From: Gammaproteobacteria bacterium | Lineage (GTDB): Bacteria > Pseudomonadota > Gammaproteobacteria > Eutrophobiales > Eutrophobiaceae | DNA length: 64,000 nt | Assembly (NCBI GenBank): GCA_022826885.1 | Contig: JAJDUB010000059.1 | Location: 7,172 to 71,171, forward strand | Direction: 5' to 3' | In this document: piece by piece, positions 1-64,000 of the stretch | Layout: each line of letters starts with the position of its first letter | How positions within the stretch are numbered: the first letter of the stretch is position 1 | The notes under the pieces: model-generated | The model's database searches: none | Told to the model about the DNA's origin: nothing | What the model saw: only the letters and a program-made list of their open reading frames with translations | Program-made: the position numbers and the translations under genes

Positions 1-1188
1 TTCGACCCAGACGGGCATTTGCCCCTGCTCGCGCAAGCGCAGGCGGGCTTTTGTTACTAGTTCGTCGCGATCGGGATCGCCTTCCGGTTCATCCAACCAG
101 AGCAGGCGTTTAGCCAACAATCCCGGCGGGGTAGGTTGCCTGGCAAGTTCTTCCAGGTCTATCTCAGGCCGCGTATCGGCACTCAAACATTCAATGAAAT
201 ACTGTCGAGCATTAGAACCTGTATAGACGATGTCTTCCTGTCTTTTGGAAACTTCGTTGAGCACGGCCATGGTGAAACGTGTACGTCCGCACAAGGTGAT
301 ATGCACCCCGATCGCGTCCGGCGTGGCTGTCAGGTCTGGCGCGACGGGAGCCTCCGTGATTTGACGGTCAAGCTCCTGCAGCGCAGACAGGACGCGTCCT
401 CCCGCCTCCACCGGTTCGCGGATACCATCCAGGTTAACGTCAACAGCTTCCCAGCGCAGCGGTGCCAGCGGCAGGTGTACAACTTCATTGATGCGTCCCT
501 GAGATACGTCTATAAGCCAAGGCCCGTGGGGGCCCGCTTCGCTACGGTCAAGCCCGGTCAGGCTACCGAGGTAACCGTTCAGCGACGCGGCAGACAGAGC
601 ATCGGGCTTGTGTATGTGTCCGAGCAACCAGCCGTCGATGCCCGCCCGTTGCAGTTCCCGGCTGGTGACCGGGGCATAAGGACTGTCTCCCGCATCCCGG
701 TCACAGTGCAAAAGTCCCAGATTGATGCCGGCCTCAGCCTTGAAAGATTGATCGGTCAGGGGGCTTTCCCGGACTTCCTTCCGGGGAAACGACCATCCCC
801 AGAAGGTGATTGAATCGGCATTATCGTCGATCCGGCGGGGCTCCCATTGACCGCCTTTCCCCAGGAGTTGAAATTCAGAAATGTGCTCAGCCAGGCGGGG
901 CAGGACTTTGACGTCGTGGTTGCCGGCGACGCCGATGACGTGGATACCTTCCCTAGTAAGGCGCTTAACGCCTTGCTCTAGTTCGCGGTAAGCTTCGAAG
1001 AAATCGTTTTCCCCTTCGACTACGTCACCGGCAAGCAGGACAGCCCTGACACCGGTATCAATGGCAATATTTACAGTGCGTTCCCAGGCTCCGGCCGGAC
1101 CCAAATCACGGGACCGATGCGCTAGTACCTCCGGTAGCCGGGACGGAGTTCGCCCCAGGTGTATATCGCCGACAGCAAGGATCTTCAT
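1..1188 (-). CDS. SbcD/Mre11-family (YhaO-like) calcineurin-like metallophosphoesterase / DNA repair exonuclease; 3' end runs off the window
   Basis: Not in the ORF track because it has no stop in the window. Manual translation from ATG at 1188 gives MKILAVGDIHLG...LLAGDVVE...GVAGNHD...LGLLHCD...WLLGHIHKPD, the five metallophosphoesterase motifs. The frame stays open to base 1. Confidence 0.85.
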   Translation of the reverse strand, partial: MKILAVGDIHLGRTPSRLPEVLAHRSRDLGPAGAWERTVNIAIDTGVRAVLLAGDVVEGENDFFEAYRELEQGVKRLTREGIHVIGVAGNHDVKVLPRLAEHISEFQLLGKGGQWEPRRIDDNADSITFWGWSFPRKEVRESPLTDQSFKAEAGINLGLLHCDRDAGDSPYAPVTSRELQRAGIDGWLLGHIHKPDALSAASLNGYLGSLTGLDRSEAGPHGPWLIDVSQGRINEVVHLPLAPLRWEAVDVNLDGIREPVEAGGRVLSALQELDRQITEAPVAPDLTATPDAIGVHITLCGRTRFTMAVLNEVSKRQEDIVYTGSNARQYFIECLSADTRPEIDLEELARQPTPPGLLAKRLLWLDEPEGDPDRDELVTKARLRLREQGQMPVWVE

Positions 1189-1200
1189 GAAGCCTGACCG

Positions 1201-1222
1201 GGGGCAGAATTAATTCTGTCCC
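1201..1222. repeat. Short intergenic palindrome (REP-like or terminator-like hairpin)
   Basis: GGGGCAGAATTAATTCTGTCCC, a near-perfect inverted repeat between the thiolase stop and the nuclease start. Confidence 0.5.
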
Positions 1223-1254
1223 TTGCTGTCACAATTGGTGTCATCTGCGGATAA

Positions 1255-2460
1255 TTACACTCTTTCGATAATGACGGCAATGCCCTGGCCGATGCCGATG
1301 CACATGCTGACCAGCGCATACCGGCCCTGGGTGTTTTCCAGTTGCCGTAACGCCGTGAGTATCAACCGCGCGCCGGATGCACCCAGCGGATGGCCGATGC
1401 TGATGGCGCCGCCGTTCGGGTTGACCCGTTCGTCCCGGAAATCGATCTGCAGTTGTTTCAAGCAGCCGAGTACCTGGGTCGCGAAGGCTTCGTTGATCTC
1501 GATCACGTCCATGTCGGCCAGTGACAGGCCCGCCCGTTGCAGGGCTTTTTGCGACGCCGGGACCGGGCCGATCCCCATCACCCGGGGTTCGACGCCGGCG
1601 ATGGCGCCAGACAGAATGCGAGCACGCGGGGTCAGTCCCAGTTTTTTGCCGATGTCCTCGTTTCCCAGCAGCAGTGCGGCCGCGCCGTCATTGATGCCTG
1701 ACGCATTGCCGGCGGTGACTACACCGCCTTCAAACAGGGTCGACAGGGTAGATAATTTCTCCAGGGTGGTGCCGGGCCGGGGATGTTCGTCGGCTGTCAC
1801 TTTGGCGGGAGGGTCCTTGCGCCGTTTTGCCGGCACTTCTATTTCCAGCAACTCTTCCTCGTAAAACCCGGCATTTCTGGCGGCCTCGTACTTCTGCTGG
1901 GAGGCGAATGCAAACGCGTCGCTGTCTTCGCGGCTGATGGCGAAGTCCCGGGCCAGGTTGTCTGCGGTCTGCGGCATGGTGTCATCACCGTATTGCTTCA
2001 GTAGCGCCTTGTTGGGGAAACGCCAGCCGAGCACTGTGTCGTACATCTTCTGGTTACGGTCGAAGCCGGTTTCCGCCTTGTTCAGCACCCAGGGCGCACG
2101 GCTCATGCTCTCCACGCCGCCGGCAATGAACAACTGCCCCTGGGAACAACCGATCGCCCGGGCTGCATCCAGGGTCGCCGCAGCCCCGCTGCCGCACAAA
2201 CGGTTGACGGTCGCTCCTCCCACCGAGGTATGCAGGCCGGCCAACAGGGCGGCATTACGCGCGACGTTGCGGCTGTCCTCGCCCGCCTGGTTGGTATTGC
2301 CGAAGACCACGTCTTCCACCAGGCTGCTATCGATGCCGCTCCTGTCCAGCAGGGACCTGATGACGGCTGCCGCCAGGTCGTCCGGGCGCTTTGCAGACAA
2401 GCCTCCGCCATAACGGCCGAAGGGGGAGCGGATCCCGTCATAGATAATTGCCTGATCCAT
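1255..2460 (-). CDS. Acetyl-CoA C-acyltransferase, 3-oxoadipyl-CoA thiolase (PcaF/PaaJ) type
   Basis: NRLCGSG catalytic Cys, NEAFA, GHPLGASG and MCIGIGQG thiolase motifs; GNTNQAGEDSRNVAR is typical of PcaF/PaaJ. Confidence 0.9.
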   Translation of the reverse strand: MDQAIIYDGIRSPFGRYGGGLSAKRPDDLAAAVIRSLLDRSGIDSSLVEDVVFGNTNQAGEDSRNVARNAALLAGLHTSVGGATVNRLCGSGAAATLDAARAIGCSQGQLFIAGGVESMSRAPWVLNKAETGFDRNQKMYDTVLGWRFPNKALLKQYGDDTMPQTADNLARDFAISREDSDAFAFASQQKYEAARNAGFYEEELLEIEVPAKRRKDPPAKVTADEHPRPGTTLEKLSTLSTLFEGGVVTAGNASGINDGAAALLLGNEDIGKKLGLTPRARILSGAIAGVEPRVMGIGPVPASQKALQRAGLSLADMDVIEINEAFATQVLGCLKQLQIDFRDERVNPNGGAISIGHPLGASGARLILTALRQLENTQGRYALVSMCIGIGQGIAVIIERV

Positions 2461-2478
2461 CTTCTCAATCCTGACGGG

Positions 2479-3486
2479 TTAACTGTTCTGCAGGACGACC
2501 TTGCCCATTTGGCCGAATGATTGCAGCAGCTTGTGCGCGGCGACCGCCTGACTCATGGGCAATACCCGATCCACTACGGGTTCGATCTTCTTCTCGCCGA
2601 CAAAATCCAGCATTGCCTTGAATTCGGCATTGGACCCCATCATCGTGCCCTGTATGCGCGTCTGGTTGAAGAACAGCCTGGGTATTTCCAGGCCGGTGGA
2701 GGGGACGCCCAGGGTGGCGCCGAAGAATACAAACCGTCCGGCGGGTCTCAGGGTGCTTAACAGGTTATTCATGTCGTCCCCGCCGGCGCTGTCGATGATG
2801 GCGTTAAAGCCGCCTGCCTGCTTTCTCAGGGTTTTATGGTAGTCCTCCTGCCTGTAGCTGATGCCGCCGACGGCGCCGATGGCCCTGGCTTTTTCAATTT
2901 TCTCCTCGGAACCGCTGGTCACGTAAACCTCGGCGCCGAGCCCGCTGGCCCACTGGACGGCAAAGGTGGAAACGCCGCTGCCGGCCCCCGTAACCAGTAC
3001 GGTGTGCCCCGCTTGTACCTCGGCCTGTGTCACAACAGCGCGCCAGGCTGTCAGACCGGCCAGGGGGACCGCGGCGGCCTGTTCCCAGCTTAAATGAGCG
3101 GGTCTCGCATGGACATCCGTAGCCGGACAGCAGATATATTCGGCAAACGTGCCCTGGTCCGGCATGCCCAGCACGCGGAAATCCGGTCCGGACACCGCCT
3201 CGCTGTCACCCCACTCCCTGGCTGGATAGACTACCACCTCGTCGCCGATCATCCCGTTGTCGACTCCCATACCGACAGCGTCTACCGTGCCGGCGCCGTC
3301 CGATCCGGCGATACAGGGCAGGTTCGTACGCGGGTACCTGCCGATGGTGATCCAGTAATCCCGCCGGTTCAGCGCAGAATTCCGCAGCTTTACCCGTACC
3401 TCACCCGGTCCCGGTTCAGGCGTATCCACCTCCTTGACTTTCAGGTTATCCGGACCGCCGAGTTCTTCTAATACAATCGCTTTCAT
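2479..3486 (-). CDS. Medium-chain dehydrogenase/reductase (NADPH:quinone oxidoreductase-like)
   Basis: GroES-like N-terminus (GSDGAGTV), VLVTGAGSGV nucleotide-binding motif, QMGKVVL C-terminus. Confidence 0.85.
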   Translation of the reverse strand: MKAIVLEELGGPDNLKVKEVDTPEPGPGEVRVKLRNSALNRRDYWITIGRYPRTNLPCIAGSDGAGTVDAVGMGVDNGMIGDEVVVYPAREWGDSEAVSGPDFRVLGMPDQGTFAEYICCPATDVHARPAHLSWEQAAAVPLAGLTAWRAVVTQAEVQAGHTVLVTGAGSGVSTFAVQWASGLGAEVYVTSGSEEKIEKARAIGAVGGISYRQEDYHKTLRKQAGGFNAIIDSAGGDDMNNLLSTLRPAGRFVFFGATLGVPSTGLEIPRLFFNQTRIQGTMMGSNAEFKAMLDFVGEKKIEPVVDRVLPMSQAVAAHKLLQSFGQMGKVVLQNS

Positions 3487-3600
3487 ACTATGCTCCTTAT
3501 GTGCATTTCTTCGAAATAGTTTAATATTGAACCGGTTGCTGAAAAGACAAGCTTACCGAGTCATAAATCCTCACCTGGCTCATATGTATGGAAATGATAC

Positions 3601-4016
3601 ATGAAACTGTCGAATCATTTACCAGTTCTTCTGTTTATTACCGGCGCGATTTGTGTTGGCTGTTCTCGGAAACCACAACAATCAACAAGCCAACCAAATA
3701 AGTTACTTCCTGCTGCTGAGCAGGCCGCACGACCCGGAAGTCAGACGGTGTGGTGATGAATGCCAGTCAACGTATCAATATCCATGATATCCTGGCTGTA
3801 CACACTATCTAATGGTGCACGGTTGATGGGTCATGATAATCTACTGGATAGTATCGAAGTCGGGAAACAGCCGACTTGGTTGTATTGAATGAGAACAAAG
3901 TTAATCTTGCGCAGAACGGACAGGCCGACAGGGTTGGAGAAACACAGGTGGACATGACAATATTCGATGGCAACGTAGCCTTCGACCTTGGACAAAGAGA
4001 TGCAGTTCCTCGTTGA
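3601..4016 (+). pseudogene. Remnant of a secreted/lipoprotein amidohydrolase-3 (YtcJ-like) gene: signal peptide joined to the C-terminal segment, two frameshifts
   Basis: ATG 3601 gives MKLSNHLPVLLFITGAICVGC (lipobox-like). With frameshifts near 3752, 3810 and 3870 the sequence reads SQRINIHDILAVHTI/NGARLMGHDNLLDSIEVGKQ/ADLVVLNEN...QVDMTIFDGNVAF, the typical amidohydrolase-3 C-terminus. The catalytic barrel is missing. Confidence 0.7.
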
Positions 4017-4042
4017 CATTTAATCCATGTTATGTACAAGAA

Positions 4043-4645
4043 ATGAATAAGTTATACGACAGAGAGGATGAACTAAAGAGACGCCTGAACGATTTTCTAT
4101 CTGGTCAGTTTAGTCTTGAGGAAAAGGACTACTATTCAAATTTGGATGAATCCGGTTTTCTAAAGCTAAAAGCTGTCCTAAGTGACATAAACAACATCAT
4201 TACAATGAAGGTCACCCTTTCTTTTGTCCACTGGTTGGCACAGAACCTGGACATGGCAAAGTCTGATGTGAGTAGTATGATTGAGAAGATTAAAGGTATG
4301 AAACCCAACACAAACGGATATGACATCGAGTTGGATGACCCTATTGAGCTTATCGCTGAAGTAAAGTGCAATGTCCCTATCAAGGAAGGAACTGTATATG
4401 GTTCCGCGCAGAAGAATGGGATTATCAAAGATATGGATGCGTTAATCGACGGAAAGAGCAAATCGCGAATGGACCCTCAACGCTGCCTAAAGTTCATGGT
4501 ATTCTTGGATACACCAGAGATCAGGAAAGCTACAGAACATCTATTCAATAATCTAAACCACCCTTCGACTATTGTCGAAGCATCTGATGTGGTTCGGTTT
4601 GACAGTAACAAAATCTATACCGTGTTCTTAGGGTTCGAGGCGTAA
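4043..4645 (+). CDS. Hypothetical protein with PD-(D/E)XK-like nuclease motif
   Basis: AT-rich 200-aa ORF containing NGYDIELDDPIELIAEVK (D...ExK spacing of restriction-endonuclease-like folds). Start chosen at ATG 4043. Confidence 0.6.
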   Translation: MNKLYDREDELKRRLNDFLSGQFSLEEKDYYSNLDESGFLKLKAVLSDINNIITMKVTLSFVHWLAQNLDMAKSDVSSMIEKIKGMKPNTNGYDIELDDPIELIAEVKCNVPIKEGTVYGSAQKNGIIKDMDALIDGKSKSRMDPQRCLKFMVFLDTPEIRKATEHLFNNLNHPSTIVEASDVVRFDSNKIYTVFLGFEA

Positions 4646-4737
4646 AATGATGTTTAAGGCACTTATTTCATTCAAAGATACTACTTTTTTGCTTGAAGTC
4701 GTGCGAAAAACTGATTGGCTAAACGAGGAGTTTTAGC

Positions 4738-5004
4738 GTGCCAACCATATCGATGTTTTACGGCATAATTATCAGAATGTATTTTGCACCTGGTGAGCAC
4801 CCTCCACCTCACTTTCATGTGTATTATTCTGAACATAAGGCAAGGGTTGATATTCGCACATGTGAAATAATTGATGGCAAGTTGCCAAAGAGGCAAACTA
4901 AGTTAGTTTTAGCGTGGGCAGAGCTTCATCAGGAAGATCTTTTGGCAAATTGGGAACTCGTCATGAACGGTGAAGAACCGTTTAAAATTCAACCGCTACA
5001 ATGA
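4738..5004 (+). CDS. DUF4160 family protein (putative toxin-antitoxin component)
   Basis: MPTISMFYGIIIRMYF...EHPPPHFHV...LAWAELHQEDLLANWE is the DUF4160 signature; GAGGAG RBS upstream of GTG. Confidence 0.85.
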   Translation: MPTISMFYGIIIRMYFAPGEHPPPHFHVYYSEHKARVDIRTCEIIDGKLPKRQTKLVLAWAELHQEDLLANWELVMNGEEPFKIQPLQ

Positions 5005-5014
5005 GGTAAAGTTA

Positions 5015-5275
5015 GTGAACCCGGCTGTAACATCAGTTGAATGTAAAGATGATTATCTTTTGTCAGTAGTTTTTGATAGTGGTGAGAGTGGGTTACTGGA
5101 TATGAAACCTTACTTGAATTTTGGAGTCTTTAAAAAAATTCAAGACCCGTGCAGATTCAAAACTGCTTATGTCTCTTTTGACACAATTGCGTGGGAGTCC
5201 GGCGCTGATCTTGCCCCTGAGTTTGTTTACAAAAACTGCAGCATAGTAAAGCAAGACTCTTCAGAAGGTGACTGA
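5015..5275 (+). CDS. DUF2442 family protein (partner of DUF4160)
   Basis: GTG 5015 after GAGGT; V...DDYLLSVVFDSGESGLLDMKPYL..GVF...TIAWESGADLAPEFVY matches DUF2442; directly downstream of DUF4160. Confidence 0.8.
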   Translation: MNPAVTSVECKDDYLLSVVFDSGESGLLDMKPYLNFGVFKKIQDPCRFKTAYVSFDTIAWESGADLAPEFVYKNCSIVKQDSSEGD

Positions 5276-5393
5276 CGACATCGCCGATTTTGGCTGTAAG
5301 GAGTATTCTTATCCGTAAGCTTGTCCCTTTTTTCAACGCTTCTTTGGAGTTTGATGGCGGCATTGAGGAGGAACCGATGCACCCGGCTGTAAT

Positions 5394-5855
5394 ATGAGAA
5401 TGTCATACTGGAATCACAGAGTAATCAGGAAGCGTCACACCGAAACAGAATCGGTGGCATATCAGGTTCACGAGGTTTATTACCACGAGAACGGCGCCAT
5501 TGAAGGTTGGACAGAAAAACCCGTCGCGCCTATGGGTGAAACGATTGAGGAACTGAGAGAAGATATAAGGTATTTTCTCCATGCGTTCCGTCGTCCAATT
5601 CTGGAAGAAAAAGAAACAGACGAAGGCTCAACTCTTATCCCCGACGATACGGACGATGCAATAAATGACGGCCATTATTTCGAACTCCTGGACCGAACGT
5701 ATGTAGCGTTGGATTACATTTACCAGTTTCTTGGCAGCCACCCGGTAGTAAGAAAAGACAAAACGTTACAAGACACGTACGAAAAAGCCGAAGAGGCCTT
5801 GGCTGAACTCTATCAACAGGCAGGTCGGCTGGAGTTTGACAGAGGTAGCAGCTAA
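5394..5855 (+). CDS. Hypothetical protein
   Basis: 153-aa ORF in the AT-rich islet with N-terminal YWNHRVIR...HEVYY..G...WTEKPV.P.GET.EEL pattern; function unknown. Confidence 0.65.
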   Translation: MRMSYWNHRVIRKRHTETESVAYQVHEVYYHENGAIEGWTEKPVAPMGETIEELREDIRYFLHAFRRPILEEKETDEGSTLIPDDTDDAINDGHYFELLDRTYVALDYIYQFLGSHPVVRKDKTLQDTYEKAEEALAELYQQAGRLEFDRGSS

Positions 5856-5912
5856 GCGGGAAAACTCTGTCGATAATTCCTTAATAACAACATTCATACC
5901 TATCGCAATGTA

Positions 5913-6827
5913 ATGAGCTATCAAACAGTCAAAGACAAGCTGGACAATGGCGAAATCGTTTTGCTGGACGGCGGCACCGGTTCCGAGATTGAGCGGCAGG
6001 GCGTTGAGATGAACGACCTGGCCTGGTGCGGTATCGCCCATGTGGATTACCCGGAGGTTGTGCGCCAGGTGCATGAGAGTTACATCCATGCCGGCGCCGA
6101 TGTAATTATCGCAAATACCTTCGGGACCGCTCCGCACGTGCTCAAGCGCCTGGGGCTGGAGGATCAGTTCGCGCAGGTCAACCAGTCTGCCGTAGCCGTG
6201 GCATTGGCGGCCCGAGACAACTGCGGCAGGGATGTGTGTGTCGCTGCTTCCATGTCCTCCATGCCGGCATTTGATACATTTGCCGTTCCGAAAACCGATG
6301 AGGTGAGGCAGGGTTTTGTCCGCCAGGCTGAGTTGCTGGCGGAAGCCGGCGCCGAACTGATTATCGCCGAGATGATGCGCGACGTGGATATCTCCGATAT
6401 GGTTATCTCTGCGGCCAGGGGAACGGGAATACCGGTATGGACGGGCTTCAGCGCCAGCAGGAACGACGCCGGCACGTTAATCAACTATGAGTCACCCGTG
6501 CGCGATGACGAGACCATGCCGTTCAGACGGATGGCGGAGGAAGTCCTCGGTATGGGCTGCGATGCCGCCGGAGTCATGCATTCCAGCGTCCATGATACCG
6601 GTCCGGCGCTGGCGGAATTGGGCGAGTTGTGGAACGGATCCATGTTCGCGTATGCGGAGAGCGGCCATTTCGTCCCGCCAAGCTGGAAGTTCGAGGATAT
6701 TATTTCCCCACAGGACTACCTGGGCTATGTAAAGCAATGGATCGGCCAGGGCGTGCAGGTGGTCGGCGGCTGTTGCGGCATGGGGCCGGAGCATATCAGG
6801 GCGCTGAACGAGAACCTGGCAGTTTGA
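5913..6827 (+). CDS. Homocysteine S-methyltransferase family protein
   Basis: LLDGGTGSE N-terminus, HESYIHAGADVIIANTF, C-terminal VGGCCGMGPEHI zinc-binding motif. Confidence 0.88.
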   Translation: MSYQTVKDKLDNGEIVLLDGGTGSEIERQGVEMNDLAWCGIAHVDYPEVVRQVHESYIHAGADVIIANTFGTAPHVLKRLGLEDQFAQVNQSAVAVALAARDNCGRDVCVAASMSSMPAFDTFAVPKTDEVRQGFVRQAELLAEAGAELIIAEMMRDVDISDMVISAARGTGIPVWTGFSASRNDAGTLINYESPVRDDETMPFRRMAEEVLGMGCDAAGVMHSSVHDTGPALAELGELWNGSMFAYAESGHFVPPSWKFEDIISPQDYLGYVKQWIGQGVQVVGGCCGMGPEHIRALNENLAV

Positions 6828-7865
6828 TCAGTCCCCGGCTGCAGTCTGCTCTTCGCGCAGCAGTTGCAGCAGCTTGCGGCGCGCCATTATCGCGCCGGTG
6901 TCGCCCTTGAGAACCAACGGCTCCAGGTCCCAAAAATCCTTACCCCCCATCATTGCCTGTTGCTGCGCGATCATCGGTTTGTCTTCATTTTCAAAGGCAT
7001 GAATGAAGCCTGAGCGCATCTGTTCAGTGAATTCCGGGTCGTTCAGGCGCGTTTCCCTGCCCACGGCCCAGAAATAGAATGTGCTGCCTGCCGTTTCCGG
7101 CGTCATCAGGTGCAGTGACGGCGCTGCCTTCGCCGTTTCCCGCGTTCCACCGGGTTCGTTGAGGTAAGGGATCAGTAACATGTTGGCCGGGGGCGTCCAG
7201 CGGATGTCCGTCCAGAAGTTCTGCCTTCTGCCAACGACGTCAAAGGTGGCGGCCATGACGTCGGAGACGTAATCGTTCGGGTGTTCGATATGGCACCACA
7301 CGGCTGTGCCGTCAGAGCGGTACTGACGCTGTCCGTCGATAAACGCAGGAGCGCTGAGGCCGCTGTGAATGTACTCGGCGTGCGACAGGTCGAGGATGTT
7401 GTCAGTGAAAAGCTGGTAGTTGCCGGCGCCGTGGATGACGCCCCTGATGATTTCCCATTTGCTCTCGTCCATGAATGAAAAATCAGGCACCAGCGCGGGG
7501 TCTGCCTGTACTGCATCGCCGAACCAGACCCAGGCCAGTCCGTGCCGTTCACGCACCGGCCAGGTCGGCAGTGAAACGTCCGGGATGTGTCCCTGGTCAT
7601 GCGGGTTGTGTACGCACCGGCCATCTCCGCTGAAGCGCAACCCGTGGTAGGGACATTGCAGACTGCCGTCTTCTGCCACCTTCCCCTGCGCCAATGACGC
7701 GAAACGGTGTGGGCACCGTCCGCCCACTGCGTAAGCCTTGCCGGTGTTGTCCCGGAACAGCGCGACATGCTGGTCGAGCAGCACGCGCCCCACCGGACCT
7801 GCATCAAGTTCGTCCGACCATGCGCTGGCGTACCAGCAATTCAGCAGGTAGGACGCAGTTGTCAT
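6828..7865 (-). CDS. Rieske non-heme iron monooxygenase, VanA/DdmC-like (O-demethylase type)
   Basis: CPHR...CPYHG Rieske ligands, DNILDLSHAEYIH mononuclear Fe motif, ENEDKPM carboxylate. Confidence 0.88.
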   Translation of the reverse strand: MTTASYLLNCWYASAWSDELDAGPVGRVLLDQHVALFRDNTGKAYAVGGRCPHRFASLAQGKVAEDGSLQCPYHGLRFSGDGRCVHNPHDQGHIPDVSLPTWPVRERHGLAWVWFGDAVQADPALVPDFSFMDESKWEIIRGVIHGAGNYQLFTDNILDLSHAEYIHSGLSAPAFIDGQRQYRSDGTAVWCHIEHPNDYVSDVMAATFDVVGRRQNFWTDIRWTPPANMLLIPYLNEPGGTRETAKAAPSLHLMTPETAGSTFYFWAVGRETRLNDPEFTEQMRSGFIHAFENEDKPMIAQQQAMMGGKDFWDLEPLVLKGDTGAIMARRKLLQLLREEQTAAGD

Positions 7866-7876
7866 CGCTTATCAGG

Positions 7877-10075
7877 CTAGAAACTCGTCCCCACGGAGAC
7901 TTTGATCGAGCGCAACGGGGTATTGGTTTCGAAGGTCTCCACGAAAGGATCCGGTCCTGGGAAACCGAAATCCGCGCCGATTGTGTTGGTCACGTTCTCC
8001 GCCACGATATTCAGAAACCAGGGTGATGAATCGCTGCTGAGGCGCCCGGTCAGGGCCAGTGAGGTAAACGCATTGTCATACAACCCTTCGCTGAGCTGGT
8101 TGAACTTGGACGAGCGATGCTTCAGGGTACCGCCGATGGCAACGGACCAGTCTCCGAACACGCGCTGCTCCCAGTCCGCATTGAACGCCACTGACACGCG
8201 GGGCGATTGCGCCAGGCGCTCGTTCCTACCCTTGTCCTCGGCATCGGCATAAGCGCCTGCCGCGCTCACCCGAAAGCTGTCGGTCACCTGCCAGGTCAAC
8301 AGGCCGTCGACACCTGTCGAACGGGACCTGTCGTTGCTGGAGATGAACTCACCGGTAAAGAGCAGTTGCTGCAGACCGAAGACGTCGATGTGGAACACCG
8401 CCACGTCAAGCTGCACGCGGCCGTCCAGCAGGCTCGATTTTATGCCGGCTTCGTAGCTGTTGGCGCGCTCGTCATCCACAAACGCATCCCGCTGCGGATT
8501 GCCGGTACCCAAGGCAGGATCCAGCGCTATGGAATTGAACTCGCCGTAGCCACCGGCCTTTCCGCCGCGTGCGAAAGATGCGTACACCATTACGTCCGGC
8601 GTCAGGTCGTACTGTAACGACACACTGCCGCTGACCAGGTCGTCAGTGACGTTATCGAGTCTCTGATAGGGGAACGGCGCCTGAATTACCGCATTCCACA
8701 GGGTGAACGGCGGGCGGTTGGTGCGTCCGAAATGCACTTTCTTCTTTTCGTGGGTGAAACGCAGGCCCAGGTTGACCCGGAATTGTTCAGTCAAGCTATA
8801 GTTGGCCTGGCCGAACACCGAGTAGGCGGTGGTTTTCTGGGCAAAGGTGTTGGTGTAGGAACCGTTGAATATCTGACCGCTGATCGGAACCGGCGGAGGC
8901 GGAAAGTCGGGGATGCCGAACACGCTGTCCCACAACATGTCCCATTCGCTGTGGAAGAAGAACAGTCCGGCCAGGTAATCCAGGCGCTCGCCCCCGTTGG
9001 AGGCCAGGCGCAGTTCCTGCTGAACCTGCTCGTAGTCTTCGGTACGGATAAAGAGGCTTGCATCCTTGTTGTCAAAATCGAAGTCCGCGTAGTTTGTGTG
9101 ATCGGATGTCGCGTATGACGTGATCGAAGTCAGTGTTGCTGCACCAAAATCATAATTCAACGTCCCGGTGGCTATGTGGGCCTGCAGGTGGGTCAGGTCG
9201 TCGCCGTCAACCAGACGCGGGTCCGAACTGTAGGAGGCCTTGGTGTCGTCAAACCTCGATTCACCCAGGTCCGGGCCGGCACCGAGACCCAGCGCGGACA
9301 GGCCAGGCCGGGTTATCTGGGTCGGCAGACCGACGCGCCTGTTGTCGGTGTACTGATGACTGATCAGCGCACTGAACCGGCCTGCGGGCTCCCAGAGCAG
9401 GGAGGTGCGAATGCCGGCATCCCGGTCCTCCGGCACGTCTTTCCCGGTAGTGACGTTGTGTACCCAGCCATTCAGGTCGGACCACTTGCCGGCGATGCGC
9501 AAGGCCAGGGTATCGTCCACCGGCAGGTTCACAACGCCTTCGCCGAACCAGCCGCCGTTCTGCGCTTCAAGCCCGAACTCCACGTCACCGCCGAACTCCT
9601 GTTCCGGCCTGTTGTTGACAACCGAGATACCGCCGAGTGTGGTGTTCTTGCCGAGCAGGGTGCTCTGCGTGCCCTTGATCAACTCAACCCGCTGCACATC
9701 GAACAGGGTATGCCCGTACAGGCGCACGTTGCCCAGGAACGCGCCGTCCACGAACATGCCGATGGAGTTATCGAAAGCGACGTTGCCTGCCTGGGTGCCG
9801 ATGCCGCGGAAGGTCACCCCGGGGCTGTCGCTGGGCGGTCGTGCAAATTCGAAACTGGGAACGATATTGGCAAGCTCGCCAATCATGTCCACCTGCCGCC
9901 TGTCCAGGTTTTCTTCACTGAATACAGTAATCGAGATGGGCACGTCCTGCAGGGATTCCTCACGCTTTTGCGCCGTTACGACGACTTCTTCGAGCATACC
10001 CGTTCCCTGTGTGAATCCCGTTACGCACACCAGCGCCGCCGATACCCCGGCGATGATACGTGTCAGTTTGTTCAT
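7877..10075 (-). CDS. TonB-dependent outer membrane receptor
   Basis: Signal peptide, LEEVVVTAQKRE TonB-box region, RVELIKGTQSTLLGKN plug motif, C-terminal Phe. Confidence 0.92.
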   Translation of the reverse strand: MNKLTRIIAGVSAALVCVTGFTQGTGMLEEVVVTAQKREESLQDVPISITVFSEENLDRRQVDMIGELANIVPSFEFARPPSDSPGVTFRGIGTQAGNVAFDNSIGMFVDGAFLGNVRLYGHTLFDVQRVELIKGTQSTLLGKNTTLGGISVVNNRPEQEFGGDVEFGLEAQNGGWFGEGVVNLPVDDTLALRIAGKWSDLNGWVHNVTTGKDVPEDRDAGIRTSLLWEPAGRFSALISHQYTDNRRVGLPTQITRPGLSALGLGAGPDLGESRFDDTKASYSSDPRLVDGDDLTHLQAHIATGTLNYDFGAATLTSITSYATSDHTNYADFDFDNKDASLFIRTEDYEQVQQELRLASNGGERLDYLAGLFFFHSEWDMLWDSVFGIPDFPPPPVPISGQIFNGSYTNTFAQKTTAYSVFGQANYSLTEQFRVNLGLRFTHEKKKVHFGRTNRPPFTLWNAVIQAPFPYQRLDNVTDDLVSGSVSLQYDLTPDVMVYASFARGGKAGGYGEFNSIALDPALGTGNPQRDAFVDDERANSYEAGIKSSLLDGRVQLDVAVFHIDVFGLQQLLFTGEFISSNDRSRSTGVDGLLTWQVTDSFRVSAAGAYADAEDKGRNERLAQSPRVSVAFNADWEQRVFGDWSVAIGGTLKHRSSKFNQLSEGLYDNAFTSLALTGRLSSDSSPWFLNIVAENVTNTIGADFGFPGPDPFVETFETNTPLRSIKVSVGTSF

Positions 10076-10137
10076 TCTACCTTCCTCCTGTTACATAAAA
10101 TCAATAAATCCGGACGGAAACTTCAGGTTCCTCAATG

Positions 10138-11190
10138 TTATGCAGTCGCGCTTGCCGCGCCGGCGGACTGCTCCGCAAACAGCTTTTTCATGATCCTGCG
10201 CGCCCTCATGGAATGGGTATCCGCTGAAACCAGTACCTCGCGGGGCTGTTGCTGGCGCGCGAGCATGTTCTCAACTGCTTCCACCGCTTCGATGTCCTCA
10301 TCGATGACAGCCGCAAAGACACTGTTCACCGTATCCGTTACTTCCCGGCTGTCGTGGGCAAAGGTGCGGGACCAGGCAACGAGGTAATTCGTTGATGTTG
10401 CCGTCGCAGGCGTAACCGCATGGCAGACCCGGTACTGTGCGATGGCGTCGCCGCCGGGATTGATGAACTTCTCGCGCGCAACATGCAGGTTGGGCGGGTA
10501 GAAGTCTATCAACACTTCACGGTCCAACGGCCCTTCCGTACCCAGCGCGTCCTTGAAAAAACCGGTCAGTTTTTCATTGGGAATCATCCGCAGGCCCCGC
10601 AGAAATCTATCGTGCTCGGAAATTTCCACCCGGGTGGACGCCACCGAGTCAGTCCCGATAGTGCCCGGGTGCAGGTACGACAGGTGCGATATGTCTGTGA
10701 GGTTCTCATGCAGCAATTGTGCGCGGCAGTTAAGCGTGTTCGTCAGCGCAGGCAGCGCGAGCCAGCCCGGTTCGGTCAGGCGGATCTCATCATGGTCCGG
10801 AATCAGGTCCGGATCCGCGCGCGTCTGGTCCCCGATCCAGATCCACAACCACTCCCATTTTTCCACCAGTGCATAAGTTTGCACCCGGCACACGTCCGGA
10901 ATGGTTTCCTGGCTGGGAATCCTGACGCAGTTACCGTCCGGACCGTATTGAAAACCGTGGTAGCCGCATTCCAGCACGTCGCCGCGCACCCGGCCCTTGC
11001 CCAGCGGGAAGCTGCGGTGCGGGCAGCGCCCGTGCATGGCGATGGCTTTTCCCTGCGTATCGCGGTAAAACACCACCGGTTCTCCGCAGATCCACCTCTC
11101 GAACGGTTTATCGGCTGTGACCTCGCTGCTCCAGGCCGCGACGTACCATTGATTCTCGAGATAATCCTCGTCTTCAGCGAACGGCCACAT
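10138..11190 (-). CDS. Second VanA/TsaM-like Rieske monooxygenase
   Basis: CPHR...CGYHG, ENLTDISHLSYLH, DEDIEAVE. Start set at ATG 11190 after a GGGGAG RBS. Confidence 0.88.
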   Translation of the reverse strand: MWPFAEDEDYLENQWYVAAWSSEVTADKPFERWICGEPVVFYRDTQGKAIAMHGRCPHRSFPLGKGRVRGDVLECGYHGFQYGPDGNCVRIPSQETIPDVCRVQTYALVEKWEWLWIWIGDQTRADPDLIPDHDEIRLTEPGWLALPALTNTLNCRAQLLHENLTDISHLSYLHPGTIGTDSVASTRVEISEHDRFLRGLRMIPNEKLTGFFKDALGTEGPLDREVLIDFYPPNLHVAREKFINPGGDAIAQYRVCHAVTPATATSTNYLVAWSRTFAHDSREVTDTVNSVFAAVIDEDIEAVEAVENMLARQQQPREVLVSADTHSMRARRIMKKLFAEQSAGAASATA

Positions 11191-11250
11191 AGTGTCTCTC
11201 TCCCCGGGAGTGCAAGCTTTTCTTTGTATATAACGGGCGCATTGCGTCAC

Positions 11251-12591
11251 TCATGCCGACACTGCAGCAGCCTGTTCCGCATCGGAGTAATCGACCAGGC
11301 GTGATTTGTAAACTTCCCTTGGCAACGTCCCGTACGGCACGAGTTGTATATCGGTCGCGACCAGCAGGCGCTGCCGTACCTGGTCCGAGATTCGCTGTTG
11401 CAGGTTGACGGTCTGTGCCGCACCGTTTTCTCCCAGTTCGACCAGCACCGGCAACGGCTTTGTCTGCCTGACCCCCTTTTCTTTCGGCCTTACCTGTATC
11501 ACGCCCGATACGTCAGGTGTGAACTCGTTCAGCACGCTGCGCAGCGCGGTCGGAAACAGGTTGACGCCGCGCACGATGAGCATATCGTCCGTGCGTCCCA
11601 CGCAGCGTATCCTGGGGCCGGTCCGGCCCAGCGGGTTGGGTTCCATGTTGACGACGACGTGGTCGCGGCTGCGGAAACGCAATAACGGCATCGCCTCCCG
11701 TTGCAACGCGGTGTAGACCAGTTCACCTTCAGCGCCGTCTTCCCAGGCGCGCGGGGAACCGGTTTCCGGGTCGATGAGTTCAACATGGGCGAAGCCGCGG
11801 GCCATGAAGTGCATCCCCTTACCGTCATCGTCCTCGGCCCAGGCCGAAAGCGTTATGTCCCCTATGCCCATGGATTCGCGCACCTTGCAGCCGAATGCGC
11901 CCTCCAGGCGGCCGCGGATCAGCGGGTCGCCGCCGCCCGGTTCCCCCGCGGTAATCATGTTCCTGAGACCCAGGCCCAGGGTATTAATAGCGCGCTCCCT
12001 GCACCAGTCAATCAGGTACAGCCCGTACGAAGGAGTACAGCTTATACCCGTGGCATTCAACCTCTGGATGGCGCCGACCAGGCGTTCGGTATTCCCGGTG
12101 CCTATCGGGATTACCGTGCAGCCCAACTTGTCGAAACCATCGTAAACCGCGCCTGCAACGAACGGCCCGGCATTAAATCCGACAACGATGCGCTGAGCTT
12201 TTGCAAACCCGGCCGCGGTGTAACCGCGGGCAGCGTTGGTTGCGTAGCCTTCCAGGTCGTTGCGGGTGAGGCCGATCAGGCACGGCACGCCGCTGGTGCC
12301 GCTGGTATTGTAGACCCGCCGCAACTTGTCCGGGGAACAGGCCAGGTGATCGCCGAACGGGGGCGCAGCGGCCTGGGTCGCCCGTATTTCGTCTTTTTCC
12401 GTGAAAGGGAGACCGGTGATATCATCCAGATCACCCACATCCGCAGGACCGGAGAAGCCCGCCTCATCCAGCTTATGCCGGTAAAAGGCGGAATGCTCGA
12501 ATAAATACCGGATTTGCCGGCGATAACTTTCCCGGTCCAGGTCAAATTGCTCTGCCACCGGGCGGGTTTCAATCTCTGCGTCGTGCATCAT
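11251..12591 (-). CDS. Phenylacetate-CoA ligase (PaaK-like) family protein
   Basis: LPFTEKDEIR, NTSGTSG P-loop, AGEPGG, LLRFRSRD, GRTDDMLIVRGVNLFP. Confidence 0.88.
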   Translation of the reverse strand: MMHDAEIETRPVAEQFDLDRESYRRQIRYLFEHSAFYRHKLDEAGFSGPADVGDLDDITGLPFTEKDEIRATQAAAPPFGDHLACSPDKLRRVYNTSGTSGVPCLIGLTRNDLEGYATNAARGYTAAGFAKAQRIVVGFNAGPFVAGAVYDGFDKLGCTVIPIGTGNTERLVGAIQRLNATGISCTPSYGLYLIDWCRERAINTLGLGLRNMITAGEPGGGDPLIRGRLEGAFGCKVRESMGIGDITLSAWAEDDDGKGMHFMARGFAHVELIDPETGSPRAWEDGAEGELVYTALQREAMPLLRFRSRDHVVVNMEPNPLGRTGPRIRCVGRTDDMLIVRGVNLFPTALRSVLNEFTPDVSGVIQVRPKEKGVRQTKPLPVLVELGENGAAQTVNLQQRISDQVRQRLLVATDIQLVPYGTLPREVYKSRLVDYSDAEQAAAVSA

Positions 12592-12648
12592 GGCGCGGGC
12601 TTTCCGTGTTGGTTCTTACTTGTTGTGTCCACGATTTTTGTTCCGGGT

Positions 12649-13056
12649 TTACCGGTGGTATGCCTCGTTATTGGGGGTATGGTCACCCGCCAGCCAACGT
12701 TCAAGTTCGCTACGGGCCTTGAGACGTTGCTCCTCGTTTATCTGATCGACGTCTTCGTGGTCAACAGTAAATTCAATTATCAACTGCGCCGGGTCAAGCA
12801 CGTACAGGGAATAGCAGTATCCGTGGTTCAGAATGTACATGTCCGGCTCCTTGTATCCTGCAGCCTCCAGCCGGTCGCGTATTCCGGCCTGGGTTTCCTG
12901 GTCTACTTTCATGGCGATATGGCGAAAACCGGAAAGCGGCAATTCCGGACCGAATTCTTCCTGGTCCTCCTCGTAGAATTTTCTTACGGCTTCCATGTCC
13001 CTGGTAACATGCGCGTTGTGGTGAAGACGGCTTGATATTTTCAGTTCTGTATTCAT
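12649..13056 (-). CDS. VOC/glyoxalase family protein, apparently with an internal in-frame deletion
   Basis: RLHHNAHVTRDMEAVRKFYE joined directly to EDQEEFGPELP...RHIAMKV...HGYCYSLYVLDPAQLIIEF; the beta-strand segment usually between these parts is absent. Confidence 0.7.
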   Translation of the reverse strand: MNTELKISSRLHHNAHVTRDMEAVRKFYEEDQEEFGPELPLSGFRHIAMKVDQETQAGIRDRLEAAGYKEPDMYILNHGYCYSLYVLDPAQLIIEFTVDHEDVDQINEEQRLKARSELERWLAGDHTPNNEAYHR

Positions 13057-13129
13057 TTACAACTACCTCCCGGTTCCCGTTTATACACATTCAGCGCAGT
13101 CGGATTCTGGTAAAATGTATATTAGTATT

Positions 13130-13161
13130 TTCGAATAACGAAGTCAAATTCGATAATCGAA
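13130..13161. promoter_or_regulatory. Tandem PcaR/PcaU/PobR-type (IclR) operator boxes in the divergent promoter
   Basis: TTCGATAATCGAA (13149-13161, perfect palindrome around a central A) and a degenerate copy TTCGAATAACGAA (13130-13142). These resemble the established GTTCGATAATCGCAC PcaR box; an IclR gene is 1.7 kb away. Confidence 0.75.
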
Positions 13162-13268
13162 ATTTTATTTCACAACATGATGACAGGGCGTCAGGGTGAT
13201 TTGATTGTGTTATAGTGATTTTTCAGGTCCCCTGCTTGACCTTAACATTCTCAATTCGGAGTGATCTT

Positions 13269-14039
13269 ATGAGCGACAATGACAAGGCGCACCCCACGAC
13301 GGCGATTTGCGGTTTTGACGCAGAGAACATCCTGGTTCGCGGCAAGAATCTCGTAAGCGATCTTATGGGAAATTATTCATTCACGGAATTGCTGCTGCTG
13401 CAGGCGCTAGGAAAGGAACCGACCAAAGCACAGTCCCGGATTGTCGACGCGGTGCTGGTAACCATCATGGAACACGGCCTGGTACCTTCCGCAATCGCGA
13501 CCAGGCTGACTCATCACGGCGCGCCTGAATCATTTCAGGGTGCAGTGGTTGCCGGCCTTCTGGGTGTTGGCGATCGCTATGCCGGCACGGCCGGTGACTG
13601 TGGCGTATTGCTTGAAGAAATCGTCGAAGCGCCGCTGGCGGAACGGCAAGCCACGGCAATCGAGAGGGTCAGGTCACTCCGGCAGATGCGCCGACCTGTT
13701 CCGGGTTTCGGTCATCCCATTCACCATGGCGGCGACCCGCGCGTCGGAAGACTGTTGCAGATAGCCAGGGAAGCGGGAGTGAGCGGCCAGTACCTCAACG
13801 CACTCGACACGCTCGAAGCCGGTGTACAGGAAGTCATTAACAAATCCATTGTCATGAACGTCAGCGCAGCCATAGCGGCGGTACTTGCCGAAGCCGGAGT
13901 GCCTGCCTCCCTGATGCGCGGTATCGTGCTGACCGCTCGCTGTGCTGGACTCGTCGGGCACCTCTTTGAGGAAATGAACAACCCAATCGGCCATGATCTC
14001 TGGTTCGCGGCAAAGGAACGTATTGCCTACCAGGACTGA
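13269..14039 (+). CDS. Citryl-CoA lyase / citrate synthase-like protein
   Basis: LVTIMEHGLVPSAIATR, PVPGFGHPIH...DPR, MNVSAAIA, RCAGLVGH. Confidence 0.82.
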   Translation: MSDNDKAHPTTAICGFDAENILVRGKNLVSDLMGNYSFTELLLLQALGKEPTKAQSRIVDAVLVTIMEHGLVPSAIATRLTHHGAPESFQGAVVAGLLGVGDRYAGTAGDCGVLLEEIVEAPLAERQATAIERVRSLRQMRRPVPGFGHPIHHGGDPRVGRLLQIAREAGVSGQYLNALDTLEAGVQEVINKSIVMNVSAAIAAVLAEAGVPASLMRGIVLTARCAGLVGHLFEEMNNPIGHDLWFAAKERIAYQD

Positions 14040-14071
14040 TCCGGGCTTAAACCACGCCAGGTAACAGAACC

Positions 14072-14887
14072 ATGTGGATCGATGTCGATGCAGGACGACT
14101 GTTCGTCAGGCATGAAGGTGAAGGTGCCCCTTTGTTGCTCATGCATGGATGGACCCTGGACCAGCGCATGTTTCAACCACAGATGCCCCGTCTCAGTGAG
14201 CGATTTCACGTCATCAGTTTCGATCGGCGCGGGTTTGGCCGGTCCGATGCGACTCCCGACCTGGACCTGGAGCTTGACGACCTGGATAGAATCGCAGATG
14301 CCTTGTCTCTTGACACCCTGCACCTGCTCGGCATGTCCCAGGGTGGGCGTCTGGCGATGCGTTATGCCGTAACAAGGCCGCAACGCCTGCGTTCCCTGGT
14401 TCTGCAAGGCGCCGTGGTTGACGGCCTGGATATTGACGGACCGGAACACGAACGCATCCCGTTTCCTGAATACGCTGACCTGGTAAGCGCAGGAAAAATC
14501 GATGTGATGCGCCGACGCTGGCTCGGGCACCCGGTGCTGGCGCTCGGCCCGGGACATGATGACGAGCAACGACTGCTGAATGAAATACTGGATGATTATA
14601 CCGGCGCGGATTTACTTGCTTTCTCACCGGACAAGTTAGCGACTTCCCTGGACGTGCTTGGGAAACTTGCCCGGTTCCATGCCCCCACTCTTATACTCAC
14701 CGGCGCAAGCGAAACCGGCAGGCTGAAGGCGCACGCACAAAAACTGCTTGAGGTAATCCCTGACAGCCGGGAGGTCATTTTTGAGCACAGCGGCCACCTG
14801 AGTAATCTCACCGAACCGGAGTTGTACAACGAACAGGTAATTCTCTTTTGTGCCGGCGTAGATGAAGCGGCGTCCTTAACGGAATGA
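14072..14887 (+). CDS. Alpha/beta hydrolase (PcaD/enol-lactonase-like)
   Basis: LMHGW, DRRGFGRS, GMSQGG nucleophile elbow, SGHLSNL catalytic His. Confidence 0.85.
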   Translation: MWIDVDAGRLFVRHEGEGAPLLLMHGWTLDQRMFQPQMPRLSERFHVISFDRRGFGRSDATPDLDLELDDLDRIADALSLDTLHLLGMSQGGRLAMRYAVTRPQRLRSLVLQGAVVDGLDIDGPEHERIPFPEYADLVSAGKIDVMRRRWLGHPVLALGPGHDDEQRLLNEILDDYTGADLLAFSPDKLATSLDVLGKLARFHAPTLILTGASETGRLKAHAQKLLEVIPDSREVIFEHSGHLSNLTEPELYNEQVILFCAGVDEAASLTE

Positions 14888-15700
14888 TGCGCTTCTGATC
14901 GAGTGTACAAGGATCGGGTAGCGGCGCAATTCCTGTTCGATTTTCTTAGCCGCCGTCATGAGGTGGGGCAACCGGGTCTCGATCATCTCCTCCTGGTTGA
15001 CGCGGGTTGTTGCGGTTGAACAGTTTATCGCAGCGAGTATCTCACCATCATTGTCGAATACGGGCACGGCGACGGATATGATGCCGTAGTCCAGTTCATC
15101 CTGGGTGGATGTGAAACCCTGGCGCCTGCACCTGTTCAGGACTTTTCGGAGTTTCACCCTGGATATAACTGTCTTGTCGGTAAGTTTCTGAGGTTTAATC
15201 CGGGCAAGATAGTCGTTAATAAAGGACTCGGAGTGGTGTGCAACAATGACGCGGCCAAGAGACGTTGCATAAGCGGGGAAGCGGGTGCCGATCCCCGCAT
15301 CCAGCCTGATCATACGGTTCGTCGATACATGAACCAGGTACAGGATATCCAGGTGGGATAGTACAGCCAGTGAAGAACTGTCCCCGGTGTTGTCCCGAAC
15401 GTCCTGGAGGTGCGGACGCGCTATTTCTTCCAGGTTAACTGATTCAAGGAATGCTGACGCGAAACCCATCACTTCGGGCGTTAACAGAAACAATTTCCCT
15501 CTTTTCCCGACATAACCCAATTCAACCAGGGTATTCAGGCAGCGCCTGGCTACAGCGGGGTTCAGGCCCGTTGCTGAAGCGACTTCGCTTAATGTCATTT
15601 CCGGGTTGTCCCTGGTAAACGTTCGCAGTACGGACAGTCCCCTGGCCAGTGTGCTGAGATACTCGCCGTCTTTTTTAGGTTTATCTTCTTTATTATTCAT
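14876..15700 (-). CDS. IclR family transcriptional regulator (PcaR/PobR-like)
   Basis: STLARGLSVL HTH start, RRCLNTLVELGYV, PAYATSLGRV, ELDYGIISVAVPV. Confidence 0.9.
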   Translation of the reverse strand: MNNKEDKPKKDGEYLSTLARGLSVLRTFTRDNPEMTLSEVASATGLNPAVARRCLNTLVELGYVGKRGKLFLLTPEVMGFASAFLESVNLEEIARPHLQDVRDNTGDSSSLAVLSHLDILYLVHVSTNRMIRLDAGIGTRFPAYATSLGRVIVAHHSESFINDYLARIKPQKLTDKTVISRVKLRKVLNRCRRQGFTSTQDELDYGIISVAVPVFDNDGEILAAINCSTATTRVNQEEMIETRLPHLMTAAKKIEQELRRYPILVHSIRSASFR

Positions 15701-15718
15701 AACCTGAAATATTAGCTG

Positions 15719-16465
15719 TTACCGGCTAACCGGTACAGGCAGGGATGCTACGGTAGTTTCAATCCAGTCCTCCGTCTCGCGGAGAATTTGCGCGGCCTTC
15801 TTTCCCCGGGATTGTATGGGCGGGCCGATAACCATCCGAATGGTGCCGGGCCGTTTGAGAAAGCTGTGGCGCGGCCACAGGTAGCCGGCGTTGTGCGCAA
15901 TCGGCATGACGGGATAACCGGATTTCTCTGCCAGCATGGCCCCGCCCGGGTGGTATTTCCGCCGTACGCCCGGCGCCAGCCGGGTGCCTTCCGGGAACAC
16001 CACCACCCATAAGCCGGCATTCAGACGCTCCTTGCCCTGGCGTACGAGTTGCTTCAGTGAGCGGACTCCCAGGGAACGGTCGATGGCTATTGGCTTCATG
16101 GTCGCGAGTCCCCAGCCGTAGATGGGGATGCGCAACAATTCGCGCTTCAGTAACCATACCTGGGGGGGGAACAATAACTGGATCATCAGGGTCTCCCAGA
16201 TGGACTGGTGTTTGCACATGATGATCGCCGGCTGATCGGTGATGTTTTCCAGGCCCTCCACTTCTGCCTTAATCCTGCAGGTGACCCCCAGCCACCACAG
16301 GTTGAACCTGGCCCAGTTCGCTACCAGTCGGAACCTGAGAGGGAAAGGCACTGCCAACAGGAAAAACGTGATGGGAACCGCAATGAGTGTGGATACGACC
16401 ATGCCCAGGATGAACATAAGCGACCCGGTCCATTGTAATATGGATATCCCGCCCGGTGAACTCAT
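15719..16465 (-). CDS. plsC: 1-acyl-sn-glycerol-3-phosphate acyltransferase
   Basis: KHQSIWET and VFPEGTR motifs; conserved position after gmhB. Confidence 0.9.
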   Translation of the reverse strand: MSSPGGISILQWTGSLMFILGMVVSTLIAVPITFFLLAVPFPLRFRLVANWARFNLWWLGVTCRIKAEVEGLENITDQPAIIMCKHQSIWETLMIQLLFPPQVWLLKRELLRIPIYGWGLATMKPIAIDRSLGVRSLKQLVRQGKERLNAGLWVVVFPEGTRLAPGVRRKYHPGGAMLAEKSGYPVMPIAHNAGYLWPRHSFLKRPGTIRMVIGPPIQSRGKKAAQILRETEDWIETTVASLPVPVSR

Positions 16466-17010
16466 GTAGATGGTTTGCCGGAAAGCAGCGCTGTCGTTGC
16501 CTGGGCCAAATCGTCATGAACGGGAATACCGTCCGGGATAACACCCTCGTCCAGTTGCTTTGTTCCTTTCCCGGTCCTGACCAGTATCGGACTTGCGCCG
16601 ACCGCCTGAGCTGCCCGGATATCACTCAGCCGATCGCCTATTACGGGTACACCGGACAGCGGAGTATGCAGCCTTCTTTCTATCTCCTTTAACAGCCCGG
16701 GTTCGGGTTTACGGCAGGCGCAGCCTTCGTCGGGTCCATGAGGGCAGAAGAAAATGGCTTCTATCACGCCGCCGTACTGGGCGAGATGGGTATGCATTTT
16801 CCTGTGAATCCGGTTCAACTCATTCAGGGTTAGCTTGCCTCTGGCCAGTCCGGATTGATTGGTTGCAATGACAGTGTGATAACCGCGTTGATTAAGCCGG
16901 GCAATGGCCTGCAGGCTGCCGGGTATTGCCTCCCATTCCTGTTCCGACTTGATATAGTCATCGGAATCATGGTTAATCACGCCGTCCATGTCGAGTATTA
17001 TCAGTTTCAT
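16462..17010 (-). CDS. gmhB: D-glycero-beta-D-manno-heptose 1,7-bisphosphate 7-phosphatase
   Basis: DMDGVIN HAD motif, TNQSG, CPH...CACRKP, IGDRLSD; glyS-gmhB-plsC synteny. Confidence 0.92.
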   Translation of the reverse strand: MKLIILDMDGVINHDSDDYIKSEQEWEAIPGSLQAIARLNQRGYHTVIATNQSGLARGKLTLNELNRIHRKMHTHLAQYGGVIEAIFFCPHGPDEGCACRKPEPGLLKEIERRLHTPLSGVPVIGDRLSDIRAAQAVGASPILVRTGKGTKQLDEGVIPDGIPVHDDLAQATTALLSGKPST

Positions 17011-19073
17011 TGCAGCCTTGAGATGTCCGCGGTGGCCAGGAACAGTTGACGTAATTCGTTTAATAAGGCCAGGCGGTTATTTCTCAGCGCAACATCGTCG
17101 CACATGACCATCACTTCATCAAAAAAGGCATCAACGTAATCTCTCAAACCCGCAAGCGCGGTCAAGCGAGCGATGTAATCACCGGATGCGCCATGCTCCA
17201 CTACTCCGGATGCATACATTTGCTTATAGAGATCCCGCTCCGTTTTTTCCTGAAGCAATGCTTCATTGACTATGGATTCTGAGGTGTATTGCGCCTGTTT
17301 AAGGATGTTGCTGATGCGTTTGTTGGCGGTCACCAAGCTGTCTGCTTCGGGCAGGCGCAGGAATTCGCCCACGGCCAGCACCCGCAGGTTGAAATCATGG
17401 GGCTGCGCCGGCCGGCATGCCTGCACCGCGTCGAACACGGCCGGACTGACGCCGTTATCCAGGTAATAGCGCCGCAACCTGTCCAGCATGAAATCAAATA
17501 CCTCGGTGGTGATTGCTGATGCATTGAGGGATTCCTGAAAAGTACCGGCTGAATACGCCAGGCAGGCTTCAAGGTCCAGGGGTAGTGCGCATTCAATCAT
17601 GATGCGCAAACAGCCCAGGCCGGCGCGGCGCAAGCCGTAGGGGTCCTTGTCGCCGGTGGGTCCCTTGCCGATGGCAAAAATTCCGGTCAGGGTGTCCAGC
17701 TTGTCGGCCAGCGCGAGGACCATGCCCGTACTTGTTTCCGGCAGGTCGGCGCCGGCATGCCTGGGCATATACTGTTCCTCCAGCGCCCTGGCGACCTCGG
17801 GGCGTTCATCGCTCTCCAGCGCGTAATAGCGCCCCATTATCCCCTGGAGTTCCGGGAACTCGCCGACCATATCGCTCAACAGGTCGCATTTCGCCAGCCG
17901 CGCAGCGCGTTCGATCGGGGCTGATTCAAATTCAAGTTGCCCCGCGATATATCTGCCGAGGTTTTCAATACGCGCCGCCTTGTCGGCGAGAGTACCCAGC
18001 TTTTGCTCAAAAACGACCTTGTCCAGTTTTGCCGCGAAACTTTCCAGAGGCCGGCTGCGGTCACGCTCCCAGAAAAACGCGGCATCACTCAGACGCGGAC
18101 TTATGACCCGCTCATTCCCCTGTTTGATCACCTCCGGGGAGGCGCTGTCGATATTGGCTACGGAGATAAAATCGGCAGTCAGTTCACCCGTGTCCGGGTG
18201 CAGTACGGGGAAATATTTCTGGTGTGACTGCATGGTGGCAATGAGCGCCTCTTTGGGGAGTTCAAGGTACTCATCGTTGAACGACCCGATGATGACAACA
18301 GGCCATTCCACCAGTGCGGTTACCTCATCCAGCAAATCCTCATCAATCAACACAGCTCTTTCGCGAGCCTGCGCAACTTCAGTTGCGGCTTCCCTGATTT
18401 GTTTTTTTCTCTCGCTGAAATCAGCTGTAACACGTCCCTCTTTCTGCAACCTGGTCAGGTATTCGCCGGCAGAGGCCATGGAGATCGCCTCCGGATGATG
18501 AAAACGATGCCCGCGGGTGTCCCGGCCCGTTTCCGTACCAAGTATCGTCGCGTGGATTATGTCTTCTCCAAACAGCAGTAACACCCAATGCACGGGCCGG
18601 ACAAACTCTATGTCACCGTCGCCCCAGCGCATGCGCCTTGATATGGGTAAACCTGCCAGGGCCCGTTCGATGATCGCAGGTAGCAGTTCTTCGGTTCGGG
18701 CTCCCCTGGCAAGGTGGCTGTAAGACAACCAGCTGCCCTTGTCCGTTTCCAGGGTATCAAGCTCCGCAACTTTCACACCACAGGAACGGGCAAAACCCTC
18801 CGCCGCCCTGGTCGGCTTGCCCGCCTGGTCATAGGCCGATGCGACGGATGGTCCGCGTTTGACCGTTTCCTTGTCCGCCTGTGTATCTGCCAGGTCTCTC
18901 ACAATCACTGCAAGTCGGCGCGGGGTGGCATACCAGGAACATTCTCCATGCTCAAGTTCCTTGTCCTGCAGACCCTGGCGGATAGCGTCGGCCAGGGATG
19001 ACGCAAGGCGCGTGAGCGATTTTGGCGGTAACTCTTCCGTCCCTATTTCGATGAGCAAATCTTTTTTGTACAC
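17007..19073 (-). CDS. glyS: Glycine-tRNA ligase beta subunit
   Basis: [17 protein letters not shown]...[28 protein letters not shown]. Confidence 0.97.
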
Positions 19074-19942
19074 AACGGAAATCCCAGTTTTTCCCTCTTG
19101 TCGAAATAACTGCGCGCTACCGCACGCGCTGTGGTTCTGACCCTGAGGATGAAGCGTTGCCGTTCGGTCACACTGATTGCATGTCTGGCATCCAGCAGGT
19201 TGAAAATATGTGATGCCTTCAGCACCAGTTCATAGGCCGGGAGCGGCAGGTCATCCTCAACCAGCTTCATGCAATGCGCTTCACATTCGTCGAACCAGCG
19301 GAACAGGGCTGCGGTATCAGCCTTCTCGAAATTGTAGGCTGACATTTCAACTTCATCCTGGCGATGGATATCGCCATAGGTCACCGGGCCGTCTTCCGTG
19401 TCAACCCAGACCAGGTCATAGACGTTGTCAACATTCTGCAGATATACGGCCATTCGCTCCAACCCATAGGTAATCTCACCGGAAACCGGCCTGCATTCCA
19501 GCCCCCCGACTTGTTGAAAGTAAGTGAACTGGCTGATCTCCATACCGTTCAGCCACACTTCCCAGCCCAGACCCCAGGCGCCCAGGGTGGGAGATTCCCA
19601 GTTGTCTTCAATGAATCTTACGTCATGGGTAAGCGTGTCAATTCCCAGGTGCCGCAATGAAGTCAGGTAAAGTTCCTGGATATCAGGAGGCGAAGGTTTC
19701 AATATCACCTGGAACTGGTAATAACGTTGAAGACGGTTCGGATTTTCACCATAACGCCCGTCCGTGGGACGCCTGGAAGGTTGAACGTACGCGGCATTCC
19801 AGGGCTCCGGTCCGATCGCGCGCAGGAAAGTAGCCGGATGAAAGGTGCCGGCGCCTACTTCCATATCATAGGGTTGCTGTATGACGCAGCCCTGCTCCGA
19901 CCAAAACTGTTGCAGGGAAACAATCAAATGCTGGAACGTCAT
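19043..19942 (-). CDS. glyQ: Glycine-tRNA ligase alpha subunit
   Basis: [49 protein letters not shown]. Confidence 0.98.
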
Positions 19943-20020
19943 GGTAAGTGAGTAGTGTTCTGTGTACTTTGTGGTTATAAATAATCAACTGCTGTTATCT
20001 TAACAGGGAAGAGCGGAAAT

Positions 20021-20045
20021 AAAAAAGCCGCCCTTTCGGGCGGCT
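20021..20045 (-). terminator. Rho-independent terminator of the phasin gene
   Basis: Stem AGCCGCCC-TTTC-GGGCGGCT next to A6 on the + strand (U-tract on the - strand). Confidence 0.85.
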
Positions 20046-20101
20046 GACCAACCGCAGGCTCTGGGGGGAAAGCCAGCGGAAAGGAGGGATAGGCTATCTG
20101 C

Positions 20102-20461
20102 TTATTTGCTTTTCGGAGCAGTTTTGGCTGTGGTTGCCGTCACCGGCGCATCCTGTTTGATCGTCTCGGATACAATCTGCTGTACCTTATCGGTATAGCT
20201 CACGCCCAGTTCCAGGGCAGTCTGGCTGTCCTTGATAAAACGATCGCCGAGAGCCTTCACGGTTTCAGCCTGTTCCGTGAAGTACTTCTTCAGGCCATCG
20301 ACGTCCTTTATGTCCGCAGCAGACTTCATCTGCTCAACACTCAGCCTGGCGGTGTCATTGATTGACTTGAGCTGGATCTCAAGCAGCTTTTCTACGTTTT
20401 CCAATGCCAGGGCATTAATCTCCCTGACGGGTTCAAAGTATTTTCCGGCCTGTACATTCAT
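20102..20461 (-). CDS. phaP: Phasin (PHA granule-associated protein)
   Basis: 119-aa amphipathic helical protein (P.REINALALENVEKLLEIQL...Q.E..K...DRF) with Ala/Thr/Lys tail; GAGGAG RBS; PhaR-type boxes upstream. Confidence 0.75.
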   Translation of the reverse strand: MNVQAGKYFEPVREINALALENVEKLLEIQLKSINDTARLSVEQMKSAADIKDVDGLKKYFTEQAETVKALGDRFIKDSQTALELGVSYTDKVQQIVSETIKQDAPVTATTAKTAPKSK

Positions 20462-20490
20462 GGTTGATATCTCCTCATTTAAGTGAATGT

Positions 20491-20526
20491 TGCGGCGCAT
20501 CATAACCGATTGTTTTGTGCAATGCA
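20491..20526. promoter_or_regulatory. Two PhaR-type operator boxes (TGC-N3-GCA)
   Basis: TGCGGCGCA at 20491-20499 and TGCAATGCA at 20518-20526, 30-65 nt upstream of the phasin start. Confidence 0.65.
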
Positions 20527-20677
20527 ACAGAAAATTGTAATTTTTTTTGAAAAAACTGAATATTTTTTTGTAATACCATATAAAACAAGGAGTTATGGAG
20601 TAAAAAAATTTACGTCCAGGCTGTTTTATATGCTGAATCCGGTGTCGTACCGGATTTGCGGGAAATAAAAAGTGGTG

Positions 20678-21751
20678 CTATTCCGTTTCTTCCGGTGCGG
20701 GATCTCGCACCAGATCGGAGAGGGTCTGGTTATACAATTCCGCCTTGGATGCGGACAAACGGTAGGCCCAGCCACGTACCAGGCTGTTCAGGGTTTCGGC
20801 TTCCTGTTCGGGCGTCGGTTCGGTTTCTTCCCCGGCGCCGGTTTCTGCAGATGTCTCATCAGCGGTCTCTTGCGCGGCAAAGGAAAATCTTGCAAAGGTA
20901 TTCCCCCCGCTTTTCACGACCTCGATATCCGCCGTCAAACCATCGAACGTCGTAACGTCGATGCTGGAATCCGGCGTGGAGAAATCGATACTGTTCTCTT
21001 TTTTTACGCCTTCCACGTATATATTTTCAAGCACGGACGCCATTCGGCCGACCAGGTACTCGGATGCCTGTTCCTTACCTTCCGGTATATCCTGTAATGC
21101 CAGGTCGTCTGCGGGTTGATCCCTGTTCAGGACCACTTCCGTCCCGCCTGCCGGCCGCAGGCGGACGGCATTGACACGGTCCCCCTCGATATCGATGATA
21201 TCCCTCTTTATCCAGTCAATTATATCGGCGCTTACCGATAGTCTGCCATCCACCAGTAATGCCTGTTGCTGATCAGGAATACGTACGTACAAGCCCGGCG
21301 CGCCGGCAGCGGATTTGCTTCTCCTGGTCTTGCCGACTACCAGCTCCGCCAGTACATCCCCATTCTTCGCCAACGTCAGCAAGTGAGAGGTGGCGCCCTT
21401 GCTGTCGGGGTCTTCAACGCCCAGCCTCTTGTAGAGGTCGGGATCGTCCGTCTTTCCCGCAATAACCTGGAGATCAGAGACGGCCAGCACCGTTTGTTTT
21501 ACCTTGTCTACCAGTGCAGGGTAATTGTCCGCTTCGGCTATGCTCCAGTTATCCGGCACGAGTCGAACGGTCAGTGCGGACTGACCGTCGCGAACGACCA
21601 GTTCACTTACATCATTGACCCGCTCTGCAAGCTCCGGGAACAGCGCTGTTTTTTCCCTGCTTGTCTCAGGCGCCCTTTGCTGGCTGACGAACACTGCCGC
21701 GGCGACGACAATGACCGTCAGTACTACGACAATAATACGCCTGTTGTTCAT
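20678..21751 (-). CDS. DUF4340 domain membrane-anchored protein
   Basis: N-terminal TM helix, YPAL...LGV...YVR..D pattern; last gene of the Gld-like ABC operon. Confidence 0.75.
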   Translation of the reverse strand: MNNRRIIVVVLTVIVVAAAVFVSQQRAPETSREKTALFPELAERVNDVSELVVRDGQSALTVRLVPDNWSIAEADNYPALVDKVKQTVLAVSDLQVIAGKTDDPDLYKRLGVEDPDSKGATSHLLTLAKNGDVLAELVVGKTRRSKSAAGAPGLYVRIPDQQQALLVDGRLSVSADIIDWIKRDIIDIEGDRVNAVRLRPAGGTEVVLNRDQPADDLALQDIPEGKEQASEYLVGRMASVLENIYVEGVKKENSIDFSTPDSSIDVTTFDGLTADIEVVKSGGNTFARFSFAAQETADETSAETGAGEETEPTPEQEAETLNSLVRGWAYRLSASKAELYNQTLSDLVRDPAPEETE

Positions 21752-23613
21752 CAGACTTTGCGGCGCGCCTGTTGAGTGCCCGCAACCAGGGCGAGCAACG
21801 CAATAATTAAGGGTATAAGGCCGATATTTATAAATTTGAGCTGTGTGCCCAGGCGCTCGATATTTTTTTGCAGTTCGTGCTGGACCGCGCGCAACTCCTT
21901 GCGCGTCCTTATTTGCTCAAGCCTGAATTTTTCAATTTCAGCGGCCTGTTCCTCCGTGAGCAATAACGCACTTTCCCCACCTTCCTGCTGTAGCTGGGCA
22001 ATCTTCTGTTCCGTCTCCTCCAGGCGTGTCTGCAGTTCCTGTTCCTGTTCGCGGAACTGGGCTTCCGCATCCCTGCGTATCTGCTCTACCACGGTAAACG
22101 GGCGGGAGAATTCTCCGCGGCTGCGCAGGCTTATCAGGTCGGTGTTACCCGCCAGGTTATCCAGGGTATTGATGACGAAATCGCCGTTGTTGGCAATGCT
22201 CTGGGGAATCTGTACTCCGAAGAAATTCTGCATCCTGATCCAGAAATGGTCCGCCAGGATATCGGTGTCTCCGACCAGGACGACATCTACCCTTCCCTCC
22301 TTGATGATGTCTTCAACCGGGACTTTCTCATCGTCTTCATCCTCTGTCAATAAGCCGTCTGGATAGGCGCTGGGAACGGTGCCGCTGATCCGCGCCGCGA
22401 GCACCAGGGGATTATTGCCGGATTCGAAATTGGACAGCATCACGTTGGGATCGCGCTGGAAGAAAATCAGGTCCCGTTGCATTCTCATCGAGTCGGCTGT
22501 GGTCTGTATCAGCGGGGCAAATTCAACAGTTGCATCCTCTTTCAGGTCGATAACCCCTGCGGTGCCCATGTGGATCAGGTTCAATTCGCTGGTGCTGAAA
22601 TCCTGCCGATCAAGATTGTCCGCTTCGAGCCTCAGCCAGGGCAGGTAATTGCTCTCCTGCGGACCGCGGGCGCCCTGAGTCTGCACCCGCATGGCCAGGT
22701 TGATGTCTGCGGCAATTTCACTGGTGCCGACTTCCAGACCCCACCCTTCAAGCATTATATTCAGGCTGGAAGACATATCCGGCATCACGTACGGGTTTGC
22801 CGGATCCGGTTCTGCATTGTCCCCTTCCGCCAGCGGGTCAACAAACAGCATGGCATGGCCGCCCCGGAGCAGATACTGATCTATGGCAAACAGCGCCTGC
22901 TCGGTAAAGTTCTTGGGATGGACGACCATCAATACGTCAACGTCTTCATCGATGAAATCAGAGTTCTGGCCGATATTACGTACCTCGAAAAACTCTTCCA
23001 TCACGTCGAGGATAGCCCACCGGTCCGGGATTCCCTGCGCAGGGTCGCCGAACAAGGGCAACCCGGACATCACACCGATAACCCGCTTTTCCGGGTTGGC
23101 GAGGTTATAGACCAGCTTGGTGATATCGTATTCCAGCGCATCTTCCCGGCTTGCCTGAAAAAACGGGATAATGGCTTCGTCATCCGTAGAGTTGACTCCT
23201 ACCAGACCCAGATAGGCGCGATCGCCTGCTGCATTGACGGAGATCCCGTTCAAACCGCTGGCTACGGCCTGGTCTTCTTCTTCAGAAAACGGCTCCGGTT
23301 CAATGACGGACAGTTCGATTTTGCCGCCCGATTTCGCGGCATATTCTTCCAGCAGGTCACGTACCCGGTTGGCGTAATTCACTAGTTGCGGGAAGTCGGC
23401 CATGGTCTTGCGTGACACGTAAAAATCAAGGGATATGGGTTCATCCAGGGTGGTGATGATGTTGACGGAGCCCGGCGACAAGGTGAAAAGTCTGTTTTCC
23501 GTCAGGTCGAGCCGAACCCCGGTAAACAGGTTGTTGCTGATCGTAATCAACGCCACCGCCAGAACTGCCGCCAGAAGAATTCCCGAGCCTGATATGAGAT
23601 GTTTATATTTCAT
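21751..23613 (-). CDS. GldG-like ABC transporter auxiliary component
   Basis: RLDLTENRLFTLS, EPFSEEED.A...G, LEYDITKLV, VHPK...FVDP, NNGDFVIN.LDNL, C-terminal coiled coil and TM helix. Confidence 0.85.
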   Translation of the reverse strand: MKYKHLISGSGILLAAVLAVALITISNNLFTGVRLDLTENRLFTLSPGSVNIITTLDEPISLDFYVSRKTMADFPQLVNYANRVRDLLEEYAAKSGGKIELSVIEPEPFSEEEDQAVASGLNGISVNAAGDRAYLGLVGVNSTDDEAIIPFFQASREDALEYDITKLVYNLANPEKRVIGVMSGLPLFGDPAQGIPDRWAILDVMEEFFEVRNIGQNSDFIDEDVDVLMVVHPKNFTEQALFAIDQYLLRGGHAMLFVDPLAEGDNAEPDPANPYVMPDMSSSLNIMLEGWGLEVGTSEIAADINLAMRVQTQGARGPQESNYLPWLRLEADNLDRQDFSTSELNLIHMGTAGVIDLKEDATVEFAPLIQTTADSMRMQRDLIFFQRDPNVMLSNFESGNNPLVLAARISGTVPSAYPDGLLTEDEDDEKVPVEDIIKEGRVDVVLVGDTDILADHFWIRMQNFFGVQIPQSIANNGDFVINTLDNLAGNTDLISLRSRGEFSRPFTVVEQIRRDAEAQFREQEQELQTRLEETEQKIAQLQQEGGESALLLTEEQAAEIEKFRLEQIRTRKELRAVQHELQKNIERLGTQLKFINIGLIPLIIALLALVAGTQQARRKV

Positions 23614-23622
23614 GGCCGTTTC

Positions 23623-24360
23623 TCAGTTGGCCTTGCGGGAATCGATAACCACGACGTTGGCATACAGCCAGAAGGCGATAAGTACGATGTAATAAACCAC
23701 ATCGCGCAGGTCGATCACGCCTTTGTTGATTGAATCGAAGTGGGTCAGAAAACTAAGCGACGAAATCACATCCACCAGGGCCTGGGGCGCCCAGCCCTGG
23801 AAAAAATCCAGCACCAATGGAAAACCGCTGAGAATGAACAGGAAACAGATGACCACGCTGATGACGAAGGCGATGACCTGGCTCTTCGACAAGGCTGATA
23901 TACAGGATCCGATGGCCAGGAAACCGCCCGCCATCAGCAGACTGCCGAGGTAGCCGGCAAGGATAACGGTATTATCCGGGTCGCCGAGATAATTTACGGT
24001 GATCCACATCGGAAAGGTCAGCGCCAGGGCGATTGCCGTGAAACACCAGGCGGCAAGGAATTTGCCCAGCACTGCATCCGTAACCGAAATGGGCAACGTC
24101 ATAAGCAGTTCTATGGTGCCGGTTTTGCGCTCTTCGGACCAGAGCCGCATGGAAATAGCCGGTATCAGGAACAAGTAAAGCCATGGGTGGAACCGGAAAA
24201 ACGGTTCGAGGTCCGCCTGGCCCCGTTCGTAAAACGCGCCCAGGTAAAAACTGAATATGCCCGTAAGGAACAGGAAGATAATAATGAAGACATAAGCGAC
24301 GGGCGTATGGAAATAACCATACAGTTCCCGCTTCAATACGGCCTTGACGTTGCTGTTCAT
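23623..24360 (-). CDS. ABC transporter permease (GldF-like)
   Basis: RELYGYF.TPVAYVF, PAISMRLWSEERKTGTIELLMTLP, six TM segments. Confidence 0.88.
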   Translation of the reverse strand: MNSNVKAVLKRELYGYFHTPVAYVFIIIFLFLTGIFSFYLGAFYERGQADLEPFFRFHPWLYLFLIPAISMRLWSEERKTGTIELLMTLPISVTDAVLGKFLAAWCFTAIALALTFPMWITVNYLGDPDNTVILAGYLGSLLMAGGFLAIGSCISALSKSQVIAFVISVVICFLFILSGFPLVLDFFQGWAPQALVDVISSLSFLTHFDSINKGVIDLRDVVYYIVLIAFWLYANVVVIDSRKAN

Positions 24361-25133
24361 GACTGGCCCGCCTCTCCTTGGCTCGCATAGAACCGGGTGG
24401 TGATGGTGCGGAACGCGTCGTCGTAGTCATTCTTTTCGGACTGCGCCCGGAGTTCGGCCGGGGTGCCGTCAAACAGGATCTGTCCGGCGGCTATGATAAT
24501 CGCCCTGCTGCATACGGCATCGACTTCCTCCAGGATATGGGTGGAGATCACGATGGCCTTGTTTTCAGCCATTTCCTTGATCAAACTCCTGACTTCGTGT
24601 TTCTGATTTGGATCAAGGCCATCCGTGGGTTCGTCCATGATCAGTACGTCAGGGTCGTGCAACAGGGCCTGCGCCACACCGACGCGGCGTTTGAAACCCT
24701 TGGACAGGGTTTCGACGGTCTGTTCCAGGACGCTGTCAAGGTGGACAAGTTCGATGACCCTGTCGATCCGTTGCTGTTTTTCCTCGCCGCTATAACCGCG
24801 TATTTCCGCGACAAATTCCAGAAAGCGCAGGACCGTCATCTCACCATAGGCAGGGGCGCCTTCCGGCAGGTAACCGATTGCTGACTTCACGCTGATTGGG
24901 TCGGTCTTGACGTCATACCCGTTAACCAGCACCGTCCCGTCGGTCGGTTCGAGAAAGCCGGTGATCATCTTCATGGTAGTGGATTTGCCGGCGCCATTCG
25001 GCCCCAGGAAGCCCAGAACCTCGCCATGATGTACGGAGAAGGAAACGTCCCGTACCGCATGAATAGGTCCGAAGCGCTTATCCAGCTTCTGGACTTCAAT
25101 CGCCGGTGGCTTGTCATTGACTGTCATAATCAA
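24357..25133 (-). CDS. ABC transporter ATP-binding protein (GldA-like)
   Basis: GPNGAGKST Walker A, LSKGFKRR signature, LIMDEPTDGLDP Walker B, STHILEE. Confidence 0.92.
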   Translation of the reverse strand: MIMTVNDKPPAIEVQKLDKRFGPIHAVRDVSFSVHHGEVLGFLGPNGAGKSTTMKMITGFLEPTDGTVLVNGYDVKTDPISVKSAIGYLPEGAPAYGEMTVLRFLEFVAEIRGYSGEEKQQRIDRVIELVHLDSVLEQTVETLSKGFKRRVGVAQALLHDPDVLIMDEPTDGLDPNQKHEVRSLIKEMAENKAIVISTHILEEVDAVCSRAIIIAAGQILFDGTPAELRAQSEKNDYDDAFRTITTRFYASQGEAGQS

Positions 25134-25270
25134 TATTCAGTTGATTCATTCAAGTTAAAGGAATTAACACCGATCAGGCAGAATACCTGTGAGATGCGAT
25201 ATTCTGCACAATTATCAGGAATCGTCAAGCCACAGACAGCTAATATTCAGGAAAGTTTAAAAGAACCGGA

Positions 25271-25313
25271 GGGGTCAGAGTAAGAATTTCGCCAGAAATT
25301 TTACCCTGACCCC
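25271..25313. repeat. REP/MITE-like intergenic hairpin
   Basis: GGGGTCAGAGTAAGAATTTC-GCCA-GAAATTTTACCCTGACCCC, about 19-bp imperfect stem. Confidence 0.7.
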
Positions 25314-25325
25314 TTAATTCCAACT

Positions 25326-26183
25326 TTATGGCCGTTTCAGCCGGTACAGGGCAGATATGTCCTCATCACCGTATCCCTGTTCCATTAACTCTTCGTACTG
25401 TTTGAGAGTTGTATCGACCAATGGCAGGGTAAACTTGTCCAGATCCCGGATCATGTCCTTACAGATAGTCAGGTCCTTGTGGTGCAGGTTCAGCTTGAAG
25501 CCGGTATCGTTGTCGTCGACCAGCATGGTCTTGCCGCGGTGATCCAGGAACCAGTTGCCGGCTGCGCCCTTTGCCACCACGTCCACCACCTTGTTCATAT
25601 CCAGTCCCATCGCCTCCCCGAAGGCCAGTGCCTCGGTCACAGCCTGGTTGACACCGGCGCACATGATTTGATTCACCGCCTTGCAGGCCTGGCCGCTGCC
25701 GGTGGAACCTATCAGCGTTACGGTCGCGGCAATCGCTCTCAATGTATCTTCCGCCTTGGCCAGTACTTCAGCATCGCCGCCCACCATCATCGCCAGGGTG
25801 CCTTTTCTGGCGCCTTCCACGCCACCCGAAACGGGACAGTCCAGGAAAGCCACATTTTTTTCCGCCAATATACCCGCTGCCCGTTGCGCCGTGGCGTTGC
25901 TGACGGTGGACGTGTCCACGACAATCGTGCCGGCCGTTGCGGTCGGGGCAACCTGTTCCACCATTTCCAGGACGTCCGCATCCCGGGATACGCACAGCAG
26001 TATGAGTTCACAACCAGAGGCCAGTTCAGCGGGTGATTGAAACAGGACCGTTCCGGTTTGTTCGGCGATCTCCTGCGCTTTGCCTCGGGTACGGTTCCAG
26101 ACTCCTTGCAGGTGCCCTGCCTTGTGCAGGTTCAAAGCCATGCCGCTGCCCATGGCGCCAAGACCTATTACTCCGGTTTTCAT
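25326..26183 (-). CDS. NAD(P)-dependent beta-hydroxyacid dehydrogenase (3-hydroxyisobutyrate/tartronate semialdehyde reductase family)
   Basis: GVIGLGAMGSGMA, FLDCPVSGG, GSGQACKAVNQ, GFKLNLHHKDL. Confidence 0.9.
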   Translation of the reverse strand: MKTGVIGLGAMGSGMALNLHKAGHLQGVWNRTRGKAQEIAEQTGTVLFQSPAELASGCELILLCVSRDADVLEMVEQVAPTATAGTIVVDTSTVSNATAQRAAGILAEKNVAFLDCPVSGGVEGARKGTLAMMVGGDAEVLAKAEDTLRAIAATVTLIGSTGSGQACKAVNQIMCAGVNQAVTEALAFGEAMGLDMNKVVDVVAKGAAGNWFLDHRGKTMLVDDNDTGFKLNLHHKDLTICKDMIRDLDKFTLPLVDTTLKQYEELMEQGYGDEDISALYRLKRP

Positions 26184-26210
26184 TAAAATATTCCTCTGCT
26201 CAGGTCATTA

Positions 26211-27185
26211 TTACAGGTTTGCCGACATGTGTTCATCGAGTAACCGCTCCGCCCCCTGTACCAGTTCTGCGACGATTTCTGCCGCCGGTTTTACCGAGTC
26301 CACACTACCTGCGCTCTGCCCGGCATACTGCGCCATGGCCTCGATATTTCCGCTGGTACCGACGAACGGGCACATTACGCTGAAGCGGGGAATATCAATC
26401 TTTTCAGCGTAAAGCGTTGCCTGCCCCACTATCTCATCCCGGCAGTTCTCAGCCGTTTCCAGAGACTTTTTCAACACCCTGTGCGGCGCATCCGGCCACA
26501 TTACAGAAAACCGGTCGGTGTATACAGTGTCTTCATCTGTTGCATCTACCAGGTTCTGAATATATTGCGGGTGATAACCTGATTCAGGCGTTGCCACGAA
26601 GCGCGTACCCAGCCGTGCGGCGCCTGCGCCGGCAGCCAGTACTGCTGCCAACCCGGACGCGCCGGCGATGCCGCCCGCGGCCACGACCGGCAGCGACACT
26701 TCGTCAAGAATTTTCGTTAATAACGGCAACAGGGAAACCGTGCCTCTCACGTGACCGCCGGCTTCGAACCCCTGCACGATGATAAAATCACAACCGGCAT
26801 CAACTGCCGCTTTTGCTTCACCGAGGCTGCCGACCTGCCAGGCAGCCAGGGCGTTGCCGTCATGGACCTGCCTGACCAGGTCCTCATTCGGGTCCCCATA
26901 AAAGAATTCAACGACTCGACAATGTCCGGCTGCAATATCTATCACACTCCGGTCTTCCAGAAACGGGATGAGAAAATTGGCGCCGAGACATCCGGGAGAA
27001 ATATCGTCAATATCATCCAGGATATTTTCCAGGGTTTCCGGTGACAGCAGAGCGCCGCTTATCATACCGAGGGCGCCGGCCCGGGCGACGGCAGCCCCGA
27101 GCGCAGGTGATGCCGTGCCCATGCCCGCGTTCTGGATCGGATGCGGGCAACCGACCAGTTCAGTGAATGCCGTGGTTATCGTCAT
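26211..27185 (-). CDS. Nitronate monooxygenase / YrpB-like flavin oxidoreductase
   Basis: PIQNAGMG, QGFEAGGH, PVVAAGGI, GARLGTRF-type motifs, YAGQSAG. Confidence 0.85.
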   Translation of the reverse strand: MTITTAFTELVGCPHPIQNAGMGTASPALGAAVARAGALGMISGALLSPETLENILDDIDDISPGCLGANFLIPFLEDRSVIDIAAGHCRVVEFFYGDPNEDLVRQVHDGNALAAWQVGSLGEAKAAVDAGCDFIIVQGFEAGGHVRGTVSLLPLLTKILDEVSLPVVAAGGIAGASGLAAVLAAGAGAARLGTRFVATPESGYHPQYIQNLVDATDEDTVYTDRFSVMWPDAPHRVLKKSLETAENCRDEIVGQATLYAEKIDIPRFSVMCPFVGTSGNIEAMAQYAGQSAGSVDSVKPAAEIVAELVQGAERLLDEHMSANL

Positions 27186-27471
27186 TAGTAGTGTTCCTTA
27201 AGGGAAATGACTGTTCATATCCTACCGGATAAATATTATCCCATGTATCCTGTGATGAGAAAGTGAAGCCTGATTTGATATTTTAAACCTTGCATTTTCA
27301 AAGTCAGCCTTTAGAAATTCCATATTAAAAAACGGCAATATCACAAACGCGACGAGGATTATCTCAGCTATTTTCCCTGGACGAAGTGAAGTCTCTTTTG
27401 ATATTGCGACGTCGGCATTTCAGGACTATAATCAACATTGCTTATGTATTTTAAGGGAGAAGGTTTTGGCC

Positions 27472-27654
27472 ATGTTCAAAATCAGGCAACGTTCCAGAGA
27501 GGAAGTATCCGAGTTTCTCGATGAGGTCGGGAGAAGATTCTTTCAGGATCCGAAGGTCCAGGAAATTCTGAGATCTGAACCTGAAACCAGTAGAATGCTT
27601 GATGAAGTGCTCAAGCGGCAACAACTGGGGGAGAGTAATCAGCCGACGCAATAA
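27472..27654 (+). CDS. Small hypothetical protein (60 aa)
   Basis: AAGGGAGA RBS upstream, AT-rich context, helical charged sequence; no family recognised. Confidence 0.45.
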   Translation: MFKIRQRSREEVSEFLDEVGRRFFQDPKVQEILRSEPETSRMLDEVLKRQQLGESNQPTQ

Positions 27655-27674
27655 CAGGTTGATTTAAAACGAGT

Positions 27675-27992
27675 ATGAAAAAGGAATTTCGAGACACCAT
27701 CAAAATAGCTGCAACTATCAAGGATGATGTTCATCGCGACGCACTGATCGATCACTTGATTAATCACTTTCTTCCAGAATCGGATTTACGCGTAGAACGA
27801 TGGTTACGCCTCTTCAGTAACTTCACTTCAATCATAGTCGGTTTGCTGACATGCGCCCTACTGCTCTGGTTAATCTATGACTCCTATATCGAAGGCAACT
27901 ACGACTTTGCAAAAACTGTGCTGACTTCAGGCATCGGAGGCGCTGTGATCGGCAGTATCGCAACTTATTATTTTCAACGCAGTGATAAGTGA
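27675..27992 (+). CDS. Hypothetical membrane protein (105 aa, two C-terminal TM helices)
   Basis: Hydrophobic stretches FTSIIVGLLTCALLLWLIY and VLTSGIGGAVIGSIATYYF; AT-rich. Confidence 0.55.
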   Translation: MKKEFRDTIKIAATIKDDVHRDALIDHLINHFLPESDLRVERWLRLFSNFTSIIVGLLTCALLLWLIYDSYIEGNYDFAKTVLTSGIGGAVIGSIATYYFQRSDK

Positions 27993-28006
27993 AAGAGACA
28001 GGTGGA

Positions 28007-31000
28007 TTACTCAATCACCACCAGCAGGTCGCCGGTATCAACCACGTGGTCGGGACTGACGACGACCCGTTTGATGATACCGCTTTTCTCTGCCGGAATA
28101 GCCGATTGCATTTTCATCGCCTCCAGCACCACCACCGTGTCGCCCTGCCGGATGCGTTCTCCGGTCGATACTTCCACGGCAACGACCAATCCGGGCATGG
28201 GCGCTGCCAGGTGGGCAGGATTGGCCGGGTCGGCTTTTTCATTCTGGTGAACCTCATAGCTCAGGTTATTGTCCCTGACAATGACCGTCTGTGGCTGGCC
28301 GTTCAGCTCAAAAAATACCCGGCGCATGCCTTCTTCATCAGGCTCCGACGTTGCCAGGTAATGCACGATCGCCTGCCGGTTATCCTCAAAAGATAATACC
28401 GTTTCCTCTCCGCTTTGCAGGCCATAGAAAAAAATATGGGTCGGCAAAATACTGACATCACCGTACTTACGTTCCATTTCAGCATAGTCCGTGAAAACAC
28501 TCGGATACATCAGGTAGGAGGCCAGATCGAAATCGGAGACATCCTCCTTGAGTTGCGCTGAAAGGGTTTCCCTGGTCTGTTCAAGGTCGATGGAAGACAG
28601 TGCATCGCCAGGGCGGACCTGCAAGGGTGTCTTCCCGTTCAATACCTTGGCCTGCAGCGCAGACGGAAACCCTCCGGCAGGCTGCCCCATTTCCCCGTGG
28701 AAAAACTGGATCACCGATTCCGGGAATGCAATTTCCTTCTCAGGATCAAGAACATCCTGTTTCGTCAGACCGGCGGTCACCATTGCCAGGGCCATATCGC
28801 CCACCACCTTGGAGGTAGGCGTCACCTTGACGATGTCTCCGAACAATTCATTCGCGTCCGCATAGGCTTGGGCAATTTCGGGCCAGCGCCTGTCGATCCC
28901 GAGTGAACGCGCCTGTTCTCTCAGGTTGGTATACTGGCCGCCGGGCATTTCATGGACATAGACCTCCGAGGCGCCCGAACGGATGGGGGGCTCGAAAGCG
29001 GTGTACTGTTCTCTCACCTCTTCCCAGTAACCGCTGATAACCCGGATGGCCTCTGCATTAAGATTGGTACTCTTATCGGTGTGCTCCAGGGATGCCACAA
29101 TTGCGCCCATATTCGGTTGTGACGTGAGGCCGCTCATGCTGTCGATTGCCGTATCGACAATATCCGCGCCCGCTTCCACCGCAGCCAGCACGGTCGCTGC
29201 AGAAATGCCGCTGGTATCGTGGGTATGCAAATGGACCGGCAGGTCGATCTCCTGCTTCAAAGCCGTAATCAACAAACGCGCCGCACCCGGTTTCAGCAAA
29301 CCCGCCATGTCTTTTATACCCAGTATATGACTACCCATATCCCGGTATTGACATGCCAGGTCCAGGTAATAGTCCAGGTTGTACTTTTGCTTTGCAGGGT
29401 TCTGGATATCTCCGGTATAGCAGATCGCAGCTTCAATGATTTTTCCCGTTTCCCCCACCGCGTCTATGGCTACCTGCATGTTTTCCGGCCAATTGAGGCT
29501 GTCGAATATCCTGAATACGTCAATACCCGCATCGGCGGCCTGGTGGATGAAAAACCTGACCACGTTATCCGGGTAACTCTTGTAACCGACTGCATTTGAT
29601 GCCCTCAGCAGCATCTGTTGCATGATGTTGGGCATGGCGGCACTTAGGTCAAACAATCTCTGCCACGGGTCTTCATGTAGAAATCGAAGAGCCACGTCGA
29701 AGGTGGCGCCGCCCCAGGACTCGACGGAAAACAGGTCCGACATATTGTGCGCGTAGTAAGGAGCAATCGCGATCAGGTCTTTTGTCCTGAGCCGGGTTGC
29801 CAGCAACGACTGGTGTGCATCGCGAAACGTAGTGTCCGTAACAAGAGGCTTGTTCTGTTCCCTGATCCAGTTCACCAGTCCTCTTGCCCCGGTTTCATCG
29901 AAGATAGCCTTCGGCCCGTTCGCCGGCAGATTCCCGACGGCCACAGGCGCTGCGGGTTCACGCAAAGAAAACGGAACCGAGCGGTCCTTCACATCTCCGT
30001 TACCGTTTACGATGACATCGGCAATAAACCTGAGCAGTCGTTCAACCTGGCCGTGGCCGCCGCCGGTTTCAAACAATTCCGGAGTCTCGTCAATAAAACG
30101 CGTGTTGTAATCACCGGATTGAAATTTCGGATGGGTCAACAGTTGTAATAAAAACGGCAAGTTGGTTGCCACGCCGCGCACCCGGAATTCCATCAGCGCC
30201 CGTCTCATGCGGTTGATGCTGTCCTCGCCGTCGCTGCCGCGTGCGGTGACCTTCACCAGCAGACTGTCATAGGCGCGGGAGATCCAGGCGCCGTTATATG
30301 CGGTACCGCCATCGAGACGGATTCCCGGCCCTGAAGGACTCCGGTAGGCGATGATATTGCCGTAATCCGGTATAAAGTTGTTGTTCGGGTCTTCGGCGGT
30401 AACCCGGCATTGAATGGCGGTTCCGGAGACGCGGATGGCAGATTGCGCCGGGACTATCGAACCGGATCTGCCGATCTTTTCGCCTTCCGCGATCCTGATT
30501 TGCGCCTTGACGATATCGATTCCCGTTATCTCTTCGGTAACCGTGTGTTCAACCTGGATTCTCGGGTTGACCTCGATAAAATAGAATGAATTATCCACCC
30601 TGTTGTAGAGAAACTCGACAGTGGCCGCATTATCCAGGCCTGCTTTGCGGGCCAGCTTGATGGCTGCCCGGCACATTTCCTCGCGTACTCTTTTCGGCAG
30701 GTAGATGGCCGGCGCTCGCTCAATAACTTTTTGATGCCGGCGTTGCAACGAACAGTCACGCTCATACAAATGGACTACATTGCCGTGATGATCAGCGAGG
30801 ATTTGTACCTCGATATGCATCGCGTCTTCGACCAGCTTTTCGAAAAATACTTCATCACTGCCGAAAGAGGTCCTGGCTTCCTCGCGCGCACGCTTTACCG
30901 TATCATGCAGTCCCCTGACATCCCTGATAACCCTCATACCGCGCCCGCCGCCGCCCCAACTGGCCTTCAGCATCAAGGGGTATCCGATTGCCCCGGCGAT

Positions 31001-31459
31001 CTTTTCCGTTTCCCGGTCGTCCGCAGTTAACGGTCCGGATGCCGGCATCACAGGAATTCCTGCCTTGACGGCCAATTCACGCGCCTTGACCTTGTTGCCC
31101 AGATCCCGCAGCACAGCCGCGTTGGGGCCGATAAAACTGATACCGTGCCGTTCACACTGTTCGGCAAAACCGGCATTCTCCGATAAAAAGCCATAGCCCG
31201 GATGCAGCGCATCGCACTCGGACTCGACGGCAACGCGCAGAATGTCCGCGCCGTCCAGGTATGCTTCGACGGGCCCGACGCCTACGCCGACCTGGTATGA
31301 CTGGTCAGGCTTGAACCGGTGCAGGGCAAGGCGATCTTCCTCCGAGAAAATACCGACCGTACCAATACCCATCTCCTTTGCCGCGCGGATGACCCGAATG
31401 GCAATCTCGCCCCGGTTGGCAATGAGTATGCGTTTGATCGTGTTTTTGGAATTACGCAA
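28007..31459 (-). CDS. pyc: Pyruvate carboxylase, single-chain BC-CT-BCCP form
   Basis: ANRGEIA, HPGYGFLSEN, ERDCSLQRRHQKV, DTTFRDAHQSLLATR, WGGATFD, HEMPGGQYTNL, EAMKM biotinylation motif. Confidence 0.95.
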   Translation of the reverse strand: MRNSKNTIKRILIANRGEIAIRVIRAAKEMGIGTVGIFSEEDRLALHRFKPDQSYQVGVGVGPVEAYLDGADILRVAVESECDALHPGYGFLSENAGFAEQCERHGISFIGPNAAVLRDLGNKVKARELAVKAGIPVMPASGPLTADDRETEKIAGAIGYPLMLKASWGGGGRGMRVIRDVRGLHDTVKRAREEARTSFGSDEVFFEKLVEDAMHIEVQILADHHGNVVHLYERDCSLQRRHQKVIERAPAIYLPKRVREEMCRAAIKLARKAGLDNAATVEFLYNRVDNSFYFIEVNPRIQVEHTVTEEITGIDIVKAQIRIAEGEKIGRSGSIVPAQSAIRVSGTAIQCRVTAEDPNNNFIPDYGNIIAYRSPSGPGIRLDGGTAYNGAWISRAYDSLLVKVTARGSDGEDSINRMRRALMEFRVRGVATNLPFLLQLLTHPKFQSGDYNTRFIDETPELFETGGGHGQVERLLRFIADVIVNGNGDVKDRSVPFSLREPAAPVAVGNLPANGPKAIFDETGARGLVNWIREQNKPLVTDTTFRDAHQSLLATRLRTKDLIAIAPYYAHNMSDLFSVESWGGATFDVALRFLHEDPWQRLFDLSAAMPNIMQQMLLRASNAVGYKSYPDNVVRFFIHQAADAGIDVFRIFDSLNWPENMQVAIDAVGETGKIIEAAICYTGDIQNPAKQKYNLDYYLDLACQYRDMGSHILGIKDMAGLLKPGAARLLITALKQEIDLPVHLHTHDTSGISAATVLAAVEAGADIVDTAIDSMSGLTSQPNMGAIVASLEHTDKSTNLNAEAIRVISGYWEEVREQYTAFEPPIRSGASEVYVHEMPGGQYTNLREQARSLGIDRRWPEIAQAYADANELFGDIVKVTPTSKVVGDMALAMVTAGLTKQDVLDPEKEIAFPESVIQFFHGEMGQPAGGFPSALQAKVLNGKTPLQVRPGDALSSIDLEQTRETLSAQLKEDVSDFDLASYLMYPSVFTDYAEMERKYGDVSILPTHIFFYGLQSGEETVLSFEDNRQAIVHYLATSEPDEEGMRRVFFELNGQPQTVIVRDNNLSYEVHQNEKADPANPAHLAAPMPGLVVAVEVSTGERIRQGDTVVVLEAMKMQSAIPAEKSGIIKRVVVSPDHVVDTGDLLVVIE

Positions 31460-31523
31460 GAATTAAACATCCGCAGCACACAAAGATGTCTATCTTATCG
31501 TAGTATCAGGTCAAAGCAACAAG

Positions 31524-31552
31524 GGAACCACTGAATGAGTCTCAGAGGTTCC
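31524..31552. repeat. Short palindromic element, copy 1 (related to 43240-43266)
   Basis: GGAACCACTGAATGAGTCTCAGAGGTTCC; terminal GGAACC/GGTTCC and CTGA/TCAG pair. Confidence 0.55.
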
Positions 31553-31559
31553 TGAACTG

Positions 31560-32384
31560 TTACGGCAGCTTGCCCTCGGGGTTGGTGCACTCTGAGGTGA
31601 ACGCCTGCTTCCATTCACCCAGCCGTTCCTCGAAATCCTCCCAGTCGCTCAGATCGCTTGTGTTCCTGTACATGGCAAACGGACGCAGGCTGTCAAGATA
31701 AAATTGCACCTGCTCATCTTTCCTGAACTTTTCCGCTTCATAACGGTTCCAGTGGACCACCTGCTGCAGGGGCCGCCGGTACCTGGAAGAAACGTCTTTT
31801 GCCGGGAAACCGATGGGAATGGTGCCGTAGGCCCTCAGGAACGGGGGATATCCCAATAATTCACTCAACTCATCGTTGGTCTGTTGCTCACCGCCGCCGG
31901 ACAGCCACGCAGAGGTCAGTCCGTTCGCAGTGACCGCCAGTTGTATATTCTGTATTGCGGCGCCGATGGAGCAGTAAAAGATATTCTCGTTATTCTGCTG
32001 GTAATCCGCTTCGGTTTCCGGTGTCACGCCATGGGGGAAATTGATATTCCAGCGCCGGTCTCCCAGAACGATGAAGATGGCAACCGTATTGTTGAGGTAA
32101 CTTTTGTAGACGGACGGAAATCCTTTCGCGTATTTCTTCAGCCGGTCGGCCTGGCGCAGGAACACCTCCACCACCCGGTCCCGCATGTCCGGGTCTTCCA
32201 CGACGATGAAGTCCCAGGGCTGCACGTTCGCGCCGCTCGGCGCCCAGCGCCCCGCTTCGGCAATACGTTCCAGCACCTCGCGGGAGATGGATCGTCCCTT
32301 CTCGAAGCGGCGCACGCTGCGCCGCTTGCGGATTATATCGATGAACGCGTCGTAGTCGGGATTGTTCAGCTTTACGTCAGCCAC
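31560..32384 (-). CDS. Nitroreductase family flavoprotein
   Basis: RRSVRRF, WAPSGANVQPWDF, SIGAAIQNIQLA. Probable GTG start at 32384 overlaps the receptor stop. Confidence 0.85.
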   Translation of the reverse strand: MADVKLNNPDYDAFIDIIRKRRSVRRFEKGRSISREVLERIAEAGRWAPSGANVQPWDFIVVEDPDMRDRVVEVFLRQADRLKKYAKGFPSVYKSYLNNTVAIFIVLGDRRWNINFPHGVTPETEADYQQNNENIFYCSIGAAIQNIQLAVTANGLTSAWLSGGGEQQTNDELSELLGYPPFLRAYGTIPIGFPAKDVSSRYRRPLQQVVHWNRYEAEKFRKDEQVQFYLDSLRPFAMYRNTSDLSDWEDFEERLGEWKQAFTSECTNPEGKLP

Positions 32385-34674
32385 CCCAGTTATATCGAAT
32401 GGTTCCGCCGAACCAGCGCGGCGGGTTGGGCACATCGATCAGTATCCCCGTGAAGGTGCTCAGATCGAATGTCGTCGCTACGTAATTTTCGTTGGTGAAA
32501 TTCTTCAGCCACAAACCAAGTTCCCATCTGCCATTACTGGTGGTGTAGTCAATCCTGGCATTCGCCACGACGTAAGAACCATCAAACAGGGCGGGATGAT
32601 CAATACCGTTCAGGGCCCGCCGGTCAACATAGTTGAAATCAACCTGGGCAGCCATCGAGCCTCCAGCCATGGGCCATTCGTAACGGCCCAGGCCGTTGAG
32701 CGTCACATCAGGCGCATTCGGCATGGGCATGTCCCGGGTAGCGCCGGCAAACGTGACGTCTTTTTGTTTGGCGTCCTGCAGCGAGAGGCCAAGCAGGAGT
32801 TCCAGGCCCTCGAACGGATTGGCAGTAAGTTCGATTTCAGCTCCCGTGTTTTCCGCGTCGGTATTAAATACGATCAGGTTTATCCCCTGTGCGGAAAAAT
32901 TCTGGAAGCCTTCATAATCATAATGAAACACGCTTGCATTGAGGCGCGCCCTGCCATTGAATAACGTGGCTTTAACTCCACCTTCATAACTTTTCAATAC
33001 TTCTCCATCGAACGAGAATACCGTGGCTGCGTCAAAGAGGAAAGTCGCGCCGGCGTTGTATCCACCTGCTTTATTACCGCGGCTGTACTTTGCGTACACC
33101 AGCAAATCGTCAGTGGGCGTCCAGTCCAGTTCAAACACCCCCGACCATTCTCCTTCGCTGCGACTATCGGCAAGGGGTGGGCCGATCTGTGCCGTGCCGC
33201 CGAAGAAAAGGTCGCAGGGATCGGCAGGCAAGCCGAATGCTTCACCCGGTCCCGCATTGAAACACAGCGGTGTGGCTGCAATGTCCTTTTCGTCTTCCGT
33301 CCAGCGGAACCCGCCTATGAACGTAAACTGGTCTGTCAGCGCGTACTCAGCCTGCAGGAAAACAGCATAGCTTTCCGTTTCAAGCTCAATGGTATTGTCG
33401 AAATCGACCAGGCAACAGTTCATTAAGCCGGTAATAGCCAGAATATCACTGTCGATATTCAGGTAATAGGCGCCTGCCACCCATTTGAGCTTTTCTGTCT
33501 CCCCATGAATCTGCAATTCCTGGGAAATCTGGTTGCTGTCCACTCCCTGCTCATAGGTAAACAATGGCGCCGGCGTGCCATCAACATCTTCCAGGTACTG
33601 CTTCTCAAAATCCTGCCAGTTGGTTATGGATACGATTTTCAGTCCGTCACTGACGTCCCATTCGATCTTGCCGGTCAGTCCATAGTGATCACGTTTAAAA
33701 AACCCTGGCTCATTGAGGGAGATCTTGTTATCACCATCGTCCGGTTCGGTAAACCCGAAACAGTCGGTTGCGCCGGGCGCCAGCGGGAATGGCGGCCCCA
33801 ACCAGGCTGCGCAAAAAGCATCCTGCTGTGCGGCCGTCCCTATCTTGGTCAAACCGTCGCCCACAAGACCGGGTATCGCGCCGGGGGCGAAATCGTTCAA
33901 TGCGGGTCGAATATTATATCCCTGGCCATAGGCGTCATCGATCCCCCAGTTTCCCGTTACATGCACGGATAAATCATCACTGGGTTCAAAGAGCAGTTGT
34001 ACCCGGCCGCTGAAATTATCGACATCGTTTACATCAGGGCCAGTCCGGTTTTCCTGGTAACCGTCCGTATTTTCATAGGCAAGGGACAAACGGCCCGACA
34101 AACTGTCCCCGAGAGGACCGTTGACCGCGCCTTCTGCACGAATCTGGCCGTATTCCCCACCTGTCAGTTCAAGAAACCCTTCGTTCTCACGGGTTGGCTT
34201 GTTGGATATTACATGCACCAGCCCGCCGGTTGCGTTACGTCCGAACAAGGTGCCCTGCGGGCCGCGTAAAACCTCGATGCGGTCAACGTCAAAAAAGCTG
34301 AAAGCTATACCGCCCATATAACTGTTGTAAATTCCGTCTGAATAGACGGCGACCGGAGGTTCCTGGTGGTCTGCAAAATCAAGCTGGGACGACCCGCGGA
34401 TGGTGAACTGGGTAATCGTACCGCCGAAATCCGTCACCAAAAGACCGGGGACCATATCATCCAGTTGCAGTGTTGAAGTAATGCCCAACTGTTTAAGCTG
34501 TTTTCCGGAGAATGCGGTAATGGAAATACCGACATCGGAGATGTCCTGCTCGCGTTTTTGCGCGGTGACGGTAATTTCTTCGAGAACCGCCGAGTAGGAA
34601 ACTGTCGATAACAACGACAACAGAACCGTACCGAATAAAAAATTTCCAAAACCACTGAATGTTTTTGCCTTCAT
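32377..34674 (-). CDS. TonB-dependent outer membrane receptor
   Basis: Signal peptide, LEEITVTAQKRE, RIEVLRGPQGTLFGRNATGG, terminal aromatic-rich strand. Confidence 0.93.
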   Translation of the reverse strand: MKAKTFSGFGNFLFGTVLLSLLSTVSYSAVLEEITVTAQKREQDISDVGISITAFSGKQLKQLGITSTLQLDDMVPGLLVTDFGGTITQFTIRGSSQLDFADHQEPPVAVYSDGIYNSYMGGIAFSFFDVDRIEVLRGPQGTLFGRNATGGLVHVISNKPTRENEGFLELTGGEYGQIRAEGAVNGPLGDSLSGRLSLAYENTDGYQENRTGPDVNDVDNFSGRVQLLFEPSDDLSVHVTGNWGIDDAYGQGYNIRPALNDFAPGAIPGLVGDGLTKIGTAAQQDAFCAAWLGPPFPLAPGATDCFGFTEPDDGDNKISLNEPGFFKRDHYGLTGKIEWDVSDGLKIVSITNWQDFEKQYLEDVDGTPAPLFTYEQGVDSNQISQELQIHGETEKLKWVAGAYYLNIDSDILAITGLMNCCLVDFDNTIELETESYAVFLQAEYALTDQFTFIGGFRWTEDEKDIAATPLCFNAGPGEAFGLPADPCDLFFGGTAQIGPPLADSRSEGEWSGVFELDWTPTDDLLVYAKYSRGNKAGGYNAGATFLFDAATVFSFDGEVLKSYEGGVKATLFNGRARLNASVFHYDYEGFQNFSAQGINLIVFNTDAENTGAEIELTANPFEGLELLLGLSLQDAKQKDVTFAGATRDMPMPNAPDVTLNGLGRYEWPMAGGSMAAQVDFNYVDRRALNGIDHPALFDGSYVVANARIDYTTSNGRWELGLWLKNFTNENYVATTFDLSTFTGILIDVPNPPRWFGGTIRYNWGG

Positions 34675-34735
34675 TTGAACCTCCCCTCGTAGTTATTCTA
34701 TGAAGTACAACTCATTTTCCAGTTACCGCCCTGGA

Positions 34736-35326
34736 TCACAATTTAACACACATCGCAATCCGGGTGCATTTTTTGTTATTGCAGTCAGTTACATCGTCGG
34801 CGCACGCGCTGACCGCCACCAGGCAATCCGCTTCCGCCCTTAATTCAATGTAGTCGTCTTTTTTGGAGGGGGAAGCTGCAACAAATAATTCACCATCCTC
34901 CCGCACCCCGGTATTCATGAAAATATTGAAGGGGTCCGGCAAGTCATCGGAAGAGATCCCGAACGGCTCCACTGCCGCCGACAGGTTCTCGAAACAGCCG
35001 TTGCGCGGGCCGACACCAAGAAGGTGTTCGTAAACATGAGAATGGCAGGGAGAGAAAACAATATCATGAACGCCGACGCTGTCCGCCGTTATCGTAAACA
35101 TGACATTGTCGCGGTTGGATATGAGTTCAGAGCCGGCCGAAAGGCGTGTGGTCCAGTTGCGCACCCGGGTTTTGGCCTGGGAGAACTTTTCCGCGTAATC
35201 GTCCAGTGAGAAACAGACGAAATCCGCGACCTGGCCGCCGTCCATGTCCTCCACCCGCAAAACCTGTCCCTGTTTCACCCGGACTGCCCGGCCGGATTTA
35301 GGTTCGATAATAATCTTGTTATCCAT
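34736..35326 (-). CDS. DUF1989 (urea-carboxylase-associated / YcgI-like) protein
   Basis: GGQVADF, GVHD...PC...GCFENL, PDPFNIFMN, LVAVSAC...CN. Confidence 0.85.
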   Translation of the reverse strand: MDNKIIIEPKSGRAVRVKQGQVLRVEDMDGGQVADFVCFSLDDYAEKFSQAKTRVRNWTTRLSAGSELISNRDNVMFTITADSVGVHDIVFSPCHSHVYEHLLGVGPRNGCFENLSAAVEPFGISSDDLPDPFNIFMNTGVREDGELFVAASPSKKDDYIELRAEADCLVAVSACADDVTDCNNKKCTRIAMCVKL

Positions 35327-35358
35327 TCACCACCCCATGTATGCTCCGCATTCTGTAT

Positions 35359-35391
35359 GATCATCATATTGTTTGTCAAAAGTTGATGATC
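35359..35391. promoter_or_regulatory. Inverted repeat in divergent promoter, putative operator
   Basis: GATCATCA-N17-TGATGATC between the DUF1989 and MFS starts. Confidence 0.45.
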
Positions 35392-35440
35392 GGGTCAATC
35401 CTTTGTAGCATCAAATAAATCTACCTTGCCTGTAGCCTCC

Positions 35441-36574
35441 ATGCCTAAACAGATAACCATGATAAGCACGGTTGCCGTATGTCTTGCTTACACAATCGCC
35501 CTGGTGCCGGGGAATTTAAGCCCCTTGATTGTCGGAGGACTCATCGCCGGTCTCGGACTGGGTGTGGCGGACGCCGGCATGAGCCTCAGTATCGAACTGT
35601 TGCTCATGGGTATTGCAGCAACCGGCCTGGCAACGCGGATATCCCGTATCGATGCCCGAAACGCATGCCTGGCAGGGGCGGCTGTATTATTTCTTGGTCA
35701 TGGATTTGCCGCTGTGGCCGGGAACCTGGAGGAAGTGATCGTATGGCGCAGTCTTGCGGGTGTAGGGGCCGGCGTTGTGCTCGCTGCTGTCAATGCAACC
35801 ATCGCCGGCTCATCCAATCCTCCCCGGTTATACGGGTTGACGCTCATGGCCCCGCCGTTAATCGGCGCCGTTGTCGCGTTCTTCATGTCACGCGCAATCG
35901 CTGCTTTCGCACATGCCGGCGCCTACGGCGTCCTGGCGCTGCTTACCCTGTTGGTATTGCCAATACTTGTCGTGTTTCCCGATTATCGCAGGGAAGCTAT
36001 GTCAATACAGCCGGAACCACTGCAAAATCACGGTCCGGGGGTAGCTCTCCTGCTCGCAACCTTCATCATGGGAACCTGCATGATGGCGTATTTTGCCTTC
36101 CTTGAGCGCCTTGGCGTCAGGCTGGACCTTTCGATCGAACGGATAGGTGATATCTTCACAGCCGTTGTGGTCGGCGGCGCCATTGGCGCCGGTATTGCCG
36201 GTGTTCTTGAGAAACGCATCGGACTCCGTCTCCCGTTAGTAGGTGGTGTCATACTTCACGCAACAGCCATAAGCATGGTTGTTCAGATCGAAGTATTGCC
36301 GGTATATATTGCAGGGGCATTGCTCGAAGGTATTACTCTGGTTTTTTTACTGACGTTCCTGCTCACGACAGCAGCCCTGCTCGACCCGCTCGGGCGCTGG
36401 GCGGCCGCGACGGGCGGCGCTTTCTCGTTAAGTCTCGGCGCGGGTCCTTATCTTGGAGGGGTGCTTATCGAGGCAGCAGGGTTTGAAGCACTAACCATTC
36501 TTAATATTGCCGGCGCCATCGTGGTAATTTTTCTTATCCTGTGGGCGACGAAATACGTTCGGGCCGATCAATAG
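35441..36574 (+). CDS. MFS transporter
   Basis: About 12 hydrophobic helices; WRSLAGVGAG motif; start uncertain (35426-35460). Confidence 0.8.
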   Translation: MPKQITMISTVAVCLAYTIALVPGNLSPLIVGGLIAGLGLGVADAGMSLSIELLLMGIAATGLATRISRIDARNACLAGAAVLFLGHGFAAVAGNLEEVIVWRSLAGVGAGVVLAAVNATIAGSSNPPRLYGLTLMAPPLIGAVVAFFMSRAIAAFAHAGAYGVLALLTLLVLPILVVFPDYRREAMSIQPEPLQNHGPGVALLLATFIMGTCMMAYFAFLERLGVRLDLSIERIGDIFTAVVVGGAIGAGIAGVLEKRIGLRLPLVGGVILHATAISMVVQIEVLPVYIAGALLEGITLVFLLTFLLTTAALLDPLGRWAAATGGAFSLSLGAGPYLGGVLIEAAGFEALTILNIAGAIVVIFLILWATKYVRADQ

Positions 36575-38049
36575 AGTTTAAACCTGTAGTCCGGGTCATC
36601 GATGATTGCAAGCTCCCTGTTTGCCAGTTTGACCGCCAGTTCGTCCTGCAGGTCTGTCGCATGTTCCAGCATCAGGTTGAGTTGCTGTCTGAGTTGTTCC
36701 CGGTATTCTTCCCGGTAATAAAGGTTTAATGCCTCACCCGGATCATTGACCATATCGAACAGGGCATTGCTGCGCGCCCTGGGATCCGCCGTGAAATCAC
36801 GCAATATCAGTTTCCACCCTTCCGAGCGCATTGCGCGCTCGTCGTACCAGGAGTTCTCGATGGCAGCCTCCGGGACGTTCTGCATGAATACCGGAGTCGG
36901 CCAGTTATCTACGCCTGACGTGACCTCGGCAACCAGATCCCTGCCGTGAAAAGGTGATCCTTCCCGCCCGGTAATGATTTCCATGATACGGCTTTTTGTA
37001 TTGATACCCGTAGCGGCAAGTATTGTCGGAGCAATATCCACCAGATTGACTCCAGATCTCCAGGTTACCCCTTGCGGCAGTCCCTCGGGCCAATGCATTA
37101 TCATGGGTATCCTCGCCGCCTCATCGTAGGCGATGCCTATGCCGCGGTATGAGCCCGGCCGCTCTTGAAACGAACCGCCATGATCGGTGGAAAGGATAAT
37201 CAAGGTGTTATCCAGTAATCCCCCTTCTTCCAGGGTCCGGATAATACGTCCCACGTTATGATCCAGGCTGGTTACGGACGCATAATAGTTTTTGTGGTCG
37301 ATTTCCCTGTCTTTGTACAGCTCGGCATACTTGCGTGGCGGCTGGAACGGCGCGTGCGGTGTGTAATAGGACTGGTAGAGGAAAAAAGGCCGGTCCGCAT
37401 TTTCCTGGATAAAACGGATGCCTTCACTGGTTTGAATATCCTCGCGGTATGCGGATTCGTCGGGGGCGCCGACCCAGTGCGGCATCAGTGAATTAAAAGA
37501 CTTGAACAAGTCGAAAACCCCGGGGTTGCCGGTGCCCAGGTGCCATTTGCCGATGTGGGCCGTGGCAAATCCCGAATTGGTGAGATATTTCGGGAAATTA
37601 ATCGCCAGGTTGAAGCGTTCGTCGGCAAAGGGGTCGGCAATCGGGTCGTGGTACATGGTGGGCAGGTTGCCGGTGATGCCGGGCTCGTACATGGTCTTGC
37701 GCACCTCGTGGGCATGGGGATAAAGCCCGGTCATGATAGAGGCCCGCGCCGGACTGCACAGGGTAGCCGGTGTATAGGCATTATCGAAGCGGACACCGCG
37801 TTCGGCCAGCCTGTCCATATTGGGCGTTGAAACGTCTTTGTCGGAGTAGACGCCCAATGCGTCGCGCCTGCCCCAGTCAATCAGGATGAGAACGACATTA
37901 GGCGGGCGCTGCCGGTCACCTTCATAGATGGGGTGAAGGGAAGCCTCCTGTGTCCGGGCCGTAAGGACGCCTGTCAGCAGAAACGTGACGATGCCTGCCA
38001 GGGAAAGACAGACGGCGCCCGTTACGATATTCTTACACCTGATGAACAC
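36568..38049 (-). CDS. Secreted formylglycine-dependent sulfatase
   Basis: PPNVVLILID, LCSPARASIMTG (CxPxR), GKWHLG, PHAP, STDHG; N-terminal signal/TM. Confidence 0.9.
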   Translation of the reverse strand: MFIRCKNIVTGAVCLSLAGIVTFLLTGVLTARTQEASLHPIYEGDRQRPPNVVLILIDWGRRDALGVYSDKDVSTPNMDRLAERGVRFDNAYTPATLCSPARASIMTGLYPHAHEVRKTMYEPGITGNLPTMYHDPIADPFADERFNLAINFPKYLTNSGFATAHIGKWHLGTGNPGVFDLFKSFNSLMPHWVGAPDESAYREDIQTSEGIRFIQENADRPFFLYQSYYTPHAPFQPPRKYAELYKDREIDHKNYYASVTSLDHNVGRIIRTLEEGGLLDNTLIILSTDHGGSFQERPGSYRGIGIAYDEAARIPMIMHWPEGLPQGVTWRSGVNLVDIAPTILAATGINTKSRIMEIITGREGSPFHGRDLVAEVTSGVDNWPTPVFMQNVPEAAIENSWYDERAMRSEGWKLILRDFTADPRARSNALFDMVNDPGEALNLYYREEYREQLRQQLNLMLEHATDLQDELAVKLANRELAIIDDPDYRFKLY

Positions 38050-38134
38050 AATATACTCCGTAATTCACAAAATGATAATTAAAGGTACTCGTTGTACCCG
38101 AACGGGTCAACATCTGTCTGATACGGAGTAACGC

Positions 38135-38770
38135 ATGAGACCCACGGAATTCGTAGAGTCATTGAGGAAACTGGAATTTGAAAACACGTTCAATCCGTAT
38201 TCAAATCGGTGCGCCGTATATGACCTGGACAATGCATCGCAGCGCCGGACACTAACACTGTTGTGCATGCTTGAAATAGCTACTGAAAGAAGAGTTGATT
38301 CCCTGTGGATTGGACGTGACCTCGGTTATCGCGGCGGCAGGCGGACCGGTCTTGCATTTACGGACGATGTACATGTTCAGGCTCACGCGAAACGCTGGGG
38401 ATTATCAATGGATCGTTCAACAAAAGGAGAAGAGGTTGCAGAACGGACTGCCGCGGTCATCTGGCGGATTCTGTCACAGGTCAGGGCACCAATTTTTCTC
38501 TGGAATGTCTTCCCGTTACACCCGCACGAGCCTGGCATTCCTTTCAGCAACCGGACTCATAACTCTCAAGAACGCAGGACCGGCGAAGAGTTTCTCTCAC
38601 AATTGATTGCTCTTTTGCGGCCACATCGATTTGTTGCAATCGGTAATGACGCGGCACAGGCAGCACGTCGTTTGTGCGATCAACGCTCGATCATTCAGGT
38701 GCGCCACCCCAGCCATGGTGGACAAACCAGGTTTTTAACACAAATGAATGAACTGTATTCCGGGCTATAG
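38135..38770 (+). CDS. Uracil-DNA glycosylase superfamily protein
   Basis: GRDLGYRGGRRTGLAFTD, ERTAAVIW, LWNVFPLHPH..NR, VRHPSHGG. Confidence 0.75.
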   Translation: MRPTEFVESLRKLEFENTFNPYSNRCAVYDLDNASQRRTLTLLCMLEIATERRVDSLWIGRDLGYRGGRRTGLAFTDDVHVQAHAKRWGLSMDRSTKGEEVAERTAAVIWRILSQVRAPIFLWNVFPLHPHEPGIPFSNRTHNSQERRTGEEFLSQLIALLRPHRFVAIGNDAAQAARRLCDQRSIIQVRHPSHGGQTRFLTQMNELYSGL

Positions 38771-38890
38771 TTTTCCCTGGCCATTCATATCTACACAAAG
38801 AGCGTAAGTTCCGCACCACGGGCGCCAAACCGGGCATACTCAAATAGGGTTACATCCATGCCATTGCCTTCGTGATATTATCTGAATGCC

Positions 38891-39919
38891 ATGAATCAGG
38901 CGGTATTGGAAAACAAGCTCCTGCAGTTGGCTACCGGTCATCAACTGGCGGCCGCCCTGTACTTCGTTACGGTCAATAAAATTCCCGATTGCCTGAAAAA
39001 CGGGCCGCGAACGGCAGAGGATATAGCGGCTGCAGTCGGATTGCCGGCCGGGTCTGTTTACCGCCTGCTGCGGGCGATGACTACATCCGGGATATTCCGT
39101 TTGGAGGGCGGCCGGTTCTCATTGACGGAAATCAGCGACCTGCTGCGTACGGACCATGCCCGGAGCCAGCGTTCCAAGGTCCTGCTCGCTGCAAGCGACC
39201 TGGATGTATGGTCCAGGTTGGGCGAGGCCGTGGAACTGGAGGACGCCATACCCGATGTGAAAAAGGACTGGTATCTCGAATGGGGCAAAGACGAGGACCC
39301 CATCATGATTTTCGACAAGGCGATGCGCTCCTACTATTTTGATGCGCCGGCGCCTCTCCTGGGGGTTTATGATTTCGGCAGCATCAACACCCTGGTGGAC
39401 ATCGCGGGCGGTGATGGCGGTCACCTGATTGAAATACTGAAGGCACACCCGGACATGAAGGGTATTCTCTTCGAGCAACCTGAAACAGCGCGACGTGCGG
39501 AGGGCTATATCAGTGAAGCAGGGTTATCGGGAAGATGTGTGTGTGTCGCTGGAGACTTCTTCAAACCGGAATCCATACCTGGTAACGGTGATGCTTACAT
39601 GATGCGAAACATCATGCATTGCTGGGCCGATGAGCCCTGCAGGCAAATTCTGACAAACATCACTATGCGTATGCCCGATACTGCACGTATCCTTGTCATG
39701 GAACAGAAGCTCCCCTCAAGTGATGAACAACTGAATAACTGCGTGGAACATTGGGGCGTCACTCCGGCGTGGTGGGATATGTTGATGTTATTATGGTTCG
39801 GGGGAGCGGAACGCACCGTAGAGGAATTCGAAACCCTGTATGAGTCTGCCGGTATGAAGCTGGCCAATGTAATGGAAGGCAACCTGGGTACTGTTGTTTA
39901 TGAAGGCGTCAAGGTTTAG
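38891..39919 (+). CDS. SAM-dependent methyltransferase family 2 (O-methyltransferase with dimerisation domain)
   Basis: N-terminal wHTH (YRLLRAM...GIF), LVDIAGGDG, AGDFF, DAYMMRNIMHCWAD, G.ERT..EF. Confidence 0.88.
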   Translation: MNQAVLENKLLQLATGHQLAAALYFVTVNKIPDCLKNGPRTAEDIAAAVGLPAGSVYRLLRAMTTSGIFRLEGGRFSLTEISDLLRTDHARSQRSKVLLAASDLDVWSRLGEAVELEDAIPDVKKDWYLEWGKDEDPIMIFDKAMRSYYFDAPAPLLGVYDFGSINTLVDIAGGDGGHLIEILKAHPDMKGILFEQPETARRAEGYISEAGLSGRCVCVAGDFFKPESIPGNGDAYMMRNIMHCWADEPCRQILTNITMRMPDTARILVMEQKLPSSDEQLNNCVEHWGVTPAWWDMLMLLWFGGAERTVEEFETLYESAGMKLANVMEGNLGTVVYEGVKV

Positions 39920-39945
39920 CAATATTTTTACAAAGCAAGCGGCAT

Positions 39946-41049
39946 ATGATTTCTGATATTGATGCGTTGATGGACCGGCGCCAGACCGGTTACAGCCTCC
40001 CCCGGCCATTCTATACCGACGCGGACGTTTACCGGTTGGACACCGGGCATGTTTTCAGCAAACTCTGGATGCTGGTCGGTCATGTTTCCCAGATCCCGGA
40101 ACCAGGCGATTATTTCCTGGCTGAAATTGCCGGAGAATCCATATGCGTCGTACGCCGGGATAAAGAGGATATCGGCGCTTTTTACGACGTGAGTCCCCAC
40201 GCCTGTCATGTGCTGCTATTCGAAGGGTTGATATTCATCTGTCTCGCCGGGGATTCTCCGCCTGATGTCGATTCCACGCTGCAGGAAATAGCGCCTTTCG
40301 TGAAACCACAAAATCTGGTAGGCGCCAGGGTCATTCACGAAACCGTCCTGGCTACCGATGCAAACTGGAAACTGGTCGTCGAGAATTTCTGGGAATGTAA
40401 TCACTGCGAACCTTCGCACCCTGAATTCATGACGGTCCATGGTAGAAACTGGGTGCTGGCGATGGGCGCGGGCCTTGGCGCGTGCGTCTCGGAACAGGCT
40501 GAAATGGACTACCGGGAGGAATTCAAGGCATTTGAAGCGCGCGCTCAATCGCTGGGGCATCCTTTCGGTTCAGCCTCGAAGTTGGGCCTGGCGTCAACGG
40601 AGTTCTGGCAGGTCCTGCGTTCTCCGTTGGCGGAAGGTTGTTACTCGGAGACGCGGGACGGCAGAAAGGTGGGACCGTTGATGGGAGACCTCAATGACTT
40701 TGACGGCGGGATGACCCACATCAGTTTCAATCCGCTGGCTTCACTCTGGTTGTGCAACGATCATGCAGTCACATTCAACTTTCGGCCGATGGGGCCCATG
40801 TCTACGGATGTGCATATGATGTGGCTGGTGAACGGGGATGCGGAACCGGACAGGGATTTCACCGTGGAGGAAGTCGCATGGATGTGGACAACGACCGGGC
40901 TTCAGGACAAGACGATCACTGAAAATAACCAGTCCGGCATTAACTCGAGTCGCTATCGGCCGGGGCCGTACTCACTGATGGAGCGGCAGCTTGAAGACTT
41001 TGTGCAATGGTATTTCGCACGGCTGCGAGAGGCCGGCGCCGGCTCCTGA
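39946..41049 (+). pseudogene. GbcA/Stc2-like Rieske oxygenase alpha subunit lacking its Rieske [2Fe-2S] ligands (in-frame deletion)
   Basis: Catalytic domain intact (NWKLVVENFWECNHCEPSHPE; QDKTITENNQSG) but AFYDV runs directly into SPHACHVLLFEGLIF; no CxH...CxxH pair anywhere. Confidence 0.7.
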
Positions 41050-41087
41050 ACAATTTGAACAGCGATACGCAAGGGGAGGCACTGAAG

Positions 41088-42113
41088 ATGGCCAAGATCA
41101 AGGCGGTGTTATTCGGCACCGGCAACATGGGCAGGTTGATAGCCGGATACCTGGTTGAGAAAGGCGTGGAGATCACCGGCGCCGTCAGTCAAACACATGT
41201 AGGACAGGACCTCGGCGATGTGACCCGGATCGGCCGTCCTGTGGGAGTCACGGTCAGTGGGGACCCGGAGGAAATGCTGGCAGGGACCGAAGCCGATATT
41301 GCCGTGTTGGCGACCTGCAGTTCGATGGCGGAACTGTATCCTGACGCCAGCTTGTGCCTGCAACGGGGAATTAATGTGGTGACGATAACGGAAGGGGCGT
41401 TTTATCCCTGGACCTATGACCCCGACATGGCTGCAGATTTGGACAACCTGGCAAAACAGCATGGCGTGACGCTGACGGCCACCGGGGTGCAGGACATATT
41501 CTGGATAAATTCCATCGCACTCCTGACCGGCGCCTGCCACCGGATAGACATCGTCGAATTCGAAGGCACAGCCGATTTCGGGACTCTCGGGCCTGCCGTA
41601 TTGAACAACCTCCCGTTGGGACTGACACCTGAGCAGTTTCAGGAAATGGCCCCTCCACCGGGCGCAAAGCCGCCGGCATCGATAGTGGGAATGGGGTTCG
41701 AGGCATTGATCAACAAATTGCGCCTGACCATCAACAAGGTCGATGGCGGGATAGAGCTTGTGCTGGCAGGTAACGACGTCGAATGCATCGGCTTGAACAA
41801 GGTAATCAGGGCGGGACAGATAAACGGCCTGCGCGAGATCCTGGCGATCGAGACTGCCGAAGGTCCCGTATTTCGCGCAAGATTTGCCGCGAAAATATTT
41901 GAACCGGATGACCGGGAAAACTATACATGGAATATCAGGGGAGTTCCGGACATCCACCTGCAGCAGAATGATGTGCCCAGCGTGGAAATAACCTGTGCTT
42001 CAATCGTTAACCGCATCCCGGATGTCCTGAACGCGGAACCGGGATTTATAACCGCAGAGAAACTTGACACTCCATTTTACCGAACGTCATCACTGGAGAA
42101 TTATATTGATTAA
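41088..42113 (+). CDS. NAD(P)H-dependent amine dehydrogenase / 2,4-diaminopentanoate dehydrogenase-like protein
   Basis: GTGNMG Rossmann motif, GINVVTITEGAFYPW, TLTATGVQDIFW, C-terminal TCASIVNRIPDVLNAEPG. Confidence 0.75.
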   Translation: MAKIKAVLFGTGNMGRLIAGYLVEKGVEITGAVSQTHVGQDLGDVTRIGRPVGVTVSGDPEEMLAGTEADIAVLATCSSMAELYPDASLCLQRGINVVTITEGAFYPWTYDPDMAADLDNLAKQHGVTLTATGVQDIFWINSIALLTGACHRIDIVEFEGTADFGTLGPAVLNNLPLGLTPEQFQEMAPPPGAKPPASIVGMGFEALINKLRLTINKVDGGIELVLAGNDVECIGLNKVIRAGQINGLREILAIETAEGPVFRARFAAKIFEPDDRENYTWNIRGVPDIHLQQNDVPSVEITCASIVNRIPDVLNAEPGFITAEKLDTPFYRTSSLENYID

Positions 42114-43233
42114 CCCACCTTTTCGCGCCGAACACGTAGGCAGTTTACTGAGACCGAAAGCCCTCCTTGAAGCCAGGGAGCAGCTACAGGGAGATGTTTA
42201 CAGTGAATACAAGGGAAGTCTTGCCATTAATGAACTCAAGGATCTTGAGGATCAATGCATAACCGGAATCATTAAAATGCAGGAAGATATCGGCCTGCAC
42301 GGCATCACAGACGGAGAGTTTCGCCGCCGCTCCTGGTTCCAGGACTTCATGCTGGAAATGAACGGCGCGTCAATCAGGTTCGTCGAGGGGACATTCGTGG
42401 ACGGCAAAGGGCATAAACTTCCCACACCGACTCCGCACTTTGATGAAAAACTCCAACCCCGTTCGGGAATTACCACTGAGGCATTTACCTTTCTGGCAAG
42501 CAAAACAAGCCGGACAGCCAAGGCAACCATACCCTCACCGAACATGGCTCACGTATTCGGCGGCAGGGCTGCCATCAGTGAAACCGCTTATCCGGACCTC
42601 GAGGAATTCTGGGAGGATCTGGCGTTGGTATACCGGCAGGAACTGGTCCACCTGGCAGAACTCGGATGCCGCTATGTCCAGGTTGACGATTGCGCGTTCA
42701 CGATGCTCCTGGATGATGATGTACGCGGCCGGCTGGAGGAACGGGGCGATGACACGGAACAACTGTTGGACACGTATATCCGGGCCATCAACCTGGCCTT
42801 GCAGGACCGTCCGGAAGGGATGGTGATAGCAACACACCTCTGTCGCGGCAACAACCGGGGGCACTGGCTTGCTTCCGGAGGCTACGATGTTGTAGCGGAA
42901 AAACTGTTCAACCAGTTACAGGTCGATGCCTTTTTTCTCGAATATGATTCGTCACGCGCCGGCACTTTTGAGCCGCTCCGCTTCATGCCGCGGGATAAAA
43001 CCGTCGTATTGGGGCTGATTTCCTCCAAGGTACCGGATCTCGAAAACAGCAACGAGGTCAAGCAACGAATTCAAGACGCGAGCAAATATGTTCCTGTTGA
43101 AAATCTCTGTCTGAGTCCGCAATGCGGATTCGCCAGCGTCTTTCAAGGCAATCCGGTCACCGATGCGCACCAGCGCGCCAAGCTGTCACTGATTGTTGAT
43201 GTGGCAAACGATGTGTGGGGCGGCCTGGAGTAA
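42106..43233 (+). CDS. Core (single-barrel) cobalamin-independent methionine synthase II family protein (YxjH/MetE C-terminal-like)
   Basis: PPFRAEHVGSLLRP, TDGEFRR, THLCRGN, FFLEYD, LSPQCGFAS zinc ligands; TTG start after GGAG. Confidence 0.88.
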   Translation: MINPPFRAEHVGSLLRPKALLEAREQLQGDVYSEYKGSLAINELKDLEDQCITGIIKMQEDIGLHGITDGEFRRRSWFQDFMLEMNGASIRFVEGTFVDGKGHKLPTPTPHFDEKLQPRSGITTEAFTFLASKTSRTAKATIPSPNMAHVFGGRAAISETAYPDLEEFWEDLALVYRQELVHLAELGCRYVQVDDCAFTMLLDDDVRGRLEERGDDTEQLLDTYIRAINLALQDRPEGMVIATHLCRGNNRGHWLASGGYDVVAEKLFNQLQVDAFFLEYDSSRAGTFEPLRFMPRDKTVVLGLISSKVPDLENSNEVKQRIQDASKYVPVENLCLSPQCGFASVFQGNPVTDAHQRAKLSLIVDVANDVWGGLE

Positions 43234-43239
43234 GTTGCT

Positions 43240-43266
43240 GACGCTCTGAACAAGTCCAGAGGTTCC
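43240..43266. repeat. Short palindromic element, copy 2
   Basis: GACGCTCTGAACAAGTCCAGAGGTTCC aligns with 31524-31552; lies between convergent genes. Confidence 0.5.
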
Positions 43267-43272
43267 TCACGA

Positions 43273-43809
43273 TTACAAAGTTAATTCCCGGACAAGATCG
43301 CCTGTCAATGGGAAAAACCTGTCTGCGACATTCTTCAGTTCGTTTGACGGATCGGCCTGGTACTCAAAAAAAGCATTCTCGACTTCCTTGCCGTGTCTTT
43401 GTACCGCTTCGATCGCGGGACGCAGTGCCGGGCGGCGGCTGATAACTACGGCAATATCATAACTGTCGTTCATGCCTTGCTCGAACATGTCCAATGCCAG
43501 CATGACGTCAACCCCCTGGTCCAGGTACATGCCTCCCCGCACCTGCATCTCCGTCGCTCTGGTGCTGAAACCCTGATCGGCCATAAGGCTCAACAATTCA
43601 CGCTGTGCCGTTTCCTTTTTCGGGTAGCACTGCCCCGGGTAAATCGCAAGCCAAGCAGACTTGCCGGTTACCGTGCGCTCGCCTGCGATGTGATCTACCA
43701 GGGCTGAATAATCAATCCTCCAGGGCATGCCCTGTCCCCTGAGTCCGTCCAGCAACCAGCCGGCGTCGATGAAAGCGCTTACCCTGGGCTGAAGTATCTG
43801 TGTCGTCAT
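43273..43809 (-). CDS. NYN (LabA/DUF88, PIN-like) domain protein with degenerate active site
   Basis: FIDAGWL, QGVDVMLALDM, YDIAVVISRRPALRPAIEAVQRHGKEVE, ELKNVADRFFPL. Confidence 0.75.
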   Translation of the reverse strand: MTTQILQPRVSAFIDAGWLLDGLRGQGMPWRIDYSALVDHIAGERTVTGKSAWLAIYPGQCYPKKETAQRELLSLMADQGFSTRATEMQVRGGMYLDQGVDVMLALDMFEQGMNDSYDIAVVISRRPALRPAIEAVQRHGKEVENAFFEYQADPSNELKNVADRFFPLTGDLVRELTL

Positions 43810-43850
43810 GATCTGTCTTGTCCCCGTTACGATATCAGGCCATGCCTATT

Positions 43851-44711
43851 TCAGCAGGACTCGGCAAAACGCAGGATCGCCTGCGAGAGCTCGCTTTCTG
43901 AATCAAACAACCTGAATATATTGGTGGTATGGTCTTCACCCTCTACATCGAGGTAATCGGCCCGTAACCCCTTATTTCTCCATGCCGCTACAAACTCCTC
44001 CGATTGCCGGTGGAACTCGACCGACTCCTCCGCCCCTAACGCGACAAGCAATGGTGGTCCCGAAGCGGGAATGTGAAACAGCGGGCTTTCATTGAATACC
44101 ACATCGCCTGTCAGTTGCAGTTTGGCCTGCAGCCAGCAGTACCGAAACGGTCGCAAATCAAACAATCCGCTGATCGGGATACCTCCCCGGATTACGTCAG
44201 CCGGCATTCCGTAATCCTCCCAGTTGGTAACAGCCAGCATTCCCACCTGGTGGCCACCGGCAGAGTGGCCGGTCACGAAAATACGTCCGCTATCACCATT
44301 GATACTCTCTGCGTTTCGATAAGCCCATGCAACCGCAAGCCTGCTCGCGGCCGTGATGTCCGGAATGCCGACCTTTGGACACAATGCGTAGTCGCTGGAA
44401 ATGCAGGCGAAGCCGAGATCCGCCAGTCCCTTAATGCAGAAGTTGAACAGCTTTCGTGTCCCCAGACGCCACCATCCGCCATGAATGAAGATAATTATCG
44501 GGGAGTCCTTTTTCCTTGCAGGGAATACGTCAATCCGCTCTTCGTCGCGCGCCCCGACGGGAATATCCACCTGGTGTTCCAGCGCTTCAAGCGTTTGGGA
44601 GCTTCTGTGTATAAACGTATCGAAATAGGGAATGATGTCCCACAGGTGATTCTCGATATCGAGTTGCGGATCAATCTGCGCTTGATCCATGAAGTTGTCA
44701 TAGGGGTTCAC
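43851..44711 (-). CDS. Alpha/beta hydrolase, arylformamidase (kynurenine formamidase)-like
   Basis: FIHGGWW oxyanion motif, GHSAGG nucleophile, DHTT His region. Confidence 0.82.
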   Translation of the reverse strand: MNPYDNFMDQAQIDPQLDIENHLWDIIPYFDTFIHRSSQTLEALEHQVDIPVGARDEERIDVFPARKKDSPIIIFIHGGWWRLGTRKLFNFCIKGLADLGFACISSDYALCPKVGIPDITAASRLAVAWAYRNAESINGDSGRIFVTGHSAGGHQVGMLAVTNWEDYGMPADVIRGGIPISGLFDLRPFRYCWLQAKLQLTGDVVFNESPLFHIPASGPPLLVALGAEESVEFHRQSEEFVAAWRNKGLRADYLDVEGEDHTTNIFRLFDSESELSQAILRFAESC

Positions 44712-44730
44712 TATCTTATCCTGTTATTCA

Positions 44731-45933
44731 CTATTCGAATATTTCCGGGGCGGATGATTGCAGGCTTTCAATATACCACTTGTGGAAGTGCCAGAGCGTT
44801 GCTTCGCTATGTGAGGTCCTCCCCTGGACTGCAAAACCGGACCGTTTTCCTCTGTACATCTGCGTAATGCCCCAGAAATCCTCATCTATTACCAACTTGG
44901 CGCTCTGTTTGTAGGCTTCAAATTTTTCCGTGAAATCCGGTGCTTCTGCCGCTTCTTTGCTGACCCCAATTCCATAGCGTCCCGTTGTCCTGTTATGGGT
45001 CTGCGGGTTTATCTGCGTGATAAACAAAAGATCCGGATTGAAGTACCAGCTGAAATTGGGAAATACGATACCCCCCACCGCAGCATTCATATCGGACTCA
45101 TCGAGGTTGCCGGGCAGGGCAAAACCTCCTGTCAGGGAATAATCGTCGGGGTTCAGGATGTCCGAGTTGTCACCTGAGGGAAGACGAAACAGGCAATATG
45201 CAGGCATATTGGTGTTTTCAATTACTGTCTTGCCGGCCGGAACAGAATCGCCCAGTGATATTTCATGGACGGAATCCGTGTGGTAGTTTTCCGCAAATAT
45301 ATCTACTACACATTTCCAGTTCGCCTCAAGATCAAATTCCCCCATTTCGAAATAAACCATGTCATCCGTCTCATGACGCAGGAACTTCGGTTCCAGGTCA
45401 GCGAGTCGGGGGGCCAGCTCCGGTACGGGCCCGCGTTCCATGTTCACGAAGATAAAGCCTCGCCAGACTTCCAGGTGAAACTCATGAAGGCGCCAGTCCC
45501 CGGCTGAAAAATCTCTTGCATTTTCCATGAGCGGGGCGCCCCGAAGCGTGCCATCAAGATTGTATATCCAGTTATGGTAGCGACACCTGAGCAGATTGCA
45601 GTTGCCGCGATCATGGGCAACAGGAAAATTCCGGTGGACACACACATTGGATAACGCATGCAGTTTATCGGCCCTGTCCCGTATTACCAGTACCGGCTCC
45701 TCACAAAAATCAACGGTGAAGTAATCGCCGGGTTTGCCGACCTCGCTGATATGACCGACGGGAATCCAGGACGATTTCAGCAAATGTTCCTTTTCCAGTT
45801 CAAAAACAGCCGGATCGCTGTAGAAGCGCGGGGGGATGGTCGTCGCGGAGTTATATTCGAGCAGGCAACCTTCCACTTCCTCTGCCCGAAACCGATTCGA
45901 TACCTGCCTGGTGCTGACTGGGGTGGTAGACAT
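44731..45933 (-). CDS. Rieske oxygenase alpha subunit, choline monooxygenase/CntA/GbcA-like group
   Basis: NVCVHR...CRYHNW Rieske ligands, ANWKCVVDIFAENYHTDSVH, IDED. Confidence 0.88.
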   Translation of the reverse strand: MSTTPVSTRQVSNRFRAEEVEGCLLEYNSATTIPPRFYSDPAVFELEKEHLLKSSWIPVGHISEVGKPGDYFTVDFCEEPVLVIRDRADKLHALSNVCVHRNFPVAHDRGNCNLLRCRYHNWIYNLDGTLRGAPLMENARDFSAGDWRLHEFHLEVWRGFIFVNMERGPVPELAPRLADLEPKFLRHETDDMVYFEMGEFDLEANWKCVVDIFAENYHTDSVHEISLGDSVPAGKTVIENTNMPAYCLFRLPSGDNSDILNPDDYSLTGGFALPGNLDESDMNAAVGGIVFPNFSWYFNPDLLFITQINPQTHNRTTGRYGIGVSKEAAEAPDFTEKFEAYKQSAKLVIDEDFWGITQMYRGKRSGFAVQGRTSHSEATLWHFHKWYIESLQSSAPEIFE

Positions 45934-45985
45934 TGAAAACCTCTTTATATGGTCATATTACAGGGCGCCTCTGAAGTGTATCATT

Positions 45986-46513
45986 TCACCTGAATACCTC
46001 CATATACTCGATGATAAGTTCCCGTTGTTCCGCGTTGCTCAACCCGGCAAACGCCATGCGGTTGCCCGGCACCAGTTCGGTAGGTTTTTCCAGAAATTCG
46101 TTCATGTTCTCTGCAGTCCATATTTTGCCGTAATCCTGCATCGCCCTGGAATAGGCAAAACCTTCAATAGAACCCGCCGCCCTGCCAAATACCTCTGCAA
46201 GGGGAGGACCGACAACAGACGGTTGGCCCGGTTCCACGGAGTGGCAGACGCCGCAACGAAGCCTGAACAATTTTTCGCCTTCACTGTTGATTGCGCCCCT
46301 GGTTACTTTTGTGACGGCTGCATGCCTGTCCTCTTCGCCGCGCATGGAACTAGGCGTATCGCCGTTACAGCCGGATATGCAACAGGCTGCCAGGACCAGC
46401 ACGCTACATATTACGTTTTTTTTCTTTACCGGTTTTTCAATGATGTAAGAAACTGGTTTCAATATCTGTCCGGGTCTGTTCGTGAGTTTGTTGTTACACC
46501 GGTAGCGCGGCAC
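45986..46513 (-). CDS. Class I cytochrome c (c2-like), probably lipoprotein-anchored
   Basis: CGVCH heme motif, VGPPL..VFGR.AG...F.YS, PGNRMAFAG axial Met, N-terminal VLAACCISGC lipobox. True start uncertain and probably downstream of 46513. Confidence 0.88.
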   Translation of the reverse strand: MPRYRCNNKLTNRPGQILKPVSYIIEKPVKKKNVICSVLVLAACCISGCNGDTPSSMRGEEDRHAAVTKVTRGAINSEGEKLFRLRCGVCHSVEPGQPSVVGPPLAEVFGRAAGSIEGFAYSRAMQDYGKIWTAENMNEFLEKPTELVPGNRMAFAGLSNAEQRELIIEYMEVFR

Positions 46514-47660
46514 CCTTTTTCAGTGAACGGTCAATTGTAAGGAACAAATACCAGGAGAATGAATTGGCAATCAATACGATCCAGCCCATCGAAGCGGCGC
46601 CAAAGTTCTCGATAATATATCCGCCAAGATACGGACCGACCGCGCCGGTCAACAGGAAAGCTCCTGCAGTGATGGCTGCATCACGCCCCGATGGATCCTG
46701 GTCTGCTGCATAGCCAAGGAAATAGGGCACAAGGAAGTACATGCCCACTACGTTGAATGCCGCTCCCAGGCGAAATGCAAGCGGGTGGTGCCAATGGGAC
46801 ATCGTATTGATCGCGACAATCAGGATAAGGACGCCCAGGGTGAGCGGAAGCAGGCGTCCAAACCTGGCGCCGACCAGCGTTGCCGACAAAGCGCCGAATA
46901 CTGAAACCAGCGCCGCCATTCCAACCGCGTTGTGAATTTCTCCTTCACCCAGACCCGCCATGTCTCCCAGCAGGTAATAGAAAGACCACATGGCGCCGGC
47001 CCCGAGAGACACTATAAATACAGCAATAACCAGCGTTACGAGTTTCAGGGAGAAAATACCATGAGCGGGGAGCGCAGCGGGGGTTGAGCGGACTCGTCCC
47101 TGGTCAGCAGTGCCTGATAACAGGGGTATGAGCAGTGACAAAACGGCTATGCCGGCAAAAATCGTCGGAAAAACAATATATTCCAGGTTGAAATACCCGG
47201 CCGTTAGCGGCAGGGAAAAAACGGCCGCCGAACAAAACAGGATGGCAGCGATGTTTATTATGCCGTAAGCCCTGTCGGGTTCCCTGAAGTTTGCCAGTGA
47301 AGCGCTGGCGGCAGCAAGCATTGCCCCTTCGCCAAAACCGGTAAGCGGGCGTGAAATCAACAGTAAATCGTAATCCTGGATTGTCATCGACCAGGCTGCT
47401 CCGGAAAGTGTGACAACGGCGCCGATAGTTGCAATCCGGAGTAATGACAGTTTGTCGAGCAGTTTACCGAACAGGGCAGCGCTCAAAGCGATTGTGGTCA
47501 TCTCCACCGATGCGACAAGGCCTCCTGCGGCTTCTCCTACGTCATACCGAACCATTACCTCATGTATGAGCGAAGGTTGCAGCCACCAAGCGATATTGGC
47601 AATACAATAGGCTGCTGCGCTACCGACGAGGACTCTGCCCTGAAGTATGACTGGCGCCAT
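46494..47660 (-). CDS. MFS transporter
   Basis: About 12 TM helices, SRPLTGFGEG, VGARFGRLLP; start set at ATG 47660 because the longer ORF-track N-terminus overlaps the opposite gene. Confidence 0.82.
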   Translation of the reverse strand: MAPVILQGRVLVGSAAAYCIANIAWWLQPSLIHEVMVRYDVGEAAGGLVASVEMTTIALSAALFGKLLDKLSLLRIATIGAVVTLSGAAWSMTIQDYDLLLISRPLTGFGEGAMLAAASASLANFREPDRAYGIINIAAILFCSAAVFSLPLTAGYFNLEYIVFPTIFAGIAVLSLLIPLLSGTADQGRVRSTPAALPAHGIFSLKLVTLVIAVFIVSLGAGAMWSFYYLLGDMAGLGEGEIHNAVGMAALVSVFGALSATLVGARFGRLLPLTLGVLILIVAINTMSHWHHPLAFRLGAAFNVVGMYFLVPYFLGYAADQDPSGRDAAITAGAFLLTGAVGPYLGGYIIENFGAASMGWIVLIANSFSWYLFLTIDRSLKKGAALPV

Positions 47661-47871
47661 AAACTGCCTCTTGTCTCCGGTTAACGGCAAAATGACATCA
47701 TAGCCTATCCCACTGTTACATTCCTGTCTGTCACACTCGAATGTTACACGATCATTTGACTGGACAGAGGGCTCCAGGCTATGTGCTATGATGCTGAAGA
47801 TTGCGAAAGTACCACCATCTGCCGGCGCCGCGACCCAGCGTCCGGGCGCCGGATATTCAGGAGGGCGAATC

Positions 47872-49329
47872 ATGGCTAAATCAGAAACAGAGTCCGGAAC
47901 ACATAGTGGCCGGGAAGGGGTAAGCCGCAGAAGCGTGTTAGGTGGTATGGCGGCCATAGGAGGTGCCGTTGCCACGGGGTCCGCGCTGCAGGGGTGCACA
48001 GACGGCGGGGATGCGGAAGCACCGGATGTCATTGTGATCGGTGCAGGATTTGCCGGTTGTGTGAGCGCTCGGGACCTGGCTCACCGGGGTTACAAGGTCA
48101 CATTGCTGGAGGCGCAGGGGCGGCTTGGCGGTCGGGCCTTTACCTCGGAATTCGCCGGAAAGGTTTACGAGGCCGGCGCGCTGATGCTGTCCTGGAAGGA
48201 ACCGTTCATGTGGACAGAGGTGATGCGCTACGGACTCGAAATAGAACCCATAGTCGGTGTCCTCGCTCCGGAAGTGTGTTACTGGATCACTGACGGCAAG
48301 GCGATGAGCGCGCCGGCCGAGGAATTCTACGAGATATTCGTACCGCCAATATTTAAGTTCTTCGAGGATGTCGGGACGGTATTTCCGTATCCTTATGCTC
48401 CTTTGACAAACAGGGAAGCCGTGGAGAAACTCGACAGGCTTTCTGTCATGGACCGGGTCAAGACGTTGCCTACCCAGCAGGAGCGTGATTTCGCAGACAA
48501 CTGGGCATCAGCTCCATTGGGCCGTGCCGGGACCGATGTCGGGCTTGCCTCATCGATGGCGCTGACCAGCGCTTTCGGCGGTGTCCAGGCATCATTGGAA
48601 GGGGCCAGTTATCGCTTGAAGAAGGGAACGAGTAACCTGGTAGAGAAGATCGTTGAAGATGGAGGATTTGAGTACCGTCTGCAGTCTCCCGTTTCCTCCA
48701 TTGATCAATCCGGTACGGGAGTCACAGTTACCATTGAAAGCGGCGAGACTTTCACCGCCTCTGCCGTCGTATTGGCGACACCGGTCAATACCTATGAAAA
48801 TATCGATTTTACGCCACCACTGAGCCCGGAAAAACTGACCGTGTCAAAGGGGAAGATGGCAGGCGGGAAAGGCGCACATATCAACGCGAGATTGAAAGGT
48901 AAAATGCCGCCTCTACTGGCTGTGGCTCCCAGTCACATGCCGCTGCACCTGCTGCTGACGACAGACATCCTGGAAGACAGCGTGATAGTCGATGGCTACG
49001 GGCCGGATGCGAGCCTGTTTGACGGGGGAGACCCGGAGGCGGTTCAGGCGGTCATTCGCCAGTGGATACCGGATGTTGAGGTCATGGAAACCGTTTCATA
49101 CAGGTGGGATCTGGATCCTTTTTCACAAGGCACCTGGTGTGGTTTTGGCCCGGGTGTTCTGAGCAAATATTATGAAGCCCTTCGTGAACCGGAAGGCAAC
49201 GTATATTTTGCAAGCGGTGACAGCGCAACAGCTTTCAGAGGTTTTATGGAGGGAGCGATAGAGTCGGGCGTACGGGTTGCCCGGGATGTCCACAATGCGC
49301 TGAACTCCCGCAAGCAGGACCTCGGATAA
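47872..49329 (+). CDS. Flavin amine oxidoreductase (MAO family; NicA2/Pnao/6-HLNO-like) with Tat signal and lipobox
   Basis: SRRSVLGG twin-arginine motif then ALQGC; DVIVIGAGFAG, EAQGRLGGR, WDLDPFSQGTW, GFMEGAIESGVRVA; GGAGG RBS. Confidence 0.88.
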   Translation: MAKSETESGTHSGREGVSRRSVLGGMAAIGGAVATGSALQGCTDGGDAEAPDVIVIGAGFAGCVSARDLAHRGYKVTLLEAQGRLGGRAFTSEFAGKVYEAGALMLSWKEPFMWTEVMRYGLEIEPIVGVLAPEVCYWITDGKAMSAPAEEFYEIFVPPIFKFFEDVGTVFPYPYAPLTNREAVEKLDRLSVMDRVKTLPTQQERDFADNWASAPLGRAGTDVGLASSMALTSAFGGVQASLEGASYRLKKGTSNLVEKIVEDGGFEYRLQSPVSSIDQSGTGVTVTIESGETFTASAVVLATPVNTYENIDFTPPLSPEKLTVSKGKMAGGKGAHINARLKGKMPPLLAVAPSHMPLHLLLTTDILEDSVIVDGYGPDASLFDGGDPEAVQAVIRQWIPDVEVMETVSYRWDLDPFSQGTWCGFGPGVLSKYYEALREPEGNVYFASGDSATAFRGFMEGAIESGVRVARDVHNALNSRKQDLG

Positions 49330-49361
49330 AACAGATAATTGCGGATAACGGAGAACGTTCC

Positions 49362-50579
49362 ATGAGTCAAATTGATCCGGGTTCGCTGCATTTAATCCCG
49401 GAAACAGGGCCGTCAAAAAACGGGGATCAACAACAGGATGTTTCTAGCGGCAAGAATTTCCGTTTTTTCGACAACAGGCAAAAATACCTGCTCTTTGTAA
49501 ACACCTGCAGCGAGAAGGAGATCATTGCGAAACGGGTGGGCATGGAACTGGCGAATATCCGGCCGACTCCTCCCGCGCTACGCATCTTTGATGCTGGAAT
49601 GGGGGACGGTTCGGTTCTCACCCGGGTCATGCGCGAGACACACCGCCGTTTCCCGACCATTCCGCTCTACATAGCATCGAAGGAAATCAGCCTCGAGGAC
49701 GTCAGGCTGTCCCTGTCAAAGATGTCCGACCGTTTTTTTGAGCATCCCTCAACGGTCCTGGTGCTCACCAATATGTATTATTCAGAGGCGCCATGGATGT
49801 CCCCGAAGAAGGTTGAAGCCGCCCAATCCATGGTATGGAAGGAGGTCGCGCTTGCAGGGACGTCCGCACACGAGTTCGACGAGCAACTGGATGATCTGGA
49901 CGGTTTTCTCGCCCATAACTGGCAGGCTTCGCACAGCCCGGTAACGGGTAACCCTGTCTATGAGCGCCCTGTGGTGCTGGTGATATACAGGGAAGACTAC
50001 CGGTTTCTCCTGGACGATGTCATTCCCCGGCAAGGTAAGGTCAGGGCCGAATATGACCTGGTGATTGCATCACAACCCTATCGGTTAAGAGTTTCAGATG
50101 AATTCAAGGCCGGTAAAGTATTGAGCCCCCTGGTCCAGGCACTGGGGCGGGGCGGCCGGCTGCTTGGCATTCATTCCTGCGGCAATGATCCGGGCCTGGA
50201 AATCATCAGGGAAGTGTGGCCCGACGAAGATCCCTACAAGAGCAACAGGCATCAATTACTGCGTGCGTTGAAACTCGAGTTGGGTAAAGAAGCGAAGAAA
50301 TACAATTTCAATGCATATTCGGACGCACGCTCAATTTTCAGGTATGACATGCATACATTGCCTACGGAGATATCGGCCAGTATCGGGACTTCCACCTTGT
50401 TTGCGGCCTGGAACTCGGCCGTGTATGTCGCCCAGATAGAAGACGAACGGTTGACTGAGGCAATCACAGACAACAGGTATCTTCTTGCGACCGACAAGAT
50501 ATTAAAGAAACACGGCGGCCTCTGGTTTTATGACGAATCTTTTGCGGTGTCGCGTAAAAAAGAACTCAGCAAGCTCTGA
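49362..50579 (+). CDS. Hypothetical protein with class I SAM-methyltransferase-like motif
   Basis: RIFDAGMGDG glycine-rich motif I, KEISLED, YDLVIASQPY; co-oriented with mgsABC-gmaS, 30-nt gap. Confidence 0.6.
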   Translation: MSQIDPGSLHLIPETGPSKNGDQQQDVSSGKNFRFFDNRQKYLLFVNTCSEKEIIAKRVGMELANIRPTPPALRIFDAGMGDGSVLTRVMRETHRRFPTIPLYIASKEISLEDVRLSLSKMSDRFFEHPSTVLVLTNMYYSEAPWMSPKKVEAAQSMVWKEVALAGTSAHEFDEQLDDLDGFLAHNWQASHSPVTGNPVYERPVVLVIYREDYRFLLDDVIPRQGKVRAEYDLVIASQPYRLRVSDEFKAGKVLSPLVQALGRGGRLLGIHSCGNDPGLEIIREVWPDEDPYKSNRHQLLRALKLELGKEAKKYNFNAYSDARSIFRYDMHTLPTEISASIGTSTLFAAWNSAVYVAQIEDERLTEAITDNRYLLATDKILKKHGGLWFYDESFAVSRKKELSKL

Positions 50580-50609
50580 ATTAAAAGGTCCCTTAGTCTC
50601 TTATAAATT

Positions 50610-51506
50610 ATGTGCGGAATAGTCGGATTATTCAGTAAATCACCGGTCATCGAAGAACGTCTGGGCGAGTTGCTGGCGCGCATGCTCATCGAGATGACGG
50701 AACGGGGTCCGGACAGCACCGGTGTCGCCGTTTATCGTGATCGTGCGCCCGGAGCAATGACCAAGATAACCTTGCTCAGCAGGGAGGGTGAGTTCGACTG
50801 GCAGGCGATGAATGATGAGATTTCCCGGGTTTTCCCGGGCTCCGGCAGCTTGAGGCCCACGGAAAACCATGCCGTTGCGACCATTGACGCACCGGCGAGC
50901 CGGTTTCGGGAATGGGTTGCCCGGGAACACCCGGATCTGTATATCAACAGCACCGGCGCCCGTATGGAGATCTACAAGGAAAAAGGCCTGCCGTCTGATG
51001 TAGTAGACCGCTTCGGGGTCTCCGGCATGCAGGGCACCCACGCCCTGGGGCATACGCGCATGGCGACGGAGAGCAGGGTTACCACTGAACATTCACATCC
51101 TTTTTCCACGGGCGAGGATTTATGCCTGGTCCATAACGGTTCTCTCTCCAACCATAATCGACTACGTGAGTTTCTGAAAAAGAAAGGCATAGATTTCCAT
51201 ACGGATAACGATAGTGAAGTGGCGGCGGGCTACCTGACCTGGCAATTACGGGAGGGCATGTCATTGGATGAAGCCCTGCAAGCGGCATTGTTGGACCTGG
51301 ACGGTTTTTATACGTTTGCCATAGGCACCAGGGACGGGTTTGCCGTACTGCGCGACCCTATTGCCTGCAAACCCGCGGTGATGGCGGAAACCGGCGACTG
51401 GGTGGCGATGGCGTCCGAATACCGGGCCATAGCCGTATTGCCGGGCGCCGACCAGGCCGAATGCTGGGAACCGGAACCGGCGACGGTCTACAGTTGGAGC
51501 CACTGA
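50610..51506 (+). CDS. mgsA: N-methylglutamate synthase subunit A (class II glutamine amidotransferase)
   Basis: MCGIVG N-terminal Cys, RGPDSTG, HTRMATES, VHNGSLSN, NDSEVAA; followed by GXGXG, FMN and GlnT genes. Confidence 0.85.
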   Translation: MCGIVGLFSKSPVIEERLGELLARMLIEMTERGPDSTGVAVYRDRAPGAMTKITLLSREGEFDWQAMNDEISRVFPGSGSLRPTENHAVATIDAPASRFREWVAREHPDLYINSTGARMEIYKEKGLPSDVVDRFGVSGMQGTHALGHTRMATESRVTTEHSHPFSTGEDLCLVHNGSLSNHNRLREFLKKKGIDFHTDNDSEVAAGYLTWQLREGMSLDEALQAALLDLDGFYTFAIGTRDGFAVLRDPIACKPAVMAETGDWVAMASEYRAIAVLPGADQAECWEPEPATVYSWSH

Positions 51507-51511
51507 AACAG

Positions 51512-52198
51512 ATGCGCGTGTTTAACCTGGACGAGGTCAGTTTAAGGGAACTGAACCAGGCATTACACGATTGTAACGGCAGTGATGAGGCTTCCGCCTG
51601 GACGGTGACGAACACAAAGGGAAAACATGCCGTCGCCGCGGGTATTGACGCTCCACTTGAAGTCACAGTTAACGGCCACGTAGGATATTATTGCGCCGGC
51701 ATGAACAAACAGGGGCAGGTCACGATCCGGGGTAATACAGGTCCCGGGGTCGCGGAGAACATGATGTCGGGACTGGTGCGGGTGACGGGCAATGCTTCAC
51801 AGTATGCCGGCGCCAGCGCCCACGGCGGACTGCTGGTTATCGAGGGCGATGCCGGTTCCCGCTGCGGCATCTCCATGAAGGGCGTGGATATTGTCGTCAG
51901 GGGTTCCATCGGGCACATGGGCGCATTCATGGCGCAGAAAGGACGCCTGGTGATCTGTGGTGATGCCGGAACGGCCCTGGGCGATTCGCTGTATGAGGCG
52001 CGTATCTACGTAAAGGGAAAAGTTGCCGGCCTTGGTGCGGACTGTGTGGAGAAACCGATGGCGGAAGAGCACGAACGGGAGCTTGAACAGTTGCTGGAAC
52101 AAGCCGGCATCAACGGCGTGGATGCAGCCGGTTTCCGGCGTTACGGTTCCGCCCGCAAGCTGTATCATTTCAACGTGGATAACGTGGATGCGTATTGA
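51512..52198 (+). CDS. mgsB: N-methylglutamate synthase subunit B (GXGXG/GlxC)
   Basis: Repeated GxxG beta-helix motifs (GHVGYYCAGMN, GNTGPGVAENMMSG, GSIGHMGAFMAQKG). Confidence 0.87.
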   Translation: MRVFNLDEVSLRELNQALHDCNGSDEASAWTVTNTKGKHAVAAGIDAPLEVTVNGHVGYYCAGMNKQGQVTIRGNTGPGVAENMMSGLVRVTGNASQYAGASAHGGLLVIEGDAGSRCGISMKGVDIVVRGSIGHMGAFMAQKGRLVICGDAGTALGDSLYEARIYVKGKVAGLGADCVEKPMAEEHERELEQLLEQAGINGVDAAGFRRYGSARKLYHFNVDNVDAY

Positions 52199-53532
52199 TG
52201 CCTGAAAAAGATATCACGGAATGGTTGCGCGAATCAGCCACGTTCCCGCGTTCGGTCATTGCCGATATCCAGCGCGCCGCGCGCACCGGCATATACGATA
52301 TTCGCGGTTTCGGCGCAAAACGCGCACTGCCGACGTTCGACGACCTGGTGTTTCTCGGCGCCAGCATGACGCGTTATCCCCTGGAAGGCTACCGTGAACG
52401 TTGCGACACCAACGTGACTCTGGGCACGCGTTATGCGAAGAAGCCGCTGGAGTTAAAAATACCCGTCACGATTGCCGGCATGAGTTTCGGCGCATTGTCG
52501 GCGCCGGCAAAGGAAGCATTGGGCCGTGGCGCAACCGAAGTGGGCACCAGCACTACTACCGGAGATGGCGGCATGACCCAGGAAGAGCGGGAGCATTCCG
52601 AACTGCTGGTTTACCAGTTGCTGCCATCCCGCTATGGGATGAACCCGGATGACCTGCGCCGGGCAGATGCCATTGAAGTGGTGGTGGGCCAGGGCGCTAA
52701 ACCGGGGGGAGGCGGCATGCTGCTGGGCCAGAAGATCAGCGCCCGGGTTGCGGAGATGCGCGACCTGCCGGAAGGGATCGACCAGCGCAGCGCCAGCCGC
52801 CATCCCGACTGGACCGGGCCTGACGATCTGGCGATCAAGATCCGGGAACTGCGGGAGATTACCGATTGGGAAAAACCCGTCTACATCAAGATAGGGGCTT
52901 CCCGGACTTATTTCGATACCATGCTGGCGGTCAAGGCCGGGGCGGACGTCATCGTCGTTGACGGAATGCAGGGCGGCACCGCAGCAACCCAGGAGGTCTT
53001 TATCGAACACGTCGGCATCCCCACCCTGCCGGCGGTAAGACTGGCCGTGGAAGCCCTGAAAGAAATGGACATGCACCGCAAAGTCCAGTTGATCGTATCC
53101 GGTGGGATACGCAGCGGCGCCGACGTGGCCAAGGCGCTGGCGCTGGGCGCCGATGCGGTTTCCATCGGCGTGGCAGCCCTGATTGCCCTGGGCGACAACA
53201 GCCCGGAATTTGAAGAGGAATACCGCAGGCTGGGCACGTCGGCCGGCTTTTATGATGACTACCAGGATGGTCGCGACCCGACAGGAATTTCCACCCAGAG
53301 CGATGAACTCGCGGCCCGGTTTGACCCGGTCAAGGGAGGCAGGCGTCTCGCCAATTATCTCCGGGTATTGACGCTGGAGACCCAGACCCTGGCGCGCGCC
53401 TGCGGCAAGAACCACGTGCACAACATGGAACCGGAGGACCTGGCGGCGTTGACTATTGAGGCGGCCGCCATGGCCAGGGTGCCGCTTGCCGGCACTGACT
53501 GGGTTCCTGGTGAAGACAGACCAAAAAAGTAA
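52198..53532 (+). CDS. mgsC: N-methylglutamate synthase subunit C (FMN-binding glutamate synthase domain)
   Basis: AGMSFGALS, TTGDGGM, GQGAKPGGGG, SRHPDWTGPDDL, DGMQGGT, SGGIRSGAD; TGATG coupling to mgsB. Confidence 0.88.
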   Translation: MPEKDITEWLRESATFPRSVIADIQRAARTGIYDIRGFGAKRALPTFDDLVFLGASMTRYPLEGYRERCDTNVTLGTRYAKKPLELKIPVTIAGMSFGALSAPAKEALGRGATEVGTSTTTGDGGMTQEEREHSELLVYQLLPSRYGMNPDDLRRADAIEVVVGQGAKPGGGGMLLGQKISARVAEMRDLPEGIDQRSASRHPDWTGPDDLAIKIRELREITDWEKPVYIKIGASRTYFDTMLAVKAGADVIVVDGMQGGTAATQEVFIEHVGIPTLPAVRLAVEALKEMDMHRKVQLIVSGGIRSGADVAKALALGADAVSIGVAALIALGDNSPEFEEEYRRLGTSAGFYDDYQDGRDPTGISTQSDELAARFDPVKGGRRLANYLRVLTLETQTLARACGKNHVHNMEPEDLAALTIEAAAMARVPLAGTDWVPGEDRPKK

Positions 53533-53549
53533 ATGAGGAGAAAACCGTC

Positions 53550-54857
53550 ATGACAACCGATCTGGCGCAAGTTGCAAAAGAGAGAGGCATCAAATATTTC
53601 CTGATCAGTTTCGTCGACCTGTTCGGCACGTTGAGATCGAAACTGGTCCCGGCGCGGGCAATAGCGGATATGCAGGCGGAAGGCGCCGGGTTCGCCGGGT
53701 TCGCCGCGTGGCTGGATATGACCCCTGCTGACCCCGACATGTTCGGCATACCGGACCCGGACAGCCTGATCCAGTTACCCTGGAACAGGGAGGTCGGCTG
53801 GCTGGCCTCCGACCTGTGGATGAACGGCAAGGAAGTGGAAGCCTCGCCGCGCATCGTCCTGAAACGGCAACTGGCGCAGGCGGAGCAGGCGGGTTACCGG
53901 ATGAAAACGGGCGTTGAATGTGAATACTTCCTCATCAACCAGGAAGGCACGGCCATCTCCGACCCGGCCGATATACAGAGCAAGCCCTGTTATGATCAAC
54001 AGGCATTGATGCGCCGCTATCCCGTCATCAAGGCAATATGCGACTGTATGCTGGAACTGGGGTGGGGGCCGTACCAGAACGACCACGAGGACGCAAACGG
54101 CCAGTTCGAAATGAACTGGGATTATGCCGATGCCCTGACAACGGCCGACCGGCATGTCTTTTTCAAGTACATGGTCAAGACCATTGCGGAGCAGCACGGC
54201 TACCGGGCCACGTTCATGCCGAAACCCTTTGCCGAGTTGACCGGCAACGGCTGCCATACCCATGTTTCCTTGTGGGATGCAACAGGCCGGACAAACCTGT
54301 TCCTGGATGACGGCGATGAAATGGGCCTGACCGCGCTCGCATATCATTTTCTTGGCGGCATCATGCATAATGCCACTGCGCTTTGCGCTCTGTTCAACCC
54401 TACCGTAAACAGCTACAAGCGGATCGATGCGCCGCGTACCCTGTCAGGCGCATCCTGGTCGCCGAGTTCGGTCACCTACACCGGCAATAATCGCACACAC
54501 ATGATCCGAATCCCGGATGCAGGCCGGTTCGAACTGCGCCTCATGGATGGCTCCACCAATCCGTACCTGTCCCAGGCCGGCATCCTCAGCGCCGGACTGG
54601 ATGGTATGAAGAACGAACGTGACCCGGGCAAACCCCTGCATATCGACATGTACGCGGAAGGGCACAAGGTGAAATCCGCACGCAAATTACCGGCAACACT
54701 GCTGGATGCGTTGCGCCTGCTGGAAAAGAGCAGGATATTACGCGCCGGACTGGGCGATGAGTTTGTGGATTCCTACATCAAGCTGAAAATGCAGGAATGG
54801 GGGGAGTACACGTCGCACCTCAGTGACTGGGAACGCAGGAATACCCTGGATTGCTGA
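53550..54857 (+). CDS. gmaS: Gamma-glutamylmethylamide synthetase (type III glutamate-ammonia ligase, GlnT)
   Basis: GFAGFAAWLDMTPADPD, DHEDANGQFEMN, FMPKPF..LTGNGCH, NNRTHMIR, FELRL; adjacent to mgsABC. Confidence 0.88.
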   Translation: MTTDLAQVAKERGIKYFLISFVDLFGTLRSKLVPARAIADMQAEGAGFAGFAAWLDMTPADPDMFGIPDPDSLIQLPWNREVGWLASDLWMNGKEVEASPRIVLKRQLAQAEQAGYRMKTGVECEYFLINQEGTAISDPADIQSKPCYDQQALMRRYPVIKAICDCMLELGWGPYQNDHEDANGQFEMNWDYADALTTADRHVFFKYMVKTIAEQHGYRATFMPKPFAELTGNGCHTHVSLWDATGRTNLFLDDGDEMGLTALAYHFLGGIMHNATALCALFNPTVNSYKRIDAPRTLSGASWSPSSVTYTGNNRTHMIRIPDAGRFELRLMDGSTNPYLSQAGILSAGLDGMKNERDPGKPLHIDMYAEGHKVKSARKLPATLLDALRLLEKSRILRAGLGDEFVDSYIKLKMQEWGEYTSHLSDWERRNTLDC

Positions 54858-54871
54858 ATCCGGGCATTCCC

Positions 54872-55951
54872 TTACCCCGCATAACACCCCAGGGTAGCAT
54901 CCAGGTCCGCCTCCTCGAAATCCGGCGTCACTGCCGCCTTGCCTATCTCCTCCAGCAACACCAGGTGCAGGCGTCCGTGGCGGGTCTTCTTGTCCACGGC
55001 CATGAGTTCCCTGAGTTGTTCCCGGCTGATTGTGTCCGGGAGACTGACGGGTAGTCCCGCTTTCTCCAGTAATGAATTCACCCGCAACGCGTTGCTCTCC
55101 CTGAACCCGGTCGTCCTTATCGAGAGATGGGCCGCCATGGACATGCCCGCGGCTACCGCCTCGCCGTGCAACCAGGTCTCGTAATTCAGGGCCGTCTCTA
55201 TGGCATGGCCGAAGGTATGCCCCAGGTTGAGGATGGCGCGCAGACCGGATTCCCGTTCATCCCGGGCCACGATCCCTGCCTTGTTGCGGCATGAGACCTC
55301 GATCGCATGAGCGAGGCAGGCCGCGTCCCGTTGCAACAGTCCTTCGATATTGTCCTCCAGCCAGCAGAAGAACTCGTTGTCGTTGATCAACCCGTACTTG
55401 ATGACCTCGGCAACCCCGGCGCGAAACTCACGCGCCGGCAGGGATTCGAGCACGTCCGTATCGCTGATCACTGCGGCAGGTTGATGGAACGCGCCGATCA
55501 TGTTTTTTCCCAGCCTGTGATTTACCGCGGTCTTACCGCCCACCGCGGAATCAACCTGGGCAAGCAAGGTTGTGGGGACCTGAATATAGCGAACACCGCG
55601 CTGGTAACAGGCTGCGGCAAACCCGGTTACGTCGCCGATAACTCCCCCCCCCAGGGCAACCAGGGTACAGGTACGGTTGAACTGTTCTTCCAGAAGCCGG
55701 GTAATGATCCCGTTCAGGGTCTCCATGGTCTTGTGCCGCTCGCCATCTTCGATGACCAGGGTGCGGGCAGGTATGCCTGCCAGCCCTTCCAGCAGTGTGT
55801 CCAGGTAAAAGGGAGCAACGACGCTATTGCTGACGACCAGGGTCTGCTCGCTCAGTTGCGCGCCGGCAAGCGCGGCGGACCGCTGCAACAACCCGGCGCC
55901 GATATAAATCGGGTAGGAACGGCTCCCCAGTTCAACGGCAAGTTGTTTCAT
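54872..55951 (-). CDS. aroB: 3-dehydroquinate synthase
   Basis: ALGGGVIGD, PTTLLAQVDSAVGGKT, LNLGHTFGHAIE, HGEAVAAG. Confidence 0.97.
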   Translation of the reverse strand: MKQLAVELGSRSYPIYIGAGLLQRSAALAGAQLSEQTLVVSNSVVAPFYLDTLLEGLAGIPARTLVIEDGERHKTMETLNGIITRLLEEQFNRTCTLVALGGGVIGDVTGFAAACYQRGVRYIQVPTTLLAQVDSAVGGKTAVNHRLGKNMIGAFHQPAAVISDTDVLESLPAREFRAGVAEVIKYGLINDNEFFCWLEDNIEGLLQRDAACLAHAIEVSCRNKAGIVARDERESGLRAILNLGHTFGHAIETALNYETWLHGEAVAAGMSMAAHLSIRTTGFRESNALRVNSLLEKAGLPVSLPDTISREQLRELMAVDKKTRHGRLHLVLLEEIGKAAVTPDFEEADLDATLGCYAG

Positions 55952-56472
55952 GTCTCTTTAATCATTTTGCTGATTTCCCTTACGACACGGGGGATGCTCC
56001 TGTTATTGGTCTCTACCACCATGTCCGCCAATTGTTGATAAACCGGCTCCCGCTGGGTCATCAGTTCACGTATTTTTGCAAGTTTATCACCAGTCTGCAG
56101 CAACGGTCTGCGCCGGTCCAGCTTGACCCTGCCGGCCAGGTGTTCCGCCGAAGCCTTCAGGTAAATGATCAGACCGTTGTCCCTGAGTAACTGCCGGTTG
56201 TCCGATGCCAGTATTGCTCCGCCACCGGTCGCCAGTACGATCCCGCGTTCCTCCACGAGTTCCTGCAACATCCTGGTCTCCCGCCGGCGGAACCCCTGCT
56301 CCCCTTCTATGTCAAATATCACGTCTATGCTCACGCCTGTCCTTTTTTCTATTTCACTGTCGGAATCCCTGAATTGCTTGCCCAGTTCCCGCGCCAGTTG
56401 CCTGCCTATGGTAGATTTGCCGGCGCCCATCAAGCCGACGAGAAAGATATTACCGGTATTGTTCGTTTTCAT
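55948..56472 (-). CDS. aroK: Shikimate kinase
   Basis: GLMGAGKST, GEQGFR.RE, LATGGG, RRPLL. Confidence 0.96.
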   Translation of the reverse strand: MKTNNTGNIFLVGLMGAGKSTIGRQLARELGKQFRDSDSEIEKRTGVSIDVIFDIEGEQGFRRRETRMLQELVEERGIVLATGGGAILASDNRQLLRDNGLIIYLKASAEHLAGRVKLDRRRPLLQTGDKLAKIRELMTQREPVYQQLADMVVETNNRSIPRVVREISKMIKET

Positions 56473-56540
56473 CCGGGTCAGGGCGCACGCTGTTTAAAAC
56501 GGTATTATGTACCGGTAATAAATCTATTACACTACTTATC

Positions 56541-59000
56541 ATGCGGGCCATGTCCTTATTCAAAGCACTGGCGGTGGTATTTATCATAGCCGCCGGCGCC
56601 GCGGTCTATCTTATCGTTTCCAACCTGCCGGATATCGAAGTGCTGCGCGATGTGCGCATGCAGGTTCCCTTGCGCGTCTACAGCCAGGACGGTTCGCTGA
56701 TTGGGGAATTCGGTGAAAAGCGGCGCGCGCCGATTACCATCGACGAAACACCGGAGCAGTTGATACAGGCCTTTATTGCCGCGGAAGACGACCGCTTCTT
56801 CGACCATCCCGGAGTTGACTGGCAGGGACTGGTGCGCGCCGCTATCTCCCTGGCCAGGACCGGGGAGAAAAAACAGGGCGGCAGCACCATCACCATGCAG
56901 GTGGCGCGCAATTTTTTCCTGTCGCGGGAAAAAACCTATATGAGAAAACTGAATGAAATTTTCCTGGCGATCAAGATCGAAAGAGAACTGACCAAGAACG
57001 AAATCCTTGAGCTTTACCTGAATAAAATCTACCTGGGCCAGCGCGCCTACGGGGTTGGCGCCGCAGCCCAGGTCTATTACGGCGCTGATGTGGCGGACCT
57101 TGACCTGGCGCAACATGCCATGCTGGCAGGGTTGCCCAAGGCACCTTCCCGGACTAATCCGGTGACCAGTCCTGAACAGGCAGTTAATCGCAGGGCGTAC
57201 GTGTTAAGGCGTATGCTGGAACTCGGTTACATTGATCGCCGGCGTTTCCACGAGGCTGACAGCGCGCCCGTCACTGCATCGCTGCACAGTCCGAGCATCG
57301 ATCTTGAAGCGCCTTATGTCGCCGAGATGGTGCGTAAACACATGGTGGACGAGTACGGCGAGGAATCCTACAGCGCCGGTTATGTCGTCACCACAACAAT
57401 ACGCGATGCTCTTCAACTCGCTGCAAACGGCTCCCTGAACCTGGCATTGCTGCAATACGATGAACGGCACGGATATCGAGGTCCCGAAGACCATTTTGAG
57501 TTGGAACATGGTGACGCCGAGGAAAAATGGGACGAACTGCTGGAGCCGTATTCCGTCATCGGCAACCTGCAGCCGGCGTTGATTACCGGGGTGCGCGGTT
57601 TCTCCGCGACAGCCTGGCTCTTCGGCCTTGGTTCAATCGAGCTGGACTGGAACAGCCTGGGTTGGGCGCGCAGCTATATTAATGAGAACGTACGGGGTCC
57701 TGCGCCCAGAAATACCGGTGAAATAGTCAGGGTCGGAGATCTCGTCAGGGTAAGGAAGGATGCCGGGGCAAGGTGGCGCCTGGCGCAGATACCCAGCATA
57801 GAAGGTGGCCTGGTATCACTGGATACGCATAACGGCGCGACCCTGGCCCTGGTCGGCGGCTTTGATTTTTATCGCAGCAAGTTCAATCGCATCACCCAGG
57901 CTGAACGCCAGCCCGGTTCGAGTTTCAAACCCTTCATATACTCGGCTGCCCTGGAAAACGGCTTCACCACGGCCAGCATCATCAATGACGCCCCCATCGT
58001 CTATGATGATCCGAGTATTGAAGACCAGTGGCGCCCGGAAAATTACAGCGGCAGGTCGTTCGGCCCCACCCGGTTGAGAGAAGCCCTGCGCCGTTCAAGA
58101 AACCTTGTATCGATCCGGTTACTGCACGCCGTAGGAGTCCGCAATACGATCAGGCACGCCGCAAAATTCGGTTTTGATACCGGCCGGTTGCCCAAAAATC
58201 TTTCCCTGGCGCTGGGCACCGGTTCAGTCACCCCCTGGCAGCTTGCCGATTCTTATACGGTTTTCGCCAACGGCGGTTACCGCGTGGAACCGTTTTTCAT
58301 CGAGCGCATAGAGACCTATACGGGAGACCTGCTATTCCAGGCGCATCCTGTTACCGTTTGTCCCGATTGCCAGGAGGCGGCCGGGGACGGAATTGAATTC
58401 CGTCCCCAACCAGGGGAAACCGCGGCAGTGGAAACCCTGGAAGCGGAAGATCCCGGACAAGACCCCCCGGAAACAGTCCAGGTCGAGCAAAAAATTGCCG
58501 AACGCGTGGTAAACCCGCAAAACATCTGGATCATGAATGACCTGACCAGGGACGTCGTCCGGCGCGGCACCGGCGCCAGGGCCTTCAGGGAATTGAAAAG
58601 GGATGACCTCTCCGGGAAGACAGGCACCACCAATGAGCAACGCGACGCCTGGTTTGCCGGCTTCAATCCGTCCATGGTGGCTGTCGCCTGGGTAGGGTTC
58701 GATGACTTCAGCCCCATGGGCCAGGGCGAGACAGGCAGCAGAACCGCCTTGTCGATATGGATAGAATATATGCGCGCCGCCCTGAAGGATATGCCGGTTA
58801 ACCCGGTGGCGCGGCCGGCTGATATTGTTACCATCAGGATCAACCGGGAAACCGGTTGCCCGGTAAAGACCGGTGACGGCAACGCGGTATTTGAAGTCTT
58901 CAAGGCCGACCGCGTGCCTGATGCCGTTGAGTGCAGCAGGCTCATTATTCCCTACGATACCACCTCGGAATCAAGCGAAGCGCCCAGCCGGATCTTTTGA
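56541..59000 (+). CDS. mrcA: Penicillin-binding protein 1A
   Basis: AEDDRF, GGSTITMQVARN, RKLNE, YLNKIYLG transglycosylase motifs; GSSFKP, SRN, GKTGT transpeptidase motifs. Confidence 0.96.
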   Translation: MRAMSLFKALAVVFIIAAGAAVYLIVSNLPDIEVLRDVRMQVPLRVYSQDGSLIGEFGEKRRAPITIDETPEQLIQAFIAAEDDRFFDHPGVDWQGLVRAAISLARTGEKKQGGSTITMQVARNFFLSREKTYMRKLNEIFLAIKIERELTKNEILELYLNKIYLGQRAYGVGAAAQVYYGADVADLDLAQHAMLAGLPKAPSRTNPVTSPEQAVNRRAYVLRRMLELGYIDRRRFHEADSAPVTASLHSPSIDLEAPYVAEMVRKHMVDEYGEESYSAGYVVTTTIRDALQLAANGSLNLALLQYDERHGYRGPEDHFELEHGDAEEKWDELLEPYSVIGNLQPALITGVRGFSATAWLFGLGSIELDWNSLGWARSYINENVRGPAPRNTGEIVRVGDLVRVRKDAGARWRLAQIPSIEGGLVSLDTHNGATLALVGGFDFYRSKFNRITQAERQPGSSFKPFIYSAALENGFTTASIINDAPIVYDDPSIEDQWRPENYSGRSFGPTRLREALRRSRNLVSIRLLHAVGVRNTIRHAAKFGFDTGRLPKNLSLALGTGSVTPWQLADSYTVFANGGYRVEPFFIERIETYTGDLLFQAHPVTVCPDCQEAAGDGIEFRPQPGETAAVETLEAEDPGQDPPETVQVEQKIAERVVNPQNIWIMNDLTRDVVRRGTGARAFRELKRDDLSGKTGTTNEQRDAWFAGFNPSMVAVAWVGFDDFSPMGQGETGSRTALSIWIEYMRAALKDMPVNPVARPADIVTIRINRETGCPVKTGDGNAVFEVFKADRVPDAVECSRLIIPYDTTSESSEAPSRIF

Positions 59001-59003
59001 CCT

Positions 59004-61010
59004 GTGAATAAACGATATTTACAGGTTGCGCTGCCGGTACCGTTGCGCAGACATTACGCCTATGTCATCGGCGATCCGTTCAGCCATATCGAGTTTCTGC
59101 CGGGCATGCGGGTAAGCGTGCCTTTCGGGCGCCGCAAGGAGCAGGTCGGCATGGCGCTGGCGGTCTCCGACCGGACGACGCTCCAACCCGACCAGCTTAA
59201 ATCCCTCGGCAACGTCATAGACTACGAACCTCTTTTTTCACAACGCCACTTTGAGTTTCTGTGCTGGGCCGCCGACTATTACCATTATCCTGTCGGCGAA
59301 GCGCTGTTCAGCGCCCTGCCGGCGTTGTTGCGCCAGGGAAAGGCGCTGCCCGGACAGGACCGGGAGGCGCAGACGGCGCCCACGGAAAACGTGATTGAAA
59401 ACAGGGATTTTGACCTGAACACGCAACAAATCCAGGCGATTGACGCAATCACGGCAAATACGGACGTGCACGGCGTGCACTTGTTGCGGGGAGTAACGGG
59501 CAGCGGCAAGACGGAAGTTTATATAGAAGCGGTGAAACGCGTAATAGCGCAGAACAGGCAGGCATTGATCCTGGTGCCTGAAATCGGCCTGACCACGCAG
59601 TTCATCGACCGGCTCCGGCAGCGATTGCCGGTAGATATCCGGGTCCAGCATTCCGCGCTGAGCGAGACGGAACGCCTGCGCAACTGGCAGGCGGCAAAAA
59701 ACGGCGCTGCGCCGGTGATGATCGGAACCCGGTCTGCGATCTGGACACCGCTCAAATCACCGGGGCTGTACGTCGTCGACGAAGAACACGATCCCTCCTA
59801 CAAACAGGACAGCGGATTCCGTTATTCAGCCAGGGACATCGCGATAGTACGGGGCAAGTTCGACGGCGTACCGGTCGTGCTGGGTTCAGCCACGCCCTCT
59901 CTCGAGACCTTGAAAAACGTGAAAACCAGGAAGTACACGCAACAAAACCTGCCGGCGCGGGCATCCGGAGCGAAATCGCCGGAAATTCACGTTATCAACC
60001 TCCGGAATGAAACCCTCTCCGGCGCGGTATCGAAAACCCTGCTGAACGAGATTTCCTCCACCCTGGACCGGAACAACCAGGCGCTGTTGTTCCTGAACAG
60101 GAGAGGTTATGCGCCGGTCATTCTGTGCCATAGCTGTGGCTGGTATGCCGAGTGCAGCCGCTGCAGCGCAAAGATGACTTTCCACAAAGATAAACAGTGT
60201 CTTATCTGCCACCACTGCGACTCCCGCAGGAGTCTGCCCACGAAATGTCCGGACTGTAACCAGGACGAACTGATCGAAGTGGGTCATGGCACCCAGCGCC
60301 TGGACCGTACCCTGGCCGAACATTTCCCGGGCGCAAGCATACTGCGAATAGACCGTGACAGCACCCGGCGCAAGGGATCCATGGAGAAGATGATAAGGGA
60401 GATTACGACAGGCGATGCCGACATACTGATCGGCACCCAGATGCTCGCCAAGGGCCACCATTTTCCGCGCTTGACCCTGGTGGGCATCATCGATGCTGAC
60501 GCGGGTCTGCTTAGCACCGACTTCCGCGCCAGTGAACGCATGGCTCAACTTATCGTTCAAGTGAGCGGGCGGGCCGGACGCGAGGACAGGCCCGGCGCAG
60601 TGTTCATACAGACCCATTTCCCCGGACATCCGTTACTGCAGACCCTGGTAACACGGGGTTACGCCGGGTTCGCCGGCCTGCTGCTCAGTGAGAGAAGGAA
60701 CGCGCACCTGCCTCCCTATGCGCATCTCGCGTTACTGGGCGCCGAAGCTACCAGTCGTGAAACAACAGAAAAATTCCTGCGCGAGGCGCGCGATCATCTG
60801 AATGAAACCAGCGCCCTGAATATCTTCGGTCCCGTCGCCGCGCCCATTGAGAAGAGAAGAGGGCGTTATCGCAGCCAACTGCTGATCCAGTCCGGCAACA
60901 GGAATACCCTAAGGAGGGCGCTGACCCCATGGTGCCGATCATTGGAAGCAATGCCCGGGGCGAAGCGCACGAGGTGGTTTCTGGATATAGATCCCCAGGA
61001 TATGTTGTAG
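59004..61010 (+). CDS. priA: Primosomal protein N' (replication restart helicase)
   Basis: GVTGSGKTE, DEEHD, GSATPS, two CxxC zinc pairs, GTQMLAKGHHF, QVSGRAGR. Confidence 0.96.
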   Translation: MNKRYLQVALPVPLRRHYAYVIGDPFSHIEFLPGMRVSVPFGRRKEQVGMALAVSDRTTLQPDQLKSLGNVIDYEPLFSQRHFEFLCWAADYYHYPVGEALFSALPALLRQGKALPGQDREAQTAPTENVIENRDFDLNTQQIQAIDAITANTDVHGVHLLRGVTGSGKTEVYIEAVKRVIAQNRQALILVPEIGLTTQFIDRLRQRLPVDIRVQHSALSETERLRNWQAAKNGAAPVMIGTRSAIWTPLKSPGLYVVDEEHDPSYKQDSGFRYSARDIAIVRGKFDGVPVVLGSATPSLETLKNVKTRKYTQQNLPARASGAKSPEIHVINLRNETLSGAVSKTLLNEISSTLDRNNQALLFLNRRGYAPVILCHSCGWYAECSRCSAKMTFHKDKQCLICHHCDSRRSLPTKCPDCNQDELIEVGHGTQRLDRTLAEHFPGASILRIDRDSTRRKGSMEKMIREITTGDADILIGTQMLAKGHHFPRLTLVGIIDADAGLLSTDFRASERMAQLIVQVSGRAGREDRPGAVFIQTHFPGHPLLQTLVTRGYAGFAGLLLSERRNAHLPPYAHLALLGAEATSRETTEKFLREARDHLNETSALNIFGPVAAPIEKRRGRYRSQLLIQSGNRNTLRRALTPWCRSLEAMPGAKRTRWFLDIDPQDML

Positions 61011-61017
61011 ATTCTTC

Positions 61018-61662
61018 CTAACGCAATTCGATCAACATGAATTCTATGTTGTTGTCTCTCAATCTCCGGCGCACGTCCCGCATCTCGTCAACGCTGGTAT
61101 AAGGCCCCAGGCGAACCCGGTGACGGATGTCCTGCTCATTGAGCATGACCCGCTGGATATCGGCAAAGATACCCAGTAACGCCAGTTGCGCCTTGACCTG
61201 GTCCGCCGAACTGAAATCCCTGAAAGAACCGACCTGGAGGACGTAGCCGGTTACATCATCTTCCGCGTCCCGGTCAAGGGCCGCGTACTGTTCCTGTTCA
61301 GCAACGCTTTCCCTGCTCTCCTCACCTGCCTGAACCTGATCCGCGGCCTTGTCATCCGGTTCTTCACGGGCGTCCCTGTCACCGGCCATCCATTCGGAAA
61401 TATTGACTTTCTTGTCACGCAACGTGTCATAGAAAGTGAATTTGACATCCGGTTTATCCCGTTCGGTTTGCGCCTGGCTGTCTATTGCAGGAGCGGCCGG
61501 TTCACCGGCCGAACCAGGCTCAACAACCTGGTAGCGGAGAAAAACGATGAAAGCGACCAGCAGGCCGACGGATAACCCGGAAAGAAAGGACAGGATGTTG
61601 CCGCCGATAAAGGCCCGTTCCCGCTTCGATATGTTCCTGGTTATGTTACGGTCTTTCGACAT
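61018..61662 (-). CDS. SPOR domain cell-division protein (FtsN-like)
   Basis: N-terminal TM helix, FTFYDTL linker, YVLQVGSFR...RVRLGPY SPOR domain. Confidence 0.85.
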   Translation of the reverse strand: MSKDRNITRNISKRERAFIGGNILSFLSGLSVGLLVAFIVFLRYQVVEPGSAGEPAAPAIDSQAQTERDKPDVKFTFYDTLRDKKVNISEWMAGDRDAREEPDDKAADQVQAGEESRESVAEQEQYAALDRDAEDDVTGYVLQVGSFRDFSSADQVKAQLALLGIFADIQRVMLNEQDIRHRVRLGPYTSVDEMRDVRRRLRDNNIEFMLIELR

Positions 61663-61705
61663 CGGCCTCTGAAGTCTATCACAGATATTTGACTGCCGGC
61701 ATATT

Positions 61706-63058
61706 TTAAAATGCGGCAATCAGGAATGCGATCGAAGCAACGGCAGCCGCCAGTGCTGCATACGGCAGTTGCGTAAGTGCATGCTCGATGACACCGCAAC
61801 CACTGCCGTGCGCGGAGAGCACCGTTGAATCGCCATAAAAGCAAGTATGGCTGCCGAACGCGCTGGCTGAGATCAATGCACCGATCACCAATGCCATGTC
61901 TGCTTCAACACTCACCGCAAGCGGTATGACGATAGGCATGGCTACGGCAAATATGCCCCAGAATGACCCTGTTGCAAAAGCTATCAAGGCCATGGTGATG
62001 AAAGTAACCAGGGGTAATAACAGCGGCGTCATGATGGGTTCAACGATGCCTATCACGTAGGAAGCCAGTCCCAGTTGGTCATTGACCTCCTTGAGCATGA
62101 AACCGGCCACTACCGTTCCCAGGGGAAGCAGCATCGACTTGAAACCCTCAAGCATGGTATCGAAAATCCGCGCCGGCGGCAATAACCGTTGAACAAGGAC
62201 GGAGACAATGGTGATGCTGAGGGCGACGATGACTCCATTCAGAATATCGACCCCCAGGTACCAGGTAAAGAAGATCAGTGAGAGAATGGGGACGAAAAAG
62301 TTCAACCCCGCCCTGCCTTTATTTCCATTATCCGCGTCATCTGCGAAGCCGCTTTGCTCCTCAACCGGCTTCATCTGATACTTGCGGGCGTTCTCATTTT
62401 CTGCCCTTGCCATTGCGCCAAGATGGGGGATTTTTTTCAGGATAACCAGGGGGACGATTACTACCGCAGCCCAGGCATAAAACATATAGGGAATCGCTTC
62501 CATGTAAAGCAGAAGTCCTTCCCCGGTGCCGGCCCCCGTATTTTCCTCCAGCAATGCAGCAAAGTATACGGCCCACGTTGACAGGGGTACCAGCACACAG
62601 ATGGGCGCGGCGGTTGAATCCACCACGTAGGCCAGCATTTCCCGGGAAACGCCGAATTTGTCCGTTACCTTTTTCATCGACGAACTGATGGTCAGGGCAT
62701 TCAGGTAGTCATCAATGAATATCGCCAGGCCCAGCAACCAGGCGGTAATCAACGCGCCTGCCCGGGTTTTGACCCTGCCCTCCACCAGTCTGCCGAACGC
62801 AGCCGCGCCCCCGATGCCCGCCAGCAATGCGATCAGACTCCCCATAAGTCCGCATACCATGATGATCCAGCCTATGGTCTCATCGCCCATCACTGACAAC
62901 ATTACGCCGGTAAAATTGTTCAACAGGTCGGACGGCGCCAGGATCAGCAATCCGACAAGAGAACCGGCAATGAGAGGCTCTATGGTGCGTCTTGAAATAA
63001 CTGCCAGCACCAGCACCACCAGGGTGGGGATAAGGCAAATGATTCCGTACTCGGCCAT
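61706..63058 (-). CDS. NhaC-family / MetT-LysW-like amino-acid:ion transporter
   Basis: IFIDDYLN, DSTAAP...PLSTW, FATGSFWG.FA, FGSHTCFYGDSTVLSA, HALTQLPYA. Confidence 0.82.
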   Translation of the reverse strand: MAEYGIICLIPTLVVLVLAVISRRTIEPLIAGSLVGLLILAPSDLLNNFTGVMLSVMGDETIGWIIMVCGLMGSLIALLAGIGGAAAFGRLVEGRVKTRAGALITAWLLGLAIFIDDYLNALTISSSMKKVTDKFGVSREMLAYVVDSTAAPICVLVPLSTWAVYFAALLEENTGAGTGEGLLLYMEAIPYMFYAWAAVVIVPLVILKKIPHLGAMARAENENARKYQMKPVEEQSGFADDADNGNKGRAGLNFFVPILSLIFFTWYLGVDILNGVIVALSITIVSVLVQRLLPPARIFDTMLEGFKSMLLPLGTVVAGFMLKEVNDQLGLASYVIGIVEPIMTPLLLPLVTFITMALIAFATGSFWGIFAVAMPIVIPLAVSVEADMALVIGALISASAFGSHTCFYGDSTVLSAHGSGCGVIEHALTQLPYAALAAAVASIAFLIAAF

Positions 63059-63106
63059 AACACTCCCGGATCAATTAACCCGCCATTTAATCTACCGCCA
63101 ATGTCA

Positions 63107-64000
63107 TCAACAGATGCCGGCCGGCTGCTGTTGTATCAGGCAGTGAATTCCGCCACCCGCATAATTCAGTGGAGTCGGGTCTATCTGTACTACGTCACGA
63201 CCGGGATAAGCAGTTTTAAGCACCGTTGCAGCTGTATCATCTTTAGCCCGATCTCCATACCTGGGGGCGATCACCAACCCGTTGGTAACAAGGTAGTTAG
63301 CATAGCTCGAGGCCTTGACGATATGCACCGGCTCTCCCGTGGGAAATGCCGGCGCGCTGTCCGGATAAGCCAGGGTTGCCAGGAAATCCCTGTACATCGG
63401 CTCATCGGGTTGAACAAGCATAAACTCGATATCAGGAACCGGGATGCGGATAATCTCAAACGGCCTGCCGTTCACATCACCCGCTCCGGACAGAATTCGA
63501 TATGCCTCCTCAAGGCGCTGGTAGTTGATGGCAGCGACCGGATCCGCGGACGCTTCCTGCTCGCTTACCTGGGCCAGGATTATCCGGTTGGAACCTGCGA
63601 ACTGGCAGAGTTCATCCAGGTGACCGCCCGTTGTCTGGGGGCCATACAAGTAACGTGTCTTGCCGTCGGCGTTTGCATACGGTACAGGTCCGTTGTCCGA
63701 TTGTAAATCCTCGAGCAGGCCGTCGTTCAACCAGATGATTCGGATGGCGCCCAATACGGTTTTGTAAGCGGCTTCCAGCTCTGCTTCCATCTTCTCAGGA
63801 TTGCGCCGGAGTTCCAATGCTCGGTTAACAAGCAGGACGCCTTTACCATTATGGATCCGGCCGCCACCTTCACTGATTACCCCGGTACGCAGAACAGTAT
63901 TTATACCGAGGAACCTGGCAATCGAACCGGGTAATTCCGCCATCCTTAATGAAGTGTCATCGGCAATATCGGAGTATCCCCACTGGTTTTGTGCGAATGA
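63107..64000 (-). CDS. Agmatine deiminase / peptidylarginine deiminase family; 5' end outside the window
   Basis: SEGGG, GHLDE, SYANY, C-terminal GGGIHCLIQQQP catalytic Cys. The frame stays open from 63943 to the window end (FAQNQWG). Confidence 0.88.
   Translation of the reverse strand, partial: SFAQNQWGYSDIADDTSLRMAELPGSIARFLGINTVLRTGVISEGGGRIHNGKGVLLVNRALELRRNPEKMEAELEAAYKTVLGAIRIIWLNDGLLEDLQSDNGPVPYANADGKTRYLYGPQTTGGHLDELCQFAGSNRIILAQVSEQEASADPVAAINYQRLEEAYRILSGAGDVNGRPFEIIRIPVPDIEFMLVQPDEPMYRDFLATLAYPDSAPAFPTGEPVHIVKASSYANYLVTNGLVIAPRYGDRAKDDTAATVLKTAYPGRDVVQIDPTPLNYAGGGIHCLIQQQPAGIC

Follow-up and report, generated by a model that had tools for sequence, protein, structure and literature searches.

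The locus at positions 6828-15700 of the 64,000-nt stretch of gammaproteobacterial DNA analysed here (the window) is, judging from its sequence, a partly eroded, lineage-specific copy of a widespread marine gene island. Taken together, the observations are best explained, albeit tentatively, by an IclR-controlled island that takes up an aromatic carboxylic acid from outside the cell and degrades it, and of which this genome would carry an eroded copy. Most likely, this acid bears methoxy or methyl substituents and is degraded via a hydroquinone or quinone (homogentisate-like) intermediate. The original prediction, that of an aromatic uptake and double-demethylation cluster operating through a CoA route, was borne out in part.

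The eight genes lie at the positions and in the order first described, with their families checked by Pfam and NCBIfam (Table 1), and HMM searches recovered a TonB receptor with a VanA-type Rieske oxygenase on either side, a PaaK-like ligase, a citrate-synthase-fold (CS-fold) protein, an alpha/beta hydrolase and a PcaR-like IclR regulator. The genes of the minus-strand run are separated by gaps of roughly 10-60 nt, which fits one operon. The arrangement is not due to chance: dozens of genomes show the core in synteny, and the window has the twin operator only once. In line with the earlier statement that no characterised pathway combines these genes, a literature search turned up no published pathway made up of them, although a search of this limited scope cannot prove that none exists.

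Table 1. Features of the locus, with positions in the window
Feature	Position	Strand	Evidence
VanA2	6828-7865	minus	Rieske and VanA_C domains (Pfam)
TonB-dependent outer-membrane receptor (TBDRb)	7877-10075	minus	Plug and barrel domains, signal peptide, TonB box
VanA1	10138-11250	minus	VanA-type Rieske domain matches; likely true start near 11190
PaaK-family adenylate-forming acid-CoA ligase (LIG)	11251-12591	minus	TIGR02155 226 bits, under cut-off
VOC-fold remnant	12649-13056	minus	In-frame 45-residue deletion; no Pfam match
Putative IclR operator	13130-13161	none	Two TTCG-N5-CGAA palindromes in the divergent promoter region
Short citrate-synthase-fold protein	13269-14039 (ORF open from 13215)	plus	NF004868 298.8 bits
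Alpha/beta-fold serine hydrolase	14072-14887	plus	Abhydrolase_1 domain, GMSQG elbow
IclR regulator, PcaR/PcaU/PobR type	14876-15700	minus	HTH_IclR and IclR_C

The core set of IclR, hydrolase, CS-fold, VOC and ligase genes was found in about 40 genomes of Woeseiaceae, Halieaceae and others, the two named families being abundant in marine sediment and coastal water; the island is common in both and is also found in sponge symbionts. Among the 43 loci outside the sponge lineage with enough flanking sequence, the VOC gene was present in all 43, the CS-fold gene in 40, a receptor in 39, IclR in 38, the hydrolase and a WrbA-type quinone reductase in 35 each, and a MetE-like gene in 33. Most related loci carry a different receptor, together with WrbA and one or two core-MetE methyltransferases that replace VanA1 and the receptor seen here. 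The core-MetE genes, of which many relatives have two, retain the H-x-C / E / C zinc site, which argues that the alternative module is also of the demethylation type; a literature search for MetE-type demethylases found nothing relevant. VanA1 orthologues (55-62% identity) recur in three distant genomes, namely beside a related IclR and near receptors in L093 and L100, with VOC and hydrolase genes in L092 and L093, and with CoA-transferase and CS-fold genes in L092 and L100. Genome L100, which is unrelated, combines two VanA genes with a TonB receptor, IclR, a CS-fold gene and a CoA-activating enzyme in a naturally VOC-less version of the island. The precise arrangement that had drawn attention, two VanA genes flanking a dedicated receptor, is confined to the sponge-symbiont lineage, and VanA2 is dispensable there. 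A LeuCD pair adjoining the CS-fold/CoA-transferase pair of Paraburkholderia scored as a genuine isopropylmalate dehydratase and was not used as pathway evidence.

The regulator, with full-length HTH_IclR and IclR_C architecture, scored just under the cut-off of the PcaR/PcaU/PobR subfamily model (TIGR02431, 258.5 versus 284.75 bits), and orthologues sharing 42-85% identity with it lie beside the cluster in about 40 loci. A pair of TTCG-N5-CGAA palindromes spaced 19 bp apart occurs once in the window (0 expected by chance), and the same twin motif with the same spacing was found in about 30 related loci carrying IclR and was absent from all nine examined loci without it. From this co-occurrence we regard the twin palindromes as the putative IclR operator. 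The synteny check returned the core genes co-conserved with both IclR and a shared operator. Scans for promoters and terminators gave results at chance level. The putative operator overlaps a promoter-like site of the VOC-LIG operon, a consensus match only. In the RNA libraries X17 and X18, contigs with 90-97% identity covered in part the receptor, VanA1, CS-fold and hydrolase genes and the ligase-VOC junction, with none seen on VanA2 or IclR; such contigs are no proof of transcription, and gaps between them prove nothing.

Both oxygenases scored well over the Pfam cut-offs (PF00355 and PF19112) and matched no equivalog model. The Rieske CxH...CxxH and the mononuclear-iron DxxHx4H motifs are intact in VanA1 (residues 76-98 and 186-194) and in VanA2 (residues 51-74 and 159-167). 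Translation of VanA1 probably starts at the Met near 11190, giving 350 aa, as in its relatives, and its structural model (pLDDT 89) superimposes on dicamba monooxygenase (DdmC) and guaiacol O-demethylase with TM scores of 0.88-0.90. The closest solved relatives of VanA2 are DdmC (209 bits) and the guaiacol O-demethylase 7qwt (198 bits), and it is probably an aryl O-demethylase itself. That the nearest solved structures to both enzymes are aryl O-demethylases and that core-MetE genes occupy the same slot in most relatives both agree with a demethylation step. No VanB-type reductase (FNR plus 2Fe-2S) or Fer2 gene lies within 6828-15700; candidate reductases are encoded on other contigs (C68 and C41), and the Paraburkholderia orthologue has an adjoining reductase. 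The receptor matched the Plug and barrel models with 53 and 126 bits, and has an N-terminal signal-like sequence and an LEEVVVTA box. Its identity is 55% with the receptor encoded after the Polymorphobacter VanA1 orthologue, but only 24% with that of the common cluster, which is a different receptor. By these identities, TBDRb is paired with VanA1.

The VOC gene stands where it was predicted, but as a remnant encoding 135 aa, compared with 178-184 aa in 17 aligned orthologues. The deletion removed aligned residues 30-74, including the nearly invariant His55, and, as mapped on the model of an intact orthologue (pLDDT 88), all but one of the four strands in the first beta-alpha-beta-beta-beta module. 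The window protein, which is probably inactive, consequently does not have the full paired beta-alpha-beta-beta-beta fold with its metal ligands; the fold is present in the intact orthologues. For the latter, the best match in both sequence (E 1.3e-10) and fold (TM 0.71-0.75) is 9u42, entitled 'Homogentisate 1,2-dioxygenase from Acinetobacter', at 23% identity; a literature search for the paper behind this entry found nothing relevant. In most loci the VOC gene adjoins the WrbA-type quinone reductase. The hydrolase has the GMSQG elbow with its Ser nucleophile, but is not the PcaD orthologue that it had been taken to resemble (TIGR02427, 87.4 bits versus a cut-off of 255.85); its nearest solved relatives are aryl esterases and perhydrolases (70-74 bits), and by sequence it could be an esterase, a lactonase or a C-C hydrolase.

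Lentisalinibacter genomes encode HPPD and maleylacetoacetate isomerase, and a cupin homogentisate dioxygenase was not found in those searched. We rejected the generalization that island carriers are without the cupin enzyme, because the sponge lineage and several others have HmgA; the pattern of HPPD without the cupin enzyme is limited to Lentisalinibacter and some Woeseiaceae MAGs. In Luminiphilus genomes that carry the island, neither HPPD nor HmgA was found, and NOR5-3 has its own divergent HgmA-FAH-MaiA operon, missed by the Pfam search. It follows that the island is not simply the host's homogentisate pathway.

The ligase belongs to the PaaK family, as proposed, but its score against the PaaK equivalog model (TIGR02155) is 226 bits, under a cut-off of 646.3, and its matches in the PDB are PaaK1 (179 bits) and, about as close, 2-hydroxyisobutyryl-CoA synthetase (170 bits). 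With an aliphatic 2-hydroxyisobutyrate ligase as near as PaaK, it is not established that the aromatic acid itself is converted to a CoA thioester. The protein is 64-82% identical across bacterial families and forms a highly conserved orthologue group of its own; in some genomes its place is taken by family III CoA-transferases, whose top-scoring models are oxalate, glutarate and mesaconate enzymes. Its companion, the CS-fold protein, exceeds the cut-off of the 'citryl-CoA lyase' subfamily model (NF004868, 298.8 versus 193 bits), also matches PF00285 (82.7 bits) and gives 114 bits against Hydrogenobacter Ccl (6hxp). The subfamily label stands, but the catalytic residues do not: the His/Asp pair required for Claisen or retro-Claisen chemistry, His274 and Asp375 in pig citrate synthase and His222 and Asp317 in the Thermoplasma acidophilum enzyme (residue mapping checked against PMC4601594), is replaced in this family by Tyr and Ser. 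GDRYAG stands for GxxHGG in 46 of 48 family members and N[VI]S for NVD in 45 of 48, while the equivalents of the oxaloacetate-binding His238, His320 and Arg329 are kept (EHG and GFGH near-invariant, DPR in 42 of 48). On these residues, the chemistry of the protein cannot follow the canonical citryl-CoA lyase mechanism. An ESM Atlas look-up returned only 'citrate synthase family' clusters. Complex prediction for the ligase and the CS-fold protein gave no support, a result that is neutral on binding.

Alternatively, two functionally separate units may lie side by side, an explanation that we consider somewhat unlikely. The ligase and the CS-fold protein would act on a small aliphatic acid (a tertiary hydroxy-acid, a citramalate-like acid or a methyl-donor acid) and might be joined by a homocysteine methyltransferase, which would be core-MetE elsewhere and the PF02574 gene at 5913-6827 here, and VanA1-receptor-VanA2 would be an unrelated module for aromatic demethylation and uptake. 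The kinship with 2-hydroxyisobutyryl-CoA synthetase and the exchange of the ligase for family III CoA-transferases agree with such a division, as do the Zn-thiolate sites of core-MetE, intact and suited to methyl transfer to homocysteine, and the fact that the receptor and VanA genes here differ from those of the common cluster. Furthermore, in six close relatives the same flanking genes enclose nothing but the ligase and CS-fold genes. The identity of both products in these reduced relatives (78-91% for the ligase and 71-85% for the CS-fold protein) indicates selection, and the pair can evidently work without any aromatic-ring enzyme. However, about 40 loci combine the ligase and CS-fold genes with conserved VOC, hydrolase and IclR genes under a single operator, and the three distant genomes place VanA1 orthologues beside CS-fold, CoA-transferase, IclR, VOC and hydrolase genes. 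The PF02574 gene, in turn, is a conserved flank in the sponge-symbiont lineage only and is absent from all 43 other loci.

The reduced relatives are part of a wider pattern of loss. L012 and DNA contigs of two further studies show the same 45-residue VOC deletion, and L016 has only a 106-nt remnant of the receptor gene. VanA2 is absent from the 97%-identical L012, and in the DNA run X4 the contig match to the window stops at 6862, just inside the 3' end of VanA2, and at 7875, its 5' boundary. Since L094, with a ligase 82% identical, has the order VanA1-receptor-VanA2, the absence from L012 represents a loss. The same gene order rules out VanA2 as a strain-specific insertion, and a recent duplication is ruled out by its best paralogue in the genome, which is 35% identical. 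It is conceivable, if quite improbable, that the island in this genome is a non-functional relic of reductive evolution in a sponge symbiont and its gene order without physiological meaning, as the shared VOC deletion, the patchy presence of VanA2, the receptor remnant and the progressive loss among relatives down to two genes might suggest. Yet all other open reading frames are full length with intact catalytic and cofactor motifs, the putative operator is intact, the ligase and CS-fold protein remain well conserved where little else does, and L100 provides a version of the island that is VOC-less by nature and has two VanA genes. The original model taken literally, in which a poly-methoxylated aromatic acid is thioesterified by the ligase and demethylated twice as the CoA ester before a true citryl-CoA-type lyase splits its side chain or ring product, is very improbable: although there are two O-demethylase-like oxygenases here, two core-MetE genes in many relatives and a CS-fold score over the lyase cut-off, the Tyr/Ser replacement runs throughout the family, the second oxygenase is dispensable, nothing points to oxygenases acting on CoA esters, and the ligase falls far under the PaaK cut-off.

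Returning to the tentatively preferred reading, a catabolic island for an aromatic acid, we propose the following sequence of steps, every chemical one of which is inferred. IclR would bind the observed twin palindromes between the divergent operons, and the TonB receptor would import the substrate. VanA1, and VanA2 where present, may then O-demethylate or hydroxylate it with a reductase encoded elsewhere, as their nearest solved structures suggest; in most other bacteria, one or two Zn-dependent core-MetE methyltransferases and the WrbA quinone reductase occupy the oxygenase slot. In intact relatives, the small VOC protein, by its resemblance to the VOC-type homogentisate 1,2-dioxygenase, could open the ring, and the alpha/beta hydrolase would cleave the ring-opened product at an ester, lactone or C-C bond. 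The PaaK-family ligase, or a family III CoA-transferase in some genomes, would make a CoA thioester, which the CS-fold protein would process by non-canonical chemistry. With the VOC step lost and VanA2 optional, the island of this species may run a shortened route or be on its way out. A bolder version, unlikely as it stands, is an undescribed marine pathway that imports a methoxylated compound of the aryl-acetate or benzoquinone-acetate type and demethylates it, oxidatively with Rieske enzymes or by core-MetE; the ring would then be opened by a VOC-type homogentisate-like dioxygenase, and the fission product would pass to a new two-enzyme unit of PaaK-type ligase and Tyr/Ser CS-fold protein performing new CoA-ester chemistry. 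Candidate substrates would be homogentisate or pyomelanin precursors, or O-methylated tyrosine-derived sponge metabolites, and with core-MetE a direct methyl transfer to homocysteine would yield methionine.

Identifying the substrate of the island would give a role in marine carbon turnover to a recurrent set of receptor and enzyme genes. Beyond that, the island exhibits an apparent swap, in the same pathway slot, of O2-dependent Rieske demethylases for MetE-type methyltransferases devoid of the folate domain, and it exposes a CS-fold family annotated everywhere as 'citryl-CoA lyase' that cannot work by the textbook mechanism. The VOC proteins may constitute a second family of homogentisate-type ring-cleavage enzymes in genomes without the cupin enzyme, and the locus in this genome documents the stepwise loss of a pathway in a symbiont.

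Each part of the island has a counterpart among known systems. The oxygenases share the Rieske and VanA_C architecture and the intact [2Fe-2S] and iron motifs of DdmC (PDB 3gb4/3gke), 7qwt and the vanillate demethylase VanAB, but are only 28-29% identical to DdmC and the guaiacol O-demethylase; no VanB/DdmA-type reductase lies next to them, and in place of a van operon their neighbours are TonB receptor, CoA ligase and CS-fold genes. As in the beta-ketoadipate clusters governed by PcaR, PcaU or PobR, an IclR regulator of the same subfamily sits at the cluster edge and palindromic motifs lie in the divergent promoter region; here, however, the cluster has no pca genes, its hydrolase is distinct from PcaD and the regulator scores just under the subfamily cut-off. 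The ligase has the PaaK-type fold and length of PaaK and the 2-hydroxyisobutyrate-CoA ligase HCL (PDB 2y27 and 6hdw) and shares the QAAxPPFGD and GRTxPR motifs with HCL, but, unlike in PaaK systems, no paa ring-epoxidase genes are found near it. The CS-fold protein has the same short citrate-synthase C-terminal fold as Ccl of Hydrogenobacter thermophilus (6hxp) and the citrate-synthase module of ATP-citrate lyase and, like Ccl, is paired with an ATP-dependent enzyme forming a CoA thioester. It differs from Ccl in that it lacks the pair for acetyl-CoA enolisation, has a PaaK-type ligase or a family III CoA-transferase at its side instead of the succinyl-CoA-synthetase-like CcsAB, and is encoded in a catabolic island. 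Finally, intact VOC orthologues, of about 180 aa, resemble 9u42 in sequence and fold at 23% identity, and their setting, next to a WrbA quinone reductase and with an alpha/beta hydrolase across the divergent promoter region, resembles the MhqR regulon of Bacillus subtilis, which comprises VOC hydroquinone dioxygenases, a carboxylesterase and quinone reductases; beyond these systems, the island has genes for a ligase, a CS-fold protein, a receptor and demethylation.

The evidence best supports reading the locus at 6828-15700 of the window as an island that takes up and breaks down an aromatic acid under IclR control. The gene families and gene order that the original prediction had described (listed below) were borne out by an ORF listing and by HMM searches, and its observation as a whole was confirmed with three corrections. 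The divergent intergenic region (13130-13161) contains TTCGATTATCGAA and TTCGTTATTCGAA, exactly 19 bp apart, the sole such site in the 64-kb window, where none is expected by chance. The same twin TTCG-N5-CGAA motif with identical spacing recurs in ~30 related loci that carry IclR and was not found in any of the nine examined loci lacking it. This tracking of IclR presence and absence is good comparative evidence that both divergent operons would be under IclR control through the putative operator.

Genes of the catabolic locus in the window
Feature	Position	Strand	Remarks
VanA2 (VanA-type Rieske oxygenase)	6828-7865	minus	
TonB-dependent receptor	7877-10075	minus	
VanA1 (VanA-type Rieske oxygenase)	10138-11250	minus	start probably near 11190
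PaaK-family ligase	11251-12591	minus	
VOC-related small ORF	12649-13056	minus	
Short citrate-synthase-fold (CS-fold) protein	13269-14039	plus, divergent	NF004868, 298.8 bits (cut-off 193)
Alpha/beta hydrolase	14072-14887	plus, divergent	
IclR, PcaR/PcaU/PobR type	14876-15700		converges on hydrolase; 258.5 bits (cut-off 284.75)

Housekeeping or unrelated genes flank the locus: an acyltransferase, a HAD phosphatase and glyS/glyQ on one side; a PF02574 homocysteine methyltransferase, an AT-rich islet, an alcohol dehydrogenase and a thiolase on the other. The PF02574 homocysteine S-methyltransferase gene (5913-6827, plus strand) abuts VanA2, with the stop codons meeting, and borders the cluster at its ligase end in all sponge-lineage members, including those cut to the ligase and CS-fold genes; this could reflect a functional link or a coincidence. 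The islet (3528-5828, 40-45% GC) is variable, with conserved sequence on both sides; in L012, a 97%-identical relative, ~940 nt of other sequence takes its place.

Comparison of 80 loci around ligase orthologues with the window proteins revealed a common layout, in which IclR is followed on one strand by the hydrolase and CS-fold genes, and the divergent strand carries a receptor, a VOC protein (180 aa), a WrbA-type NAD(P)H:quinone oxidoreductase, the ligase and one or two 'core MetE' genes without the folate domain. These homocysteine-methyltransferase-like genes are present instead of the PF02574 gene of the sponge lineage. The ligases form a tight orthologue group (64-82% identity) that spans Woeseiaceae, Halieaceae, Porticoccaceae and Oceanospirillaceae and reaches Polyangiaceae and Planctomycetota MAGs. 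Of the loci not belonging to the sponge lineage, 43 had sufficient flanking sequence; VOC was present in all of these, followed by the CS-fold gene (40), receptor (39), IclR (38), hydrolase and WrbA (35 each), MetE1 (33) and MetE2 (21). A VanA1-like gene occurred in only one, and the window receptor is only 24% identical to that of the common cluster. Co-conservation, on which the original prediction had staked its refutation, is therefore split: the core is strongly co-conserved elsewhere, whereas the arrangement of two VanA genes with a receptor largely is not. In a Congregibacter MAG (L044:90-4408), a VanA1-like oxygenase (37% identical) lies with an extra receptor and a 324-aa protein, without a match in family searches, immediately upstream of an entire cluster of the common type. 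In a relative with a ~81% identical ligase (L010:2981-6979 and L011:3119-7132), a ~1330-aa gene with M10 peptidase, Calx-beta and haemolysin-type calcium-binding domains is inserted between IclR and hydrolase.

VanA1 orthologues (55-62% identity) were found in three distant genomes. The Polymorphobacter gene has two receptors nearby, one of the common type (47% identical) and one 55% identical to that of the window, along with IclR (57%), VOC (60%), a CoA-transferase, a hydrolase and a flavodoxin-like reductase. In Paraburkholderia, it adjoins a hydrolase, VOC and a dedicated Fer2 reductase, and genes for a CS-fold protein and a CoA-transferase lie at a distance of a few kb. On L100, a 2.3-Mb contig, it is accompanied by a second VanA and a receptor as well as IclR, CoA-transferase and CS-fold genes. 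Judging from these neighbourhoods and from the three CoA-transferases, which share 60-66% mutual identity, two swaps recur, one between ligase and CoA-transferase, the other between Rieske oxygenase and core MetE; L100 further shows that a two-VanA version without VOC exists naturally. At the expected CS-fold position in Polymorphobacter (L093:1953-3316), between IclR and receptor, lie two ORFs side by side (177 and 277 aa), which had no match in Pfam and NCBIfam searches.

Under the aromatic-acid reading, the front end of the island would carry out demethylation. The Rieske and iron motifs are intact in both oxygenases; among solved structures, dicamba O-demethylase and a guaiacol O-demethylase come nearest to them (VanA1 model: pLDDT 89, TM 0.88-0.90 to both). 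The common-cluster core-MetE proteins retain their H-x-C / E / C zinc site, compatible with predicted methyl transfer to a thiol. No reductase gene for the Rieske oxygenases was found within the cluster. The window's own genome, a 3.4-Mb assembly whose DNA was found in sponge metagenome runs, encodes ~45 TonB-receptor paralogues and 18 VanA_C paralogues (six on contig C63), against only a few Fer2-type reductase candidates, which suggests a shared electron supply.

In the middle of the pathway, VOC, the quinone reductase and the hydrolase may perform a hydroquinone- or homogentisate-like ring cleavage. The best match of intact VOC orthologues (model pLDDT 88) in both sequence and fold is 9u42, 'Homogentisate 1,2-dioxygenase from Acinetobacter', followed by glyoxalases and FosB-type enzymes. 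The hydrolase, with a GMSQG elbow, proved closer to aryl esterases than to PcaD, to which it had originally been likened. Three Lentisalinibacter genomes (G003, G017 and G019) encode HPPD and maleylacetoacetate isomerase above curated cut-offs; neither a cupin homogentisate dioxygenase nor the variant of the gamma proteobacterium NOR5-3 was found in the first two, and a PF04209 search found no cupin enzyme in G019. Lentisalinibacter spp. may use a non-cupin ring-cleavage enzyme, and their genomes lend weak support to a homogentisate-type role of the island. NOR5-3 and Luminiphilus depart from this pattern. An operon in NOR5-3 (L097:6508-9344) encodes a divergent HgmA-like protein of 389 aa, a fumarylacetoacetase-family hydrolase and maleylacetoacetate isomerase; the HgmA-like gene (HgmA_C 20.8 bits, slightly below the Pfam cut-off) was overlooked by the genome-wide PF04209 search.

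The window version has a Rieske front end and a broken middle. Its VOC ORF lacks 45 residues conserved in 17/17 compared orthologues; in the orthologue model, the lost segment includes a His that is nearly invariant and three of the strands that build the first module. The same deletion occurs in L012, and gap-free contigs assembled from DNA of two other studies carry it as well. It is real and widespread in the species; VOC is full length in L094, a relative with an 82% identical ligase. VanA2 is absent from L012 but occurs at the corresponding position in L094. In one DNA run, contig sequence departs from the window at 6862 (just inside the VanA2 3' end) and 7875 (5' boundary), and the VanA2-bearing contig has low depth, which fits a minority haplotype. 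Elsewhere (L016), the receptor gene is reduced to a 106-nt remnant, and in six relatives only the CS-fold gene and ligase stand between the same flanks; the operator was not found in these six loci.

The back end would be CoA-dependent, combining the ligase or transferase with the CS-fold protein. The survival of the ligase/CS-fold pair alone in some relatives, together with the resemblance of the ligase to an aliphatic hydroxy-acid ligase, keeps open a rather unlikely alternative, in which a small aliphatic acid would be the substrate of the back end, with only a loose tie to the aromatic enzymes. PaaK1 and 2-hydroxyisobutyryl-CoA synthetase match the ligase with equal scores, and the latter has the QAAxPPFGD motif in common with it.

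The original interpretation stands in part: co-conservation of the core supports it, but the 'citryl-CoA lyase' is no canonical one. Alignments to Hydrogenobacter Ccl, Thermus citrate synthase and the ATP-citrate-lyase module were compared with a 48-member family alignment, and the residue mapping was checked against the T. acidophilum His222/His262/Arg271/Asp317 numbering (PMC4601594). The CS-fold family keeps the oxaloacetate-binding positions (EHG, GFGH, DPR). Unlike Hydrogenobacter Ccl and citrate synthases, which have the catalytic His and Asp, it carries Tyr (in two distant members Ile/Val) at the position where His polarises the enolate of acetyl-CoA, and Ser (Asn in L100) in place of the NVD-motif Asp, the 'critical active-site base'. 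In ACLY the corresponding Asp is D1026, proposed to act as the general base, and the D1026A variant has no activity (PMC10115795). Judged by these replacements, the database name 'citryl-CoA lyase' overstates what is known of the family. The locus is a variant among aromatic catabolic clusters of known types, with an enzyme family that poses a puzzle and clear traces of decay in this symbiont.

Follow-up and report, generated by a model that had tools for sequence, protein, structure and literature searches.

Each of the enzyme families at this locus has described relatives. Native amine dehydrogenases (nat-AmDHs) such as MsmeAmDH and CfusAmDH (EC 1.4.1.28) are recognised by a catalytic Glu at position P3, and for the family groups examined a large synteny survey shed no clear light on what these enzymes do in the cell (PMC11164908). 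Stc2 (stachydrine/proline betaine demethylase; 3vca, 4qup) and GbcA (glycine betaine monooxygenase) are alpha3-type Rieske oxygenases (ROs). Core methionine synthases (core MetE), with a single catalytic MetE domain and zinc ligands, include PRK06520/Listeria 1ypx, core-MetE (PMC7005905), MesD (PMC7857596) and the Phaeobacter 'Mes-like' enzyme (PMC12366255); MesD needs MesX and oxygen, and aerobic core MetE forms otherwise lack a named methyl donor (PMC7857596, PMC12366255).

Members of these three families, together with an O-methyltransferase (OMT), are encoded by four + strand ORFs (38891-39919, 39946-41049, 41007-42113 and 42064-43233) in the window, by which we mean the whole 64-kb stretch of DNA analysed. 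The family assignments of the initial annotation were confirmed by Pfam and NCBIfam. Its description of the genes as co-oriented with short gaps or overlaps holds for the orientation, the reported overlaps being an artefact of choosing the longest ORF. The likeliest starts are ATG 41088 for gene 3 (AmDH), with a GGGGAGG ribosome-binding site ahead of it, and TTG 42106 for gene 4 (core MetE, ORF open from 42064), with GGAGA ahead; both fit the lengths of homologues (341–343 aa for AmDH, 374–377 aa for core MetE). Revised in this way, the spacing along OMT-RO-AmDH-core MetE is 26 nt, 38 nt and an 8-nt overlap, which, together with the ribosome-binding sites, is operon-like and of the translational-coupling type. 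The four genes form the core of a conserved island of ~17 kb, with the following features:

32377..36574, strand not given: TonB-dependent receptor, DUF1989 protein and MFS transporter (Pfam)
38891..39919, + strand: OMT, 342 aa, with N-terminal dimerisation domain (PF00891, PF08100)
39946..41049, + strand: Stc2/GbcA-type RO alpha subunit without the [2Fe-2S] cluster-binding segment, 367 aa (PF00848 only)
40183..40188, + strand: junction of a 147-bp in-frame deletion, between Tyr80 and Asp81 (DNA alignment)
41088..42113, + strand: native amine dehydrogenase family member, 341 aa, nearest MsmeAmDH (PF19328)
42106..43233, + strand: core (single-domain) MetE-like homocysteine methyltransferase, PRK06520, 375 aa (NF005085)
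43273..45933, - strand: NYN-like protein, HSL-type esterase and second, intact Rieske oxygenase (RO2) (Pfam)
45986..49329, strand not given: cytochrome c, MFS transporter and flavin amine oxidoreductase (Pfam)

The OMT carries both domains expected of the family-2/COMT type, Methyltransf_2 (PF00891; 1.5e-28, 100 bits) and the dimerisation domain (PF08100; 39.9 bits), and among solved structures it is closest to O-methyltransferases acting on aromatic hydroxyls (6c5b, CalO6 4z2y, AlpH and MmcR). A His is visible in its ...IMHCWAD... stretch. The AmDH is DAP_DH_C/Ord-like (PF19328), has the N-terminal Rossmann motif GxGxxG in the form GTGNMG, and aligns over its full length with MsmeAmDH (6iaq, E 8.8e-70) and CfusAmDH (6iau, 4e-50) in the PDB. 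Retention of the catalytic Glu in TITEGAFYPW, as initially proposed, is borne out: Glu102 (341-aa numbering) aligns with the catalytic Glu of 6iau (...GEEAFYPW) and 6iaq (...SEEMLYPW). Against the Ord (2,4-diaminopentanoate dehydrogenase) equivalog NF040740 the protein scored 154 bits, below the cut-off of 400. The gene 3 product is predicted to be a native amine dehydrogenase.

For the oxygenase, the initial label "GbcA/Stc2-type" stood as a statement of family membership and fell as a description of a working Rieske enzyme. Its best structural matches are Stc2 3vca/4qup (E 4e-49, TM 0.87), and its score against the GbcA equivalog NF058607 was 233 bits, below the cut-off of 670. Ring_hydroxyl_A (PF00848, E 7e-25) was the only Pfam match; the protein gave none to PF00355 (Rieske), and the Rieske remnant reached only 21.7 bits in the genome scan. 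The RO is 367 aa long, as against 415–430 aa in intact orthologues, and a 49-residue alignment gap takes out CxH...CxxH, that is, all four [2Fe-2S] ligands. The iron site is kept, with H153, H158 and D321 invariant and the bridging E150 at least 90% conserved across 45 homologues, and no further loss of family-conserved residues was found beyond the deleted segment. DNA alignment against the intact loci L015, L016 and L018 mapped the gap to the 147-bp in-frame deletion. This deleted form is common to five species, and its 90% clusters hold 67 member sequences. The deletion is a single event: its junction is identical at the DNA level in three genomes (G000, G020 and G007) and all 367-aa copies fall in one supported clade (99/96), which also includes the intact P0003, the order of P0003 and the two 367-aa subclades within it not being settled.

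The deletion is older than the split of the five species, among which dS reaches 0.37. Stop codons and frameshifts are absent from the deleted copies, whereas 85–100% of copies gained at least one stop in neutral simulations. Omega across the five-species deletion clade is 0.20 (2ΔlnL 114 against omega = 1; binomial test for selection, p = 8e-17), and the Rieske-domain remnant has about double the omega of intact pairs (0.2–0.29 vs 0.11–0.15). With its ligands deleted, its reading frame open and an omega of 0.20, the RO is not a functional Rieske oxygenase of the classical kind, nor is it a pseudogene in decay. Since all four genes are under purifying selection (omega 0.17 for OMT, 0.12 for AmDH and 0.11 for core MetE in the five species), the truncated protein is being retained in some functional capacity, perhaps as a subunit that contributes only catalysis and draws its electrons in trans, perhaps in a non-redox role. 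No reductase gene was found in the island or in the islands of relatives; elsewhere in the genome, two ORFs have the size of FNR-type Fer2 reductases and about five that of stand-alone Rieske proteins. The literature searched yielded no report of a Rieske oxygenase that had shed its cluster-binding segment and yet been retained.

The core MetE belongs to Meth_synt_2/PRK06520 (NF005085, 373 bits vs a cut-off of 313). The zinc motifs HxC...E...C are aligned with those of PDB entry 1ypx (E 3.4e-82); HLCRGN, LEYD and SPQCGF align with both 1ypx and MetE, and none of the zinc ligands H244, C246, E279 and C340 varies across 25 homologues. No match to the folate-binding N-domain (PF08267) was found in the genome, which also encodes MetH. 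PF08908 (DUF1852, MesX) had no match in the genome, the control genomes giving none either, and no MesX partner was seen in the island; likewise, no corrinoid protein was found near core MetE, in a check whose control gave no match either. In soil metagenome loci, homologues of this core MetE immediately precede BphC genes; as these loci are 77–87% identical to one another, they amount to one or two independent cases. Another homologue adjoins PnpCD in the window's own genome, and a third is fused to a VOC domain (P0288), where the surrounding DNA contains gene fragments and an IS element. Where members of this subfamily share operons with BphC-type dioxygenases in other lineages, methyltransferases are absent from the tallied neighbour families. 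Among relatives of the window's cluster, opposite-strand ring-cleavage genes (BphC in L016, BphC and a hydrolase in L017) separate AmDH from core MetE. Since MetH is present and core-MetE homologues recur beside extradiol dioxygenases, the dedicated role in SAM regeneration that had been proposed for this enzyme has weak support.

Co-conservation, on which the initially proposed operon depended, was found among relatives. OMT-RO-AmDH was contiguous and co-oriented in all ten distinct loci found, at RO identities down to 53%, and stayed so despite rearranged flanks (L016, L017 and G007 vs G000); core MetE directly followed AmDH in seven of the ten and lay 1–3 kb off in two. Part of this synteny may reflect shared ancestry, because the orthologous cluster occurs only within a narrow clade (dehydrogenase at least 67% identical). 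Distant AmDH homologues (39–41% identical) have quite different neighbours. The order RO then dehydrogenase recurs at 34% and 56% identity in L028, the only paralogous cluster found, which also carries an amine oxidase, an esterase, an NYN protein, an RO2-like gene, MFS transporters, DUF1989 and a TonB receptor. OMT and core MetE co-vary in that L028 lacks both.

Much of the surrounding island is shared as well. The NYN/esterase/RO2 block adjoins the module in most flank-covered loci (G020, G011, G007, the P0004 locus, L015 and L017), RO2 not being seen within L016; homologues of the cytochrome c, MFS transporter and flavin amine oxidoreductase do so in L016/L029 and in L028, and the TonB receptor and DUF1989 in the P0004 locus and in L028. 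Relatives' islands add a BphC-type ring-cleavage dioxygenase, a LuxR regulator and a meta-cleavage-type hydrolase. The window's genome shows no BphC or LuxR gene of the cluster; orthologues of the two were not found in G000, G020 or G011, and G007 keeps both together with a deleted RO. Neither SAH hydrolase nor SAM synthetase is present in the cluster. The module is embedded among genes for uptake, periplasmic amine oxidation and ring cleavage, and the idea of a self-contained unit does not survive this context; the same neighbours suggest breakdown instead of tailoring.

We give an even chance to a lineage-specific island in uncultured Gammaproteobacteria that catabolises a methylated and probably aromatic amine, with the four genes as its core operon. 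The bacteria carrying the island are uncultured marine bacteria. Catabolism is suggested because the TonB receptor, MFS transporters, flavin amine dehydrogenase with cytochrome c, RO2 and esterase all belong to the island, as do the BphC-type dioxygenase and LuxR regulator in relatives. The chemical steps are read from family membership and neighbourhood, for relatives with an intact RO. In these, the substrate would be taken up via the TonB receptor and MFS transporters, and the Stc2/GbcA-type RO would remove a methyl or add a hydroxyl group. The nat-AmDH would then oxidise a sec-alkyl amine to the carbonyl with NAD(P)+, freeing ammonia or methylamine; the OMT would place a methyl on an aromatic hydroxyl, and the BphC-type dioxygenase would later open the ring. 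Core MetE would methylate homocysteine from a non-folate donor, and its link to ring cleavage would be no weaker than its link to the OMT. A SAM-consuming methyltransferase is unusual for a breakdown route, which counts against the catabolic reading.

In the unit first envisaged, a small amine or alkaloid is methylated, oxidised and (de)aminated while core MetE recycles homocysteine for the OMT's SAM. All four families are indeed present, co-oriented and co-conserved, the OMT's nearest solved relatives are natural-product tailoring enzymes, and OMT and core MetE are missing together from L028. We nevertheless consider this unlikely: in the window's lineage the RO cannot carry out Rieske chemistry, methionine synthesis is already provided for by MetH, the cluster lacks SAH hydrolase and SAM synthetase, and the module sits amid uptake, amine-oxidation and ring-cleavage genes. 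The opposite-strand ring-cleavage genes between AmDH and core MetE in L016 and L017, and the core MetE-BphC pairs elsewhere that have no methyltransferase among their tallied neighbours, also argue against it. A catabolic variant, which we rate as quite improbable, would have the island process a methoxylated or N-methylated aromatic amine by a methyl-conserving route, with core MetE as a cofactor-free demethylase and the Rieske-less RO as a catalytic-only subunit receiving electrons in trans. Core MetE would then move the methyl from an aromatic methyl ether (or methylamine) straight onto homocysteine, giving methionine, and the resulting catechol would pass to the adjacent BphC-type dioxygenase. 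Were this true, it would name the methyl donor of a widespread orphan core-MetE subfamily, supply a native role for nat-AmDHs, and show that a Rieske oxygenase can dispense with a cluster of its own.

The deleted ligands, the missing BphC and LuxR orthologues in three genomes and the raised omega of the Rieske-domain remnant could also be taken as erosion, with the RO dead, BphC and regulator gone, the rest being lost, and conservation reflecting recency. This we disfavour as very unlikely, given that the deletion predates the five-species split, that neutrality is rejected for an RO without stops or frameshifts in any copy, that G007 combines BphC and LuxR with the deleted RO, and that the deleted form has so many members. 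That the genes are unrelated neighbours in no common pathway, linked only through the youth of the clade, seems scarcely credible. The restriction of the orthologous arrangement to close relatives and the different surroundings of distant AmDH homologues would suit it; the trio's contiguity through flank rearrangement, the recurrent RO-dehydrogenase pairing in the paralogous cluster and the translational-coupling-type spacing speak against it.

Returning to the proposed catabolic island, three points become testable at one locus: the role of nat-AmDHs, the donor of core MetE and the Rieske-less RO. The flavin amine oxidoreductase beside cytochrome c and transporters resembles the cytochrome-c-dependent flavin amine dehydrogenases of alkaloid catabolism, NicA2/Pnao with CycN, whereas the island's methyltransferase, Rieske oxygenases, nat-AmDH and core MetE have no counterpart in the nicotine pathway. 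Like Stc2 and GbcA, the RO belongs to the alpha3-type family and shares the 2-His-1-carboxylate iron site and bridging Glu position; unlike them, it lacks the entire cluster-binding segment and an adjoining reductase gene. An RO that has lost exactly this segment and is under purifying selection in five species is an unusual natural experiment on the autonomy of the catalytic domain. The window's core MetE is like known core methionine synthases in its single zinc-binding catalytic domain without the folate-binding N-domain, in an aerobe also having MetH, and unlike them in that its subfamily recurs beside extradiol dioxygenases, a pairing that suggests specific methyl donors for aerobic core MetE. 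The AmDH matches MsmeAmDH and CfusAmDH in full-length homology, GxGxxG and catalytic Glu, and differs from CfusAmDH in having Val at the position of Phe140, which may enlarge the pocket. Unlike the groups surveyed in PMC11164908, its clade has a fixed genomic context, giving these sought-after biocatalysts constant partners: an OMT and Stc2-type RO upstream, within an amine/aromatic island.

The four genes lie on one strand, and Pfam and NCBIfam searches bore out the family assigned to each of them in the initial annotation (window coordinates):

38891–39919, + strand: family-2 O-methyltransferase with a dimerisation domain (OMT; Pfam, NCBIfam)
39946–41049, + strand: ring-hydroxylating oxygenase, catalytic domain only (RO; Pfam)
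41007–42113, + strand, longest ORF: DAP_DH_C/Ord-like dehydrogenase (AmDH; Pfam, NCBIfam)
42064–43233, + strand, longest ORF: single-domain Meth_synt_2 protein (core MetE; PRK06520, 373 bits against a cut-off of 313)

The overlaps reported earlier were an artefact of taking the longest ORFs: an ATG at 41088 behind GGGGAGG gives an AmDH of 341 aa, and a TTG at 42106 behind GGAGA a core MetE of 375 aa, both in agreement with homologue lengths. With these starts the genes are separated by 26 nt and 38 nt, followed by an 8-nt overlap, a spacing typical of an operon. A consensus scan for promoters and terminators across 38000–46600 yielded counts not above those of shuffled controls, with no hit in the 120 nt preceding the operon. 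AmDH aligned end to end with the native amine dehydrogenases MsmeAmDH (6iaq, E = 8.8e-70) and CfusAmDH (6iau, E = 4e-50), which by sequence makes it a clear member of that family; the Glu in TITEGAFYPW, previously described as retained, aligned with the catalytic Glu of both enzymes, the position termed P3 in the active-site scheme of the family (PMC11164908). The nearest relatives of OMT were aromatic-hydroxyl O-methyltransferases from natural-product pathways. AmDH homologues at 39–41% identity had neighbour genes unrelated to the operon, and these distant contexts were therefore uninformative on function.

RO was closest to the stachydrine demethylase Stc2 and kept its iron ligands (H153, H158, D321) together with Glu150 at the bridging position, in line with the earlier assignment to a GbcA/Stc2 type. 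The remainder of that assignment did not hold: the best named NCBIfam model, GbcA, reached 233 of the 670 bits that its cut-off demands, and the alignment revealed that RO, at 367 aa compared with 415–430 aa in orthologues, lacks 49 residues extending exactly from the first Cys-x-His to a point past the second Cys-x-x-His. Since the ligands that define a Rieske centre are gone, RO does not qualify as a functional Rieske oxygenase; each of the other genes belongs to a known family. The junction of the 147-bp deletion was identical at the DNA level in the window's genome (G000) and the related genomes G020 and G007, and all 367-aa copies formed one clade with the intact 416-aa homologue P0003 (support 99/96), inside which the branching of P0003 and two 367-aa subclades was not resolved. 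The identical junction and shared clade fit a single deletion event. The deleted gene occurred in five GTDB species of the genus, full-length and open in all five, and its closest deleted homologue belonged to a 90% cluster with 67 member sequences.

Purifying selection maintains this Rieske-less gene. Pairwise omega within the deletion clade was 0.14–0.20 at dS up to 0.37, the same range as for intact copies (0.145; Nei–Gojobori), with 56 nonsynonymous and 72 synonymous differences among the deleted genes (binomial p = 8e-17). Under a GY+F3X4 codon model, the five deleted genes gave an omega of 0.20 (2dlnL = 114 against omega = 1), next to 0.17, 0.12 and 0.11 for the neighbouring OMT, AmDH and core MetE, respectively. 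In simulations at the observed divergences, 85–100% of neutral copies acquired a stop codon. Outside the deletion, changes at residues conserved in the family were no more frequent in the deleted copies than in their nearest intact relatives. On this evidence the gene is not a decaying pseudogene. Omega in the remnant of the Rieske domain was raised about twofold (0.2–0.29 versus 0.11–0.15 in intact pairs), with no such rise in the catalytic domain.

Any role of the truncated protein is inferred. Mixed trimers with an intact close paralogue look unlikely, because none was found and the nearest paralogues were only 36–38% identical. Electron supply in trans by other proteins is conceivable, given the other Rieske matches in G000, some of stand-alone size: among 57 PF00355 matches, 56 lie besides RO and about five are of that size. 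The same genome (contigs C1–C83) encodes 27 PF00848-type alpha subunits, of which RO alone lacks a full Rieske domain, compared with only two FNR-type Fer2 ORFs of reductase size. For a genome of 3.4 Mb it is very rich in Rieske proteins. An AlphaFold model of the truncated protein reached a pLDDT of 92.6, which we did not count towards its stability because the underlying alignment consists mostly of intact homologues. A literature search for Rieske oxygenases that lack the Rieske centre returned nothing relevant.

Syntenic copies, called for in the initial annotation, were found. Ten distinct loci have OMT, RO and AmDH side by side in one orientation: the window, related genomes G020, G011, G007 and G021, the contig of homologue P0004, and loci L015, L016/L029, L017 and L018. 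Core MetE directly followed AmDH in seven of the ten; in L016 and L017 it lay 1.7–2.3 kb further downstream, with a BphC-type gene divergent from it, and the L018 contig stops too early to place it. Downstream of core MetE in L016, a 178-aa ORF without a Pfam match (13274–13810) is accompanied 1.4 kb beyond by a partial second copy, 86% identical (15249–15560). Partners conserved around the four genes were an NYN-like protein, an HSL-type esterase, a second and intact Rieske oxygenase (RO2), a LuxR-type regulator, a BphC-type extradiol dioxygenase, a cytochrome c, MFS transporters, a flavin amine oxidoreductase, a DUF1989 protein and a TonB-dependent receptor; L017 also carries a meta-cleavage-type hydrolase. 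The BphC and LuxR genes are missing from G000, G020 and G011, and are retained beside the deleted RO in G007. About 44 kb from L029 on the same contig, a paralogous cluster (L028:1–21026) contains an amine oxidase, an RO-like gene followed by an AmDH (34% and 56% identity), a TetR regulator, an OsmC-like gene, NYN, an esterase, an RO2-like gene, MFS transporters, DUF1989 and a split TonB receptor. It has neither a methyltransferase nor a core MetE. The recurrence of RO followed by AmDH in this cluster marks the pair as the deepest link in the module.

The left flank differs between loci, and in the window it comprises the following features:

35426–36574: 382-aa MFS ORF upstream of the sulfatase (MFS_1, C-terminal half only, 39 bits)
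36568–38770: sulfatase gene (− strand) and UDG-superfamily gene (+ strand), between the MFS ORF and the operon

The MFS ORF may be truncated or wrongly started; the MFS in the corresponding place in L015 reaches 175 bits. The sulfatase–UDG pair was shared by G000, G020 and G011 (whose contig ends inside the sulfatase gene) and absent from the arrangements in G007, L015 and L016; its place upstream of OMT is taken in G007 by a type I restriction R subunit. Between G000 and G007 (locus L011; window 38891–45933), dS was 0.29–0.37 for OMT, RO and AmDH, and 0.9–1.4 for core MetE, NYN, the esterase and RO2. Such mosaic divergence, together with the differing flank, suggests that the trio, deletion included, may have moved between species by recombination.

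The alignment of core MetE to the Listeria protein 1ypx spans the whole of core MetE (E = 3.4e-82), which keeps the zinc motifs (HxC, Glu, Cys). G000 has MetH and no MetE N-domain, and a search for the partner protein MesX gave no match, as did its control; on these grounds core MetE is accessory to housekeeping methionine synthesis. A second core MetE in the genome (C30:44275–45375; L021:8276–9376), 43% identical to that of the window and a stronger PRK06520 match (603 bits), lies among genes for a PnpCD-type hydroquinone dioxygenase, a Xi-like GST, a TetR regulator, a glyoxalase-fold protein and an Fe-ADH. Because PRK06520 matched in only three of the 300 genomes surveyed within the class, which do not suffice to tally neighbours, we used 141 neighbouring ORFs from about 50 metagenome loci with core-MetE homologues at 47–55% identity. 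The commonest families were acyl-CoA ligases (8), FadB-like enzymes (7), Peripla_BP_6 binding proteins (5), Glyoxalase/BphC proteins (5, four with a BphC_D1 domain), DctP (4) and P450 (2), a composition that characterises gene clusters for aromatic-acid catabolism. In four soil loci (L054, L078, L086 and L104), a BphC-type gene sits directly downstream of core MetE on the same strand, overlapping it in two; being mutually 77–87% identical, they amount to one or two independent observations. At other loci (L051, L064, L066, L067, L068, L073, L082, L087), core MetE is preceded by a 608–622-aa ORF that agrees in size with the acyl-CoA ligases of the tally; at several, a divergent ORF of ~680 aa precedes it, similar in length to the tallied FadB-like proteins. 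One called protein, P0288 (571 aa; L030:8001–9716), fuses a glyoxalase/VOC domain to core MetE, and counts as weak support because its decayed-looking surroundings hold a LigB gene, a P450 fragment, a second Meth_synt_2 fragment and an IS110 transposase.

Core MetE may transfer a methyl group from a methoxyphenol to homocysteine, which we offer only as an improbable reading since a search for MetE-like aryl O-demethylases found, among the papers covered, none linking the family to aryl demethylation. The earlier model, in which core MetE recycles homocysteine and SAM for OMT, accords with the joint absence of these two genes from the paralogous cluster, and taken whole we consider it improbable. 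It had cast the genes as a possible tailoring unit; the conserved gene content of the island resembles uptake and breakdown instead of synthesis. Judged from these genes, the island looks like a set for the uptake and breakdown of an amine-bearing aromatic compound. The gene identities, the deletion, the co-conservation and the selection are established; substrate class, breakdown direction and order of steps are inferences.

As first suspected, we found no described pathway with this combination. In a published synteny survey of the AmDH family, the groups examined yielded no clear clue to function (PMC11164908). The module described here is conserved, probably catabolic and confined to a narrow clade, and three features set it apart as unusual: a native amine dehydrogenase whose genomic context is fixed, a Rieske-less oxygenase under selection, and an orphan core MetE associated with ring cleavage.

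Follow-up and report, generated by a model that had tools for sequence, protein, structure and literature searches.

A predicted amine-oxidising gene island and methylamine-assimilation genes of a sponge symbiont probably form a recent mosaic of three modules

Gene content and organisation of the locus

A cluster of amine-oxidation genes lies directly upstream of methylamine-assimilation genes in a gammaproteobacterium that is an established sponge symbiont, and we consider it somewhat more probable that this locus is a recent mosaic, built from three modules independent of one another, than an evolved single pathway. We analysed a 64,000-nt stretch (Gammaproteobacteria bacterium GCA_022826885.1 JAJDUB010000059.1:7172-71171; hereafter the window), with the focus on positions 43,273-54,857 (Table 1). 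A sequence-only reading of this DNA had proposed an integrated catabolon that releases methylamine from a larger amine and assimilates it; the gene identities and RNA continuity agree with that proposal, but the separate histories of the modules and an insert of ~3 kb in a sister haplotype speak against it. The flavin amine oxidoreductase (the flavoenzyme), the unannotated gene X, mgsABC, and gmaS are all co-oriented on the plus strand, and the claimed short gaps were measured at 32 nt (flavoenzyme/X) and 30 nt (X/mgsA), with 17 nt between mgsC and gmaS. No terminator-like sites were found in the flavoenzyme/X or X/mgsA gap, and convergent aroB-aroK lie behind gmaS. The earlier description of the divergent transporter, electron-acceptor gene (a cytochrome c), and Rieske oxygenase was also correct.

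Table 1. Features of the locus, with positions counted from the first letter of the window
Feature	Coordinates	Strand	Basis or remark
O-methyltransferase (Methyltransf_2 + dimerisation domain)	38891..39919	+	Pfam; left part of amine island
GbcA-like Rieske oxygenase alpha subunit	39946..41049	+	NCBIfam GbcA 233 bits, below cut-off
Native NAD(P)H amine dehydrogenase family member (DAP_DH_C)	41007..42113	+	Pfam; PDB 6iaq 7.5e-70
Core MetE-like methyltransferase (Meth_synt_2, PRK06520-type)	42064..43233	+	NCBIfam 373 bits, cut-off 313
NYN-domain protein	43273..43809	-	Pfam
Alpha/beta hydrolase, HSL / Abhydrolase_3 / BD-FAE type	43851..44711	-	
Rieske oxygenase alpha subunit, intact	44731..45933	-	Pfam
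Class I (mitochondrial/c2-type) cytochrome c	45986..46513	-	N-terminal extension ~75 aa
MFS transporter	46494..47660	-	Divergent from flavoenzyme
Flavin amine oxidoreductase, Pnao/NicA2 family	47872..49329	+	Tat signal
Recombination/deletion joint	49304..49317	.	Homology ends/starts in relatives
X, 405 aa, unannotated	49362..50579	+	
mgsA, class II glutamine-amidotransferase-like N-methylglutamate synthase subunit	50610..51506	+	Pfam
mgsB, GXGXG subunit	51461..52198	+	Pfam
mgsC, FMN / Glu_synthase subunit	52195..53532	+	Pfam 290 bits
gmaS, gamma-glutamylmethylamide synthetase	53550..54857	+	TIGR03105

Breakpoints, haplotypes and co-occurrence in relatives

Homology between the window and related loci breaks exactly at gene borders. 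On the amine side, it stops at 49310 in loci L005/L006 (flavoenzyme 84% identical) and at 49304 in L087 (90%); it begins again at 49317 in L003, which represents a TonB-X haplotype (98% nt), and loose ends in DNA runs fall at 49301 and 49317-49320. Full-length relatives of X match from 49338/49432 to 50560-50572, the X cassette extending from 49317 to about 50572, and homology to L092/L093 covers exactly 50610-54858, the methylamine module. Each of the three modules (amine, X cassette, and methylamine) occurs alone in relatives. Since the breakpoints coincide with gene borders and the modules stand apart in relatives, we infer that each module has a history of its own and is independent of the other two.

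The sister haplotype, which co-exists with the fused form in the same sponge DNA runs, has ~3 kb with orf122 and a TonB receptor separating the flavoenzyme from X. L087 shows the order flavoenzyme-orf122-TonB, and at the protein level its TonB fragment is 100% identical to the receptor that precedes X-mgsABC in L003. The tight layout would have formed when these ~3 kb were lost or replaced in one haplotype, a rearrangement that would have set the periplasmic amine-oxidising cluster directly upstream of the methylamine-assimilation genes, with transcription now running from the flavoenzyme 3' end into X-mgsABC-gmaS. Some observations weigh against the mosaic reading. The direct flavoenzyme-X junction predominates in many samples and in several hosts, with contigs at a depth of 443x in one run; it has thus been maintained and may confer an advantage. 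In both haplotypes, the amine island and the methylamine genes are no more than 3 kb apart, and a single rearrangement is statistically not distinguishable from a selected cluster-forming event.

Co-conservation of the two gene sets, as the integrated catabolon would imply, was not seen in relatives. No mgs/gmaS genes lie near the flavoenzyme in the three independent close-clade contexts outside this species (L005/L006, L088/L089, and L090; five loci, relatives 61-84% identical), mgsABC and other N-methylglutamate-pathway genes occur in 0 of 80 metagenome loci with distant family members (a GS-like match, 29-30% identical, is present in two), and mgsABC-gmaS lacks an adjacent flavoenzyme in three loci from relatives. 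The close-clade contexts hold the NYN and hydrolase genes and Lipocalin_5 throughout, an extradiol dioxygenase in L005/L006 and L088/L089, cytochrome c in L005/L006 and L088, a TonB receptor in L088-L090, orf122, an Abhydrolase_1-type hydrolase, and Aldedh in L088 and L090, and meta-cleavage genes in L088 only.

The methylamine module

This module would be a standard upper N-methylglutamate pathway, in which GmaS couples free methylamine with glutamate to give a product that MgsABC turns into N-methylglutamate; it probably serves methylated amines abundant in the host. By its sequence, the predicted GmaS is genuine: it scores 672.7 bits against TIGR03105 (cut-off 469.6) and matches the RhGmaS structure 7cql with an E value of 5e-194. 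A residue-by-residue alignment to 7cql, read against the published list of catalytic and methylamine-pocket residues (PMC7948447), shows that catalytic Asp177, Glu186, and Arg312 are kept, as are the pocket residues Tyr147, Gln175, Glu179, Asn188, and Lys30'. As in RhGmaS, Ala48' and Trp300 replace the Asp50' and Glu-flap residues of GS. The adjoining mgsABC genes encode, by Pfam domains, the amidotransferase, GXGXG, and FMN subunits, and both domain make-up and the order mgsA-mgsB-mgsC-gmaS are like those of the pathway in Methyloversatilis, Methylocella, and Methylobacterium. Unlike known loci of this pathway, the locus here lacks mgdABCD, and the foreign gene X replaces the usual upstream regulator. 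No mgdABCD or sarcosine-oxidase-like genes were present among the ORFs scanned in the 64-kb window, so that the complete methylamine route suggested earlier stands for mgsABC and GmaS but not for the mgdABCD step. Elsewhere, the module is arranged as regulator-mgsABC-gmaS (L092, with an HTH_3-cupin regulator upstream of mgsA that is missing here) or as mgsABC-gmaS-mgdABCD (L094, a relative 86% identical, with mgdABCD directly behind gmaS). The real start of mgsB may lie slightly downstream of 51506; the gene call in L004 is 228 aa.

The flavoenzyme and its presumed electron acceptor

The flavoenzyme ORF opens at 47788, and its start is likely the ATG at 47872, preceded by a GGAGGG Shine-Dalgarno sequence. 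The product has the flavin amine oxidoreductase fold and, near its N-terminus, a GxGxxG motif for FAD binding (PF01593, 165 bits; full-length matches to 7u6l and 5ttj). Among solved structures, Pnao (7u6l/7e7h, E about 1e-88) matches best, followed by NicA2. Its Tat signal consists of SRRSVLGG and a hydrophobic stretch, with the RR invariant across 14 aligned homologues, and an LQGC lipobox Cys could possibly provide a lipid anchor. Pnao frees methylamine from pseudooxynicotine (PMC9396064). Enzymes of the NicA2/Pnao type, cytochrome-c-dependent amine dehydrogenases of the FAO superfamily, are characterised by reoxidation that is slow with O2 and fast with the cognate cytochrome c. Published Tat-FAO/CytC dehydrogenases pair the flavoenzyme with a cytochrome c acceptor (PMC9396064, PMC12224317). 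Our enzyme resembles NicA2/Pnao (PMC12224317; PMC9396064) in its Amino_oxidase fold, twin-arginine signal, and nearby class I cytochrome c gene, and like Pnao it conserves a Tyr/Trp pair (equivalents of Tyr422/Trp424), the aromatic cage (Trp434/Phe470), and docking-surface residues (Phe98/Ser100). It is a predicted cytochrome-c-type dehydrogenase. The class I cytochrome c, encoded one gene away, is its presumed electron acceptor by analogy; this earlier assignment fits the published systems, and a cytochrome c adjoins distant family flavoenzymes in 54 of the 80 metagenome loci and is kept beside the flavoenzyme in L005/L006, L007, L008, L087, and L088.

Unlike the NicA2/Pnao loci, where cycN lies between two flavoenzyme genes, the cytochrome c gene here is divergently transcribed beyond the MFS gene, and the 64-kb window holds a single flavoenzyme with MFS, Rieske, hydrolase, and NYN neighbours and no second FAO. 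The enzyme further differs in its probable lipobox Cys, an active-site His for Lys, and an altered pocket. Our comparison took in the published pocket residues Trp113, Trp220, Asn224, Trp240, and Lys345 of Pnao (PMC9396064) and left out Ser372; Trp220 is retained, whereas Trp113 is replaced by Met, Asn224 by Pro, Trp240 by Leu, and Lys345 by His. The conserved active-site Lys is His throughout the close clade of the flavoenzyme, a change only suggestive of slow O2 and fast cytochrome c reoxidation. Kinship with Pnao therefore stands at the level of best solved relative, but we rejected orthology, as pocket residues differ, identity to Pnao-type enzymes is about 36-40%, and the nicotine-pathway genes of the Pnao locus (nicA2, cycN, and downstream pyridine-ring genes) were not found near the flavoenzyme. 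Once exported by the Tat system, the enzyme would act in the periplasm and remove a hydride at the C-N bond of its substrate, probably an amine of an aromatic or alkaloid type. The adjacent class I cytochrome c would accept the electrons and relay them into respiration, the path published for NicA2/Pnao (PMC9396064, PMC12224317), and the imine would hydrolyse to an aldehyde and either ammonia or a small amine.

Gene X

X, the gene of the X cassette, is a headless member of a widespread, unnamed family of ~474-aa proteobacterial proteins, composed of an HTH-like head and a methyltransferase-like body, that normally has an MTHFR-like gene downstream. The head (~68 aa) is absent here and in L003/L004/L007/L008, and only about its last 11 codons remain, as untranslated sequence. 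The body is 87% identical to the full-length member P0005, retains all invariant blocks, including the motif-I-like FDAGMGDG loop shared with the family, and is under purifying selection. The earlier assignment to a SAM fold agrees with this loop, but AlphaFold gives a low-quality model (pLDDT 57), SAM methyltransferase fold matches are weak (E >= 0.03 at best), and the fold search gave no match at E <= 0.001. Unlike its family, X here has neither head nor MTHFR-like partner and precedes mgsA. Among 80 genomes with X, mgs/gmaS occur in two, both from this species; in the 78 others, an MTHFR-like gene lies directly downstream of X in 38 and N-methylglutamate-pathway genes lie beside X in none.

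Transcription and alternative explanations

Both the amine and the methylamine module are transcribed in sponge metatranscriptomes. RNA contigs span the X-mgsA and mgsC-gmaS junctions, and contigs from three runs extend from the flavoenzyme 3' end (49274/49281/49282) through the X start; as they cross both the flavoenzyme/X and X-mgsA gaps, the modules are at least partly co-expressed, a further point against the mosaic reading. The proposal of one transcript is borne out across these junctions but not upstream of them, where 49261-49273 was covered by no RNA contig in any of five runs. The MFS gene yielded no RNA contigs. Along the flavoenzyme, contigs seemed less deep than along X-mgs, although such depths are an unreliable proxy for expression.

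A shared pathway leading from the amine module to the methylamine genes is possible, and the GbcA/CntA-like Rieske proteins together with the amine-dehydrogenase-family enzyme, to judge from their homologies, would fit N-methylated or quaternary amine chemistry, against the mosaic reading. We nevertheless regard as unlikely the integrated route, in which the periplasmic flavoenzyme, like Pnao acting on pseudooxynicotine, attacks a secondary N-methyl amine at the C-N bond to its larger chain and frees methylamine along with an aldehyde, the methylamine is taken into the cell for capture by GmaS and MgsABC as an N or C1 source, and the fusing deletion was selected for coupling module expression. 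Methylamine release by the nearest characterised relative, Pnao (PMC9396064), the retained Trp220 and Trp-Phe cage, the N-demethylase-type Rieske and amine-dehydrogenase-type genes in the island, the co-oriented genes with terminator-free 30-32 nt gaps crossed by RNA contigs, and the dominance of the fused haplotype in several hosts argue for this route. Set against these are the distance from Pnao-type enzymes with four of the compared pocket residues altered, the lack of pathway co-occurrence in close and distant loci, a junction that is a fresh breakpoint with X as an unrelated passenger, the missing mgdABCD, and the RNA gap and low amine-side signal.

Slightly less credible still is nitrogen scavenging without metabolite hand-off, in which a larger amine would supply ammonia and free methylamine would be taken up separately, both host-derived, with read-through after the deletion bringing both modules under a shared control that responds to nitrogen or amines, a useful layout and no pathway. 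Transcription of both modules, the sponge-symbiont setting, and the absence here of the relatives' regulators (GerE-type in L006/L088, HTH_3-cupin in L092) are consistent with it; however, neither a regulator nor an operator was recognised in the window, contig depths say little about expression, and the present data do not separate this reading from neutral juxtaposition.

Other genes of the amine island

The amine island (about 38.9-49.3 kb) is eroded here, as seen from the loss of Rieske [2Fe-2S] ligands and of a ring-cleavage dioxygenase and a regulator that are present in relatives' islands. Aligned with its L006 homologue, the GbcA-like Rieske protein has lost, in frame, ~48 aa with the CxH...CxxH [2Fe-2S] segment and is probably inactive; the second Rieske protein has its CVH...CRYH motif, and its nearest solved relative is the carnitine monooxygenase CntA (PDB 6y9c, 9e-28). 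The amine dehydrogenase family member also matches PDB 6iau ("Amine Dehydrogenase") at 3e-50, and the O-methyltransferase is kept in L007, L008, and L087. The true start of the MFS transporter is probably the Met near 47660. The alpha/beta hydrolase had been taken for a formamidase, which its sequence does not bear out: among solved structures, lipases and esterases match it best, and kynurenine formamidase matches at 1.7e-11 only. In this flavoenzyme clade, the hydrolase and the NYN protein are always paired.

Gene layout and homology breakpoints

The genes for a Tat-signal flavin amine oxidoreductase (the flavoenzyme), for a 405-aa protein that we call X, and for mgsABC-gmaS had been described from sequence as co-oriented with gaps of 30–32 nt, and gene calls and spacing bear this arrangement out (32 nt between the flavoenzyme gene and X, 30 nt between X and mgsA), with no terminator-like site in either gap. 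The "formamidase" named in that sequence-only reading fared less well, as the hydrolase is of the HSL/Abhydrolase_3 type, its best solved relatives are lipases and esterases, and a kynurenine formamidase matched at only 1.7e-11; judged by solved-structure relatives, a formamidase is not supported as its best assignment. Elsewhere in the window, positions 4001–6000 have a markedly low G+C (0.43, vs 0.52–0.60 in the rest of the region).

Genes of the locus, with window positions and strand
Gene or product	Position	Strand
NYN protein	43273-43809	minus
alpha/beta hydrolase, HSL/Abhydrolase_3 (BD-FAE) type	43851-44711	minus
Rieske oxygenase	44731-45933	minus
class I cytochrome c	45986-46513	minus
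MFS transporter	46494 to ~47660	minus
flavin amine oxidoreductase (flavoenzyme)	47872-49329	plus, divergent from MFS block
X, 405-aa ORF, no family match	49362-50579	plus
mgsA	50610-51506	plus
mgsB	51461-52198	plus
mgsC	52195-53532	plus
gmaS	53550-54857	plus

In nucleotide comparisons with relatives, breakpoints of homology fell exactly at gene borders. Two loci from outside the species (L005/L006; flavoenzyme 84% identical) match the window over 40197–49310, where the match ends and is followed by Lipocalin_5, a cupin, and unrelated genes; locus L003 (98% identical over X-mgsABC) begins to match only at 49317 and has a TonB-dependent receptor upstream; full-length relatives of X match from 49338 or 49432 up to 50560–50572; and L092/L093 (GmaS 92% identical), which carry an HTH_3-cupin regulator ahead of mgsA, match exactly 50610–54858. 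The best-supported of the readings, and one that we consider fairly probable, is that three modules, each with its own history, were recently brought together at this locus.

The methylamine module

The window protein is a genuine GmaS: it scored 673 bits against TIGR03105 (cut-off 470) and aligned over its full length with 7cql, the structure of Rhodovulum GmaS (E 5e-194), an alignment in which Tyr147, Gln175, Asp177, Glu179, Glu186, Asn188, Lys30', and Arg312 are kept and the GmaS-specific Ala48' and Trp300 are also present (residue set from the RhGmaS structure paper, PMC7948447). Within the three-module reading, mgsABC-gmaS probably handles free methylamine. Of the complete route to methylamine assimilation proposed from sequence, one part is missing from the 64-kb window: mgdABCD, which provides the final enzyme of the N-methylglutamate pathway. 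In the window gmaS is followed by aroB, aroK, a PBP1A, and priA; in an 86% identical relative, mgdABCD comes directly after mgsABC-gmaS.

The flavoenzyme and its clade

The most likely start codon of the flavoenzyme gene is the ATG at 47872, with GGAGGG just 5', and the encoded N-terminus (SRRSVLGG...LQGC) contains a twin-arginine motif and then a lipobox-like Cys; a QGC lipobox-like motif follows the Tat signal in most close-clade flavoenzymes. Its best solved relatives are Pnao (7u6l, 9e-89) and NicA2 (~1e-74), and within the amine oxidase family it belongs to the branch of the nicotine enzymes. Both NicA2 and Pnao act as dehydrogenases in the periplasm, where each reduces a cytochrome c from a neighbouring gene; over 100 further proteins of the family that combine a Tat signal with a neighbouring cytochrome c have been flagged, and many of those tested behave likewise (PMC9396064, PMC12224317).

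The equivalents of Pnao Tyr422/Trp424, Trp434/Phe470, and Phe98/Ser100 are kept in the flavoenzyme, whereas the pocket differs from that of Pnao at Trp113 (Met), Asn224 (Pro), and Trp240 (Leu). In addition, the His of 'GGKGAHINARLKG' replaces a Lys near flavin N5 (Pnao Lys345, NicA2 Lys340) that the amine oxidase family otherwise conserves; this holds for all 11 close-clade flavoenzymes (61–98% identity), and more distant relatives have Lys or Gln at the same position. The small, uncharacterised clade is marked by this substitution. The family features kept, taken together with the pocket and Lys differences, point to a predicted member of the cytochrome-c-dehydrogenase kind, not a Pnao orthologue. 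As its part of the three-module reading, the flavoenzyme module is likely, on balance, to provide a cytochrome-c-linked periplasmic dehydrogenase for some amine.

Gene X

X is a member of an unnamed family that is very abundant and strongly conserved: database matches at E <= 0.001 number 8000 or more, and the top 120 of them are 68–100% identical to X and mostly 440–514 aa long. Family members carry a conserved N-terminal HTH-like head of ~68 residues, absent from the window X, and a methyltransferase-like body. A decaying remnant is ruled out by a within-species dN/dS of 0.045–0.096, and such strong purifying selection on a headless protein suggests that the body works without the head; this argues for a function of the family's body independent of the DNA-binding-like head and makes a role in catalysis or ligand binding more likely than one in DNA binding alone. 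The SAM fold that had been assigned to X stays tentative, given a poor structure model (pLDDT 57) with which no fold match was found at E <= 0.001; a sequence relative in the PDB was not found either.

Among 80 X-carrying genomes, mgs/gmaS lay within 10 kb of X in only two, both of the window's own species (L007, L008), and the count of 0 in the 78 others does away with X as a regular, "glxA-like" first gene of N-methylglutamate clusters. An MTHFR-like gene stands directly 3' of X in 38 of these 78 (context survey of L001 and L009–L086), with genes of sulfur amino acid metabolism, and MetE-like genes as well, repeatedly found in the neighbourhood. These contexts mark X as a putative passenger from methyl-cycle surroundings, not a component of the N-methylglutamate pathway.

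Conservation of the amine island

Relatives of the flavoenzyme outside the species occurred in three independent contexts (L005/L006, L088/L089, and L090). The NYN-hydrolase pair and Lipocalin_5 were found in all three; an extradiol dioxygenase in L005/L006 and L088/L089; a small ORF (orf122), an Abhydrolase_1-type hydrolase, an aldehyde dehydrogenase, and a luciferase-like monooxygenase with flavin reductase in L088 and L090; a TonB receptor in L088–L090; cytochrome c in L005/L006 and L088; and lower meta-cleavage genes in L088 only. Such gene content probably marks a cluster for the catabolism of aromatic amines.

N-methylglutamate-pathway genes were present in none of these three contexts. 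A more distant survey covered 80 metagenome loci with family members 33–40% identical; cytochrome c was adjacent in 54 and TonB receptors occurred in 13–17, while mgsABC was found in 0 of 80 and a GS-like match (29–30% identical) in two. Co-conservation with methylamine genes was therefore seen in neither set.

The island of the window's species is eroded: the dioxygenase and GerE regulator of L006 are missing, and the left, GbcA-like Rieske gene (39946–41049) has an in-frame loss of ~48 aa at 40170–40230 that removed both [2Fe-2S] ligand motifs (CxH...CxxH), which the L006 homologue retains. The shortened gene was also called in L087, a sister haplotype (367 aa, no Rieske-domain match). Beside it, 41007–42113 encodes a member of the native NAD(P)H amine dehydrogenase family (PDB 6iaq 7.5e-70, 6iau 3e-50), with the broken Rieske gene on one side and a core MetE-like gene on the other; this trio is kept in L005/L006 and L087. 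The NYN and BD-FAE/Abhydrolase_3 genes (43273–44711) are adjacent in every sampled clade context (L005/L006, L087–L090) despite changing neighbours, and the unannotated orf122 (58–67% identical to the L087 copy) and Lipocalin_5 recur in L088–L090.

Transcription across the junctions

The RNA data are sponge metatranscriptome contigs without strand or quantitative value. The proposed single transcript stood in part. Contigs 49274–49682, 49281–49539, and 49282–49562 (three runs, two studies) join the flavoenzyme 3' end to X, X and mgsA are bridged by 50514–50825 and twice by 50559–50681, mgsA to mgsC is covered by 50652–52337, and mgsC-gmaS by 53242–53641. The contigs entering X all begin inside the last 50 nt of the flavoenzyme gene, and none of five runs compared had a contig over 49261–49273, so continuity is demonstrated from the flavoenzyme 3' end, not from the gene body, which leaves room for a separate transcript start near 49274. 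The only consensus-type promoter site in the flavoenzyme 3' end (49145–49173) is at odds with contig starts at ~49274–49282. Contig depth, a poor measure, was apparently lower over the flavoenzyme than over X-mgs. The MFS gene had no RNA contigs in four runs compared, which speaks against plain DNA contamination. Contig 53661–55101 runs from gmaS past its stop (54857) into the convergent aroB (54872–55951, minus), which points to transcripts that overlap between the two convergent genes, or to some carry-over of DNA.

Haplotypes and the origin of the flavoenzyme-X junction

L087 resembles the window closely in the left block (93–99% protein identity) and in the flavoenzyme (90%), and its order continues flavoenzyme-orf122-TonB receptor. 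Since the protein encoded by this receptor fragment matches the receptor preceding X-mgsABC in L003 at 100% identity, the sister haplotype reads flavoenzyme-orf122-TonB-X-mgsABC, with ~3 kb in place of the 32 nt of the window. Because orf122 also occurs in flavoenzyme clusters of more distant relatives (58–67% identity), the window form is most simply explained by a deletion or allelic replacement. Between the haplotypes, protein identity is 60–90% across the cytochrome c-MFS-flavoenzyme segment, far below that of its flanks.

An assembly artefact is ruled out by continuous contigs across the junction in independent DNA runs, in loci L004, L007, and L008, and in RNA contigs. The direct junction was found in independent sponge metagenome DNA runs and four host-labelled projects, on long contigs in some DNA runs (depth 443 in one), and two DNA runs also contain loose ends of the kind that the other haplotype would give.

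The integrated route, in which the flavoenzyme strips methylamine that mgsABC-gmaS assimilates, is chemically reasonable, and it counts in its favour that the fused haplotype persists and is expressed; the comparisons lend it no support, and we consider it unlikely. It is equally doubtful that the fusing deletion was selected because the periplasmic enzyme frees methylamine from a host-derived secondary N-methyl amine, for which candidates include an N-methylated aromatic amine or sponge alkaloid; a new "strip and assimilate" operon would then have been caught forming while the older unfused haplotype still circulates. Co-expression of nitrogen-scavenging functions with no metabolite hand-off seems more improbable still. 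If coupling were true, it would tie periplasmic cytochrome-c-dependent flavin amine dehydrogenases, a growing class with very few known substrates, to methylamine assimilation and would be an example of one deletion assembling a pathway within a population of symbionts. On present evidence, with recent juxtaposition of three modules preferred, the value is more modest, and the fused and the unfused haplotype, which occur together in sponge samples, offer a natural pair for testing the coupling idea.

At 49301–49362, sponge samples contain three or more coexisting arrangements of the sequence 5' of X (DNA runs X2, X14, X15, and X18; RNA run X26): the direct flavoenzyme-X joint, TonB-X, and a third, in which different sequence immediately precedes the start codon of X and which appears as the loose end '...TAAATAGTCACGGATACTGG...' at 49362 in DNA run X2 and '...TTAATAAATAATCACGGATACTGAGG...' at 49358 in RNA run X26.

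Follow-up and report, generated by a model that had tools for sequence, protein, structure and literature searches.

The window analysed here, a stretch of 64,000 nucleotides from the genome of a sponge-associated gammaproteobacterium, contains a gene encoding a flavin amine oxidoreductase and, transcribed divergently from it, genes encoding an MFS transporter and a cytochrome c (Table 1). The cytochrome c gene lies 1.36 kb from the flavoenzyme gene, and the only gene between them encodes the MFS transporter that the initial annotation had placed there. On the strand of the cytochrome c gene, genes for a Rieske oxygenase, an esterase and an NYN-domain protein follow downstream.

Table 1. Features of the locus, with positions numbered along the window.
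Feature	Position	Strand	Basis
Flavin amine oxidoreductase, 485 aa, Pnao/NicA2 clade, His336 subfamily	47872..49329	+	Pfam and PDB matches, model
Twin-arginine motif S18-R19-R20-S-V-L23	47923..47940	+	Read directly; R19 and R20 invariant in subfamily alignment
Candidate lipobox L39-Q40-G41-C42 of flavoenzyme	47986..47997	+	Pattern in 17/20 subfamily members
His336 codon, at flavin-N5 lysine position (NicA2 K340/Pnao K345)	48877..48879	+	Alignments
MFS transporter, 388 aa, first gene of divergent operon	46494..47660	-	Pfam MFS_1, E 1.4e-16
Monohaem class I (mitochondrial/c2-type) cytochrome c precursor	45986..46513	-	Pfam Cytochrom_C
Cytochrome c lipobox I46-S47-G48-C49	46367..46378	-	C49 invariant in 12/12
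Haem-binding motif C87-G-V-C90-H91 of cytochrome c	46241..46255	-	Invariant C87, C90, H91
Divergent control region	47661..47871	.	Alignment of seven intergenic regions
Conserved inverted repeat GTTACA-N8-TGTCAC	47715..47734		Alignment of seven intergenic regions
Third GTTACA	47743..47748
Extended -10 TGCTATGAT	47784..47792
Ribosome-binding site AGGAGG of flavoenzyme gene	47859..47864
Downstream same-strand genes (next three rows)	43273..45933	-	Pfam/NCBIfam
Rieske alpha-only oxygenase	44731..45933	-	Pfam/NCBIfam
BD-FAE/Abhydrolase_3 esterase	43851..44711	-	Pfam/NCBIfam
NYN-domain protein	43273..43809	-	Pfam/NCBIfam

The start codon of the flavoenzyme gene, listed at 47788 in the set of open reading frames, was fixed at the ATG at 47872 by the ribosome-binding site that precedes it, by homologues and by the 5' ends of RNA contigs: metatranscriptome contigs of this gene begin at 47817-47837, and the ATG at 47788 falls within a conserved TGnTATGAT -10 box. 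The MFS gene likewise starts at the ATG at 47660 and not at the listed 48032. The cytochrome c gene starts either at GTG 46513, which overlaps the MFS stop codon and matches the ATG of the homologue P0271, or at TTG 46462, and the mature protein is identical from either start.

Besides the extended -10, the divergent control region contains a conserved inverted repeat and a third copy of its GTTACA half; a generic scan for promoters and terminators yielded nothing above background. Both sponge and marine metatranscriptomes contain transcripts of the flavoenzyme gene, and RNA contigs span the junction between the enzyme gene (AO) and X405. In four metatranscriptomes in which the enzyme gene was covered, no contig was found over either the MFS or the cytochrome c gene, even when likeness down to 80% was accepted; these data consist of contigs only, so that the absence of cytochrome c and MFS transcripts is not proven.

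The flavoenzyme matches the Pfam family Amino_oxidase (PF01593) over its full length (E 5.5e-48), and its FAD-binding GxGxxG motif is GAGFAG (residues 57-62). The closest solved structures are those of Pnao (7u6l, E 9e-89) and NicA2 (5ttj, E 1e-74), with which it shares fold and clade at 34-35% and 33% identity, respectively. The AlphaFold model of the protein (pLDDT 83) is ordered from around residue 50 and gives Foldseek TM-scores of 0.95 to Pnao and 0.92 to NicA2. The flavoenzyme is nevertheless not an orthologue of Pnao, given an identity of about 35% and the lack of nic genes (nicA2-cycN-pnao) nearby; its neighbours here are instead the MFS transporter, the Rieske oxygenase, the esterase and the NYN protein. 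It belongs to a compact, monophyletic subfamily (n = 20) with 100/100 support and a long stem, which accounts for only one full-length 50% cluster out of 1.84 billion representatives. This subfamily is known from metagenomes only, with genomes of six uncultured gammaproteobacterial species, and a plasmid database returned no homologue above 37% identity.

The Tat motif and lipobox that the initial annotation had read on this MAO-family protein are both present in the 485-aa product. The twin-arginine motif, with both arginines invariant in the subfamily, is followed by a mildly hydrophobic h-region and by the candidate lipobox, with Cys42 only some 10 residues ahead of the first Rossmann strand (V53). 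The combination of Tat signal and lipobox occurs in 17/20 subfamily members, as compared with 3/81 other Tat-bearing relatives. These sequence patterns suggest that the flavoenzyme is probably a lipoprotein. A somewhat unlikely alternative is that only the cytochrome is tethered and that the flavoenzyme is cut by signal peptidase I after G-S-A38, yielding a soluble periplasmic dehydrogenase like NicA2 and Pnao in which Q-G-C has another role or none. The A-x-A-like G-S-A lies just ahead of the lipobox, and L-Q-G-C42 fits a PROSITE-type pattern with a Gln at -2 that is atypical for lipoboxes and outside the strict [ASTVI] consensus; furthermore, three of the 20 members lack the Cys, and all characterised FAO dehydrogenases have been treated as soluble (PMC12224317). 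Arguing for lipidation instead, and besides the enrichment of the pattern, the Cys directly follows Q-[GA] in 17/20 members and keeps its place despite varying h-region lengths and flanking residues, and members of the alphaproteobacterial type have no G-S-A site at all (ALTQGC, ALAQGC). The three members without the Cys lie apart from one another in the tree and on longer branches, a pattern expected if the Cys was lost independently in each, and in one of them (L016) the loss is accompanied by that of the cytochrome neighbourhood.

The divergently encoded protein matches the putative lipoprotein c2-type cytochrome that had been annotated. Its best PDB matches are mitochondrial cytochrome c (yeast iso-1) and cytochrome c2 (E 4e-22), and it presents a single CxxCH motif (CGVCH, residues 87-91) and an invariant axial Met153 in a class I fold of about 100 residues. 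The lipobox ISGC49 follows the h-region VLVLAAC and fits the [LVI][ASTVI][GAS]C consensus; Cys49 is invariant in the 12 aligned homologues, and all full-length homologues of at least 53% identity carry the lipobox. A linker of about 27 residues separates Cys49 from the haem domain. In the structural model of the cytochrome, residues 1-53 have pLDDT below 50, a helix is tentatively predicted at residues 57-74 and the fold is confident from residue 78.

We compared gene content across loci of the subfamily. A lipobox cytochrome c is encoded in the same cluster at every adequately covered locus of lipobox-bearing members (the window, L011-L015/L001-3, L004, L007/8 and L019), and the expected co-occurrence of the pair in other genomes is thus observed; on the P0013 contig, a 158-aa cytochrome c at the same position is known from a gene call only. 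No cytochrome c was found within 10 kb of the enzyme gene in L016, the sole Cys-less member with full flanks. Conversely, wherever the gene context of a cytochrome homologue with 53% identity or more was read (P0295 and those of the above loci), the homologue lies within this cluster, and the next homologue examined, P0298 (38%), lies outside it. The MFS gene is kept beside the cytochrome c gene in clusters of both the gamma- and the alphaproteobacterial type (40-98% identity), the latter having the cytochrome c gene on the same strand as the enzyme gene, and the esterase and NYN genes occur near the AO gene at every locus with enough flank, except L016. Among the products of gamma-type clusters with N-termini read, export signals are present only on the flavoenzyme and the cytochrome, which makes the flavoenzyme the only exported redox enzyme seen; the alpha-type cluster encodes one exported DUF4440-like protein, with no redox motif. 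We also considered whether the cytochrome might serve another enzyme of the cluster, and rejected this possibility on reading the lipocalin_5 and SnoaL-like products, which have no signal peptide.

In the MAO and FAO oxidases that use O2, a conserved Lys that the flavoenzyme lacks is hydrogen-bonded to flavin N5 by way of a water molecule. As judged by eye in the initial annotation, His336 (GAHINARL) aligns with Lys340 of NicA2 and Lys345 of Pnao in both HMMER and MAFFT alignments. The His is present in 20/20 subfamily members and in 0/244 other relatives; Lys occupies the position in 219/264 aligned sequences, and about 17% of close relatives lack it. The aromatic cage is kept as had been annotated, with Trp422 and Phe458 at the positions of W427/N462 in NicA2 and W434/F470 in Pnao (numbering checked against PMC9396064), that is, with the Trp/Phe pair of Pnao. 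His336 probably helps suppress O2 reactivity, and a natural Lys-to-Glu variant from Pseudomonas sp. GL-RE-19 has the lowest O2 rate measured (PMC12224317). The replacement does not by itself identify a dehydrogenase, as the Lys is retained in NicA2 and Pnao; since both are poor oxidases with the Lys intact, a His is not needed for dehydrogenase behaviour. What determines oxidase versus dehydrogenase activity has been called an open question by the field (PMC12224317).

Pnao and NicA2 are proven CycN-dependent dehydrogenases, in which FADH2 is oxidised by the cytochrome in two one-electron transfers (PMC9396064). Furthermore, a Tat signal on the flavoenzyme and a nearby gene for a CytC with a signal peptide, the two genetic criteria that stopped-flow measurements on 25 enzymes have shown to be predictive (Akram et al. 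2025, Biochemistry 64:2834; PMC12224317), are both found at this locus. It is very improbable, in our judgment, that the flavoenzyme is a genuine periplasmic oxidase producing H2O2, with the cytochrome a mere neighbour acting as a general respiratory carrier or for another purpose. Fast Tat-exported oxidase FAOs do exist in the same study, the enzyme and cytochrome genes stand in separate, divergent operons, which is a point against the pairing, and in the data that contained enzyme transcripts none from the cytochrome gene were seen. The Tat-exported oxidases of PMC12224317, however, had no nearby CytC, and adjacency to CytC was the stronger predictor; in addition, the pairing observed here is reciprocal and kept across two cluster architectures, the O2-promoting Lys is absent and the cluster showed no second exported redox enzyme.

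Taken together, these data suggest with moderate confidence that the pair is a cytochrome-c-coupled periplasmic amine dehydrogenase in which flavoenzyme and cytochrome are both lipid-anchored. The lipidation signals, the lysine position and the co-occurrence had been set beforehand as its sequence-level tests; none refuted the overall interpretation, which is supported. The flavoprotein would fold with its FAD in the cytoplasm, undergo Tat export and remain tethered through its lipid Cys by about 10 residues. It would then oxidise an amine C-N bond in the periplasm, with hydrolysis of the imine to an aldehyde and ammonia or methylamine. The electrons would pass not to O2 but, as two one-electron steps, to the cytochrome encoded 1.4 kb away, and from there into the respiratory chain, by the mechanism established for NicA2/Pnao-CycN and further Tat-FAO/CytC pairs. 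His336 takes the place of a Lys which, in true oxidases of the family, promotes the reduction of O2. The cytochrome would be a Sec-exported lipoprotein anchored by its diacylglyceryl-Cys, with the linker of about 27 residues letting the haem domain move near the membrane surface. Since both partners would be lipid-anchored, donor and acceptor would meet on that surface and not in the bulk periplasm.

The residue following the lipid Cys bears on which membrane this would be. Asp at this position is an inner-membrane retention signal in E. coli, and this +2 rule of Lol sorting is not universal outside enterobacteria. The residue is Thr in the flavoenzyme and Asn in the cytochrome and, as neither is Asp, both could reach the outer membrane, from where the route to the respiratory chain would be unclear. 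A further reading, which we hold to be quite improbable, is that the flavoenzyme catches imported amine at its entry and that the long-tethered cytochrome or an additional carrier takes the electrons on to the inner membrane. Consistent with it, the +2 residue of the flavoenzyme is Thr, Ala, Ser or Glu across the subfamily and never Asp, two cytochrome homologues carry Asp at +2, and the enzyme gene is directly preceded by a gene for a TonB-dependent receptor in L004, L006-L009 and L017 and, in L014, followed by one after 0.9 kb. The cluster of the window has no adjacent TonB-dependent receptor, however, and tethers of 10 residues on one membrane and 27 residues on the other would hardly be long enough to bridge the periplasm.

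The flavoenzyme is most likely the first step of an aromatic-amine catabolic island, its substrate class being inferred. The Rieske oxygenase, esterase and NYN genes downstream of the cytochrome c gene represent the island's conserved cytoplasmic portion. The MFS transporter is proposed to import the oxidation product or the substrate, and the aromatic skeleton would be degraded by cytoplasmic enzymes of the island: a Rieske oxygenase or flavin monooxygenase, an aldehyde dehydrogenase, a BphC-type extradiol dioxygenase and a meta-cleavage hydrolase, with a lower meta pathway in relatives. A methylamine route (AO - X405 - mgsABC - gmaS) was rejected as a conserved pathway, as only in the window, L011 and L012 does it come after the enzyme gene. 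In L014 the mgsABC/gmaS block lies 4.4 kb off, beyond the TonB receptor gene and metK, and no such block comes after the enzyme gene in L013, where aroB is next, or in L015/L001-3. The route could nonetheless be relevant to this lineage, given the RNA contigs that run across the AO/X405 junction. X405 itself, which has no Pfam or PDB sequence match, was discarded as a partner: its family has more than 8000 matches, is about 70% conserved and in Burkholderiaceae lies beside neither FAO nor mgs genes.

The locus thus resembles the Pnao/NicA2-CycN systems in its Tat signal and nearby signal-peptide class I cytochrome c. It differs from them in the His in place of K340/K345, in the lipobox on the flavoenzyme, in a cytochrome that is a predicted lipoprotein with a linker, CycN having been described only with a Sec signal sequence, and in a cytochrome gene that is divergent and separated by the MFS gene. 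The architecture had been annotated as undescribed. Cytochrome c dependence is a published principle (Stull laboratory, 2021-2025) that has since been extended to over 100 FAO-CytC pairs, some of them with membrane-bound cytochrome c4 (PMC12224317), so that the novelty is narrower than first implied. That study also provides precedents for a membrane-bound partner (the dihaem c4 of clade 1) and for an enzyme that naturally lacks the N5 lysine and reacts very little with O2; here the partner is a monohaem, putatively lipid-anchored c2-type cytochrome, the replacement is His and the subfamily is metagenome-only. We did not find lipid anchoring of the enzyme or the Lys-to-His replacement described in the literature consulted: the text and supplement of PMC12224317 contain none of the words lipoprotein, lipid and histidine, and our literature search returned nothing specific on lipid-anchored FAOs, lipoprotein cytochrome c partners or amine oxidases of sponge symbionts.

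An anchor, a flexible linker and a mobile haem domain are shared with other membrane-tethered class I cytochromes c. Lipobox c2-like homologues are many (e.g., P0332, P0340, P0367 and P0390), and those of Alphaproteobacteria have Ala/Pro linkers. Rhodobacter cytochrome cy and the lipoprotein c-type cytochromes of Bacillus serve respiration or photosynthesis as general carriers. Unlike these, the cytochrome clade described here was found, in the contexts read, only inside the amine-catabolic cluster. Tat-dependent lipoproteins are likewise known from Streptomyces. They also occur in haloarchaea, where a twin-arginine signal is followed by a lipobox Cys (PMC2945643); the present case differs in its proteobacterial host, its flavoenzyme cargo and the Gln at -2.

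A broader and more speculative view, unlikely to hold as a whole, is that this subfamily inherited the lipid anchors of both partners from its ancestor and that the anchors co-evolve, the flavoenzyme and its dedicated cytochrome forming a membrane-surface electron-transfer module possibly docked under the TonB-dependent receptor for the substrate, in which His336 is a natural switch abolishing O2 reactivity and through which sponge symbionts respire aromatic amines. If so, the amines would be host- or sponge-derived and perhaps N-methylated, and the methylamine released would feed the mgsABC/gmaS-like genes directly downstream in this lineage. The lipid-anchored pair would extend the cytochrome-c-dependent flavoprotein amine dehydrogenases to a membrane-anchored form, and would provide a natural Lys-to-His variant at the one residue repeatedly tied to O2 activation in the family. 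Furthermore, in uncultured bacteria, sponge-associated and other, it would constitute the entry step of a conserved, hitherto uncharacterised island for aromatic-amine catabolism.

Among solved structures, the best relatives of the 485-aa flavin amine oxidoreductase (FAO) are Pnao (E 9e-89) and NicA2 (E 1e-74), the cytochrome c (CycN)-dependent amine dehydrogenases of Pseudomonas putida S16, and its model superposes on Pnao with a TM score of 0.95 at 34-35% identity; its structural neighbours are Pnao, NicA2 and the monoamine oxidase of C. ammoniagenes. A search of 5.8 billion proteins returned about 20 clusters more than 60% identical to the enzyme, the next standing at 37%, and among 1.84 billion 50%-identity representatives the subfamily forms a single full-length cluster whose next relative is 42% identical. 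The inferred tree shows that this subfamily is monophyletic (support 100/100) and subtended by a long stem. Furthermore, in an alignment of 264 relatives, His occupies the column of residue 336 in 20/20 subfamily members and in no other sequence; Lys is found there in 219 of the 264, with Q, M, N, S, E or others in the rest. The NicA2 and Pnao numbering of the equivalent residues listed in the table was checked against PMC9396064.

The region contains three real genes, encoding the flavoenzyme, an MFS protein and a cytochrome c. The flavoenzyme starts at ATG 47872, as opposed to the ORF listing from 47788, because an AGGAGG lies upstream of ATG 47872, all homologues start at this position, and metatranscriptome contigs of three runs have their first base at 47817, 47835 and 47837, with ATG 47788 falling within a conserved extended -10 box (TGCTATGAT). 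The divergent control region between this gene and the MFS gene spans 211 bp, and its inverted repeat, third half-site and extended -10 box are common to six of seven related loci; in the locus L012 the -10 part has been hit by a deletion. A GerE/LuxR-type regulator is encoded in the clusters of relatives, and the cluster of the window is without one.

Coordinates and residues of the amine dehydrogenase locus and of genes in a relative
Feature	Position	Remark
DAP_DH_C-like dehydrogenase	window 41007-42113	
NYN-domain protein	window 43273-43809	
BD-FAE/Abhydrolase_3 esterase	window 43851-44711	
Cytochrome c gene	window 45986-46513 (-)	start GTG 46513 would overlap MFS stop
MFS gene	window 46494-47660 (-)	start ATG 47660, 388 aa
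Inverted repeat GTTACA-N8-TGTCAC	window 47715-47734	conserved, divergent control region
Third GTTACA half-site	window 47743-47748	conserved, divergent control region
Extended -10 box	window 47784-47792	conserved, divergent control region
Flavin amine oxidoreductase gene	window 47872-49329 (+)	485 aa
Tat motif and candidate lipobox	enzyme S18-RR-SVL23, then L39-Q-G-C42	mildly hydrophobic h-region between
Rossmann strand	enzyme, from V53	
His336	enzyme	NicA2 K340, Pnao K345
Trp422	enzyme	NicA2 W427, Pnao W434
Phe458	enzyme	NicA2 N462, Pnao F470
405-aa ORF	window 49362-50579	directly after enzyme gene
GATase class II, GXGXG, FMN glutamate-synthase domain and glutamine-synthetase-like genes	window 50610-54857	
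GerE regulator	L014 (relative) 4841-5656	
BphC-type extradiol dioxygenase	L014 7030-8049	
TonB-dependent receptor	L014 12316-14523	

Judging by its signal sequence, the enzyme is probably attached to the membrane through a short lipid anchor. A Tat motif with a lipobox-compatible pattern is present in 17 of the 20 subfamily members, compared to 3 of 81 other Tat-bearing relatives, and the Cys directly follows Q-[GA] even where the h-region is three residues shorter (ALTQGC and ALAQGC in the members at 61-65% identity). Beyond this Cys the sequence varies freely among members, and the AlphaFold model is disordered through residue 47. Two points weaken the case for the enzyme lipobox: position -2 is Gln, and signal peptidase I might cleave at G-S-A38. 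The three members lacking the Cys (P0014, P0015 and P0016) are dispersed in the tree, where their terminal branches are longer, suggesting that it was lost independently. Tat lipoproteins are known from other groups. Good lipoboxes (LAAAC and LAASC) were also observed in two unrelated Tat-bearing FAO relatives, P0163 and P0263, and lipid-anchored FAOs may therefore have arisen more than once.

For the cytochrome c, the signal sequence makes a strong case for predicted lipidation. Its GTG start is matched by an ATG at the same position in the homologue P0271; an alternative start is TTG 46462, the matching TTG being the called start in locus L002. With either start the precursor ends in VLVLAACCISG|C49, followed by a linker of about 27 residues and a mitochondrial/c2-type haem domain with CGVCH and Met153. 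The lipobox Cys is invariant in 12/12 aligned homologues, including 31%-identical ones of different cluster types, and a lipobox is found in every full-length homologue at least 53% identical; the few apparently without one are gene calls beginning at an internal Met. Compared with those of strains L011 and L012, which are near-identical, the precursor of the window has about 24 inserted residues in its n-region (window 46382-46462), resembling the n-region of the L013-L015 cytochromes, and signal peptide length thus varies among close strains, from 23 to 48 residues. Lipobox-bearing c2-like cytochromes are common among the homologues.

The enzyme was found in six species-representative genomes, all of uncultured Gammaproteobacteria, and the sequencing runs containing the window are mostly sponge metagenomes. 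In the gamma-type arrangement (the window, L011-L015, of which L015 is identical with L001-3, L019 and the contig of P0013), the enzyme gene diverges from an MFS - cytochrome c - (BphC) - Rieske oxygenase series, with esterase and NYN genes next wherever flanking sequence was available. A second arrangement is that of the branch at 61-65% identity (L004-L008), termed alpha-type on a guess from its sphingomonad-like cytochromes; here, genes for a lipobox cytochrome c, MFS, aldehyde dehydrogenase, TonB-dependent receptor and the enzyme all lie on one strand. In the reverse test, the cytochrome homologue P0295 (53% identity) sits in the amine cluster, and the next one examined, P0298 (38%), is located outside it. 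The 68%-identical member of L016 (10001-11449) keeps the Tat motif and His336 and is missing the lipobox Cys; no cytochrome c was detected within 10 kb of its gene. Upstream of this gene is a serine-cycle-like set (3514-7811) that encodes malate thiokinase-like, malyl-CoA lyase-like and class V aminotransferase proteins. Likewise, no cytochrome c is present on the 10.5-kb contig of L009, the other Cys-less member with genomic context.

Recurring neighbours in the subfamily encode a TonB-dependent receptor, a GerE-type regulator, a Rieske oxygenase or a luciferase-like monooxygenase with flavin reductase, a BphC-type extradiol dioxygenase, a meta-cleavage hydrolase, an aldehyde dehydrogenase, a BD-FAE esterase, an NYN protein, a DAP_DH_C-like dehydrogenase, lipocalin_5 and SnoaL-like proteins, joined in alpha-type clusters by a hydratase/aldolase/acetaldehyde dehydrogenase trio. 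From its gene content, the cluster is a predicted aromatic catabolic island, and the flavoprotein is its only predicted exported redox enzyme among the products whose sequences were inspected. The DAP_DH_C-like, NYN and esterase genes accompany the amine dehydrogenase through very different layouts; the esterase is 54-58% identical in distant clusters, and its PDB matches include kynurenine formamidase (E 1.7e-11). The window lineage carries a trimmed island, with BphC, regulator and receptor missing from the locus and, as in L011 and L012, the Rieske oxygenase gene directly after that of the cytochrome c (window 45933-45986). This is no assembly error, because L011 and the complete chromosome L012 have the same arrangement. 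Elsewhere in the window, G+C content drops to 0.43 at 4001-6000, compared to 0.51-0.60 in the remainder.

The 405-aa ORF and the mgsABC/gmaS-like genes downstream of the enzyme gene were ruled out as conserved partners. No sequence match to the ORF was found in Pfam or the PDB, and it contains a DAGMGDG loop resembling methyltransferase motif I; its family yields more than 8000 matches, at about 70% identity across Beta-, Alpha- and Gammaproteobacteria and annotated only as hypothetical, and its Burkholderiaceae homologues have neither FAO nor mgs genes adjacent. The genes that follow it correspond to the set for N-methylglutamate synthase and gamma-glutamylmethylamide synthetase; no mgd genes are present within the window, and the adjoining of this set to the amine dehydrogenase is lineage-specific. 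RNA contigs span the junction of enzyme gene and ORF in the window lineage, and transcripts of the N-methylglutamate-type set occur in sponge metatranscriptomes.

In sponge and marine samples, metatranscriptome contigs extend over the enzyme gene, its downstream genes and those for the Rieske oxygenase, the esterase and the NYN protein. No contig matched the genes of the cytochrome c or the MFS protein, even when the likeness required was lowered to 80%, which speaks mildly against their co-expression with the enzyme gene; depth is low, and contigs cannot show absence.

By analogy with NicA2 and Pnao and their partner CycN, the Tat-exported amine dehydrogenase would most likely hand its electrons over to its own lipid-anchored cytochrome c. 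A cytochrome-coupled dehydrogenase is favoured because, in Akram et al. 2025 (PMC12224317), dehydrogenase behaviour was predicted better by a nearby CytC gene, and the lowest O2 rate was that of a natural Lys-to-Glu variant. Asp follows the lipid Cys in neither the enzyme nor the cytochrome c and is present in two cytochrome homologues. In many relatives the gene of a TonB receptor directly adjoins that of the enzyme, and the location may thus be at the outer membrane. The aromatic island and the enzyme family, with Pnao, NicA2 and the C. ammoniagenes monoamine oxidase as neighbours, suggest an aromatic amine as substrate.

The FAO-cytochrome c principle is already published and now extends to over 100 pairs, some of them with a membrane-bound cytochrome c4 (PMC12224317); the words lipoprotein, lipid and histidine are absent from that paper and its supplement. 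In contrast with that c4, the cytochrome described here is c2-type and predicted to be lipid-anchored, and the system differs from Pnao/NicA2-CycN in having His336 for Lys, a candidate lipobox on the enzyme and a cytochrome c with a predicted lipid anchor. As judged from sequence, what is new here is a compact His336 subfamily, a candidate flavoenzyme lipobox whose occurrence goes along with that of the cytochrome c, and the position of the enzyme at the head of an uncharacterised, putative aromatic-amine island in sponge-associated bacteria.
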